This document shows, piece by piece, positions 1 to 64,000 of a DNA stretch of 64,000 nucleotides. The stretch's first letter is position 1. Each line of letters starts with the position of its first letter. The DNA lies in the NCBI GenBank assembly GCA_951406725.2, contig OX597828.1:34100001-34164000 (forward strand). Reading direction: 5' to 3'. The notes under the pieces are model-generated. The model was not told where the DNA came from. It was given only the letters and a program-made list of their open reading frames with translations, and did not search any database. Source of the stretch: Octopus vulgaris (lineage: Eukaryota). The position numbers were made by a program, and so were the translations under genes.

Positions 1-19
1 ATACTAACTAAAGTGTTTT

Positions 20-295
20 ACATAACTTATACTTGACAGATATTTGTCCTCATCTTATTTGTTGTTAAGACACCGTTTCGGCTGATATACCCTCCAGCCT
101 TCATCAGGTGTCTTGGGGAAATTTCGAACCTGGGTTCTCATTCCTAAGGTTATTTTTTTCGATGTTATTATTATTATTATTATTCAGGTCACTGCCTGGA
201 ATCTTGGGGTTAGTAGCCTGCACTCTTAACCACTATGCCTGCCTGTCAAATGTAAATAATGTACATAATTTCTCATCTCTTAAATATAGAACCGT
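20..295 (-). mobile_element. Penelope-like terminal repeat (tRNA-like head, AAT tract, hammerhead motif, tail) with inverted tail fragment
   Basis: Homologous to copies at 3540-3975 and 12495-13101; CTGATGA...GAAA core on the minus strand at 67-114. Confidence 0.75.
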
Positions 296-458
296 AAAGT
301 GTTTTAGTTGTGACAGGACAATGATAGAAATTCTAACACTGTTGGTAGAATCAAATAATATTATCTTAGTAATTAATTAATAGTTAAACAGTATTAACTT
401 TATTGGTAACATATTAATATACAAATGAGAAACTTAGTATACTTTCATTTCAACTTAA

Positions 459-682
459 CCCTTTAGCATTTAAACCGGCCATATCCGGCCAAAAGTATTC
501 TGCCTGTTTTATGTTTAAACTGGCCAGATCTGGTCTCTCACACCAACCCTACAATATCATCTTAAAAATTAACAGCTACCTCATCAAAATCTCATAGCTA
601 CAAGATAATGCATGATTAGTTCAAAACAATGTGGATGAAAAAGGATTAATTTAGGCAGAATAATGTGAACACTTTTAAAGGG
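459..682 (+). mobile_element. piggyBac-type MITE
   Basis: TTAA target sites and CCCTTTA/TAAAGGG termini; second copy at 9092-9310. Confidence 0.8.
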
Positions 683-779
683 TTAATAGTCATATTTTGA
701 AAATTTGTATCCATTCACCATGAACTTTGAAAGATATAGAATTACATTTATCATATCTCTGTAACATTAATTAGCATGA

Positions 780-1406
780 CATGGCCAATGACAGTACAGC
801 CTGATTGGCACTCGTGCCAGTGGAATGTTAAAAGCACATCCGAGCATGGGGTGTAACCAACCCACTTATGAGTACCCCTCATTCATTGGACAATAAACTT
901 TGCTTGCATAGACGTATCGAGGCAAGTGAAATTAAATCAAAAATCACTGACATGGCCAATGACAGTACCAATGTGCTTTTAACGTTAAGAGCACATCCGA
1001 GCGTGATCGTTGCCAGGGCTACGGATTGGCTCCCGTGCTGGTGGCACATAAAAAGCACTGTTTGAGCATGACCATTGCCAGCATCACCTTACCAGCACAT
1101 GTCCCAGTGGCAGGTGAAAAACAACATTTGAATGTGGTCGCTGCCAGTGCCATCAAACTGGCTCCTGTGCAGGTAGCATGTAAAAAACACCTTTTGAGCA
1201 TGGTCGTTGCCAGAACCGCCCTCGGCTGGTGGCACGTAAAAGCACCCACTACACTCTCGGAGTGGTTGGCGTTAGGAAGGGCATCCAGCTGTAGAAACTT
1301 TGCCAGATCAGATTGAGCCTGGTGCAGCCTTCTGGTTCATCAGTCCTCAGTCAAACCGTCCAACCCACGCCAGCATGGAAAGCGGACGTTAAACGATGAT
1401 GATGAT
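780..1406 (+). mobile_element. RTE-LINE 3' UTR-type repeat with internal tandem units and (GAT)n tail; other copies at 5975-6260, 10460-10810, 16575-16792, 24290-24710, 26605-26828, 49275-49530
   Basis: Shared TTAGGAAGGGCATCCAGCTGTAGAAAC...GGACGTTAAAC(GAT)n; attached to an RTE ORF end at 30298-30700. Confidence 0.7.
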
Positions 1407-1549
1407 AACAGGTAACACAAATCCTAAAATAAACCAATCTTCATACAGCAAACATTACACAACTTGTCCTTTAATCAAAAAAAAAAAAAAAACCCCTAAA
1501 AAAAAAAAAAAAAGCAACATAGTAAAAGAAGTGAGATTTTATTCCTTAC

Positions 1550-1665
1550 GTTATGCTCTGATCATAATGTATCTTCATTAGACTAGATGTCTCCCATTCC
1601 ATTTGGTGTACAGCTCTTATAGCTTCAACTAATTTCTTCCGAGAACCGATCTGCTGAATACCAAT
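1550..1665 (-). CDS. ASZ1: ASZ1 exon 9, end of SAM (IGIQQIGSRKKLVEAIRAVHQMEWETSSLMKIHYDQSIT); gene continues beyond window start
   Basis: Manual translation; SAM C-terminal GI..G.RKKL motif; AACAG/GTAAGG boundaries. Confidence 0.9.
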
Positions 1666-2359
1666 CTGTTGAAATAAATGAATCAATAAAACCAAAGTTT
1701 ATTTCAGGGCTTGGTAATGTTAGAAAGAGGAAATGGAGCCAGTCTATCATATGAAATTTTTCATTTTTTACCTGTTTTCCATACATGCACAGTTCAGAAC
1801 ACTGGTTCCCAACCATTTTTCACTTATAGACTCATTTGATTCCTGTTTTATTTGGGTGGACCCTCAAAACTATTCTATGTTTTAAAACATCCTATTAGAT
1901 TTTTATGTGGAGGCACAGGCTAGGGTGTCGGACTCATGATTGTATGGTTGTGGTTTCGATTCCTGGACCGGGCAACGCGGTTGTGTTCTTGAGCAAAACA
2001 CTTAATTTCACATTGCTCCAGTCTGACCAGCTGGCCAAAATGAGTAATCCTGTGATGGACCAGCGTCCGGTCCAGGTGGAGAGTATATCCGCCACTGAAT
2101 CCGGGAAACTGGCCCTTATGAGCCTGGCATGGCTCAAGAAGGAAACACTTATTATTTTAATTATATTTTTATAATTAAACATTAGAAATTGTGTAAAAAA
2201 ATTGTTAAGCAATTTATTGCAAATAAATTTCAACAGCAAACTCTTATATGGTCCCTAAAGGGCAATTTGGACCCCACTTGAGAACCACTGGTTTAGATGA
2301 ATATGTTATTAGGGTAATACAGTTCTATATTTAAGAGATGAGGAATTACGTACATTATT

Positions 2360-2527
2360 AGGCGTAGGAGTGGCAGTGTGGAAAGTAGCTTGCTTCCCAA
2401 CCACATGGTTCCAGGTTCAGTCCCACTGCGTGGCACCTTGGGCAAGTGTCTTCTACTATAGCCTCGGGCCGACCAAAGCCTTGTGAATGGATTTGGTAGA
2501 CGGAAACTGAAAGAAGCCCATCGTATG

Positions 2528-2564
<37 letters not shown>

Positions 2565-2762
2565 ATATGTTTGTCCCCTTAACATTGCTTGACAACCGAT
2601 GCTGGTGTGTTTACGTCCCCGTAACTTAACGGTTCGGCAAAAGAGACCCATAGAATAAGTACTAGGCTTACAAAGAATAAGTATTGGGGTCGATTTGCTC
2701 AACTAAAGGCGGTGCTCCAGCATGGCCACAGTCACATGACTGAAACAAGTAAAAGAGTAAAA
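2360..2762 (+). mobile_element. Abundant tRNA-derived SINE with internal (TA/TG)n; other copies at 9770-10155, 15555-15950, 33340-33665, 35390-35768, 46975-47303, 53590-54230, 59445-60130
   Basis: A-box and B-box head, conserved body, TGACTGAAACAAGTAAAAGAG tail repeated throughout the window. Confidence 0.8.
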
Positions 2763-3358
2763 ACTGAATAACATCAGTTTAATGTCCACTTTTCCCAGTT
2801 TGCATGGGTCAGATGTATATCTGAGACAGATTTTCTACAGTCAGGTAACCTTCCTGTCAACATCTCTCACCTGTTTCAAAGTAATGGCAATCGTTTATAA
2901 CTATAATGCCATGTGAGGACAAAAACACACACACATGATGGGCTTCTTTCAGTTTCTACCAAATTGACTCATAAGGCTTTGGTCAGCTCAGGTCTATAGT
3001 AAAAAAAAACACTTCCCCAAGGTGCCTTGAAGTGGGAGTGAACTTGGAACCATGTGGTTGGGAAGCAAACTTCTTACCACAAAACCATGCCTGTGCCTTC
3101 TGCTTATGCCACGTAAAAAGCCCTGTTGACTCTGCAGGGTGGTTGGTGTTAGGAAGGGCATCCAGCTGTAAAAGCCATAGCAAAACAGACAGACAGAAGT
3201 CTGGTGCAGGCTCCTACCTGGCCAGCTCCAGTCAAACCATCCAACCCATGCCAGCATGGAAGGCAGACATTAAATGATGATGATGATGAAGATGATAGAA
3301 GAAAGGGTAGTGAAAGGATGAGAAGCGCTAAGACTCAAGGCCTTCTTTTGAAATTTAC

Positions 3359-3488
3359 CTTTTCCAGATCGTCTTCAGTAAGCGTTAATAACTGATTGAA
3401 GGTAATATTGTGTTCTTTGAAGTTTTCTATTGTTGACTGTAAATGAAGTCCGTAGAGAAACAGTTCTAACTGACTGTATGAACTTGAT
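3359..3488 (-). CDS. ASZ1: ASZ1 exon 8, SAM domain (SSSYSQLELFLYGLHLQSTIENFKEHNITFNQLLTLTEDDLEK)
   Basis: Manual translation; SAM motif resembling ASZ1 'DLEVFLHGLGL...ITLRHLLTM'; TTTCAG/GTAAAT. Confidence 0.92.
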
Positions 3489-3539
3489 CTGAAACAGAAA
3501 GAGAAACTCATCAGATTGGGTGAAAATGTGAAATGTAAT

Positions 3540-3802
3540 ACAGTTCTATATTCAAGAGATTATTTACATTTGATGGATATTTGTCTTCAACTTGTTTGTT
3601 GTTAACACAACCGTTTCGGCTAATATACCCTCCAGCCTTCATCAGGTGTCTTGGGGAAATTTCGAACCTGGGTTCTCATTCCTAAGGTATTTTTCGATAT
3701 AATTATTATTAACCACTATGCCATATGCCCATGGACATATGGCATAATGATTAAGAGCGCGGGCTACTAACCCCAAGATTCTGAGTTCAATTCCAGGCAG
3801 TG

Positions 3803-3833
<31 letters not shown>

Positions 3834-3975
3834 CATCGAGAAAAAACCTAAGGAATAAGAATACACGTTCGAAATTTCCCCAAGACACCCGATGAAGGTT
3901 GGAGGGTATATTAGCTGAAATGTGTTAACAATAAACAAGATGAGGACAAATATCCATCAAATGTAAATAATGTAA
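3540..3975. mobile_element. Head-to-head inverted pair of Penelope-like terminal repeats with two hammerhead motifs
   Basis: Arms 3560-3698 and about 3835-3970 are reverse complements; symmetry centre near 3730. Confidence 0.78.
3604..3652 (-). ncRNA. Minimal type I hammerhead ribozyme (best-preserved copy)
   Basis: GACAC-CUGAUGA-A-GGCUG(loop)UAGCC-GAAA-CGG-UU-GUGUU: helix I, core, helix II, minimal helix III, GUU triplet. Confidence 0.7.
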
Positions 3976-5245
3976 TAAGAGAATATGGAAACAAATACAT
4001 AAATAAAAAAAAAGATACTTCATTGATTCCATGGAAAATACAAATACAAAATAGAGCACCGGTTGTTGTTGTTCTTGTATAGCTCTGAAGGCAGTCCTGA
4101 TTGAATCGTGAGCACTGTCAGGACATCCACTTTTCCATGGGTCAGGTGCCATTTGATGAGGCAGGTTTTCTATGGCCAGATGACCTTTCTGTAGCAAAGC
4201 CTCACCTGTTTCCAAGCAAGGTAATATTCTTCCATACCTAAACATTTTCTTCACAAAGAGTCTGGAAATACTTGCTTGTATGACTATGATGATGATAATA
4301 ATCATTTGTAACCATCATGTGATGTCTAAACAGAGGTACAAACATACAAACACACACACACGGGCTTCTTTCAGTTTCCATGTACCAAATCCACTCACAG
4401 GGGTACTGCTGACCCACGACAACAGTAGAGGACACTTGCCCAGTGTCACGATCTAGACCAAATCCAAGACCATGTTTAGGAACCCAGCTTCATAACCACA
4501 CGACTATATCTGTGCAAAGATTTTATAAACAAAAGCTCTCCAGCCATGACACTCCTATCTTATTTCCAGCAACAGTGTTTACCTGATCATATTATCTATT
4601 ATGCCTTTCATTTATCAAAAGTGTGGCTTGAGTTTCAGTTCACGACTAAAGCCATCTGGATTTAGACATGTTCTCATAACGAGGCATGACAGCTGCAAGG
4701 TTAAGCTAATCTGCTCTGGCAACATACCAGCAGTTCAAACTTCACTTTAACAGAAATCAGAGAGAGTAAATTTAAAGAAGTTCCTACAGCGGTGCCACCC
4801 CACCACCACTGCTTAACGTCCATTTTCCATGCTGGTATGGGCTGGACAGTTTGACTGAGGTCTGGAGAACCAGAGGCTGCACCAAGCTCCAATCTGGTCT
4901 AGCAGAGTTTCTACAGCTGGATGCCCTTCCTAACACCGATTACCCCGAGAGTGTAGCAGGTGCTTTTTACGTTCCACTGGCACAGGAGCCAGTAAGGTGG
5001 GCCTGGCAACGATCACGTTCAGATGGTGCAAAAAAACCATCCCAGTTATCCTATCAAGAAAAGACACATATAAAAGTGCAATACAAATGTGTTCTTGTGT
5101 GTGTGGGGAGGGTTCTAAATACGTACACACTTTATAGCCACGTGCCTGTAAGGAAATGCACCTAACTACTAACTCGTTTTGATGTCCCAATGAAAACACA
5201 AGCCCAACATGACTTTGTTGTTGAGCATTTAGCAGTAGAAAATGT

Positions 5246-5531
5246 GGAAGCACTCCGTTGGTTATGACGACGAGGGTTCCGGTTGATCCAATCAACGGAA
5301 CAGCCTGCTCGTGAAATTAAATACAGGTACAACAGAAACAGGAAGTAAGAGTGAGAGAAAGTTGTGGTGAAAGAGTACAGCAGGGATCACCACCATCCCC
5401 TGCCAGAGCCTCGTGGAGCTTTTAGGTGTTTCCGCTCAATAAACACTCACAACGCCCGGTCTGGGAATCGAAACCACGATCCTACGACCGCGAGTCCGCT
5501 GCCCTAACCACTGGGCCATTGCGCCTCCACT
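5246..5531 (-). mobile_element. tRNA-derived SINE with 12-bp target site duplication; longer copy at 21803-22187
   Basis: TGGCCCAGTGG A-box and GGTTTCGATTCC B-box; AGTAGAAAATGT repeated at 5234-5245 and 5532-5543. Confidence 0.82.
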
Positions 5532-6570
5532 AGTAGAAAATGTAAGCAATGCTTCTCATGTTTCAGGACCATCATGGCACACAGTACCAGAATCGGGTTT
5601 TAAAAGCCATGTCAAAGTTGAAGAAAGCAAGTGAGGACTCTACATACCAGAGCGATCTCCAGTTGACTTCTATACAGACCCACTGAAGTATTTGAACTTG
5701 AGATAGGAAGTTAATGAAACGCCTATTCATTAGACTGTCAATGTCGTGTGTGGTTGCTCACTTTATCACAAAACTGAAGCCGAATGTCCTTCGAAACAAA
5801 CCATACCTTGTTAAAACAGGACACATTAGATAGTGTAGTCTTGGATACAGAATACTTGGAATAAGAAATGGTTGTTGCTGAAACACTTTCAATGACAGAT
5901 CTGCTTCAATCATAAATCTCCTCAATTAGAACAGAACTGAGGTCAAGCCACAACAGATACAGTACCCACACTCATCATCATTTAGCGTCCGCTTTCCATT
6001 CTGGCATGGGTTGGACAGTGCAACAGGGGTCTGGGAAGCCAGAAGGCTGCACTAGGCCCAGTCTGATCTGGCAATGTTTCTACGGCTGGATGCCCTTCCT
6101 AATGCCAACCACTCCATGAGTGTAATGGGTGCTTTTTACGTGCCAGACGAGGCTGGCAAACGGCCACGATCGGATGGTGCTTTTTACGTGCCTCCGGTAC
6201 GGAGGCCAGGTGAGGCTGGCAACGGCCACAATCAGATGGTGCTTTTTACGTGCCACCGGCACTATTTAATGTAAATGAAATAACCCCTTAAGGCACTTCT
6301 ATTATATGGAACATTTGTTTTTGTATCAGAAGAAAAGTCAACTGGACAAAACCCTCAACTGTCTCCACTTCCTCCAGTGATAAATCCCTTAGCCTGCAGC
6401 AGCTATTTATAGTTAAGTGGATTTGGCCATTTGGACGTGAAGTGTTTGGACTTTGGAGACTGTTGCATAGACTGCAATAAGATATCTACAACCAACATCT
6501 TGACCAGTAGTCCAATAGTTTTTCTACAATAGCAGGTTAAAAAAAAAAAAATCTGGTCCTATGAACTTAC

Positions 6571-6668
6571 CTGTTTGCTATACTTGTAATTTTATTGTCG
6601 TTCGTCTTCGCTGCAAGAGGTGTTTTTTCCCCTGTGTCTTTGTAGCTGTCATCAATGTAAGCAGCAAT
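6571..6668 (-). CDS. ASZ1: ASZ1 exon 7 linker (IAAYIDDSYKDTGEKTPLAAKTNDNKITSIANR)
   Basis: Poly-T CAG acceptor, GTAAGT donor, phase 0-2 links exons 6 and 8. Confidence 0.85.
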
Positions 6669-7295
6669 CTGATAGAAAAAAAAAAACCCAAAAAACATAT
6701 TACATCTTATAATATTGTAAGATGACAAGCTTGGCAATATCAGTAACATGCCAGACAAAAGGCTTGTATATATGTGTGTGTATATATATATCACTGTTTG
6801 CCATGATAGATTGGTAGCCACTACACATATTTTTCTCTCTCCTTGTTTCTTTCTCTGTTCCTTTCTGTGGAAGAGCATAGGCTCGAAATGTAAAAGACTT
6901 TTTCACTTCCTGAGCATTATACTAATACATCTGTTTGTTTTCTACACCACCAGTCTTCGTCTTTTGCTTTTTTTCATGAATTCTCCCTATATATATATAT
7001 ATAAAAACTGTACTGGGAGAAGAAGAAGAAACGAATCGAATCGATATATGTTTGTGTCTGTGTTTGTCCCCCACCCCAACATCGCTTGACAACCGATGCT
7101 GGTGTGTTTAAGGCCCTGTAACTTAGCAGTTCAGCAAAAGAGACTGATAGAATAAGTACTAGGCTTACAAAGAATAAACCCTGGGGTCGATTTGCTCGAC
7201 TAAAGGCAGTGCTCCATCATGGCTGCAGTCAAATGACTGAAACAAGTAAAAGAGTAATTCTTATACAAAATTACAACAGAAGTTATAATTAATTA

Positions 7296-7504
7296 ACTGT
7301 ATTTTCCAGTATACAAGTTGAATTTTTCAGACTAAAATTTAAAACCAAAAGAAAGGTAGGTCAACTTAGACATGAAGACAACTTTCAAGGACCAAAAATT
7401 CCATATGAAAATCAGAAGAATCTGGAAAGATAGTGACAATTCTTGAATGTTTACACTACACGTTTACATAATATACTTCAACTTGTAAGCTGGAAAATAT
7501 GGTA
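7296..7504. mobile_element. pogo/Tigger-like MITE (similar elements at 14900-15054, 25390-26093, 35866-36031)
   Basis: TATTTTCCAG..TACAAGTTGA inverted termini flanked by TA. Confidence 0.55.
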
Positions 7505-7746
7505 AATATGGAGATTTTGGAACCAGGAAAGTTATCTTAGACAGGTTTTGATATGAAAAAGGATAATTAAGAGATATGAAACCTCATCATCATTATTGTA
7601 TAAAGTCCGCTTGCCATGCTAGCATGGGCTGGACGATTTGACTGAGGTCTGGCGAACCAGATGGCTGCACCAGGCTCCAATCTGATCTGGCAGAGTTTCT
7701 ATAATTGATAAGTAAGGAAGGAAAAAAAAAAAAGGGGATGATTTAC

Positions 7747-7881
7747 CTCCTCAAATGATCGTAAATAAGCAATATCTGCAGCAGAATGTCTTCTGTGGTC
7801 TCTTAATTTTGTATCGGCACCAGTTTTCATAAGTTCTACAACAAGAGACATATGGCCACTGTTTGCAGCATGGAATAATGC
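7747..7881 (-). CDS. ASZ1: ASZ1 exon 6 (ALFHAANSGHMSLVVELMKTGADTKLRDHRRHSAADIAYLRSFEE)
   Basis: Ankyrin repeat; poly-T CAG acceptor, GTAAAT donor; 135 nt, phase 0-0. Confidence 0.93.
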
Positions 7882-8589
7882 CTGGAAATAAAAAAAAAAA
7901 AAAAAAAAAAAATCCAAAATAATAATTAAACCCCTGAGATGTCATACATGTTATTCATCATCGTTGTCGTTTAACATCCGCTTTCCATGCTGGCATGGAT
8001 TGGATGGTTTGACTGAGAGCTGACAAGCCAGAAGGCTGTACCAGGCTCCAATCTGATCTGGCAAGATTTCTACAGCTTGATGCCCATCCTAATACCAACC
8101 ACTCCAAGAATGTAGTGGGTGCTTTTTACATGCCACCAGTACGATGGCCAGTCAGACAGTACTGGCATTCACCATGCTCAAATGGTGCTTTTTACGTGCC
8201 ACTGGCACGGGAACTTGTTGGGTGGCACTGGCAATGACCACACTCGAATGGTGCTTTTTTAATGTTAATACAATTTTTTCAAGGCCAGTAATTTTGAGGG
8301 GACGGAACAAATCAATTATATCAACCCCAGTATTTGACTGGTATTTTAATTTTATCAATCCTGAAAGGATGAAAGCAAAGTTGTCCTAGGGAAAAGCAAA
8401 GGGGCCAATACAGCTGGGCACAAGTGACGTTACAACTGAGTGGACTGGAGCAAAGAGAAATAAAGAGTCTTACTCAAGAACACAACACACAGCCCAGTCC
8501 AGGAATCCAACCCACTAACTCCTCATGATTTTGAGTGTGACACTCTAACCACCAAGCCATGCGCCTTCACTTAAATTGCATACACTGGT

Positions 8590-8770
8590 TTCTTCTTCTT
8601 CTTGTCTTGAGACAGCATTCACCCGGGGTGGGTTGAGCTGGCTTCATTCATCCTCAATGCTGCGTCTCTCACAAACGCCGACCAGACCTGGCAATTTGTG
8701 GCTAACGACCGCGTGATTTCCAACCACTCCTTATTCCAGCGGTGAACACCATAGATATGGATGCCTAGGT
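8590..8770 (-). mobile_element. RTE-type LINE 3' end fragment
   Basis: W...W......LA.N..VWSAFVRDA...ASST.PG* followed by an (AAG)n tail. Confidence 0.55.
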
Positions 8771-9091
8771 TTAAACCATACACTGGTTTAAAAGTACTTG
8801 GAGTTGTTCTTGACATATACACAGTAAATACAAGACAGGATTCAAACTAAGCACCTACATTTCTAAACTAAGAACAGGTGTGCTTCAAATTACATTGCGA
8901 ATTGGTTGCAAGACATGTGATTTCACTCAAAAAATGACATAACATGGAAAAACATTTTAAAAACTTTATTAGCTTATATCTGCTTCTATAAATTGTTTGT
9001 ACAAATTTTCACAAGTCTTTATTTGATTTTCTACATTAGTATAGTTTTTAGGTGTTTTTTTATTTTTTTTAATTTTAATTTTATGCTTTAA

Positions 9092-9310
9092 CCCTTTAGT
9101 GTTCAGATTATTCTATCAAACATAATGCTTATTGATTCCCATTGATTTGAATTAATCATGCATTATCTCATATCTTCATGATCTTGATGGTGTAATTACT
9201 TAATGTAGAATAACATTGTAGGGTAGGTGTGAGAGCCTAGATCTGGTCAGTTTGAACATAAAACAGATTAGCTCTTTTGGCCGGATATGGCCGGTTTAAA
9301 TACTAAAGGG
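9092..9310 (-). mobile_element. piggyBac-type MITE, inverted relative to 459-682
   Basis: TTAA-CCCTTTAG...CTAAAGGG-TTAA. Confidence 0.8.
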
Positions 9311-9316
9311 TTAAAG

Positions 9317-9638
9317 CAGGGTTCTCAACCATCTTTTATCCATGGACCCCTTTGATTACCATTTCATTCTGATGGACCTCCATAACTATTTGATGTTTAA
9401 AACCTAGTTTTACAGAAACTTTTTTCAAAGTTCCTATTTTGTTTTTCAGACATTTAACTTGTGTAGGTTGAACAATGTAAAATGTTCAAGAAAGAAATCT
9501 GTTTCTTACAATATGTACCAATACAAATATCTAAAGCAAAATTTTTTTCAGTGGGCCCTTAAAATACTATTGTGGATCCCCATTTTATCATTTTGTTGGA
9601 CTCCCTAAAAATCTGATATGGGCCCCGGTTGAGAACCA
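9317..9638. mobile_element. hAT-like MITE
   Basis: CAGGGGTTCTCAACC...GGTTGAGAACC termini; relatives at about 1800-2290 and 45289-45480. Confidence 0.6.
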
Positions 9639-10186
9639 GTTTTCAAGTCAAAAAAGATGTAACTCCAAGTTGAGGTATGTCTGTATAACAATATTTTTAT
9701 CCCCTAGATTACACACACACAAGAAATAAAACAACAACTCAAGAAAATATAAAAACAAAAATTGATCACAGGTGCACACGTGGCTGTACAGTAAGAAACT
9801 TGCTTCCCAACCACCTGGTTCCCAGTTCAACTCCGCTGCGTAATACCTTGGACAAATGTCTTCTACTACGACCTTTAGTCAACCAAAGCCTGTGAGCGAA
9901 AAATGGTACGTGGAAACTGAAAGAATCCTGTCATATATATGTGTGTGTGTGTGTTTGTCCCTTACAACTGCTTGACAACCAGTGTTGGTTTGTTTTCATC
10001 CCTGTAACTCAGCAATTCAACAAGAAACTAAGAGAATAAGTACTAGGCTTTAATAAAAAAAAAATTACTGGGGTCAATTCATTTGACTAAAATTCTTCAA
10101 GGTGGTGCCCCAGCATGGCCACAGTCTGATGACTGAAACAAGTAGAAGATAAAAGATAGTTTGGAAATGGTAGTACTCATACTTAC

Positions 10187-10298
10187 AGACCATCCCTGAC
10201 TGTCTGTTACATTAGGGTCAGCATAAAAATCCAACAGCTTTATTAGAACTGAGAGGTGGCCCCTCTTGGCACTATACATCAATGGTGTTGTGTGATAT
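10187..10298 (-). CDS. ASZ1: ASZ1 exon 5 (YHTTPLMYSAKRGHLSVLIKLLDFYADPNVTDSQGWS)
   Basis: Ankyrin repeat; TGCAG/GTAAGT boundaries; phase 2-0. Confidence 0.93.
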
Positions 10299-10865
10299 CT
10301 GCAGAAGAAATTGTTACAACATAATCTGACAGTTAAACTGATACAGTAAACAAGAATCAAAACAAAAGTAAACAAGAGCACTCAGAGAGTGCAAACCTCT
10401 GCCAAGGCAACACCAATATTCTCTCAACAATTAGCCAGGGATGATTTTTAAAATGAGACCATCTGTTCGTGTCCGTTGCCAGCCTCGCCTGGCCCCCGTG
10501 CCGTTGGCACGTAAAACCACCATCCGCTCGTGTCCGTTGCCAGCCTCGCCTGGCCCCCGTGCCGGTAGCATGTAAAAGCACCATCCGTTCGTGTCCATTG
10601 CCAGCTCTGTCTGGCACCTGTGCAGGTGGCACATAAAAAGCACCCACTACACTCACGGAGTGGTTGGCGTTAGGAAGGGCATCCAGCCGTAGAAACACTG
10701 CCAAATCTGACTGGGCCTGATGCAGCCTTCCGGCTTCACAGACCCCAGTTAAACCGTCCAACCCATGCTAGCATGGAAAACGGACGCTAAATGATGATAA
10801 TGATGATGATGAATATCTGAAATAAATTCAGCTGCTCTCACAAACGAGAATACTAAAAATGAACC

Positions 10866-11105
10866 CATCATCATCATCATTGTTTGACCGTGGTCGAGAC
10901 AATGGAATTTACCATGCTATGCCAGACTTCACGGTCCATCATAGCATTACGGAGGTCCTGTTGCTGGATGCCTGTATCCCTGGAGATTACATCAGGGTAG
11001 GAGAGTGTGTGCCCTCTGGTATTGCGAGTAGATGGCTTCCAGAGGAGAAGAGTAGAAATTGCCTCGTTTTCAGCTCTACAACAATGTCCAGCAAACTGGA
11101 CTCTC
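10866..11105 (-). mobile_element. RTE/RTE-X LINE 3' end
   Basis: RRVQFAGHC.R...LLLW.P...Y.D...DTG....L..AM.DR.VW followed by a (TGA)n tail. Confidence 0.72.
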
Positions 11106-12494
11106 CTACCTTTTTTTTTTTTCTTTAATAAAAAAATGAACCCAACCACTCTCAAAAATTAAATAAAAAAACAGGAAAATAATCCAGAATCCTTGTTCGG
11201 TACCTGATCGGATCCAATTGTAGTCATGGAATGTGAAGGTGGCCATAGAAAACTTAGTAACAGTAATAAATAGTTTATCCTTATATAATAGAAGCCAAAG
11301 TTAACAAATTCACCATCCAAAATAGTTTCAAAGGCGGAGGTAATAAGTTCTACTCAGGAATTCTTAAATGAATAGCATGAGACCTTTTGGTTTTCTCTTC
11401 TCTTAAATTCCGGCCTTCCTTTAGTATTCCTGTTCTTTTAGATTGATGTATAGATGCATGTATATATATAAGTATACTGTAAAGTGTTTACATGTAAGTA
11501 TAATATATAATATATATATTATAAAAATATGTTAATGTTATTTGATTTGTGAATGGTTTTGCTGCCACTTGTTTATGTAGTTTGATTTCTTTATCCATCA
11601 GTTTCTACTAGGATAGAGACGCAAGTAAAATTAATAACAGAGAAACGAAAAGAAAACTTTTTTAAACAGCCTTAAAGGGAGATAACTGAGAAAGACTTGA
11701 AAGTCAACATAAGATCGTAATCATGTAAATATAACAAATAATCCAGAATCCTTGTCCAGTACCGGATCAAACCCAAAATCCAATCCATTCATGCCAAACA
11801 TTCCTAAGAGTTCCATCCGAATCCATCCAGCAGTTCTTGAGATATTTTGTTCACAGACAAACCAACTAACAAATGAACACGACTGAAAACAATACCACTG
11901 CCTTTAAGGCGGAGGTAACAAGAATCAAAACAAAGATCAAAGAAAAGAGAGAGAAGCATTTCGGTTGTTTTTTTTGGTTAAATATATATTTTATATTTAA
12001 CATATATATTAATATACAGCTAAATATATTTTTTTAGAAAAAATTATTTCATAATTGTATAATTTTCATAAAGTGTAAAATGACGTTTTGTCGTTGCTAA
12101 GCCCTAGCTCCTTGCTTTGCTTTGGGTCCTCAAATTCTAATGAAATTGTAGGAGAGCCATTGTGGCAGTGTGTCTTGTGTATCTAAACCTGGTGGAGTCT
12201 ATCCCTCTCCTTCTCAACACAAACATTCACCTTTCCATGCTTACATGGGTCAAATGGAATTTGCTTAGACAGATTTTCTAATAAGGCTGGATGATCTTCC
12301 TTTTGGTAACCTTCATCTAGACTTATTTTCGGCAGAAGACTGGAATCAAACAATTTTGCTCGCATGATAGTGATCCTCATTTACGAGACAAGGTGGGGTG
12401 GGGGGAGGCTACAGTTGAAGACACCTGTCCAAAGTACCAAGCAGTGGCTTCTTAATCACACAGCCACACCTGTACCTATAAACAAATTATATAG

Positions 12495-13101
12495 TACAGT
12501 TCTATATTTAAGAGATGAGGAATTATGTACATTTTTTACATTTGACAGATATTTGTCCTCATCTTGTTTGTTGTTAACACAACGTTTTGACTGATATACC
12601 CTCCAGCATTCATCAGGTGTCTTGGGGAAATTTCAAACCTGGGTTCTCATTCCTAAGGTATTTTTCAATATTATTATTATTATCACCATCATCATCATTA
12701 TTATTATTATTCAGGTCACTGCCTGGAATTGAACTAGGAACTCTTAACCACTATGCCATATACTGGTGAGCAATTATGGAGTGAATTTTAGGGCTTATAA
12801 ATCTAATAGTTTCTTACCCTTCCTTAATACCGGTTCCAATATGCTACTCATATCTGCACTCGGTCTGTTTAAGAGGTTGTTGTGTCCTAACATATGTGCT
12901 TCTTTTAGTTTTTGTATTTTCCAGTGGTGTTCTCTGTCTATTATTTTAACTTCATCCCACATCAAAAAATACCTCAGGAACAAGAACTCAGGTTCGAAAT
13001 TTCCGCAAGACACCTGATGAAGGCTGGATGGTATATCAGCCGAAACGCTGTATTAACAACAAACAAGATGAGGACAAATATCCGTCAATTGTAAATAATG
13101 T
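12495..13101 (-). mobile_element. 5'-truncated Penelope-like element: GIY-YIG endonuclease C-terminal remnant (12795-12960), terminal repeat and inverted partial repeat
   Basis: WDEVKIIDREHHWK..KLKEA...LNR peptide; hammerhead motifs at 12576-12623 (-) and 13007-13054 (+). Confidence 0.8.
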
Positions 13102-13231
13102 AAACAAATTACAAGTTATATGTCCCAGGGTGGGGATGAACCATCAGACGTTCGGTTAACAGCCGAAAGCATTGACCAATATATAACATACGTGTTAAAA
13201 CAAAACAAAATAAAAAAATGATACTGTTTAC

Positions 13232-13346
13232 CTGTCCATAGAATCAACTTTAGCTCCATGCTCCAATAACAGAGTGACACACTTCATTATAGAGTTCTCA
13301 TCATCCTTATCTGAAGTACATGCAGCCATCAAAGGGAAAAATCTAT
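13232..13346 (-). CDS. ASZ1: ASZ1 exon 4 (DRFFPLMAACTSDKDDENSIMKCVTLLLEHGAKVDSMDR); alternative in-frame acceptor gives start 13352
   Basis: Manual translation (absent from ORF track); resembles ASZ1 'LITACS...EEQILKCVELLL'; phase 1-2. Confidence 0.9.
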
Positions 13347-14746
13347 CTGTCACTGGAAACAATACAAAATTTAATGAATGTGAGTAAAAAAAAAAAGTAA
13401 AGATAAAATTCTGTATGTGTCCTGGTTTTTAGAAATGGTACTGAGGTACACTTTATCCTTGTGTACCATAAGAGTCAGCAGCTAAAAGGGAATTGGGAAA
13501 GGAATTTGGGCCCCCAAAAAGTTGCTGACAATAAAGACTCATCCAACGCAAGCCACGGAAAAGAGAGTGCAATAAAACAACAATGACGATGAAGATGATG
13601 ATGATGATGATGATGAAAATCTAAAGTATATTTCATCCATCCAAGCTAATCTATTTCTGAAAATAAAATTTATGATCAACTAATGATAATCATCATCATC
13701 ATCTAATGTCTGCCTTCCATGCTGGTATGGGCTGGACGGTTTGGTAGGAGCCTGCACCAGATTACTGTGTCTGCTCTGGCAGGACTTTTAGGGCTGGATG
13801 CCCTTCCTAACACCAACCACCCAGCAGAGTGGACTGAGTGCTTTTTACATAGCACAAGCACAGGTGAGGTCAGTTTTGGCAGGGTTTTTACAGCTGGATG
13901 CCTTTCCAAAATGCCCACCACTTTACAGGGTGGACTGGATGCTTTTTATGTGGCAGGGTCACAAAGTAACTTGTAAGACAAAGATCCTTTGAGAGGGGTG
14001 GGGGCATTGGAAGAGGTGATCTTGTGCCAGATGATGAAAGGTTAGAGTGTGGCAGAGAGACAGAAACAGGTGTTTTGTTGTAGAGGAGGTACATGGTTAT
14101 CCAGAGAGAGAGAGAGATATCAGGAATGAAGAGAGAAACAGGTGTGCTGCTGTGAAGAAGATGCATGGTTACCTAGCCTAAGAGAAGAACAGGAGAGAGA
14201 GAGTGGGAGACAGCAAGAGATGGTGGCAAAGTGCAGGACATACTCACAAGAGACAGGGATCTGAATATAAATTAATCCACTTAAATACTATGCACATTGC
14301 TTTTCAAGCAGTGCTGTGGCTTGTATGCCTCATAGATCCTGAGAGCTAAAACCAGTGAAGCGCAAGCTCATTGGTAGAGCCTACCATACTGGACTGCTCA
14401 TAGAGGCCAGACCAGTAAGGACTGTCTCTTTCAAGATATGAAAATGCGGTTGCAAAGGGCCAACACCTCTACTCAGAAAAACATCGATGACAATTCAAAA
14501 CAAACAACACCTGAGAGAGGAAGACCTTCCTTCAGGGAAACATAGGAGCTGAAAAAGTAGGGATCCAGCTGGAGAGAAGCAGAAATGACAGGCCAGTGCC
14601 TAGAATCATCATCATCATCGTTTAATGTCCGCTTTCCATGCTAGAATGGGTTGGACGATTTTGACTGAGGGCTGGCGAACCAGATGGCCAAAGGTCAATA
14701 GAGAGTGAAGATCTTAAGAAAGCAAATAGATTACATATACACTCAC

Positions 14747-14869
14747 CATGGTTATAATCAGGAGAAGCATTCTGTTCCAAGAGATAATGGACAATTTCAG
14801 GATGACCAGCGCTAGAAGCATACAACAATGGCGTCCAGTTTCCTTTGAGCTTAACATTAACATCAGTTC
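14747..14869 (-). CDS. ASZ1: ASZ1 exon 3 (GTDVNVKLKGNWTPLLYASSAGHPEIVHYLLEQNASPDYNH)
   Basis: Ankyrin consensus WTPLxYA..GH; CAG/GTGAGT boundaries; phase 1-1. Confidence 0.93.
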
Positions 14870-16126
14870 CTGTAGTAATAAGAAAGAAAAACATTGAATT
14901 ACCATATTTTAACATGTATAAGGAAACCCCCTAATTTTAGGGGCTTAAATTTGGAAAAAATGTTTCGTAAGGTATTACAATACTATCCACGTATAAGAAA
15001 CTCCCATATCATTTTTTGACAAGAAAGGGTTCCTCATACACGTTAAAATATGGTAATTCTCTGAGTTAGATTATAAGCATAATATGACAATGGTGGTACT
15101 GATGATGAAGAATCTATATTGAGAACATAGGTGCAGGGGCAAAGGCAGGTTTTTGGATGATGGCACATCATCATCATTTAACATCCATTGTCCTCACCAG
15201 CATAATCAGAACTGACAAGCTGAAAGGCTGTACCAGGCTCCAGTCTGCTTTGGTGTGGTTTCTATGGCTGGATGTCCTTCCTAATGCCAACCACTGCAAG
15301 AGTGTAATGGGTGTTTTTATGTCCCACTGGCACAGGTACCATTTGTGTGACACTGGTATCTGCCACGACTAAAGAGTTAATGTCTCTCCTGTCAACCTTT
15401 CCTCAAAGAACTTTCCAAAATGGATTTTCCACCTCTGTGTAGCAAATTCACTATTTTTCTTTATTGATTTTACTAAATAATACAAACCTTGCTGACGCAG
15501 ACCAAAACCAGAGTCTTGAGTCTGTTTCATTATATATATATACATATACCCTCTCTTTTATCTTTTACTTCTTTCAGCCCATAGATTATGGCCAAGCTGG
15601 GGCACTGCCTTCGAGAATTTTTAGTTGAATGTAATGTATCAACACCACTACTTTTTTTTTTAAAGTCTGGTGCTTACTCTATCAGTCATTTTGCTGAACT
15701 ACTAAGTTACAGGGAGGTAAACACACCAACACCTGTTGCCAAACAGGACATACACATATAAATACACATAGAGATGCATACATATATACGACAGGCTTCT
15801 TTCAGTTTCTGTCAACCAAATCTACTCAAAAGGCTTTGGTTGTCCTAAGGCTATAGCCGAAGACACTTGCCCAAGGTGTCATGCAGTGGGACTGAACCTG
15901 GAACCATGTGATTGGGAAGCAAGGTTCTTACCACACAGCCACACCTGCACCCAAAATGGTTTTGGTTCAGCCCCAAGCAATTTAGAGTTTCACAGGCTTC
16001 TTACAGAAACCCAGCTCTTTGGGATCAGTTAGCATAAAGAGTGTAAAAAGACAGACAGGATGGATGATCTGAGAGTAAGGAATAATAATAATAAAAGAGA
16101 TTGCAGAAGAGAATGTCTGCTCTTAC

Positions 16127-16379
16127 CATTTTCAATGAAATACTGTACAGTAGTGAGGTCACCGTTCAAAATGGCTATTCGAAGGTCATCAATTGGAAAT
16201 TCTACTTTAGCCATCAGTTTACTGGAAAGATCAACAACAGGTACTCGCTGAGGGATTGGATTTGCTGAATCATTCCAAGACTCTCCATTTTGCCATGTTT
16301 CACTCGTGTCAAATTGTTTTCCTTGATTCGTTTCGTTTGTGTTCTCTTCAAATGATTTTGGTTCTGACAGATCCTTGCC
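16127..16379 (-). CDS. ASZ1: ASZ1 exon 2 (GKDLSEP...DDLRIAILNGDLTTVQYFIEN), start of ankyrin repeats
   Basis: TTTTCCCCCAG acceptor, GTAAGA donor, open frame with ankyrin-like helix. Confidence 0.88.
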
Positions 16380-19300
16380 CTGGGGGAAAAGTAACAAGCA
16401 CGAAGAAATACATATCTGCATATCATATCTCTGCAATATATGCATATGTAGTGGTTATATATAGTCGGTACCACGTGTTGATGTAGCTGCATGTATATTA
16501 TTACAAGAGTTCATATAGAGACGAAGAATAAATTCAAGACTTATATATTTACTACATAAAACTATATTTTATTTACTGATCGGCCGATGCCAGACCCCCC
16601 TGGCACCTGTGCAGGTGGCACGTAAAAAGCACCCACTACATTCGCGGAGTGGTTGGCGTTAGGAAGGGCATCCAGCTGTAGAAACTCTGCCAGATCAGAC
16701 TGGAGCCTGGTGCAGCCCTTGGCTTCCCAAACCCCGGTCGAACCGTCCAACCCTAGCGCGGAAAACGGACGTTAAATGATGATGATGATGATACATAGAA
16801 TCAAAATTGTAGAATCTAGTTGAATGAAGTAATCTATGCAAGAAAGTTCAGAGATAGGAAATATAGAAATAACAGCTAAGTGGTGGTTTTCAGTCATGTG
16901 GCATAGAGAAATAGACGGACATAGCAATGACGTGAATGGCTCTGAGTCTAATCGACTAAGAAGCGAAGAGTTGGGTTAGCAATCTGTTTTTATTACTGGA
17001 ACGCTAGACATCCTAGAAACTTTTCAGAGAAATGCTAAAGAATAAAATGTCTTGAATGACACAACAATGCCCTATAATACAAACAATGGACTATAAGAAC
17101 TGTTGTAATTTAATGCTCCATAGTCTGATATGATATTTCAGAATAAAAATTCCTTCTTCAGATAACCCTAGGAATTGATGGAGTCGCTGCTATAATCAGT
17201 TTTCCAACGGCTTTTCTTTTTCCTTTTTTTCCGGAAGCGAAGAACTTCTTTCAGTTTCCGTCTACCAAATCCAGTCACAAGGCTTTGGTCGGCCAGAGTC
17301 TATAGTAGAAGACACTTATCCAAGATGCCATGCAGTGGAACTGAACCCAGAACCATGTGGTTCTCACCACACATACACAAACATATATATGTGCATGCAT
17401 ATACACACACACACACACACCACGGCTGTGTGCTCGTGACTGAGTTAAGCTCACTAACTTATTACGAGCCACCTACAGGCTTCCAACCAGTCAGGCATGC
17501 ACATTTTAGGTCCAATAAAGCTTGCATAATATTCGGCAGACCCTCTCCATCCTGTAGACATGATCCCTGGGGCAAATTATTTGGTGTCAGTAAAAGTTCC
17601 AGGCTCCGCTGTAGATGAAAATCCTTTAAATGATTAAAGTGAACACCAACGTTTTTTTTTTTTTTTAAATAAGTCATCTCCAAGTGAGGAAAGACTTCCA
17701 CCCGTCCCCACCCCCATTTTCTCCCAAATTTGTTTATTTTTGTAATTTTTTTTTTTTTGCCAAAAATCCCGGTTTTCGGGTACGGAGATTCCGGAAAATT
17801 GCCAAAAATCGGCATTGTGATCCCCCCACCTAACTTCTTCAATTTTGACTTTTTTCCCCCAACACTAACCCTAAAACCCTAACCGTAACCTTATGAAATT
17901 TTTGTCCGAATCATGATATCCGTATTTTTCCGCATATTTAAAAAAAAAATAAAATTTCACAAACATTTTTGGAAATTTTTTTCTGAATCATAATCTCCGT
18001 ATTTTTCCGCATATTTCGAAAAAAAAAATAATGTGAAAAAAGTTAAAAATGAAGGAAATAGTGGTGGGGGTGGTAATTTAGAAATGTTAATTTTTGCCAA
18101 TTTTTTTGCAGATTCGTATTCCAAGTAGCCGAAAAGGAAGGGGTTGTGTCGAAAAAAAAAATTTTTTAAGGGTGGTTGGGGGGAGGGGGGAGTTGGCGGA
18201 CGTCATACCCCAAGAGACATGCTTTAAAAAATGCTAAGCAGTGTCTTGCTTCCAATAATTAATCTTACTGTGCTTCAGACACCAACGAGCATACACGTGG
18301 TGTTATTAAATTGAAAGATTTGGAAGGAACAAATTCTATGAACGAACAATTGTGTCTTCGTTCGAAATTTCTCTCTTGACATTCACAATGGTCGACGATA
18401 TACACATCATGTGTTTTGTTACTTAAATAAAGTAAATTCATAATTTCTCAGAGGAGCTAGCTTCATTCAGAAGAAAAAAAAAGAAAAAAACGACTCTTGT
18501 TCGTTGTTTATAATTTAAGATAAGCCGAAAAAGCACAACACCAGATAATATATAAATTAGTAAAAACCTTCTTGCAATAATGCGTTAAACAGATAACATT
18601 CGACTGCATAATGTAATGCTAGAAAGAGTAGTCGAATCGCCCTCAAATCACATCAAACCAACAAGAGCCTCAATATGCGGTTGCTTTACCTGCAAAGAAT
18701 TTGTGGTCAAAATCTTTCTAAATCATACCTGCGCAGTTCTTTTAATTAACAAAATTAACCTAACTTTTAAACATTTTATAAGCAAGAGCGAAACATTGAA
18801 ATGAATTTTAATATTACACGTGTAGAATAAGCTGTGATTTAAACGTGGATTATCAAGCCAAATTTATGAAGAATTCAAGGGTTTAGTGGGAAGAAAATCA
18901 CTTTTTTCAAATTTCAATTTCAACTTGCCACTATAATCCTTTCAATAAATTACAAATGAATTTAAAATGGGGGGCGGGGAGGTTAAGTGCTTTGATCTTG
19001 TTACCTTATAACTATTTCAGAAATTTTATATCTCGACATGCTGTTGTTTAGCTGCAGAATAAATAAACCTGGCATTAGACCTTTAATCAAAGACATTCCA
19101 GCAGTGACCATTCTATCTGTATAGGGGTATGCAGGACCATTCCCTGAAACTTTAAGACTTGCATGGTTTAAGCTTGGAGATAAGCCTATGGTGTGGTGGC
19201 AGGAACAACCAGGTATCCGTCGAAAAGGACGACATCGTCAAACGACAACGAAGAAAAACGGCGAAGTCTCCTGCTTTTGTTTCGATAACGACGATGATAC

Positions 19301-19894
19301 TATATATATATTTCTTCACTACCCACAAGGGGCTAAACACAGAGGGGACAGACAAACCGATTAAGTCGATTACATCGACCCCAGTGCGTAACTGGTACTT
19401 AATTTATCGACCCCGAAAGGATGAAAGGCAAAGTCGACCTCGGCGGAATTTGAACCCAGAAATTCGCCGACTATATATAAGACAGTCTGTGTGATTGATT
19501 TAAAAGTGAAATGCCTGCTATTTCTAACAACTCAAGTGGTCATGTAAAGATTCTTATTACTGGACATGGAAGCTAAAGTGAAAGTACAAAGCCACAAGTA
19601 TTCATGTGAAGACACGCACGTTGTTAGGCTAAGGAGCGAATTACACTTAGCGCCAAAAGAAATGCTCAATTTATATGTAGTTGTGTTGTTTTATTCATTC
19701 GCAGCTGATGGAATTCTCACCGTCGTAGTACAGACTTGGCTTTCTGTGCGCGAAGATTAAAGATAAATATATAAAGAAAAAAAAAAAGAAACCTTAAGAA
19801 GACAGACTATGGGATTTGAATGAGAAAGGGTTAAGAAGTCACTAAAAGGGTTAAACATCAAATGGTAAAAGAAAAGAAATGAAGGATGTGTTAC

Positions 19895-19975
19895 ATGTTG
19901 ATAATAACTGAGCCCGTAATCATCGGAATCGTCTGAGAATTCGTCTTCAAAGCCGGCAGGTAATACATTAGCCAT
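19895..19975 (-). CDS. ASZ1: ASZ1/GASZ exon 1 (MANVLPAGFEDEFSDDSDDYGLSYYQH)
   Basis: ATG at 19975, acidic PAG..ESD-type N-terminus typical of ASZ1, GTAACA donor, phase 0 fits exon 2. Confidence 0.8.
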
Positions 19976-20132
19976 GTTTAGAAATCAACAAAGATTAATA
20001 AATAAATATTTATGCGGGACAGTTCCAACCCAATAACTTCCGCTTCAATAATTTACAGATTTACAGTTATTAATATAATTTTTTTTAAATAAATAGCACT
20101 AAAATTTTTCTAATATTATACAACACAAACAT

Positions 20133-20165
<33 letters not shown>

Positions 20166-20260
20166 ATCGTACATAGATTTCAAGGTGAATAGTTTTTGTT
20201 TGTTTCTCTCTCTTAAGCTAGAATTATTCACTGCTGAACTGAAACTGTGGATAATCGAAG
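19976..20260. promoter_or_regulatory. Putative bidirectional promoter and 5' UTRs between ASZ1 and NDUFA12
   Basis: Divergent ATGs separated by 285 bp; ETS-like ACTTCCGC at 20036-20043; (CA)n(TA)n in the middle. Confidence 0.7.
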
Positions 20261-20349
20261 ATGGCCAAGTATTTGGAGAAGTTTTCCACCGCTCTGCGTA
20301 TTATCAGGGAAAACGGCGGTTTAAAGGAGTCCTATATGGTTTTTTATCG
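20261..20349 (+). CDS. NDUFA12: NADH dehydrogenase 1 alpha subcomplex subunit 12, exon 1 (MAKYLEKFSTALRIIRENGGLKESYMVFYR)
   Basis: AAGATGG start context, GGL motif, GTGAGA donor, phase 2 fits exon 2. Confidence 0.9.
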
Positions 20350-21802
20350 GTGAGAAACAAATAGAAACAAAAACGTTTCATTATTTGTTAGAATTTATCG
20401 AGAAAATCCTCAAATATTTCGTTATATCATTGTGAAATGCATGTAAAAAAAAAAAAAAACCCAGGCCTTGTATTTAATTTGACATTGTGTTTATATAAAC
20501 ATTGCGATTCTGTTACTTAAACGTGTCTTTTATTCTGCAAGACCCTTTTAAAGTTTACCACTTGTCTCATTACTATCCGAAGCATGTCCCCAGTTATTGT
20601 TTTATGTAAAGGAATATATATATATAAACCTGTAGTCTTTTGTGGTGGTTTGTTTTCGTTTAACCTTCAGCTTAAAATAGCAAGCAATAAATAATATTCC
20701 AAGTGTTCCGCTGTCCACCAACACCTTCACAACATTCATGGAATTGTCTTTCCATTCCAAAACACCGACATTACACCTCTTTTTGTTTTATAAATCCTTA
20801 CTTTTCTGGAGGGTGGAGCGAAGTGTGTGATTAATTCAAGAACTACGAATAAACGGTGCCTTACGTGGTCGATCCACTTGTTAGAAATAACAGCCAAATC
20901 TCCCACATGTAACAATCACCGTCTTAAAAAAATGACATAATACATAGTAAAGTCCTAGGTGCCTCTCGCATGGAATGGTCATGACTGGAATACTCTGCTC
21001 AAAGGTCTACTTGGTCTGAGTTGATCTGGAGCTAAACGACAACAATTGCCTAAAATAAAATTTATTGTGTCCCCAGATTCGGTTTTTGAAGGTTAACTAA
21101 ACCCAACAGAAACGATTTCTTCATTTACACACAGTTGCTTTTTAGTCGACGGTAAATTTAAGCAACTTCTCTGTTGTATATTTTGACAGGACATTGCAGC
21201 AGTGAAGGTCAAAGATCTCTTTCTTTGTAGAATGCCGTCGTCTGCTTCAATGAAAATAATGTCGAGTTAAATTTAATGTCATTGTTGTTCTTTGCCTCTG
21301 TCAGACTGAAGATTCTTTCTTAAATGTTTTATTCAGGACAAAGAGTTCAGAATGTGAAATAAATTCGTTTCTTTTGAGGGAGAGACGTTTAACATTTTGG
21401 GACTGGATCCTTCGCGGAAGAAAAGAGACAGGATCCAGCCCCGAAAAGTTATACCTCTCACATCAAACTAATTTATTCTAGTAAACAGTAAGATCTGAGG
21501 AAACTGGTACTGGACCGTATTGGCAGTTAATGGATATAAAACAGTTTTAAAATGGAATAATTTTGTTTACCACGTGCAAGAGGGAAAAATTTGTAACAGT
21601 ATTCGTCAATGAGTGAGGTTTTCTGATGGTACTAAATACTGTAAAAATCTACATATAATACTAATCTCGGTTTTGGAACTAAATTGTCTTAAAAAAACCA
21701 TAGTTCCATCTGTAATAAGTCGTGTTGCACAGCTGCTGCAAAACTCGATGATCTACAATAATTTAAATGCATTAGTTTTTTTTTTTTATATTCCATTTTA
21801 TA

Positions 21803-22187
21803 TGGAAGCACTCCGTCGGTTACGACGATGAGAGTTCCGGTTGATCCGAATCAACGGAACAGCCTGCTCGTGAAATTAACGTGTAAGTGGCTGAGCACTC
21901 CACAGACACGTGTACCCTTAACGTAGTTCTCGGGGATATTCAGCGTGACACAGAGAGTGACAAGGCCGGCCCTTTGAAATACAGGTACAACAGAAACAGG
22001 AAGAAAGAGTGAGAGAAAGTTGTGGTGAAAGAGTACAGCAGGGATCACCACCATCCCCTACCGGAGCCTCGTGGAGCTTTAGGTGTTTTCGCTCAATAAA
22101 CACTCACAACGCCCGGTCTGGGAATCGAAACCGCGATCCTATGACCGCGAGTCCGCTGCCCTAACCACTGGGCCATTGCGCCTCCAC
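21803..22187 (-). mobile_element. tRNA-derived SINE, near full length, CpG-rich (probably young)
   Basis: Nearly identical to 5246-5531 plus about 100 bp of internal sequence. Confidence 0.8.
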
Positions 22188-24794
22188 AAAATATATATTA
22201 CTTGCGACCACAACCATTTTATATAAAATATTAATATATAATAAGAAAATAATCATAAAAAAATTTTAAAAAAACACTATTACATTATTGTGTTTTTCTG
22301 AATAAAAGCGATTGAGGTAAAACTCAGGACTAAAAACAAATCAATCAATCTACACACCCCGAATTTAAATCTCGATTTGGGTGGAAAAAATAGCATTATC
22401 ATACATGGAGTTTTACACCATAGTTGTGGTCGTTGTCGTGATTAAATGCTATGTTCCATGTGGTTTGACAGGATCTGATGGGCCCAAGATTTACATACTG
22501 CTTTGGTTTGGTGTCTATGACCAGATACACTTGCTAATGCCAGTCTCTTTTCAGCATGTACTGGATGCTTTTTTTTGTGTGTGTGTCACCAGCTATAGTG
22601 AAGTTGCCATGCTACTCCGCATCATATAATATACAATTCTATAAACCTCTTGTACTTACAGTTAGCTGGTGCAGGCTGTCACGAAACTTGTTGGTTAATG
22701 AACTTTCTTAGATTACATTATGACAGTTAATTAATAGCTGCATTTTGCTTTCTTTTAATTAGATTCAAATTAAAAACCTGTAGGCCAGGGTACCTTTAGT
22801 CATGAGAATCTACGCCCGTATATTGCTGGTACTTATTCTATGGAACCTTACAGGAATGAAGGGCAAAATTCATACCAGTCTTACAAATGTGCTTAAATAC
22901 TAGAATGCATCTATTCCATCTACTCGTTTGTGTTTTAATGTCACTATGTCTCCTAAGCCAGTGAGCTGGCAGAATTGTTAGCAGCTTAGCAACATTTCAT
23001 CCTTCTTTACATTCTGAGTTCAAATTCCACCGGGGTTGAATGAGCCTTTCATCCTTTCAGGGTCAATAAAATAAAGTACTGGTTGAGAGCTGGGGTCAAT
23101 GTAATCAACCTAGTCCCTTCTCTGAAACTGCTTGTCTTTTGACAAAATTTGAAACCAATATTACTTATATTTTCTGGGATGGAGAATACTATTTCATTGG
23201 GGTTTTTTTTCCTTTTAAAATAAGTTGATGCTGGAATCTTGGAAATTTATTATACACCTGAAAAGATGACAGTTGCATTTTTCATAAACCAGTTTTAACT
23301 CTGGAGGAAAGAGTTGTCTATGTTTAACATGTGTAAGATGCAGTCTATATGTGATCAACAGGATTTGTATGTTGCAAAGCCACTAACAAAACATTTTGGT
23401 AAATATGTGGAAGTACTGAGGCCTTGCTTTTGTGTTTATCTCGTTTTCAAATCAAAATTAGGATGTGAGATTGGAGCATCCTCGACACTGAGAGATGGAA
23501 ACTGAAAGAAACCTGTGATGTATGTGTGTGTGTTTGTCCCCCATCATTGCTTGACACTTGATGTTGGTTTATGCCCCCTCATAACTTAGCGGAGATGGAT
23601 AGAATAAGTACCAAGCTTTAAAAATTAAGTACTGAGATCAATTTGTTCACCTGATCCCCATCAACGTAGCGACCCTGCATGGCTGCTGTCCAATGACTGA
23701 AAACTGATAAAAGGTATTTAAAAGAGGTGTAGTGTGAAGAAATGTCAGAAATTCATTGTGATCGTTGTTTAATCTTGGGCCAGCTCCAATTGAGCAGATT
23801 TATGATCAGAGGCATTCCAGCCATGACCATTCTGTCTTTTTGCATTTCAAGAACTACATTGTCCAGTGTGTCCTTTCCATTTTTTGCAGATGGTAGATTT
23901 AACTCATTGCTATTTCAGGCATTGGGAATGACCATGTAGAGGCATTCACACTACATTGTCCACTGTGGTTATTTGTTTAGTAATCCAGATCAATTATGGC
24001 TGATCTGGATCAATTAATTCAATTGAGTAGGCAGTCATATACGTAAGTCTGATTTATACATCCATTAATATACACTCTTCTGGCCTGTGACTCTATTGTA
24101 CAATGTGATGTGACATAATGTTGAATGACATTAAGGTCGTGTTACACCACATTTCATTAAAAAATGGTCTAAGGGTCTGGAGGCTGCAATAGGAAATAAG
24201 CAAAGTAGGTTCAATCCTGTGTGATTGCTGTTATTTCTTTGCTTTTATTTAATGATAAGCCATGCATCGCTTAGTTTAAGATTACATCATCATCATCATG
24301 GTTTAACGTCCGCTTTCCATGCTAGCGTGGGTTGGACGGTTCAGCTGGGGTCTGGGAAGCCCGAAGGCTGCACCAGGCCAGTCAGATCTGGCAGTGTTTC
24401 TACAGCTGGATGCCCTTCCTAATGCCAACCACTCCGTGAGTGTAGTGGGTGCTTTTTATGTGCCACCGACACAGGTGCCAGACGAGGCTGATGAACGGCC
24501 ACGCTCGGATGGTGTTTTTTTTATGTGCCACAGACACAGGTGCCAGACAAGGCTGGCGAACGGCTACGCTTGGATGGTATTTTTTACGTGCCACCGGCAT
24601 GGAGGCCAGGCAAGGCTGGCACGGCCACGATCGTATGGTGTTTGTTACGTGCCACCAGCACGGAGGCCAGTCGATGCGGTACTGGCTACGGCCACGTTCG
24701 GATGGTTTTCTTATGTTACACTCTGTAACAAACAAACAAAAAAAAGTACAGTCTGCATTTTATTGTTAATCTTATTTTCTTTTTCTAATCCTAG

Positions 24795-24877
24795 AACTGA
24801 TGATTTGAAAACTGGTACCTTAATTGGAGAAGATGAATTTGGTAATAAATATTTTCAAAACAAGAAGTATTTCTTTG
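24795..24877 (+). CDS. NDUFA12: NDUFA12 exon 2 ([28 protein letters not shown])
   Basis: Signature GTLxGED.FGNKY; CTAG/GTAAGT. Confidence 0.96.
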
Positions 24878-26223
24878 GTAAGTTTAACTAAAAAATTTTT
24901 TCCAGTTTTTATTATAACTTTCAGTGTCTGAGAAAACAATCTCAAAGACACTCTCAAGAAAACAATATGATCTCAAAGACACTCTTGAGCTTGTCTTACA
25001 TAATTCATACAATATAATAATAATAAAAAAATGTCTAGTGTTTTTATTGTTGTTTAACCCCAAGTTAGTCCTGATTGAACCAGACCTCTGATCAGAGGTA
25101 TGTCACCTTTGACTAATCCAGCTTTTTTTCTGTATATCTAGTACTTATATATATAGGCTTCTTTCAGTTTCCATCTGCCTAATCCACTTACAAGGCCTTA
25201 GTTGACTTCAGCCTACAGTAGAAGACACATGCCTGAGGTTCCATGCTGTGGGACTGAACCTGAAACCATGTGATTGGGGAGCAAACTTCTTACCACACAG
25301 CCACATCTGTGCCTGTTGTACACATATTCGTTTCAAATTTTGGCACAAAGCCAGCAATTTTGGGTGGGGTGGGGGTGGGGTCAGTTGATTACTGCATATA
25401 CTCAGTTATAAATCGCACTTTTTTCACCTAAAGTTGCGGGTGTGGATTATAAGTGCATCTTATAAAAAAATAGGTAGAAGCCATGTCTGAAGTTCCAACA
25501 CTTGGAATGACCGAAAAATCCCGAATTGCTAATTCCAAAGCCAAGAAATACACGGAAGAGGATTTTTTATATATTTCTTTATTTCTGTTATTTGGTGAAA
25601 GTGATGATGAATTCTTCTGATTTTTGTCACAATGCTTCATACGCTTCCTTACAATTTAAAATAGTTTACTGTATATTTTTTTTCCAATCGTAGCACATAT
25701 GACTGCATGCTTTTGTGTGTCAGTTGCTGCAGAAGTGTCCTAATAAAGAAAGTCATCAATCAAAAAGTAAAGAGAAAGTATCGAACCGATTGAAGCTCAA
25801 TACGATAAACAAGTCAACTAGCATTATCAAGGATAAGATTTTACATTATAAACAGCGGTTTCTAAAATGCATGGACTTAATGGGGTAACTGTTGTAAGTC
25901 ATCTGCAGCTTACTGAAAGCTCAGTTACCGAACAACAACTATGTCGGCGTGATTCCTAATCAAACTTTGCACTAAAACATCAAAAAAGTCACTGCGATTT
26001 GTAGTCAGTTCACTGATAAAATTCCCGATTTGAACCTTGTAAGTTGGATGCGTCTTATAGGCGAGGGCGTTTTGTAGTTGAGTATATACGGTACGTTAAC
26101 CCCAGTGCTCAACAGGTACATATATGATGAAAAGAACTGACTCTTACAAGCTTGTTATCATAGTAGTAGAACATGGCTCTTGATCTTCCTACTTTTGAAA
26201 CTAATTTCCTTCCATTTTGACAG

Positions 26224-26296
26224 GACGAAGTCGCTGGGTAATTTATAACAAGAAATTCAATGTTGATTATGATGGGAGCATGATACCAGCTGCTTG
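26224..26296 (+). CDS. NDUFA12: NDUFA12 exon 3 (RSRWVIYNKKFNVDYDGSMIPAAW)
   Basis: Signature R.RWV.Y...D.DGS.IP..W; GACAG/GTATGT. Confidence 0.95.
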
Positions 26297-26554
26297 GTAT
26301 GTATATATAGATATATACTTCTTTTATCTTTTACTTGTTTCAATCATTGAATTGCAGACATACTAGTCTTGAAGGATTTTAGTTAAGCAAATTGACCCCC
26401 AAGTACTTTTTTCTTTGTTTGTTTTTAAAATCTGGTACTTTTATCATTTGGTACTCTGCCAAACCACTAAGTCAAGTGGTGTGTAAACAAACAGTGGTTG
26501 TGGACAAATACACATACACACACATATATGCATATGTACGTGTGTGTATGAGTG

Positions 26555-26605
<51 letters not shown>

Positions 26606-27873
26606 TCAGCATCATTGTTTAATGTCCGTTTTCCATGCTGGCATGGGTTGGATGGCTTGACTGAGGTCTGGAAAGCCAGCAGCTGCACCAGGCTCCAATC
26701 TGATCTGGCAATGTTTCTACAGCTGGATGCCCTTCCTAATGCCAACCACTCCAACAGTGTAGTGGGTACTTTTTACATGCCACTGGCACAGGAGCCAGTC
26801 AGGCAGACCTGGCATCAATCATGTTCGGATATATATTTATTTATTTATTTGTGTGTGTGGGTATATATGCATAAATTGTTTGAAGCAGGTAGTCAGGATT
26901 TTGGATAATTATTTATGTAGCACTTTCATCTCTTTGAGAAATTCATCATGAATGTCCTACTGGCACTGAATATGTTGTCTGCCAGGATTAAAGAACCTTT
27001 TCCCTCCCTCCCTCCCTCCAGCTGTCTGGAAGTAAGGAAAAAGTTCTTTAGTCCTCACAGACAACATATATAGTACCATTAGAGCAATAAAATGCACCCA
27101 GTCCATGCTGTAATGGGGTCGACTATTTTTAGGGCCTCAAGGTTCAAACTGACATACAAAATAACGAGATTTTGGTAGTCTTCTCTGTTCTAGATTGTGT
27201 AGAAGTATTACTGGTTATGATATACGGAGTGAATATTATGAACAACACAAGTTGACATAAATTGTGCCCTCTGTGTGTTTCACCATTGTGGCTGTTTAGA
27301 AACTCTGCAGTGGTTGTAAGTTGACGACTACCTGTATGTAATAAAGAAAGGCAGGTATGTGCAATACAAAACCAAAAAGGAAAAATTCATTTGTCGTTAA
27401 TTGTGACTGACAAGGTAAGGTAGCAACCTGGCATCATCAGTCACAATTCATGACAATTGTATGCATATATATATATATATATATATACATATGTATATGT
27501 AAAAAAATACAAACTGGGACAAGAACGCAAAACATTTAGAAGACGATACAAAAAACACAGATGGGACATTCGAAGCTTCAATCTTCAGTCAAGAACCGGA
27601 TCATCCTCGCAATTTCGGCTGATTAATCTTGAGATTACTCCGACCTGGCCAGCCCCAGAGGAAAATCTAAGCCAAGCGCATTAGATTCCTTGGAAGAAAG
27701 CTTCGAATGTATACAAAACAAGGACGGAAAAACGGACGATGTTACACGAATAAGAATACAAAAATACGTAAAAACAATAATGATAACACGAATAAGAATA
27801 CAAAAATACGTAAAAACAATAATGATAATAATAATAACAAAAACAGGACGTCACATATATATATGTAAGTATG

Positions 27874-27904
<31 letters not shown>

Positions 27905-28580
27905 TCTGATTGAATCTTCCACATGTTAACATGTACCTTCTTGCGACAATGCAAACTTTTGTTTAATCAAGATATCCTTTGCCTGAAGAGCAACCTGCAG
28001 TGTACACCCCACTTGGATATTTACCACTTCCAAGGTTCCATTTACTATGAAACTTATGTAGCCTGGATCTTATCTACTCCATTCTTTAACTCTTGTATTC
28101 TTATTTGCACACCTAACAACCCTGATCACCTACCGCGAAATATAAAAAGAACTTTTTTTTCAGTTTAGTAAAAAATCCACGACCTTCCATCTCAATAAAC
28201 CAATATTGTCCCAGAAAGTTGTTTTTTGTATTTATTATGGATTGTTTGAAGCTAACTTTCTTCCTACACCTTGATCCTTGGACCTTATATTTGTCTACAT
28301 CTATATGTATGTGTAGACTCTTTCTGACATCATTTGATAATTGTAAATGAGTGTCTGTCATACAAGCAGTGTTGTTTGATTCCAATCTTCCATGAAAACA
28401 AGTGAGGGTTGGTGACAGGAAAGGCATCTGGACCTGTGCAAACATGGAAAAATGGGTGCTATGGGATGGATGTAGATATGTTGAAGAGCATAGGCTCGAA
28501 ACCTAAAAGACTTTCTCACTTCCCGAGCATTAAACTAATACATCTGTTTATGTATATGTACATACTTGCATCTATACATA

Positions 28581-28650
<70 letters not shown>

Positions 28651-29318
28651 TATGTGGGCACAGGACCACGAAATGTGTACAACAAAAAATACGAAGTACA
28701 AGTACATGGAACATGAACTATTCTTTTGAACAACAAAAGACACAAATGGAAAACAAATCAAACAACATAAAGAACGACTCTTCATCAGTTGTTGGCTGTT
28801 TTTCTAGTTTTGTATTTCGAACATTTAACAACAATGTACGCTTTCCATAAAACAGTTGTTCTTGCAAAGCAAATTAAATAAAATTTGGGATTTTGTAGAG
28901 GGTCAAAATTGGTAACACAAACAGGAAGGGCTGCTAAGCCTCAATGAGGTTTTGGTGGCGAATGCGTAAATCAAGCTTGGACAGGAGACAAACAAGAACA
29001 CATCTTCCTTGTTCCAGCTACAACGGAGAGAAAGAAAGAAACACAAGTTAGGAGAAGAAAGATGGCCAATGGTCACGTGGGAGCCACGTGAGTGAGGGAG
29101 AAAGAGTGACAGGGTAATAGGAAAGAATAGTGGGAGAAGAGGAGGTAAAAGAATAAGAGAAAAATGAAAGAGTAAAAAGATCGTATAGAGTGTGCATCAT
29201 CAGAATTATTAAGTTAAAACTTATATACATATTTGTATTTGTAAACCCTTCGTTCACTCACATCTTTCTTCCATTTGTCTTGATTGCTGTCTTAACTTGT
29301 GATTACTTTGTCTTGCAG

Positions 29319-29484
29319 GCATCGCTGGTTACACTACATAGGGGATGAACCGCCCACCGTATCCCCTCCCGTCTCAAAGCCTTGGATGTCACCACACTTA
29401 GAAAACCCTTCAGGAACATGTAAAGAATACGTTCCATATTCAACAACAAGGCCAAAAATAGAGAGCTGGCAACCTCCAAAATAA
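29319..29484 (+). CDS. NDUFA12: NDUFA12 exon 4 (HRWLHYIGDEPP...EYVPYSTTRPKIESWQPPK*)
   Basis: Signature HRWLH and YVPYSTT.PKI..W.P; spliced CDS totals 411 nt (136 aa plus stop). Confidence 0.96.
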
Positions 29485-29534
29485 TTTCTGCCTTTTTATA
29501 GTTTCTTTGCTTTGTTTAGACCTTACTAACTAAT

Positions 29535-29540
29535 AATAAA
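29535..29540 (+). terminator. Candidate polyadenylation signal AATAAA for NDUFA12
   Basis: First AATAAA about 50 nt after the stop codon; others follow. Confidence 0.35.
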
Positions 29541-30269
29541 CAGGGTGCATGTTGCCAATTCCATCATGTGAACCCTGAGTTTTGAAGCGTATTGTTGTCA
29601 GAGTTATCATTCATTTTTTTAATTGTTTCTGTACCTAAATATAATACAGAGTGTCCATAAATTACCTTCACAATTTGACTGAATAAATTGTGGAAGTTGT
29701 AAAGATAATTTATAAACACCCTCTTCAAATAATAAAGGATATACAACAGGCATGGTTGTGTGCTTAAGAAGTTTGTTTCCTAATGCAGTTTTCAGTTCAA
29801 TCCCATTGTGCAGCACCTCGGGTAAGTATCTTCTACCATAGCACCAGTCCAGCTTGAAGCCTTGCAAATGATTTTGGTGGCTGGAAATCACCACTTTTAG
29901 CTTCTCTTTTGCTCACCAATTAATTAGTCAGCCTTGTGTGCCTATTACAAGCTATCTCAGTTCATTCTTCCATCACACTCTAATGGCATAGAACCATTTA
30001 TTAGAGTAGAATTTTATTTGTTAAGCTTCTTTACACTGGAATGTTGGGAATCTAGATGAGAAGAATTGAAGTTGTTTTGAGAATTTGTAGGTTTTCCGAG
30101 GAACAGACAAGCTAAATGGAAGTGTTTTCTAAGATCTCCGCCTGGATAGAATAGATTAGCCAATGCTTTTAAATTATCACCCTTGATTGACTGACAAAAT
30201 ATGCAGCATCTAACGAGCATTTAGATTACAGCTAATTGACAGAAAACTGTATATTTCACCCAAGGATAG

Positions 30270-30702
30270 CTGCATAAAGAGGTGTTGAGCTCTAATTGTG
30301 GAGGGTACCCATGGAAAGGATAGAACCAGGAAGACATGGGATGAAGTGGTGAGAAAGGATCATCTGATGCTGGGCCTCACTGAAGAAATGACTAGGGACC
30401 AGGAGAAGTGGCAATTGGCTGTACTTGATAAGCATGTTAAGCTAAGTAAAATCGTTGTCTTTTGCACATACAGGCTTGTCTTTCAGGTGCGAATGCCACT
30501 TAAAAATCACCTGTGTCAATGCTGTGTTAACGCACCTGTGCCAGTGGCACATAAATGCGCAACCAACACACTGTTAAGTGGTTAGTGTCAGGAAGAGCAT
30601 CCAGCTGTAGAAACCATGCCTCAACAGACAGTTGGAGTCTGGACAGCTCTATGTCAAACCGTCCAACCCATACCAGCTTAGAAAGTGGTCGTTAAATGAT
30701 GA
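30270..30702 (+). mobile_element. RTE-type LINE 3' end (ORF C-terminus plus 3' UTR)
   Basis: VEGT.G..R.RKTWDEVVRKD...LGLTEEMTRD..KW..AV is an RTE C-terminal motif. Confidence 0.75.
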
Positions 30703-30769
30703 AAGTCGTTTTTTCTTTGTGTGAAATAGCATCAACAAATATTTGTTTACAACAACAATATTCACACAG

Positions 30770-31187
30770 AAATTAAGTACCAGTTGCATACTGGAGTCGA
30801 TTTAATTGACTGGCCCCCTCCCCCAAAATTTCGGGCCTTGTGTCTAGAGTAGAAAAGAATATTTTTTGTCTGTCTTTATGTTCTGAGTTCAAATTCTGCC
30901 AAGGTTGACTTTGCCTTTCGGGGTTGATAAATTAAGTACCAATTGCATACTGGGGTCAATCTAATCAACTGGCCCTCTCCCACAAAATTTCAGGCCTTGT
31001 GCCTAGAGTAGAAAAGAATATTTTTCATTTATCTTTATGTTCTGAGTTCAAATTCCACTGAGGTTGACTTTGCCTTTCATCCTTTCGGAGTTGATAAATT
31101 CAATACCAGTTGCATACTGGGGTCAATCTAATCAACTGGCCCTCTCCTCCAAAATTTTGGACCTTGTGCCTAGAGTAGAAAAGAATA
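30770..31187 (+). repeat. Tandem array (about 2.6 units of about 160-170 bp) of the SINE-like core
   Basis: TACCAGTTGCATACTGGGGTC...CCTTGTGCCTAGAGTAGAAAAGAATAT occurs three times. Confidence 0.8.
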
Positions 31188-34100
31188 TCCACACAGACTG
31201 AATAGTGACAAAAACCAAATCACTCTTACACAATACTTTTTTCGGTTTGTGTGTGTACAAGTGCATCACAAGATCCAGTCCTTGTTACTTTGAGGGGGCT
31301 TGAATGCCTCAACAACCATGAGAGCAGAGCCAGTCGGGCCTTAGATGTTGTATAGGTCAAAAGATAACAGCCACACTAATATGGTACCATCGCTTCCCAG
31401 AAGTAAAAATGGGTTTGCATGGAGCCAGTCCTACCTAGAAAAGTAAAAAGCAAAGTTACAGGAGCATCAACGATGATTCAAAACCAGCAAAACGAGGGTC
31501 TTCCCTCAGGGAAACATATGACATGGTACAGCAAAATCCAATAGGGAGCTTGACGAGAAACCACAAAATGGTTTTTGTGCAACCATTTTTTTTTTATTTT
31601 GAGTAAAAATCTGTGACTAATCTACACAGTTATGTTTTAGTAAACAACATCCATTTGGAATTACCAGAAGAAAGATAAGAAAATAATTTCTTATACCAGC
31701 TATTTGGTTTTATGTGAATAGATTAGAGTGACGTTTGAGCAGAGCCTCATGCATCAAGGAGTAACTTTTTAAATGAAAATAGAGATTGAAATAAATGATT
31801 TTTGCTTTCATTGTTTATTTATTCAGATTATTTTATCAAATGTAAAACTTATTTATTCACAGTGTTTTGAATTAATCATGGGATTATCTAATAGCTTTGA
31901 GATTTTGATGATGTGATTGTTTTTAGAATGAAATTATAGGGTAAGTGTGAGAAATTCCGGTCTGTTTTAACATAAAATAGAATATTTGGGCTGGTTATGA
32001 CCATTTTAAAATGCTAAAAGGTTCAATCATCACCTGGTTGTGCTAGTTTGGATATGCTTGACTTAGTCATAGTTCTTAAAATCCCACAGAGCAATCAGGA
32101 TGTCAACAAAGCAACATCCCACGTTCAGACTGGTCTAGTTGATGGAAGTTTATATTTGAGGCCAATCTGTATGTTGGGTGTCCATTGGAATGTATTTCTA
32201 GAGAGTTCTTGTTTAACTCTCCAGCAAAGTCTTGCAAAATGTAGGCAGCTTTCTCTTGACTGACATCTCTAACTGCAAGAACACTGCCATGCACGCTTTG
32301 TTTGGCTGGATGCATTTTCTTTTATGAGATAATTCACATAGACAAAACTGAACTTTGGATATTTTAATAAGATTTTCCCCAAGCCAGATGAAAACTTTTG
32401 GTGGACCAGATTCAGTCTACAGATAAGAAACCTCTGCTCTAGCTTTGGTGTTAGTAGTAGATACAATGACTCAAATGTGGTTTTTAGTAAAGTCTCACAG
32501 TGAAGCGTCTTGTACTATAGTCCCAGGTAACCCTAGCCTTGTGAGTGGATTTGGTAAACAAAAAAAAAAAAAAACTTTTCGTAATGTGCATGTATTTGTG
32601 ATAATTTGTACAAAAGTTGAATACAATGCTGTTGTATTCAGTTCTCCTGTCAAACAATTGCCAGGTCACTTTGTGCCTTTGAAGCTGAATGGAATCAAGG
32701 GTTAGCATCAGGAAAGGCATCAGGGTGTATGTACGACTGTTTCCTTATCTTGACATCACTTGCTAGTTGTAAATGAGTGTTGCCGTCATGGAAACAATGT
32801 CCTTCTATTCTAATCTCCCATGAAAACATGTCTGGTCATGAGGTTGGGAAATATTTATTTCCTTATTGCCCACAGGGGGACAAACAAGGACAGACAAAAG
32901 GATTAAGTTGATTACATTGACTCCAGTGCATAACTGGTACTTATTTAATTGATTCCAAAAGGATGAAAAGGCAAAGACAACCTCGGTGGAATTTGAAGTC
33001 AGAATGTAATGGCAAATGAAATGCCGCTAAGCATTTCACCCGGTGTGCTAACGATTCTGCCAGCTTGCCAATGGGGTTTGGAAATATTGCCCTGCTTAGA
33101 AACAGGTGTGTGTTGGCTAGAGGAAGGGCACCTAGCTGGATATAATCTGCCTCAACAATTTCTATGGCAACCATGGAAGCATGAAAAAGTGGACTTTAAA
33201 ACAGGAAAACTACCATGATACAAATCTTTCCGTCTCAGCAGGTGGATCTTGGATTAAATTATTTGTGAAACAAATGTAATTCAAGAAATAAAAAATAGCA
33301 TTTAACAAGTTTATGCCTTGAAATATTTCTTAACATAAGTGCAGGAGTGGTTCTAGGTTCAGTCCCATTGAGTGGCACCTTGGGCAAGTGTCTTCTACTA
33401 TAGCCTCGGGCCGACTAAAGCCTTGTGAGTGGATCTAGTAGATGGAAACTGAAAGAAGCTCATAATATGTATATATTTGTGTGTGTGTGTGTTTTTCTCC
33501 CCTCCATCACTTGACAACTGATGTTGGTGTGTTTACATGCCCGTAACTTAGCGGTTCAGCAAAAGACACTAACAGAATAAGTACTAGACTTACAAAGAAT
33601 AAGTCCTGGGGTCGATTTGTTCAACTAAAGGCTGCAGTCAAATGATGGAAACAAATAAAAGAAGAAAAGAACATTTTGTAGGTGATATATATATGATATA
33701 TATTTATTACATGAAATTAGTCATTTATAACATGGACAGAATCTTGGCATATATATATGTATATATATGAATTTTATTTACATTAGCACATATTTTTAAA
33801 ACTGCAAGAGATGTGACATTACTATTTGTTCATTTTTTTCTTATTAGTTGAATATTACTAAAACTATAATATTCTGCTTTTTTTTTTTTGTGATGTGTGT
33901 GTGTGTGGGTGGGTCTTCTTTTTCTTTCTTTTATCCTTTCAAAAATTACTTTAAAGTGACTAAAATTTTCACTTATGAATATTTCAATTTTATTCAATAC
34001 AAGTTTATTTTGAAAACATCATATCACAACCTGAAATTTTGTTCCTTTTGTGGATAACGAAATGGCATAGAACCAAATGTCATAAATTTTATATTTTTTC

Positions 34101-37100
34101 CCCCACCACCTTTTTTTTCTTTTTTTTTTTTTTTGTTGATCACAAGCTCTCAGTTTTATTAGAACATACCGTTGTGAAGAAAAGATAAAAATCGGATTGT
34201 GTGATATACATTTTCATACCAAAATGATACAGCCACAAGTATTCAAAACTAATTTGCAGATGTCACAACCCATCAGGTTCAATTGGCCCTGCAGAACATT
34301 TTACAATAAGTTATTATGGCAGAATCGTTAACACGTCAGGTAAAATGCTAAGCGGTAGTTCGTCTGTCATCATGTTTAGTTCAAATTCTGCCAGGGTCAA
34401 TTTTGCCTTTCATCCTTTCGGGGGTCGATAAATTAAGCACCAGTTACACACCGGGGTCGATGTAATCAACTGGTCCCCTACCCCAAAATGTCAGGCCTTG
34501 TACATATAGTAGAAAGGATTATTATTATTATTAAGGCAGCGAGCTGGCAGAATCATAAGCATGCCAGACAAAATGTTTAGTGACATTTCACCTGTCTTTA
34601 CATTCTAGGTTCAAATTCCGCCAAGGTCGAATTGTGTACCAGTTGTGTACTGGGCTCAATTTAATCGACTTATCCCCTCCCCCAAAATTGCTGCCCTTGT
34701 GGCAAATTTTGAAACCATTATTACTATTATTATTATTATTATTATTATTATTAAGGCAGCATGTTCAGGCAGAATTGTTAGCATACCGGGGAAAATGCTT
34801 AGCAGTATTTCACCTGTTTTGGCATTCTGAGTTCAAATGCTGCTGAGGCCGACTTTGCCTTTTATCTTCTCGGGGTCAATAAAAGAAGCAGCAGTCAAAT
34901 ACTGAGGTTGACGTAATTCACTGGTGCCTTCCGCCAAAATTTCAGGCCTTGTACCTTTAGAAGAAAGGATCATTATTATTATTATTATTGGCCTGGCAAA
35001 ATAGTTAATATATCAGACAAAATGCTTAGTGGTATTTCATATGTCCTTATGTTCTGAGTTCAAATGCCAGCAAGGTCGGCTTCACTTTTTGTCTTTTTAG
35101 TGTCAATAAAATAAGTACTAGTTACATACTGGGGTGGATATAATCGACTGATACCCCTTGACATAAAACTGTTGGCTTTTCATCAAACTCTGAAACAACA
35201 ACAACAACAACTATTATTATCATTATTATTGTTGTTAGTAAAGCAGTGAACTAGCAGAATCAGTGCACCGGATAAATTGCTTAGAGACATTTCTTCCATC
35301 TCTTAATGTTCAGATTTCAAATTATGCTAAGGTGGACTTTGCCTTTCATCCTTTTCAAATTCTGCCAGTTTGTAGCCTTATTAATTCTTTTACTTGTTTC
35401 AGTCATTTGACTGCAGCCGTGCTGGAGCACCACCTTTAGTCGAGCAAATCAACTCCAGCCTAGTACTTATTCTATTGCTCTCTTTTGTCGAACCACTAGG
35501 TTATAGGGACATAAACACACCAGCATTGGTTGTCAAGCAATGTTGGGGGGCACAAATACAGACACACAAACATACATACACACACACATATATATATATA
35601 TACACGATGGGCTTCTTTCAATTTCCATCTACCAAATCCACTCACAAGGTCTTGGTCAGCCCGAGTTTATAGTAGAAGACACTTGCCCAAGGTGCCATGC
35701 AGTGGGAATGAACCTGGGACCATGTGGTTCGTAAGCAAGCTACTTACCACACAGCCACTCCTGCACCTATAATAATAATAATAATAATCCTTTCCACTAT
35801 AGGCACAAGGCCTGAAATTTTGAGGGACGGGATAGTCGATTACATCGACTCCAGTATGCAACTGGTACAGTAATCCCTTGCCCTGTCACAGTTCACTTAT
35901 TGCGGTTTATTATTTAAGCTTACATCGATTCCTCCATGGTGTTTTGCATTTATAACAAAATAAATATATACAAATTATGAAAATAATAATAAAAAAACTA
36001 TACAGTACAGTTCTGTTTCTACTTTGTAGATTTTCACCTATCATGAGGGGTTGTGGAACATAACACCCAAGATAGTCAAGCGATTACTGTATTTACTTTA
36101 TCGACCCCTTAAAGATGAAAGGCAGGCAAAGTTAACTTCAGCAGAATTTGATCCGTGAATGTAAAGATGAACGTAATGCCGTTCAGCATTTTGCCCAGCA
36201 CGCCACCATAATAATAATAATAATAATAATAATGATAATAATCATCATCATCATCATAATAAAGGCAATAATTTCTGTATTTTTGTTTTAATTTTATTTC
36301 ATTTTCTAAATGTCACTTAGCGGTTCGGCCCGTCACTTAGCGGTTCGGCAAAAGAGACCGATAGAATAAGTACTGGGCTTACAAAGAATAAGTCCCGGGG
36401 TCGATTTGCTTGACTAAAGGCGGTGCTCCAGCATGGCCGCAGTCAAATGACTGAAACAAGTAAAAGAGTAAAGAGTAATAGACACAAGGCTACACATTGA
36501 AGGACGGAATAGTTCATGGAATTAATCTTCAGGACTCAACTGATATTTCGTTTTATAGACCATGAAAAAAAGATGAAAGACAAAGCTAGCCTTGGAAGGA
36601 TTTGAACTCAAAACATGCAGAAAGTTATAACACAGCAAGGCATTTGGCTGGCTCTAACAGTTCTGCCAATCTACTTCACCTATATTATTTCTTACATACA
36701 CATATACACACAAAACCAAACATCTGGTAGGAAGACACAATTGATTAAACTGACCCCGGTATTTGACAGGTATGGTAGAACCTTGCAGTATGATTGCCTT
36801 ACTGTACAAGTAATTTGTCGTACGAGCCGAGTCTCATGCAAATTTTTGTCCTGAAGTACAAGCGGAAATCCGCAGTATGAGAACACAAATTGTCCCATCT
36901 TTAAGGTAATTCAGTTAATAAAACCAGTTTACATATTTCTTTTGCATTCTCTTTTTTATATTGATTGATTCTAGTTTCAGCTCACGAGCTGTGGTCATGC
37001 TGGGGCACCGCCATTTAAGTACCAGTGAAATAATTGTGATTTTACTTGTAACTAAACTTTTTCTGTTTTAAAGTCCATAAAAAATTATTTTTGAGTGGTT

Positions 37101-40100
37101 TTGGTGGACTGGAACAGATTAATTATTTTTGAGTGGTTTTTGGGGACTGGAACAGATTAATTATATTTTAGTTAATTTCAATGGGGAAAACTGATTTGTA
37201 AAATGAGTAAACCATAAGATGAGCTCGGTCACGGAATGAATTAAACTCGTACTGCGAGGTATCACTGTATTTTATTTGACCCTTGAAGAACAAAAGGTAA
37301 TGTTAACTCTGGTGAGATTTGAACTTAGAATGTAAAGATATGGAGGAAATGCTGCAAGGCATTTTGCTTGATGCTCAAATGAACCTGCCCATCCGTTACC
37401 CTTAGTAACTTTTTATTTCGTCACGTAGCAAGGAAAACTTAGCCAGTGCTATCAATGCCAGTACTTGATTGGTAGTTAGTCCACATTTAAGGAGCAAAGG
37501 ACAGGTTCCCTGGTTTCTCTGGCATATTTATATATATATATATATATATTACGGAGATGTACTTGCATAGCGAGTGACTTGATCTGAGATCATGTGCTGG
37601 AACGAAAACTATTGCAGCATGGAAGGTGCTTATAAGCCATTTAAGAAACACACAAAAACCGTCAGATTCACTTCAACATTTAAATTTAATTTGTCAAAAT
37701 ATTTTCGTCTCAAATCGACAAAAATATTTTGAAAAATTAAATTTAAATGTTGAAGTGAATCTAACGGTTTTTGTGCGTTTCTTAAATGGCTTATAAGTAC
37801 CTTCCATGCCTCAATTGTTTATATATATATATATTCCTTTTTGGATGGGACACAGGTCTGTCACAGGATCACTCATTTTTACCAATTGAATGGAGTGAAA
37901 CAATATGAAACAAGGTGATTTGGTCAAGAACACAACACATTGCCCATTCCAAGAATGGAAATCACAATCTGATGATCAGGATTACATCACTGTAACCTCG
38001 AATCCATGTGCCTCCACAGTACTTTATTGATACTTTACTTTATTGACACCTGAAAAATGAAGGGGAAATCTGACTCTGGTGAGATTTGAACTCAGAACAA
38101 AGATTCAGAAGGAATACTGCTAGTTTGCTTCCCTTAAGGGTTTCTAATTCAGGTACAAGACCATCGATTTTAGTGATAATGTTGGTGGGGTCAGTTAATT
38201 CTATCAACCTCAGTGAGTGAACCAGACGGCAATATTATTATATTGACCATGAAGGGATGAAAGGCAAAGTTAACCTCCATGGAATCTGAACTCAGAATGT
38301 GAAGAGCTGGATTTAATACCACCAGGTAGTTTGTTTGATACCCTGACAATTCTGCCAATCTAATACTACTACCACCACCATCACCACAACAACAACCCTT
38401 ACTACTAAAGGCACAAGGTTTGAAATTTTGTGGGGAGGGGACAAGTTGATTACATCAGCCCCTAGTATTTCACTGGTACTTAATTTATGGATCCTGAAAG
38501 AATGGGAGGAAAAGTTGACCTTGGCAGAATTTGAACTCAGAACTTAAAGACAGACGAAATGCTGCTAAGCATTTTGTATGACATGTTAAAGATTCTGCCT
38601 GTTTGATGCCTTTTTGTCTTTTTGATTATAGGCACAAGGCCTGTAATTTTTGAGAGAAAGGGACCAGTTGACTACATCGACCCCAATGCTCAATGAGAAC
38701 TTATTTTATCGGCCTTAAAAAGATGAAAGGCAATGTCAACCTTGGTAGAATTTAAACACAGAATGTAAAGTCGAAAGAAATTGTCACAAAGCACTTTGTC
38801 TGACATGCTAACAATTCTGCCATCTCATCTGCTTGAAAAAAAAAAAAAAATGGTAATCTTCTTTTGAAGGCCACAAGGGTTCAAGACATATACATCACAA
38901 GAACAAGGTACAAACAAAACAGTAGAAGGGGATTTGAGATGAAGGGTTAATTGATATTCAATATTATTATCAAAAGATAAAACAAAATTTTCGTAAGTAT
39001 TTGCACAAAAAAAAACTTGATTGATATTTCAAAGATGGTAAAAAAAAATTAATAAATAAAAATTAAATATAAATAAAAAACATGAATTATCAAAATGGAA
39101 AAAAAAATTGAAAAAAAAAAAAATCCCAAATAAGTTATGTAAAATGGATTAAAGATGATAATCTATAAATACACAGGATTAATATTTGCAGAGTGTCTAG
39201 TTGTTGTTTAGTCTCGGATCAGTCCCAGTTTGGCAGGAGCATGAGCAAAGACATTCCAACTATGATCATCTAGGACTATACTATCCAATGTGACTTTTTT
39301 TTTTGTTTAGGACCACAGATTTGGCTGTTGTTTCTAGCAAGGTAAACATATCCCTAGAGGTACTCTCACTGTTTAGAACCTATTAATGAAATGATTTGGA
39401 TACAAGAGTTTTCACTCAATTTTCTTAAGATGGGAAGGTACATGCAACTTGAGAGATTTGTTTGCTAATTCTAACAGATCAAACAACAGAGAATTGATAG
39501 AAGCAATCAAGTACCAAACTAAATAAGTGAATTCATGAAAGAATCGAATTGTTTTGGGACCTTATTGTACACCCTCCATAGCAACTCAACATCTATACGA
39601 ATACCAATGATGTAGCCTTTATCTGGTCACCTCAACCTGCTAGAAATAGTAGCTAAATTTTGAATTCTACCTTGCAGCCTGTCTTAAAATGGGAAGGACA
39701 TTAAAAATAAAGCAATCCTAGGTACATTACACAGGATGGACACAGAATGGTCTTCTTTATGGGCCTGTTTGATCCGAACTAACCTGGGGTTAAACAAAGG
39801 CAGAAGAGGTCAATGAGTGATCCTCAATATGGTTATGCTACCAGCTAGAAATAGTAGCAAATTACATTCAGCAGTCTTAAAAGTTTGGAAAGACTCGTAT
39901 AATGTAGTCCTCTGCTGAATGGTCATGTTTGTAATGTCTTTGATCACTGGAACTAAACAACAACAACAACAACGATAGTAACAGCCATGGCTGGCACTTG
40001 ATTAATTCCGGGCATATGAAAATAAAATGAAAGTTCAACCTTAGTGTGATTTGAACATGGAACAGTGAAATAATGAATGTGACAACAGCACCAAATGTAT

Positions 40101-40655
40101 CGCGTTGAAGAGTCTATGAAATCTTTTCATTCTGTTTTTTTTTTTCTTGCTTTTCTTACTATTTTTATAGTCAGTATAAACATCTATGAATTTCCAATCA
40201 CACACACACAAATATCCTTTGTGCTTTTATAGTTTTATATTACATTAAGATACATCCTTTGTATACTTTTTTCATTATATAATCACTCACACCCATATCA
40301 TGATGAGACATTTTGGCACAACCGTTTTGGCACAACTGTTTCGGCACAGCCATTTCGGCGCTATTGATTCAATGCTGACTTGTTTGACATCAGACATTTT
40401 AACGTGTCTCTCATTCTGCCTCCTCTTCCTTCTCCCTATATGTTCATGCGTGTGTGTGTGTATCTAGTTATGTTAGTGTGCGTCTGCAATTAACAGCTCC
40501 CTCCTTCTCTCTGCATGTGTATATTTCTGTGCATGCAAGTGTGTCTGTCCAGCATCAGATAAATTGAATGTCTAGGTGTTCATGTCAAATCATCAGCGTC
40601 CAAACAGCTGTATCCAACTGTCTCATTTAGCACCCATACAAACTCCCATTGCAAT

Positions 40656-40686
<31 letters not shown>

Positions 40687-41320
40687 TACGCTTTATTCCC
40701 ACTTTTATTTGCATACATATACATGACAAAGCATATGAAATATGCCCACACTCACACATCTATTTACCTTTGTACCAAGGTACAACAACAGACAGATCAA
40801 TAGATTAATAGGCAACAGGTGAATATTTATAAATGTATATACGCATTCATTACACACATGTATGTGTAATGTTAGTGCACGTGTGTGTGTATATATATAT
40901 CAAAATATAAATATTTTATAATTATATACATAATTATAACAAGGGCTTGGCTTGTGCCTCCACTGAAAAACAGACGTCAAAAGACACTATTACCACCATA
41001 AATTCTCCGAGAAAAACACACTAATAGTGTGATAATTATGTATATAATTATAAAGTATTTATAAAATTTACCTATGAGGTTTTAGTTCCACACTACTGAC
41101 CACTTGGTAAAAATCATTAATGATTTTTATCCTTTATTATTTCATATATATATATATATATACCGGAGTAAACACATAAATGTGAAACAAGGTGGAAAAA
41201 AGAGTACTCAAATACCAGTGGTAGAGTAATATGCTTTATTTAAAGCAGCAGAAAATTTAAGAAAACCTGTTACTCTGAGTTTCCTGTTGCCGTTCATCGG
41301 ACAATTTTTGCTAGCAAAAA

Positions 41321-41358
41321 CTGTCTGATGAACGGCAACAGGAAACTCAGAGTAACAG
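41321..41358 (+). ncRNA. Second-family hammerhead-like motif inside the palindrome 41234-41391
   Basis: CUGU-CUGAUGA-ACGGCAACAG-GAA-ACUCAGAGU-A-ACAG; helix II imperfect. Confidence 0.5.
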
Positions 41359-41390
41359 GTTTTCTTAAATTTTCTGCTGCTTTAAATAAA

Positions 41391-41462
<72 letters not shown>

Positions 41463-42085
41463 GATCAAAAGAAGCTTAAAGTGGAGAAATCACAACAGAA
41501 TATGTAACTTAAAACCCATGCTAAAGTTAGCATATTTTTCTCTCTCTCCTTTAAACACGTAAATTCATAATATTGATTCATCCCCCAAATTTTTTCATTG
41601 TAAATTTTCTCAGTAAATGATGTAAAAAAAAATCTTAAAAAAAAAATACACATATATATATAAATATATATATATATATAAATTTAGAATAACATATTAA
41701 AAATATCTTGTAAAATATGTGTGACACTAAACTTCTGGACACAACCATTTTGCTTGTCACAAGTGTTGCAAGGGAGGTCACTCATGCTGGGTTTATGTAT
41801 TTCTGGACTTTTTTTCTTTTTTTTTCGTAATTTTTTAAGTCACAGGCCATCTCTAACGGAGCAGAATTACGTCCAACGACGTTCCAGCCATGGCCATTCA
41901 GTCTATTTATCAGGCATTGTGTACTCCGATCTATGATATATTAACCTCCTTTTTAAGGCAATAAGGTGTGATTCAAAGAGATATGAGCGTTAGTTTTTAA
42001 CAGGTCGATCAACAATGTAATGGCTCCCCCGTCGGTTTCAATTTAAAATAAACACGTGAAAATATATCTGTAACCCCCCCCCCCG

Positions 42086-42117
<32 letters not shown>

Positions 42118-42141
42118 GGACACATACACACTTGACATACA

Positions 42142-42374
42142 TTAAATTGGTGTTTTGGCTCTCGTGAACCATTTGGTTGTGATGGGCTGACTTTTGGCAG
42201 GGAGTTCAGTCGGGTTGACTTTATCAAAATTGTTCCATGCCAGTTGTTGAATGGTGCGTAATCTATTTTCAACAACCCCTAAGAGAGGCCGCATCGATGG
42301 CTCCGAGTGCCAGCATTGTTGCATAATGTTCCAACATTCAGGACTGAACGCTTTTAGCTTCTCAGGACGTAAAC
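42142..42374 (-). CDS. DSTYK: DSTYK last coding exon (GLRPEKLKAFSPECWNIMQQCWHSEPSMRPLLGVVE...AKTPI*)
   Basis: Kinase subdomains X-XI; TTTCAG acceptor; TAA at 42142-42144. Confidence 0.94.
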
Positions 42375-42409
42375 CTGAAATTAAAAATGTTGAAGAAATG
42401 CATAAGTAA

Positions 42410-42812
42410 CTAGCAGTATCGCCCGGCGTTGCTCGGGTTTGTAAGGGAAATGACTATATAAGCATTTTTAGAGAGTTATAGCCAAAAAATAGCAACAAAA
42501 AAAAAATGCATTAAAAATGGAAAAAAAATGATAGTAAATTTTTTTTTAATTGTTGACTCATCGTAGACATTTTTAGAGAGTTACTTCCCTTATATAATAG
42601 CGAAAAAATGCATTAAAATGGAAAAAAATTATGGTAAATTATTTTTAAAATTGTAGACTCATCGTAGACGCGCGCTAATACCCAGAAGGGCTCGATATGA
42701 ATCGCGACTATAAGATACCCGCTTTTGGTCACACTGCACCGCAAAATGTGGGAGTAGTTAGGAATCTAAATCGTAGGAGACAGACACACAACTTGACTTT
42801 TATATATAAAGA
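42410..42812 (-). mobile_element. Non-autonomous Helitron
   Basis: Minus strand: 5' TCTTTATATATAAAAG ... hairpin CCCGAGCAACGCCGGG ... CTAG 3', inserted between A and T with no TSD. Confidence 0.82.
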
Positions 42813-43339
42813 TTACGCCAAGTAGCGATGAGAAATAAATTTTAGGTTAGTTCAAATATGTGACATATTTTTAACTTCTAACAGGTAATCAAAAGTGTGT
42901 GTGTGCGTGCGTGTGTAATCCTTTACTTGATTCAGTCATAAGCATTTCAATGTCCTTTATTGCCTTCACAGTGTTTACCGTTTTACAAATTTAAATTAGA
43001 AAATTGGACAAAACAGAGATCGCAATTGAAAAAATTAAAAAAGTAAAAAAAAAAAAAAAGAAAAGAGAAAAACGGAACAAAAGACCCCAAAACAATTCAC
43101 CACCTAGGGTTGAAAAGTTGGGATCACTGGGAAACCTCTCTAATGGATGTTGAGGCATGCCAGCACGAGTGTAGAGTTGCTGTGGCGCTGGAACAGCAAG
43201 TGCCCTTATGAGCCGCATCAGTTACCTCTGCAAATCAAGTTGCCAGTGAAGACAAGAATCTCTCAGTCAGTGGTCTGACCCCCCACCAAACGTCTCGGAC
43301 GCCACAGGACAGAAAATGTAGTTGACCGACAAATCGCGG

Positions 43340-43551
43340 TATTGCAAGATTTTGTTCCGCTTCTTTTAGTTTTCATATTTTCCAGTGGTGTTCTATGTCT
43401 ATTATTTTAACTTCATCCTGCAGGGGGGAGGTGGTCTCCATTTATCCATACATGATCAACTATACCCGATTTAACCAATGTCCCCTCATTTCACAGCTTT
43501 GTGATGTTTGTCTACCCTTATTTTGAGGGGGCGGCATGTTTCGCCTTTGTA
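43340..43551 (-). pseudogene. Penelope-like GIY-YIG endonuclease fragment
   Basis: YKGETCRPLKIRVDKH (YIGET.R.L..R..EH motif), then DHVW...DEVKIIDIEHHWK with stops and a frameshift; same family as 12795-12960. Confidence 0.75.
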
Positions 43552-43598
43552 TAACAACAAACAAGATGAGGACAAATATCTGTCAAATGTAAATAATG

Positions 43599-43647
<49 letters not shown>

Positions 43648-43695
43648 CATCATCATCATCATCGTCGTTTAACGTCGATGATGATGATGATGATG

Positions 43696-43740
<45 letters not shown>

Positions 43741-43790
43741 CATTATTTACATTTGACAGATATTTGTCCTCATCTTGTTTGTTGTTATAC

Positions 43791-43858
<68 letters not shown>

Positions 43859-44329
43859 TTTAAAATTATAATTTAGGGTATCTAAGAGATACCACCGTGC
43901 TGGAAATAGCAGTCAAAACTTGACTCTAAAACCACATTAAATGTTCATACAGCACCAGGAGAGAAGACAAAGAGGTGAAAGAAATAAACTAGTTAAAAAT
44001 ACTGGTGCTATATGAACATTTAATGTGGTTTTAGAGTCAAGTTTTGACTGCTATTTCCAGCGTGGTGGTATTTCTTAGATACCCTAAATTATAATTTCAA
44101 ATAATTATTACTTTTGAAAGGATTTTATTCCCATGCTGGCCACCTGATAAGATCGGTATTTAAATATTGATCTTATCCTTATTTATATAACTTTATATAT
44201 AAATATATATATACCCAACACTGTAAAACGCTGGCTACTGTATTTGTGTGCTTATCGGCATGCATGCAGACACAAATGAACGCACACATGCAGGTTTGCT
44301 GGTATTTCCCAATGGACTCGGCTCACAGT

Positions 44330-44808
44330 ATCTCTTGGATATGATAAACAGTAGTTTGCCAATTCAAAATTGAAACTCCAACGTCTGGCAGCTGACTTGG
44401 CAGGCACCCATAAAATTATCAACCATCGCACAAACAATAACTCTGAGCACCTTTTCAAACTCCACCCGTCTAACACCCGTGGACATATTTTACAAAGTCA
44501 GAAAACAGCACAGCTCCCATGACTTTAGGAAACATTTTTTCACGCTGAGAGTTACTGAAGCATGGAACAAACTGCCGGCATCAGTTGTTAGTTGTCGGAG
44601 CACTGCATCCTTCAAAACTTCCATGCTTTCTGAGATTCGCCAACACTACACCTGATTTTCTCCCCTCCATACACACACAAGCATGTATCTGACTCCTACA
44701 TTATTCGCTTTCCAGACATTTGTACATTACTGCATATACTTTATACGCACTGTCTGACAAGTTGTGGTGCACCTGAGCACTGTATGCAATAATTTCATTA
44801 TTATTATT
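44330..44808 (+). mobile_element. CR1-type LINE 3' end
   Basis: Translates (with a frameshift) to TRGH..KVRKQHSSHDFRKHFFTLRVTEAWNKLPASVV....ASFK; (ATT)n tail. Confidence 0.78.
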
Positions 44809-44913
44809 AAAAGAGTAGCAGCAGTTGTAGTAACAGTAGACGATATAAGGGATAGAAGAGACAGGGAAAATATATGAAGTTAGAACAACGAGTTAGATAG
44901 ACTGAAGAATTAC

Positions 44914-45163
44914 CTCGTTTAACAGCATGCCAGAGATGGTCTTTGCTTGTACAGTCATCAAACGCCACTGGTAGTTGAACCTTTCCAGAACAGATATACC
45001 AAAACAGGATGCCAAAAGCATAAATATCAACACTGTTGTCGTATCGACCAGTAAATAACTCTGGTGCCATATGTATGGGTGTGCCAACAATACTGCCGCT
45101 CATCATTGCCTCTGGTTTGCAAAATCCAAGATCAGTTAATTTACCACGATTCTGTTTGTCAAG
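44914..45163 (-). CDS. DSTYK: DSTYK activation segment exon ([35 protein letters not shown]...HLWHAVKR)
   Basis: [12 protein letters not shown] and D.YAFG motifs. Confidence 0.97.
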
Positions 45164-45932
45164 CTAATTAAAAAGAAAAAAAAGAGAAAATGTCATTGAA
45201 TTAATTTAGAGTGGAAAAAAATGGTAAAAAGATATCAAAAAATTTTCGTCAAATTCAAATTTTTGTCTCTAAATTCAATCATTTAAACTAGTGGTTCCCA
45301 ACCATTTTTTTAACCTGTGGACCCTCTTTGGTTTGCATTTCACTTAGGTGAACCCTCCTAATATATCTTTATCATTAAATATTATTAGGAACTGTATAAA
45401 AAATTGTTAACGTATTTTGTGTATTGGAGAAATATAAGCAATTTATTGCAAATAAATTTTAACAACAAAATCTTATATGGACAAAATATTTTCTCAAATT
45501 ATGAAAATATAACACCAGTGATGCATATGGCAGTTGTGTGAAGTTTGCGATGAACCTCCAGCAGTACATCTGGTAGTTAGCGTGTTAAAGTAACTTTAAT
45601 TTTCTTTGAGGTTAAAATTTTTTTAGAACCTCACCCACCAAATAAAAAAAGAAACGTTTTATATATATCTATTGTGTGAAAATCTTTCCTCACACGCCCT
45701 GTGACCTCTTCAGCGATTCTCCATCCCATGTGTCTCCTCCACTTCTATTTAGTCCATTTTATCTTTCTATGGCATGTATCCTTATCTGGATAAGGATAGA
45801 CACTATAGAAAGACAGGATGGACTAAATAGAAGTGGAGGAGAGACATGTGGAGAGTTGCTGTATGTATTGTAACTCTCATAAAAAAAATACTTCTTATTG
45901 TCAAATTGCTGAAAGCAAAAGGAAGAACTTAC

Positions 45933-46023
45933 TAGAACATTTTTCATCTTTATATCTCTGTGTACCAAACCTTGACTGTGAAGGTAACGGATTCCTTCAA
46001 CTACATCAATAGCAACTTGCACT
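45933..46023 (-). CDS. DSTYK: DSTYK catalytic loop exon ([30 protein letters not shown])
   Basis: HRDIKxKN motif; GTAG/GTAAGT. Confidence 0.96.
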
Positions 46024-46042
46024 CTACAAAAATTTTTTAAAA

Positions 46043-46073
<31 letters not shown>

Positions 46074-46592
46074 GTCATTATAATGGTTAAGATAATGACA
46101 GTTTAACTACATCTGTATGAATTAGTTATGTAAGTATAAACAAATAAATAAATAAATAAATACAAGCATATCTGATGAAGAGGAACCACCCAAAATATTA
46201 GTTTTTACTTCTTTTGGCATACAAATGTTTTTTTTTGTGTGTGTGTGTGAAAGAAAGATTGGCAGAGTTAAAGTGAAGATTAGAATGATGGAAAGTGTAA
46301 GAAAACATGGATGGGAAAGGAGGGATATATGAACCAGTAATTACTGGATGTAATAATTCTATTTCCAATATTCAGGGAGAGAAACAAATGACCTGTATTG
46401 ATAAAGGGAAGGACAGATATGACAAAGACGTTGATGCTATTGTTGTTGTCTTGTCAACCATCATCAACCCTGACCAAATGGACCTACAATCAAAGGCATG
46501 ACCATCCTGTCTTTTTATTTCCCCGAGGAAGAGTGTACCTTGGACCTCATTATTCAATGTGATTTGAGGGTGTTTTAGCTACTATATTTTTC

Positions 46593-46826
46593 AAGGGTGG
46601 CGAGCTGGCAGAAACGTTAGCGCGGCGGGCGAAATGCTTCGTGGTATTTCGTCTGTCGTTACGTTCTGAGTTCAAATTCCGTCGAGGTCGACTTTGCCTT
46701 TCATCCTTTCGGGGTCGATAAATAAAGTACCAGTTTCACACTGGGGTCGATGTAATTTACTTAATCCGTTTGTCTGTCCTTGATTGTCCTCTCTGTGTTT
46801 AGCCCCTTGTGGGTAGTAAAGAAATA
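46593..46826 (+). mobile_element. SINE-like repeat with GCCTTTCATCCTTTCGGGGTCGATAAA core; other copies at 19310-19460, 22955-23160, 32860-33070 and in clusters
   Basis: GAGTTCAAATTCC B-box-like motif and a conserved core seen in many copies. Confidence 0.7.
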
Positions 46827-47449
46827 TATATTTTTCAACCAAGTTCAGCAAGCAAACACATAGAAGCTCCTTCAGTGATGCTGAAAGCAGCCAACAATCA
46901 GAAGAATCCATTGTGAAGTAGATGTTATATGTTATACCATTATCAACATTGTTAGCTTGGAAGCGCTTATCTTTTACCTGTTTAAATCATTAGACTGCAG
47001 CCATGCTGGGGCACCACCTTAAATTTTAGGTCAAATGAATTGACCCCAGCACTCATTCTATTGCTCTCTTTTGTTGAAGTTAAGGGGACATAAACACACC
47101 AACACCAGTTGATAAGCAGTGGTAGGGAACAAACCACTGACACAAGCAGCTTCTTTCAGTTTCCGTCTACCAAATCCACTCAGAAGGCTTTGGTCGACCT
47201 AGGGCTATAGTAGAACACACTTGTTCAAGGTGCCATGCAGTGGGACTAAAATGGAACCAAGTGGTTGACAAGCAAGCTTCTTACCACACAGCCTCACCTG
47301 CGCCTCAGAGAAGGAATAAAGAGAGGCCCATTTGCTCTCAGCACCACCCAAAGTACCATTTTAACAGCATCAGTCATAACAAGATACAAACTGCTGATCC
47401 CTCACCTAGTAGCACCATATATCAATTCAGCCATCTATACTCCCAAACC

Positions 47450-47493
<44 letters not shown>

Positions 47494-48619
47494 GCTTCTG
47501 ATCTTAACTGACTGGAAGTGTTATCATGTACATTGTTTTGTCTTGGTATAAAAGATGGGCTACAGCAAATATTCTGCTCAATACCACAGATTTGCTTGTC
47601 AGTTGTTTGACCTTAACCAGTTGAGCATGTCCCTTAGTGGTTGACGATATGTGCATCTCTGATCACGAGCAGAAGTAGTGGGGGAGCATCATAGCCATGT
47701 GTTGAGAGGGATTCTTTGGGGTTTGAATGATTCACCTCTGGAAACCTTAAACAACCCTTAATCAGGGACCTTTTGAATGGGATGGGTTACCCAACCAGAA
47801 GAAAATTCTAACTGGGCCCCACCCGCAAGGTCATGCGCTGTTTATCTTGTTATGAGATCACCATGTCGTGCACATATGGTTGTGATGCATGTGCCTGGTG
47901 TACTCTTATCAGATGGGTATACTGGGCTTCGTATATTTGTACCCCAGTGTCATTTTGATGGCATGCACTGCTCTCTCACTCAATAATAATAATAATCCTT
48001 TCTACTATAGGAACAAGGCCTGACATTTGGTGGGGAAGGTGCTAATGATTCTGCCAGCTTGCCACCTTAATAATAACAATAATCCTTTCTAGGCCTGAAA
48101 CTTTTGGGAAGTGAGGTTAGCTGATTACATCAACCCCATTATTTTATAGACCCCAAATAATAATCGCTGTCGTCGTCATCATCATCATAAGTCCACTTTT
48201 TACGCTGACATGGGCAGGATAGTTTGGCAGGATCCAGAATCCAGCAGGTTGGATGACAATGTCTTCCTCTGCTATCTCATTTTCTGCATGGTCCTTAGAG
48301 CTGGATGCCTTTCTAAACACCAACCACTTTAACAAGTATACTAGGTGCATTTTACATGGCACCAACACTATAGAGGTGATCTTGCCATCAGCATGACTAA
48401 TGAGTCCTCTTGAGCTCTGTGTTGTTGCTGTTCAGAATCAAGTACTAAACACTTGGAGTGTATGAGGAGCTTTTTGTGCCACCAGCACTGGTGGCATTGC
48501 CTTGTGGCACGCAAGGCAAAGAAGAGTATCTTATGCTGGAAAGGTACAGATGTTTTGTGAGAGGATCATAAAATCAATGCCTAAAAAAGAAACACACGAA
48601 ATAATATTAAGAAACTTAC

Positions 48620-48775
48620 CGACTTAACCAGTCTAGGTGCTGCTTAATGGCCGTGTGTAAATCTCGCTGTAACCGATCCATTATTAGCAAGACAGCTGGA
48701 GATAAACCGCCACAGTACATATAGTCTATCACAGAACCACGGATGGATACGATACGATCATGTTCCGGAATATTC
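48620..48775 (-). CDS. DSTYK: DSTYK kinase exon (NIPEHDRIVSIRGSVIDYMYCGGLSPAVLLIMDRLQRDLHTAIKQHLDWLSR)
   Basis: GSVIDY.Y.GG...AVLLIM signature; GACAG/GTAAGT. Confidence 0.95.
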
Positions 48776-49742
48776 CTGTCAAAATTAGTCATAGAAAGAA
48801 GTATGAATTATTGTATCTAATTGTAATGGTTTGATTTCCCACCACCACACACACACCTCTCATTCCTGGATTCATCTGACATCACAGAAGAATAATTCTG
48901 TCATCGCTACTTGTTTCAGTAATTGGACTGTGGCCATGCTGGGGTACCACCTCAAAGAGTTCAGCTGAACAAATTGACCTCAGTAATCAATTTTAAAGTC
49001 TGGTAATTATTCTATTGGCCGAACCACTAATTCATGGGGATATAAACAAACCAATACCAGCTGCCAAGTGAAGGTGGTGGTAACGGGGGACAAACACACC
49101 CACACACATACATATATAAATATCTTCAATTATTTTATTTCATAAAGTCATAACAATGCAAATTATAAAAAATAAAGCAGGTTGATGGTTTGTGTTTTTA
49201 CCTGGTATTTCAAGATTTCTTGAAAAAGGGGTTTTAACCCTGAAATATTGAAATACAAGGTAAAAGAACAAATTATCATCATCATCATCATTTAACGTCC
49301 ATGCTAGCATGGGTTGGATGATTTGACTGAGGACTGGCGAACCAGATGGCTGCACCAGGCTCCAATCTGATCTGGCAGAGTTTCTACAGCTGGATGCCCT
49401 TCCTAACACCAACGACTCCAAGAGTGTAGTGGGTGCTTTTACATGCCACTGGCATGAGAGCCAGTCAGGCGGTACTGGCAATCGCCATGCTCAAATAGTG
49501 TATTTTACGTGCCACCTGCGCAGGAGCCAGTCCACTTCTAGTATTGTCAAAATAATACAAGTTATAAAAACTTGTATTGCTTGAGAATATTAAATCATTT
49601 ATATATATCAAACTATATATACACACACACACACACACACACATATATTCTCACCCCATGCACAACAAAAATGGTAACTAAAGAATACTTTGAAATGCTC
49701 AGATTGAAAAGTAACACAAAGTAAATATAAAAAGTTTCTTAC

Positions 49743-49899
49743 TTGGCATAAAATAGTTCCATGGCCAAGTCATTCCAATGTTTTTCATCAGGAGGGATCA
49801 CAGATTTGATGGCACATGGAGAATAATTTCCCCAAGAATTACAGGAATATACAACACCGTACTGGCCTCGCCCTACTTCACGACCCATTTGAGGAATCC
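49743..49899 (-). CDS. DSTYK: DSTYK kinase N-lobe exon ([53 protein letters not shown])
   Basis: GxGxYG loop, AIK lysine, [11 protein letters not shown] family signature. Confidence 0.96.
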
Positions 49900-51419
49900 C
49901 TGGTTAAATTACAAAAGGGAAATTGTGAATAGAAATGGAAATGTCTTTTATAATTTCTTTTTTTATCAAGAATTTCATCATCAAATCTAAAAAAAAAAGT
50001 AAGACAAAACAAGAATAAAAAGAGAAGCTAACATTTTGGGTCCTTGCTCTTCATCTGAGTGACAAATTCTTCTATAACTTATTATCAATGCAGACCACCA
50101 CCCATTTTTTTTTTTAGTTTGAGATTTTAACCATTATGATTTCTTTTTAATCTCCATCAATTTTCTGCAATAATACTCAATCAGGTGCTGTAAATGATAC
50201 CATTTTCCTCCTCCCTACACTTCACATTGAATCCCTTCTACTGTCCCTTGGCATCTGCTCCCTGCAACCCACTCCTAGTTCCTTTTTCTTTTTCATTTCC
50301 TCTCTCCCAAACTGATATTCATCACATCCAGCTCAACCCCCATCACTAATCACCTGTCTTCACACCGTTTTCATAATTGAGCACACTTACCTACCCACCC
50401 ACCTCCTCTATTTCTCTATCCCTAGCCTCTCTCTCATATTCCCCTTGTATCTTGACCTCTCTCTCTCCCTCTTTCAGAATGATGAAGCCATGTATTCACC
50501 TCTTCAGCAAGATACTTGCTCCTCTCCCTCCATCATACTTCCAAATCACTCAATACTACATCTCAACCAGTTTAGGGATCTTGTCTTGTGGGTCCTCATT
50601 TGGTGACCTCACTAGTGCTGGTGTCATGCAAAAGCACTCTGTTAAGTGGTTGGCATTTGGAAAGGCATCTATCTATAGAAACCATGTCAAAGCAGACACT
50701 GGAACCAGAGTTATCGTTTGCAGAGTTCATGCAGTTGCTAGTCAGTCTGGCCAAATCTCCATTTTGAAGATACCTTTCTCTCTCTCTCCCTCCTGCTGGT
50801 CCCAGAAGTCCTTTAAGGGGTCAAGAGCACTGTTTTCTTTTCCAATTAAAAGACAAAAGAGAAAAAAAAAGAGATTACAACCCAAAAGACGGCATAGTCA
50901 TGGCTGGAATGTCTTTGATCATAGGTCTGTTCAGTTTGGGAGCTGACATGGGGACTAAACTACAGCATCAACAACATCAGCATCCTCCTCATTTAACGTC
51001 CACTTTTCCATACTTGCATGGGTCAGATTGAATTTGTTGAGACAGATTTTCTATGGTCAGATGCCTTTCCTGTTGCCGATCCTTACTTGTTTCCAAGCAA
51101 CATAATATTTCCCCCCATTGCAAGACGTGTTTTTCACAGAAGACTGGAAATGAAGAATTTCACTTGTACAACAACGATGTTCAGTTACAACCATCACATG
51201 ATGTCTAGATAAAATATATATATATATACACACACACACCAAGCTTTTTCCAATTTCCCTCTTCCAAATACCAAATCCACACATGGAGATTTGGTCGATC
51301 CAGGGCTATAGTAGAAAACACTCAGTTGCCAGCAAGTGGGACTGAACCCAAGACCATGTAGTTGGGAAGCAAACTTCTTAACCCCACAGCAATGCAATAA
51401 AGTAATAAATTTTTCTTAC

Positions 51420-51628
51420 CATAGAAAGCATTATCTTTTAACGATGAACTTTCCAGTGCCAACTTGGCAACTTTTGGTGCATGGATTTTTCTTACTCGAA
51501 TCCGAGAGACTTCAATCTTGTCCATTCGGTTGACATGTTTGTGCTCAAGCTGCCTCAAAGCTGTCAGGAATGTCGTGTGGGATTTTTTCAACCGTTCCTT
51601 TATTTGTGATGAAATGCTCTTTGCTAAC
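51420..51628 (-). CDS. DSTYK: DSTYK exon (LAKSISSQIKERLKKSHTTFLTALRQLE...VRKIHAPKVAKLALESSSLKDNAFY)
   Basis: Strong resemblance to the DSTYK pre-kinase region; CACAG/GTAAGA. Confidence 0.94.
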
Positions 51629-52319
51629 CTGTGAGAAAAATGAAATCTGTCTTATGGTGAATTCATATTTTCACACAACAACTATATACCTCTTAATTAT
51701 TGACTGAGAAGTCAAGAGACAAGTTATTGATCTCTGGTTCATTGATTTTTTTCTTGTATATGGGGCAATAATTGTATATAAAATAACTTTTTTGACACCA
51801 ACCTACTTGCTTGTACACAGATATGTTCACACACACTCAAGAGCTTCACTATGTGGACAAGTTCACTTTGTAGTTACATGATTTCGAGTACTATTTCATA
51901 GCATGGCACCGAGGGCAAGTCTCTTCTTCTGGGGCCTAAGACCGACCAATGCCATGTGAATGAAAATAATATGGAACCCTGTCATGTGTGTGTATGTATG
52001 CGTGTGTGTGTTTATATGCATCTGTATGCATGTGTATGAGTATGCAAATGTGTACATTCCATGTCTACACATATTTGTTGACGTTTGCCGTGATTCTTTA
52101 TTGCAGTAGCTCTTTGCTTCTGAAGTAGAGTGCAATAACAAAAAAAAGAAAGAAAAAAAATACACTTGTTAAACGCAAAGAAAAAAGGGTGGGATGGCGT
52201 AACAGGAAAAGTATCTGACTATAAAACTATTCCTTTAACTCACAGTAGCAAGGGAAATATGGAGGTAAGGAATATATATCTATCTATATATATATATATA
52301 TATACACATACATATATAT

Positions 52320-52367
<48 letters not shown>

Positions 52368-52741
52368 AGATATATATAGATATATATATATATATATATA
52401 TACATAGACATACATAAGAAATTAGAAAGACAAAGTAATAAACAATTATGTTATGAATGCCATTAGCTTGCAGCTGTTTCTGCTACAAGTTGCAATGCAC
52501 TCATAGTTGAATACTTGGGTATCACTATAGCTTCATCAGAGCTCCAAACACAACGTTCAACTATGAGTCCATTGCCTCTTATAGCAGAAACAGCTGTGAG
52601 CTAATGAAGTTCATAAGATAATTCCTTATTCATTTGTCTTTCTAATTTATCATTACTGCTCCTACACTTGACTGTTGCTTCTCTCTGAAGCACAGGTATA
52701 CTAAGTTCTAATGCCAGGTTATTAATACCACTACACCTGAA

Positions 52742-52779
<38 letters not shown>

Positions 52780-53199
52780 TTACTAAAGCCACAAAAAATT
52801 GACAAACTGTTCCAGAGTTTCATGTGACAGTTCGTCAAACAGTTGTGATAATACAGAATAATGAAATTTTACAAATTGCAAGTATATACAATATTTTGTA
52901 GATACCAGTTCATTGAATAAGCATTTAAAATCTGATTGGGGGGGCTAATTAGAAAAATAACAGGGTAAAAAATTACTGCAAATGTGGAGTAATCACAGAG
53001 GGAAAATAAAATAGACCAGCTGAATTGAAATGCTTTGTGTAAAATAAAGATCAAACAAAAAATATACAGAATATAATGAACTGACACAAGGTAAAGCTAA
53101 CCTGGGAAGGAATTGAACTCAGAGCAGAGAGAGTTCGAATGAATCCTGAGAACCTTTCTATCTGACATGCTAATGACTTTGCCAATTCAACACTTTATA

Positions 53200-55290
<2,091 letters not shown>

Positions 55291-56968
55291 AGAGAAAGTT
55301 ACACTCATATGCACTCACACAAATATATTAATCTTTATTTAAGCATATTTCAGCTGTTTATGAGAAGATTCCCATTAACCCCTGAAAATCAGTTTACTAA
55401 AAGTGCTGAGACAAGAGAGCTCCTATGTAATCATTTGACCTCCTAGAAATAGCAGTCAAATTTCACTCAAATCACATCTCTACTGTTATGAAAGAGTAAA
55501 GATAGACTATGTTTGGCATAGAAAACGACTGGCTGATCATGGCAGGAAAGCTTTTCATCATTGGTGGGCTGCATTATGGCAGACCTATGGTTAAATAATG
55601 AGGAGGCCTCTACATGGTCGTTTAACTGCTAGAAAAAGCAGGTAAGAATGGAGAGAACACACTGAATAGTGTAATACTCTAAGGGAGTGGTCACTACTGG
55701 AATATCTTTGATTACAGGGGTATTGGATTATGGTTGATTTTTTATTAAACATTGCCCTGCTAGAAATAACAGATTAACCTCCTTCAAATCGCACCAAAAC
55801 CAGTCTTAAAAGCAGAAAGAACTGATTAACAATGTAGAAGCTTCTGGGGGAAAGTCATGGTGGGAAAGTCTTTGAACATAAGTTTGTTGGATCGCGGCTG
55901 ACCTAGAAAGGCTGATTGAGTCAGTAGAAGTTGGAAGTAAATCTTCCTCAAATCACATTGAAATGGTCCAAAAAATGGGAAGAACTCATTTGACAATGTA
56001 ATGGCTTCCTCGAAATTCAAAACAGAAGAATTGTTATGCTTGGAATGAAGATAGGTCTGCTTGACCAGAAATGTAAAGAGGCTGAGGAACAGCATTATTC
56101 ATTGACAGTTTGACAAGAGGCTGGTAAGTTTAGGGGCTGCACCAGGCTCCATTGACCATTCGGCATGGCTTCTATGGCTGGATGCCCTTCCTAATGCCAA
56201 CCACTTTACAGAGTATACTGGGTGCAATTTTATGTGACACCAGCACAATAAATATATATATATATATTTTTATTTGTTTCAATCATTATTTGACTGCAGC
56301 CATGCTGGAGCACCGCCTTTAGTCGAGCAAATCGACCCCAAGACTTATTTTTTGTAAGCCTAGTACTTATTCTATCGGTCTCTTGGGGTATAAACTGGTG
56401 ACTCCTGGTGTTGCTGACTTTTGGTCCACCTTGCACATATTACCAAAAAGCACTGGCATGGCTGTGTGGTTAAGAAGTTTGTTTCCAAACCACCTGATTT
56501 CCAGTTCAATCCCACTGCATGGGCAAGTGTCTTCTATTATAAGCTGTAGACCAACCAAAGCTTTGATTGTGAATGGATTTGGTACAAAGACAACATAGAA
56601 CACAAATGGTTGGTTAGTCTTGTTGAAGACATGTAAACCTCTCTAATGGCTAAAAATGGAGCACACAAATGAGATGGAGTGATCTTTGATTCAGTAAGTA
56701 TGATGTTGTCTCCAAACCATCAAACAGGGAGGTAACTTCGAAAAGGAACTGGCTCCAACTGTGATGACCTGTTTAACCCATATCAGCATGGGAAAGCGGA
56801 TGTAAAACACTAATGATGATGTGTTCAGAACCATTAGGGCTTTTAAGGCATTCATGCTGAGCGTCCATTCTATTTATGGTACCAAGTATATAAGATGGAA
56901 ATCTTACCACTGTATAAGATTGAAAAAAAGAAAATTGTCTTATATGTGTCTTAGTCATAGAGCTTGTG

Positions 56969-58263
56969 TTGGAGCATCCCATAAATAATGCAGTTTTTTT
57001 CAACTGCAAGGAAAGTCAGAGGGGGGTGGCGAGATAAACCACCTGCATCAACTTGCTATAAAAGCAGGTAGTAATTTTACCTTGACCTTATTCTTAGTGC
57101 AAGTTTTGAAGGATGCAGTTCGATTTTAACAGTTATTTTTTCTAAGCTATAACGGAAGTGACAAAGGAGCATATTCGGCATATTTTGTTTGATAAGTTCA
57201 ATAAAGGCAACAATGCAACGGAAAGTGCAGGGAATATTTATGCAGTGAATGGGGATCGGACAATAAGCGTAAGCCAGTGTCAACAGTGGTTCCAGAAATT
57301 CTAAGCTGGAAACTACAGCCTAGACGAGCATCATCCTGGAAGATCTGTAGAGCTCGATGAGGACGTCCTGCAAACCCTGGTGGAACAAAATCCCCATTGT
57401 AACTGTTGAAGAACTAGCAGAGAAACTTGGATTCAGTCATTCAACCATTCATCGACACCAGTATGCCATCAGAAAAGTTAGCAAATTGGGTCAATGGGTT
57501 CCTTGCAAACTTTCTGAATCTAATCGCATGCAGAGAGTGAATGTGTGCTCTTCTTTACTGTCACGTCTCACAAATGAACCTTTTTTTTTTTGGACTGAAT
57601 AGTAACTGGTGACCCGAAATGGGTTCTCTATAAAACTGTCAAACACTGAAGACAGTAAGTAGGGGAAGGAGAAACACCAGCACCCCAGGCTAAAGAAGGT
57701 CTTCCCCCATGTAAGGTGTTGTTATCTGTTTGGTGGGATATAAAAGATTTAGTCCACTTTGAACTTTTAAACCCAAACCAAACAATGACAAAGGAGATCT
57801 ACTGCAAGGAACTTGTATGTATTCAGTCAGCACTAGAAAAAAAACGACCATCTTTGGTTTCAAGATGTAAGGTGTTCTTCCATCAGGATAATGTTCAATC
57901 ACATACAGCGAGGATGACATTCTGTAGTCTGGAACAGTTTGAATGGGAAACGATGCTCCACCCACCATATTTGCTGGACATTGCCCCATCTGATTATCAT
58001 TTATTCCACAGTCTTCAAAATCATTTGGATGGAAAAAATATGAATTCTGCAGATGAAGTCAGAACAGTACTGGAGGAGTATTTTTTTTATCACAGACAAG
58101 TGAACTTTGGAAGAGGGGCCTTGCAAGTCCACTAGATAGATGGAAGAGTATTGTAGAAAATGAAGGAGAGAATATTTTAAATTAAAATAGAACTTTGTTT
58201 ATCTTAACTTTGAAAAATAAAAGAAGTATAAAAAATGGCATTATTTATGGGATTGGTACCAAT
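56969..58263 (+). mobile_element. Degenerate mariner (DD34D) transposon with disrupted transposase at about 57152-58180
   Basis: TIR core TCCCATAAATAATGC / GCATTATTTATGGGA; motifs WVP.KL, IVTGD.KW, HQDN..SH, HPPY..DIAPSDYHLF; stops and frameshifts. Confidence 0.9.
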
Positions 58264-59180
58264 GTGTCTTAGTCATCGAGCAACACTCATAAACTTCCTG
58301 TGCTGCTTTTTGAAATTGAGGAAAGAAGATTTGGCATGTCCTCAGACTAGATCTGATCTGAGATCTTGAAATTGTGGGATTTCTTTTTTTTTCTTATTTT
58401 AGGGAAGTTTGGCAGCTACTTCTAGCAAACTGAGTAGCAGCATAAAGACAATCATTAGCTCAACTGTAAATAGCAGGAGCATTCTAAAACTGGTTTGTTT
58501 GTTAGGCACAAAACTGAATACAAAACAAAGAGGAAGATGAAAAGGAAAGTGGGGGTGGAGAAGAGGAAAAGAAGGAAAAAGTGGAGGAAACACGAAACAG
58601 CAGAGGAAGAAGTGGAAGGAATGGGGAGAGAAGAGGAAAAAGTGGAAGATGAAGTAAAGGAAGAGGAAGAGAAGGAAAAGGATCTGTAGAACTGACTGAA
58701 CTGATACCAGTAGTCGCTTGGTCTGCTAGAAATGATAGTCACATCTACAAATCACAGCTTACCATCTTAAAAGAAAGAAAAGGAGAAATTAGACAAAGTG
58801 GTCGTCAGTAAACCAAATCTAGTAAAAGACAGGCTGGTCACAGCTAGAACATCTTGGTAAAGGCACCTAAGTGGAGTTAATTCTACCATTTTCAATACAA
58901 TTAAAGAAGAAAAGCTACTAGCTATTGCCTTTGTTTTGCAGAGCTACTGAGACTGAATGGGGAAGAGAGAATGATCTTGACATTCTGAGACTGAATCAAG
59001 TCCTTAACCTAACAACAGGTGCAATGGTAAGTCCTTCTAATGGACTTCCATACAATTTCTGTTTACTGATTTTCACTGGCAAGGTTTGAGGTTGCTATAA
59101 ATCTATGGAGATTCTAGTTCCTTCAACGTCTTTCAAACCGAACAAAATGTAGAAAATGAAATGATTAAAGAATAACAAAC

Positions 59181-59278
59181 CGGCTTTGGCATAAATTATT
59201 TAAGATCTCCACAGCAGCTCGGTTTTTCCAGGCAAGATCAATACGGGGAGGTGTCTTCCAGGGTACCAATAAAATCAA
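59181..59278 (-). CDS. DSTYK: DSTYK exon (LILLVPWKTPPRIDLAWKNRAAVEILNNLCQSR)
   Basis: Resembles 'W.SPPAI..EWK.KVA'; TTTCAG/GTTTGT; phase 0-2. Confidence 0.88.
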
Positions 59279-60196
59279 CTGAAATATAAATATATTCAAA
59301 GATAAGATTAGGGTTTCAAAATTTGGTAGAAGGCCAGTAATTTCAGGGAACAGAATTAGTTTGATTACATCGACCCCAAACAGAATGAAAGGGGCAAAGT
59401 CAACCTCAGTGGATTTTGAATGCAAAACTATGATTTGTTATCATAGGCACAGGTGTGGCTGTGTAGTAATCACATGGTTCTGGATTCTGTCCCACCTTGG
59501 GCCAGTGTCTTCTATAGCCTCGGGCCGACCAAAGCCTTGAGAGTGGATTTGGTAGAAGGAAACTGAAAGAAGCCCGTCGTACATCTATATATATATAGAT
59601 AGATATATATGTGTGTGTGTGTGTATGTACAAAAATTTTGTAATTATAAACATAGTTATGATTAGGGTTCAGCAAAATTGCTTTACAACATACTGAAATT
59701 TAGAAATAGCAGTTAAATACTATTCTACTACCCTAAGATATCTCCCAGACAGCTAAACCCTAAATATAAATTATGTTTATAATTATAAAATTTTTGTATA
59801 AGGTTACCGATAATGGTTCTTTTAACATACTGAACTACTTGGTAAGATTATTAATTATTAATTGATTAATTAATTTTACCCTGTATTATTATTGATAATA
59901 TATATATGTATATATGAATGTATTTGTGTGTGTGTGTGTTTGTCCCCCCATCATCACTTGACAACCGATGTTGGTATGTTTATGTCCCTGTAGCTTAACA
60001 GTTTAGTGAAAAGAGACCAACTGAATAAGTACTAAGCTTACAAGGAATAAGTCCTGGGGTCAATTTGTTCAACTAAAGGCAATAATACTCCAGCATGGCC
60101 AGAGTCAAATGACTGAAACGAATAAAAGAGTAACTGTAATTGTGACAAGCACAGCTGAGACATACTCATATGACTTACTGGACCAGGCAAGTTGCA

Positions 60197-60246
60197 TGTG
60201 ATGATGATGATGGTGATGGTGGTGGTGGTGATGATGGTAGTGGTGG

Positions 60247-60277
<31 letters not shown>

Positions 60278-60545
60278 AGTGATGATGATGGTGGTGGTGG
60301 TAGTGATGATGATGGTGGTGATGATGATGATGATGATATGGTGGTGGTAGAGATGATGATGATGGTGGTAGTGATGATGATGATGATGGTGGTGGTGATG
60401 ATGATGATGATGGTGGTGGTAGTGATGATGATGATGATGGTGGTGGTAGTGATGATGATGATGATGGTGGTGGTGGTGATGATGATGATGATGGTGGTGA
60501 TGACGATGATGGTGGTGATGATGATGATGATGATGATGATGATGG
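60197..60545. repeat. Compound (GAT/GGT)n trinucleotide repeat
   Basis: Direct reading. Confidence 0.95.
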
Positions 60546-60584
60546 CAATGATTTATGATGACAGTGAAAATAAATAAATTTTAC

Positions 60585-60668
60585 CTGCTTCATCTTCTCT
60601 AAAAACAACCGCATAAATGACGAACTGGATTCAAAGGTAATTTGGACATGGTAGGCAGCATTCATTAT
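60585..60668 (-). CDS. DSTYK: DSTYK exon (IMNAAYHVQITFESSSSFMRLFLEKMKQ)
   Basis: Resembles 'ILNAAYHVEVTF.SGSS..RM.WEQIKQ'; 84 nt, phase 0-0. Confidence 0.92.
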
Positions 60669-62115
60669 CTACGGAGAGAAGAACAAGAACAAAAAAAAAA
60701 AATAAGCATGAGTTTTCACTTGAGTCAACTAACGAATGGTAGGTGCTCCAGCATGGCAACAGCACAATAGCTGAAACCAATGAAAGGGAATGAAAACAAA
60801 GATAATGCTTTTAGAAAAATGAAATGAGAAATAAACAAAGCTTCTAACAATGTAGAAAGCTTTAGAAAAAAATCTTTATATTTCAAGCACAATGGCCCTT
60901 CAGCACAATACAAAGAAATGTGCATTTACATAGATCCTGCCACTTTGGATAGCCTGGTGTTTGGGTTAGCAGCAGCAGCAACTCCCCAACTGTTGGTGTA
61001 GTCAGTGTCACAGAAGTCACATTGAGGGCAATGGTGCAGGAAATCTAGAAGCTTCCCTTTTTCTCTCATTTCATTTTCCTACATCTTTACTACAATGTTT
61101 CTGGCAAACTACAACATCCTTCTTTAATACTTTTCGTTTTGGGAAGGCATAATAATATAAGGGTAGACGCTAAAGTGTGAAGGTGTGTTGCACTCATAAC
61201 CACAAGGTCATGGTTTCAATCCCAGGATCAGGTGATGCATTATTTTATTGAGCAAAATGTTTCATTTTACATTGCTTTAGTCCACTCAGCTGAAAAATAA
61301 GTTCCAGTAACAACAAGGAAGTTAACCCTGCAATGAACTAGCATCCCTTACCGGTGGGGAGTGTTGTGATCTGTCACATATGCACTATGGAAACAAAGTC
61401 AATTTGCAGCCTTGAGAGTCCCAGGGCTAGTGATAGAGCTAAGAATGTTAAAGTGGTTTTAATTAACGAGCTAATTAATTGATGTTGCTACAGTAGAACG
61501 TAGTATAATGAGGTATCAAGTTACCCCCAAAATGGAGGCCTGGTCTAAATAAGTGCATCAGAGTAGAAACCATTGAAAGTACCAAGGGGTTACAGGATAA
61601 TGCTAGACTGGGCAACAGATTAAGTCTACTAGCCATGTGTCCATGTGTGTGTATGTGTGTGCATGTGTAATTGTGTACATGTTTTATAGTTAACAACAGC
61701 AATAATTACAGACTGGGAGAGATACTACTCTGAGATTAGAGAAAGCTTTTGGTACAGCTGCATATGGTTGGCTCAACATATTTGAAACTGACTGTCCTAT
61801 CTTTGTGGCGATAGAGATTCTTGGTCATTTTTCCTATGCCATCTCTGTTGGTTGTCTGCCTGGCAAGAATTAGAGACACGTGTTATTCAGCTGCCTCAAC
61901 ATCATGCAAAGAATTATCACCAAAAGAGGTTCTTTTAGAGTACAAGAAGAACATTCTAGAAGATTAAATCATGTCATAATTTGACATGTTGATTGGTTGC
62001 TTCATTTCACATGATAGACTGATCATGTGAAACCAGTGTGGTTTGGTTGTGGTGTCTAACTGGTTAACTAGTGGTTTGGTTTCGAATCACTGCTACAAAA
62101 ATATGGAATAATTAC

Positions 62116-62198
62116 CTGTTTTAGAGCATCTGTAGTTCGGGCACCATCAGCAAATTCAGAATCTGTTTCCAAGGTTTCCAATGTCCTTGTCAATGTTC
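62116..62198 (-). CDS. DSTYK: DSTYK internal exon (GTLTRTLETLETDSEFADGARTTDALKQ); upstream exons lie outside the window
   Basis: Manual translation resembling DSTYK 'GTLERCLQSLE...YLKQ'; TGCAG/GTAATT. Confidence 0.85.
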
Positions 62199-62967
62199 CT
62201 GCACAATAGTAGTATCATCATCATCATCACCATATACACTTGTGTGTGAATATATATATGTGTGTGTGTGTGAGTCATCTAAAGAGACCATAAGTCAGGG
62301 ACAAGATGCACTTGTATATGTCAGTAGAATGGGTATATTAACTGAATTTTATAGTATTAAATATTCATCACAGCTGATCTTACCAATCACCATATTTCCT
62401 TCGAAATGGGCTATCTCTGATGAGCATAAAGTTATATGATTTGATTGTTAGCTAACACTCCATTGTATTCTTTACACAAAACTGATTGTTAAGCTCAGTC
62501 ATGATAGATATTTAATACTATAAAATTCAGGTAATATATATATATATATATATATACACACGAGGTCGAAAATATTTTAGTGATGAAACACATGTGATTG
62601 GATATATACAGAAAGAGAAAAGATGAAAAAACACAGAAGACTTGTTTTACAGGATTAAGGAGTATATTAGAGTCATAATAACAAAGATATACAATTTTGT
62701 ACAAAATAAGGTTTTGTTCTTTCAACATAAAGTAAGAACCGGTTTTGCATTGCTCATCAAGCTAAGGGTTGAAAAATAGACATAGTGCTAGGGGGAAGAC
62801 ATATTACTAGGGCTCCTAGTAATGAGTAATGCAAAACCGGTTCTTACTTTAATTATATTGAAAGAACAAAACCTTATTTTATACAAAATTGTATAATATC
62901 TTTATTATTATGACTCTATATATTCCTTAATCCTGTAAAACAAATCTGTTTCTTCATCTTTTCTCTT

Positions 62968-63005
<38 letters not shown>

Positions 63006-63054
63006 CGAGAAAAACACCCCCACCCCCGTCCAATGGATGGTGTTGAATCATATA

Positions 63055-63360
63055 TCTCTTATTATAAAAGGCAGATTTTATCTGCCTCCCTTTGGGAGTT
63101 ATACAAATCTACAATATAGGATTTCTTCAATTACAATTTACCTAGCATTTTTAAGAGTACAATGCATCGCGTCATGCCAGGTCCAGTTTTTAAAATTTAA
63201 ACTCCAATTAAGCAAAATTTACAGAAAAATCACATTCTGGTGTGTGTGTCAAATGCTTTTCTTAGTCTGGTTTACAGCACACGCAAACGCACACACACAG
63301 TGTGCAATGAATAAACTGAAACTAATTCACTGTGTGTTGACAGGTAGAAAATAGAATGCG
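63055..63360 (+). mobile_element. Possible Helitron 5' portion
   Basis: A|TCTCTTATTATAAAAG start resembles the 5' end of 42410-42812; 3' end not found. Confidence 0.35.
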
Positions 63361-63453
63361 ATGGCGATGGCTATGGCGATGGCGATGGCTATGGCGATGG
63401 CTATGGCGATGGCTATGGCGATGGCTATGGCGATGGCTATGGCGATGGCGATG
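63360..63453. repeat. (ATGGCG/ATGGCT)n hexamer repeat, about 15 units
   Basis: Direct reading. Confidence 0.95.
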
Positions 63454-64000
63454 CAATATTTGTTTCTCTCTATGACGCTCATAAAAGCATTGATGTACAT
63501 GTGTGCGTGCGTGAGTGTGTGTGTGTCATTCCTCACACACACGCATACACATACATATATGAGAGTGGCAAACAAAAACGTTTCAAACAACTACATACAA
63601 ACACGTGTGTGTTTGTTATTAGTAAAAAAAGGCGCCAAATCACAACTCACTTATCATTCCAACACATTTGCAAAGACACACGGCCGGTCGAATAACAATA
63701 CAGAAAAGGTAAATTGGTTTTTATTTTACTTTGTATATATTTTATTATATAATATTATATATAGATATATGTATATATAATTGCACCAAACCGCCCGAAA
63801 AAAATTTTGGTTAATGTGACCAAGCCGCCCGAATTTACCTATTCATATTTAAATGAGAATATCAGAGTAAATCTCTTTAGTACATTCGTGAAAACACGTA
63901 TTATACTTCGTAAACAGTTCAACTACAGTTTTGTACAAAAATCGAAGTGTAATTTTAATTCCGTGAATTATGGGAGATTTTTTTCCGAAATTTGTTCCTA

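What the first reader, a model, noticed from the sequence alone, without database searches (positions are those of the whole stretch)
3604..3926. Five copies define an intact minimal type I hammerhead consensus, present on both strands of ASZ1 introns
Copies at 67-114 (-), 3604-3652 (-), 3882-3926 (+), 12576-12623 (-) and 13007-13054 (+) give the consensus GACAC CUGAUGA A GGCUG-GAGGGUAUAU-CAGCC GAAA CG UU GUGUU. It has helix I GACAC/GUGUU, a 5-bp helix II and a palindromic ACGU in place of helix III, the form known to need dimerisation. Four copies each carry different core lesions (lost UH, U4C, G12A, U16.1C). The 3604-3652 copy keeps the core, is sense to the ASZ1 pre-mRNA and lies about 115 nt before the SAM exon acceptor.
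Basis: partly seen in the sequence, partly recalled or inferred. Interest (0 to 1): 0.72.

Follow-up and report, generated by a model that had tools for sequence, protein, structure and literature searches.

The report
Penelope hammerhead repeat with tRNA-like promoter
The ribozyme-like motifs in this octopus gene are worn pieces of a very common Penelope-type jumping gene and are predicted to be silent passengers rather than regulators of the gene; the unusual part is that this jumping gene carries a tRNA-like sequence that likely acts as its promoter.

Summary
The five motifs are real and give a minimal type I hammerhead consensus, but they belong to three insertions of one Penelope/Poseidon-type retroelement (RT plus C-terminal GIY-YIG; an estimated 25,000-30,000 copies, about 7% diverged). 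Each insertion has a head-to-head arm, a one-sided tail and a target-site duplication. Such hammerheads are known (Cervera and de la Pena 2014). The 3604-3652 copy keeps the core but has an extra G that breaks the ACGU palindrome. In ASZ1 pre-mRNA it is predicted to sit inside a -241 kcal/mol hairpin with the antisense arm, and the intron is spliced in 4 of 4 contig sets laid. The genome holds 4,140 exact matches to the core with the palindrome intact. No covariation was found among copies. A role in ASZ1 control is unlikely. The less ordinary feature is a tRNA-Arg-like A/B-box head inside the pLTR. Copy number drops 5-fold just upstream of it, 60 of 92 copies start within 15 nt of the A box, and the 2.7-kb sense strand has no T4 run. 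That suggests Pol III-type initiation, which is untested. This scan noted the same element before on other DNA.

The parts
3532..3977 (.). One head-to-head insertion of a Penelope-like element end (two pLTR arms), with a 9-nt direct repeat AATGTAATA at 3532-3540 and 3969-3977 as likely target-site duplication, overlapping the element ends
   Evidence: arms share derived bases
3539..3558 (-). One-sided PLE tail (second 3' end, ...TATAGAACTGTA), on the left arm only
   Evidence: tail signature described in PMC8557442 and PMC11167929
3604..3650 (-). Minimal type I hammerhead, core intact, helix I 5 bp, helix II 5-6 bp with G-U, helix III ACGGU (extra G); predicted cut between 3609 and 3608; sense to ASZ1
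3711..3730 (-). Remnant 5' end of the tRNA-like head on the left arm; fold-back pivot at 3731-3732
   Evidence: sequence
3733..3804 (+). tRNA-like head of the right arm: A box 3740-3750 (three changes from the family majority), B box 3783-3794
   Evidence: majority head 49/72 identical to a genomic tRNA-Arg-TCT, z 8.1
3806..3834 (+). (TAA)n microsatellite linker between head and hammerhead region
3884..3926 (+). Broken hammerhead of the right arm (U4C, loss of CG and UH region); antisense to ASZ1; its complement pairs with 3604-3650 in the pre-mRNA
9..305 (.). Second insertion: minus arm 18-243 with head and hammerhead 67-112 (U16.1G), inverted tail-only arm 243-296, direct repeat TAAAGTGTTTT at 9-19 and 295-305
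12495..13112 (.). Third insertion: minus arm with ORF end, partial head and hammerhead 12576-12621 (G12A, G10.1U); inverted plus arm 12959-13112 with hammerhead 13009-13054 (U16.1C)
12795..12957 (-). C-terminal end of the PLE ORF (GIY-YIG endonuclease end, ...WDEVKIIDREHHWK...), joining the hammerhead repeat to the autonomous element
3359..3488 (-). ASZ1 SAM-domain exon; intron 3489-6570 (GT-AG) holds the focal insertion
   Evidence: joint 3488/6571 in 4 of 4 runs
1550..19975 (-). Host gene ASZ1, coding exons from 19975 down to 1550 in the window; three more exons lie before window position 1, so 67-114 is also intronic

Best explanation
The motifs are the pLTR hammerheads of an abundant Penelope/Poseidon-type retrotransposon, left in ASZ1 introns by three insertions, and the 3604-3652 copy is predicted to be a silent passenger locked in a long hairpin with its own antisense arm. 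Shown: element anatomy (ORF with RT and C-terminal GIY-YIG, stop, 37-nt spacer, tRNA-like head, (TAA)n, hammerhead, tail), inverted arms, copy number, decay without covariation. Inferred from PLE literature: in the active element the hammerhead worked as a weak dimer- or protein-assisted ribozyme, and RT started internally at the two tail sites. Inferred here (about 0.55): the tRNA-like A/B boxes set the RNA 5' end by Pol III initiation. RT running off that end, or snapping back at the short palindrome there, then gives the many SINE-sized copies.
For: Hammerhead repeat continuous with a PLE ORF: 569-aa open stretch in L084; pLTR-ORF-pLTR order in L062 and L079; inverted 5' arms in many of 30 RT-selected loci. 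RT is RVT_1. Homologues of about 820-850 aa, 3 of 120 listed with PF01541 GIY-YIG. Motifs C.YSIPC.C and Y.GET lie after the RT. 4,140 intact-core matches against 0 control; about 25,000-30,000 copies. Median divergence 6.9%; 2 compensatory against 36 helix-breaking cells in 61 copies; 13 of 29 double mutants pair against 12.2 expected; covariation score inside shuffles, 153/500. Hairpin of -240.9 kcal/mol, z -24; helix probabilities below 0.0001 in context. Intron spliced in 4 of 4 runs. Exact 19-mer counts: hammerhead 6,978, head 5,491, spacer 1,060, ORF 977, with similar match rates per 19-mer in long copies (0.27-0.47). 60 of 92 5' ends at -15..0 of the A box. No T4 run in 2,670 nt.
Against: Non-CpG core sites are slightly less changed than flanks (28/570 against 320/4373, P 0.036), though loop 2 and the helices (5.4-6.2%) are also below the flanks. 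Three hammerhead-bearing insertions in 64 kb is above the sampled genome rate (P about 0.01), but the window was chosen for this feature. The head is not called a tRNA by ARAGORN at 80-100% threshold or by Rfam. The 5' pile-up also coincides with a hairpin, and palindromes at pLTR 5' ends are already described (PMC3846280). The lack of T4 runs is not significant against synonymous-codon shuffles (P 0.086). Folding is an equilibrium prediction; no cleavage or RNA-end data were available.
Confidence: 0.88

Rival explanations
1. The 3604-3652 hammerhead has been co-opted to cut ASZ1 pre-mRNA before the SAM exon, as a homodimer or with the sense copy at 67-114 (both read ACGGU), and so tunes germline transposon defence.
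For: It keeps all core bases and is the only site passing a generic minimal-hammerhead scan of the window with a hammerhead-like context. It is 3.6% diverged against a 6.9% median. It is sense to ASZ1. The left end of the insertion is also seen in a contig of organism B.
Against: Palindrome broken, with a G-G mismatch in any dimer. The antisense arm is transcribed first and forms a hairpin of about 190 bp. About a third of copies keep the core by chance (21 of 61). Spliced ASZ1 contigs in 4 of 4 runs. Published minimal hammerheads show no monomer activity and low dimer activity (PMC4209133) or need the PLE protein (PMC11167929).
Confidence: 0.03
2. The short copies start at the head only because RT stalls or snaps back at the hairpin CCATA-AT-TGCCC-AC-GGGCA-TATGG of an ordinary Pol II transcript, or because a Pol II start lies there. 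The tRNA-like head is a captured SINE or tRNA pseudogene with no promoter role.
For: Hairpin of -15.6 kcal/mol at this site, and 18 of 65 copies ending at -40..0 pivot on it. Palindromes at pLTR 5' ends and at inverted junctions are known (PMC3846280). The head no longer folds as a tRNA.
Against: 17 of 19 copies with no element in the flank also start at -14..0. A and B boxes are kept at tRNA spacing in the majority sequence. No T4 run on the sense strand (mononucleotide shuffle mean 4.8, P 0.007).
Confidence: 0.35
3. The short tRNA-head plus hammerhead unit is an independent SINE family that replicates from its own master copies using PLE enzymes in trans, and was secondarily built into the autonomous element.
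For: Head-bearing copies outnumber ORF-end copies about 5 to 1; 77 of 92 head copies carry the PLE tail. The spacer upstream of the head looks like a worn inverted copy of the head start.
Against: Short and long copies share one majority sequence and I found no diagnostic subfamily positions, but I did not test this by phylogeny. Internal RT initiation near the RNA 5' end (PMC11167929) would yield such short copies from the element's own RNA.
Confidence: 0.25

Closest known systems
Minimal type I hammerheads (min-HHR) in pLTRs of metazoan Penelope-like elements (Cervera and de la Pena 2014, PMC4209133; parts 1-2 of 4 read)
   Same: Short helix I (5 bp), bulged base before G10.1-C11.1, palindromic 15.2-16.2 with no loop 3, thousands of dispersed copies, pairs on opposite strands 100-700 bp apart
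   Different: Helix II is 5-6 bp rather than 7-8; octopus is not named in the parts read; no tRNA-like head described there
EN+ Penelope/Poseidon elements, e.g. PAc of Anolis (PMC11167929, parts 1-2 of 4 read) and Pen2a of Adineta (PMC3846280, passages)
   Same: Single ORF with RT then GIY-YIG, pLTR-ORF-pLTR, inverted 5' pLTR, optional tail of about 30 nt, TSD of 9-11 bp, hammerhead near the ORF start, palindrome at the pLTR 5' end
   Different: pLTR begins with a tRNA-derived A/B-box head and a (TAA)n linker instead of the TATA/Inr-like motifs reported for Pen2a; most copies are pLTR-only
Schistosoma Sm-alpha / Sj-alpha SINE-like repeats (as reviewed in PMC6765202, passages)
   Same: Pol III-type promoter followed by a type I hammerhead in a short, abundant repeat
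   Different: Those carry canonical hammerheads and occur in tandem; here the hammerhead is minimal, the unit is part of an autonomous PLE, and copies are head-to-head with PLE tails
Non-LTR retrozymes as non-autonomous PLE derivatives (bioRxiv 10.64898/2026.07.22.740005, abstract only; PMC7229834, listing only)
   Same: Hammerhead-bearing non-coding units related to pLTRs
   Different: Retrozymes are tandem arrays; these copies are dispersed singles and inverted pairs with a tRNA-like head

Membership tests
EN+ Penelope-like element | Single ORF with RT followed by C-terminal GIY-YIG endonuclease | tested here: met
   RVT_1; C.YSIPC.C, Y.GET, ADH motifs after RT; homologues with PF01541. Pfam GIY-YIG did not hit the L084 copy itself
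EN+ Penelope-like element | pLTRs in direct or inverted arrangement | tested here: met
   (L062, L079 direct; L065, L068, L070, L078, L084 inverted); window arms
EN+ Penelope-like element | One-sided 30-40 nt tail and short TSD | tested here: met
   three window insertions
Penelope/Poseidon clade | RT phylogeny; no Zn-finger linker between RT and EN as in Neptune/Nematis | tested here: inconclusive
   No linker cysteine cluster seen by eye in L084; no tree with named references was built
Minimal type I hammerhead | Core CUGANGA, GAAA, UH with helices I and II and palindromic helix III (family consensus) | tested here: met
   11 of 61 unbiased copies meet all
Minimal type I hammerhead | Palindromic 15.1-16.1 in the 3604-3652 copy | tested here: not met
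   ACGGU
Minimal type I hammerhead | Covariation in helices I and II | tested here: not met
   within one family of about 7% divergence, where little is expected; other families were barely sampled
Minimal type I hammerhead | Self-cleavage as a dimer | not testable with these tools
   needs in vitro assay
Rfam hammerhead families | Score against Rfam covariance models | tested here: not met
   no hammerhead hit at E up to 5 (whole window) or 10
tRNA-derived SINE | tRNA-related head with A and B boxes | tested here: met
   best of 11 tRNA genes compared are Arg-TCT (49/72) and Arg-TCG (47/72); only some isotypes were available
tRNA-derived SINE | Defined 5' end at the head | tested here: met
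   60 of 92 ends at -15..0; 5-fold step
tRNA-derived SINE | Pol III transcription | not testable with these tools
   only contigs were available; no T4 run is compatible
tRNA-derived SINE | Non-autonomous lineage separate from its helper | tested here: inconclusive
   the same head is part of ORF-bearing copies; no phylogeny made

The most novel reading that the evidence does not exclude
An autonomous, protein-coding Penelope retrotransposon that uses a captured tRNA-Arg-derived internal Pol III promoter: its whole 2.7-kb sense strand avoids T4 terminators, and it sheds tens of thousands of SINE-sized hammerhead copies from its own 5' end, showing a SINE being born inside its helper.
Probability: 0.25. 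Interest if true: 0.72.

Novelty: new variant of a known kind. Interest (0 to 1): 0.4.

Why it matters
The hammerhead-in-ASZ1 story does not hold and needs no follow-up beyond one cheap assay. The element itself matters to transposon biologists. SINEs are usually paired with LINEs (recalled), and four literature searches here listed no paper whose title or abstract start describes a PLE with a tRNA-derived promoter in its pLTR. If Pol III initiation is confirmed, it would give a direct route for the birth of PLE-dependent SINEs and raise the question of how an uncapped transcript supplies RT. Thousands of head-to-head copies in introns would also be a large source of long double-stranded RNA in an animal group known for heavy A-to-I editing (recalled).

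Tried and rejected
Rfam scans of the window, of 3500-4000 and of a near-consensus copy found no hammerhead or tRNA hit. ARAGORN found no tRNA in the window and no proper cloverleaf for the head. A pattern search for other hammerhead families (46 hits against 5 control) returned mostly mutated copies of this family; of the 30 loci inspected, only L350 looked like another family, so cross-family covariation stays untested. The apparent GAAACGGU variant among the first 30 loci was a selection artefact of the query. No RNA holder is on record for the stretch and only contigs could be laid, so RNA ends, strand and editing could not be read. No empty-site allele was seen in 4 further runs, but the unique flanks were mostly uncovered. 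Lunse et al. 2017 was not held; a search for octopus OR1/OR2 SINE papers gave 0 hits, so a link to those SINEs is recalled only. Supplements of PMC4209133 and PMC13282606 were not opened, and Repbase/Dfam libraries were not available; they may already list this family.

Full report
Observation. The five motifs are in the sequence where stated. A core pattern built on it has 2,056 plus 2,084 exact matches in G000 and none in the reversed control. Rfam hammerhead models do not hit; I infer this is because the motif has no helix III. The host gene is ASZ1: one exon is 91% identical to Octopus sinensis ASZ1, and that protein maps exon by exon on the minus strand from 19975 to beyond the window start. 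Spliced contigs fix the SAM exon at 3488-3359 and join it to 6571 in 4 of 4 runs from four studies (RNA status of these runs is a guess). The host is therefore likely an octopus.

Two corrections matter. The 3604-3652 copy has GAAA-CGG-UU, one G more than the consensus, so the self-complementary ACGU that lets two minimal hammerheads pair is broken. And the five motifs are arms of three insertions: 9-305, 3532-3977 and 12495-13112. Each has a head-to-head arm, a tail on one side and a short direct repeat at the ends. The two arms of the focal insertion share derived bases.

What it is. Upstream of the hammerhead at 12576 the window holds the end of a reading frame. Searching G000 with it and walking up gave a Penelope-type ORF: RT (RVT_1), then C.YSIPC.C, Y.GET and ADH motifs of the GIY-YIG domain. 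One copy has a 569-aa open stretch (L084), and full-length homologues are about 820-850 aa. Among 30 RT-selected loci the order is ORF, stop, 37-nt spacer, tRNA-like head, (TAA)n, hammerhead, tail; L062 and L079 show a direct pLTR before the ORF and many show an inverted 5' arm. This is the layout published for EN+ PLEs (PMC8557442 and PMC3846280, passages; PMC11167929, parts 1-2 of 4). Cervera and de la Pena (PMC4209133, parts 1-2 of 4) describe these minimal hammerheads in pLTRs, including opposite-strand pairs 100-700 bp apart, no monomer activity and low dimer activity. The Anolis PAc hammerhead cleaved only with the PLE protein and was not needed for insertion in vitro (PMC11167929). Copy number is about 25,000-30,000 from exact matches scaled by 10 and 14 of 61 unbiased copies, and 24,000 (9,000-52,000) from 6 copies in 70 evenly picked 10-kb stretches.

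Selection on the copies. In 61 copies chosen through the ORF or by position, substitutions were 41/628 in the core, 35/576 in helix I, 40/594 in helix II, 37/601 in loop 2 and 384/4608 in flanks; 21 keep the core, 14 also the helices, 11 also ACGU. Without CpG sites the core is slightly below the flanks (P 0.036), a result against pure neutrality. Loop and helices are below the flanks too, and I suspect alignment noise in the flanks. Covariation is absent: 2 compensatory against 36 breaking cells; 13 of 29 double mutants at pair 10.2-11.2 pair, against 12.2 expected (three indel rows and the non-family rows were dropped). The covariation score on 33 core-selected copies lies inside the shuffles. 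This says the copies decay; it does not say the ancestral ribozyme was inactive.

The ASZ1 copy. On the sense strand the antisense of the 3733-3976 arm is made first, then the hammerhead arm. The 521-nt RNA folds into one hairpin of -240.9 kcal/mol (z -24). Helix II pairing probability falls from 0.40 in the isolated 57-mer to 0.012 with its own flanks and below 0.0001 with the partner arm; helix I from 0.25 to below 0.0001. With the broken palindrome and the spliced mRNA, a regulatory cut is unlikely (about 0.03). The one route left is a heterodimer with the 67-114 copy, which also reads ACGGU but is transcribed 3.5 kb later.

The unusual part. The pLTR starts with a 72-nt head carrying an A box and a B box at tRNA spacing. 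It is closest to genomic tRNA-Arg genes among 11 compared (49/72, z 8.1), but no longer scores as a tRNA. Exact 19-mer counts are 6,978 in the hammerhead, 5,491 in the head, 1,060 in the spacer 40 nt before the A box and 977 in the ORF 200 nt before it; per-19-mer match rates in long copies do not explain the step. I took 90 of the first 100 listed head matches on C1 (of 5,491), which gave 92 copies. Of these, 13 end inside the head, 60 at -15..0 of the A box, 5 at -16..-40 and 14 run further. Of the 65 ending at -40..0, 18 pivot on a local palindrome, 28 abut another inverted arm and 19 were scored as solo; 17 of those 19 start at -14..0 (at least two, L213 and L221, have other element sequence nearby). 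A majority sequence of 2,670 nt of the element's sense strand has no run of four T (mononucleotide shuffle mean 4.8, P 0.007; synonymous shuffle mean 2.0, P 0.086; no control family was run, and depth is low at the 5' end). The simplest joint reading is an RNA that starts just before the A box, with RT starting at the tail sites and running off or snapping back. Pol III initiation is inferred (about 0.55); a hairpin-driven stop or a Pol II start remains open, since pLTR 5' palindromes are known (PMC3846280).

Novelty and verdict. The hammerhead is a new member of a known class and the ASZ1 location is incidental. The tRNA-headed pLTR is a variant I did not find in four searches (listings seen, a few papers read as stated). 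The nearest design is the schistosome Pol III plus hammerhead repeat (PMC6765202, passages). Unopened supplements and repeat libraries may already hold the family. I reached this reading before looking at earlier scan notes; eight notes then showed the same or similar elements on other DNA. One suggested whole-element Pol III transcription and prompted the T4 test. Interest 0.4.

Noticed in passing
window 43359-43791: Fragment of the same PLE: an ORF piece on the minus strand (43359-43543), then two post-hammerhead stubs facing tail-to-tail around a near-perfect (TG)n(TA)n(CAT)n palindrome, arms 99% complementary; no hammerhead left
   Followed up: partly
window 37606-37820, 41229-41396, 43859-44101, 45701-45871, 52414-52653: Other fold-back repeats of 84-104 bp arms, often beside (TA)n; 41325-41345 has a CUGAUGA...GAAA match; possibly stubs of other PLE families
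   Followed up: no
window 3539-3976 and 12495-13112: Inverted arms make long double-stranded RNA in introns of ASZ1, a germline piRNA-pathway gene (role recalled); candidate editing or small-RNA substrates
   Followed up: no
window 3837-3880 and equivalents: A second B-box-like string (GGTTCGAAAT) lies 20-30 nt before the hammerhead in every copy
   Followed up: no
L350:1490-1545: Different minimal-hammerhead candidate with a 6-bp helix I (AGTCAC/GTGACT), perhaps another family
   Followed up: no
L236:138-2854: Cluster of seven tRNA-Cys-like genes within 3 kb, two with changed anticodons
   Followed up: no
window 1-64000: At least three other dispersed repeat families with 10-20 copies each (e.g. 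1229-1406, 2354-2756, 19304-19461), likely octopus SINEs
   Followed up: no
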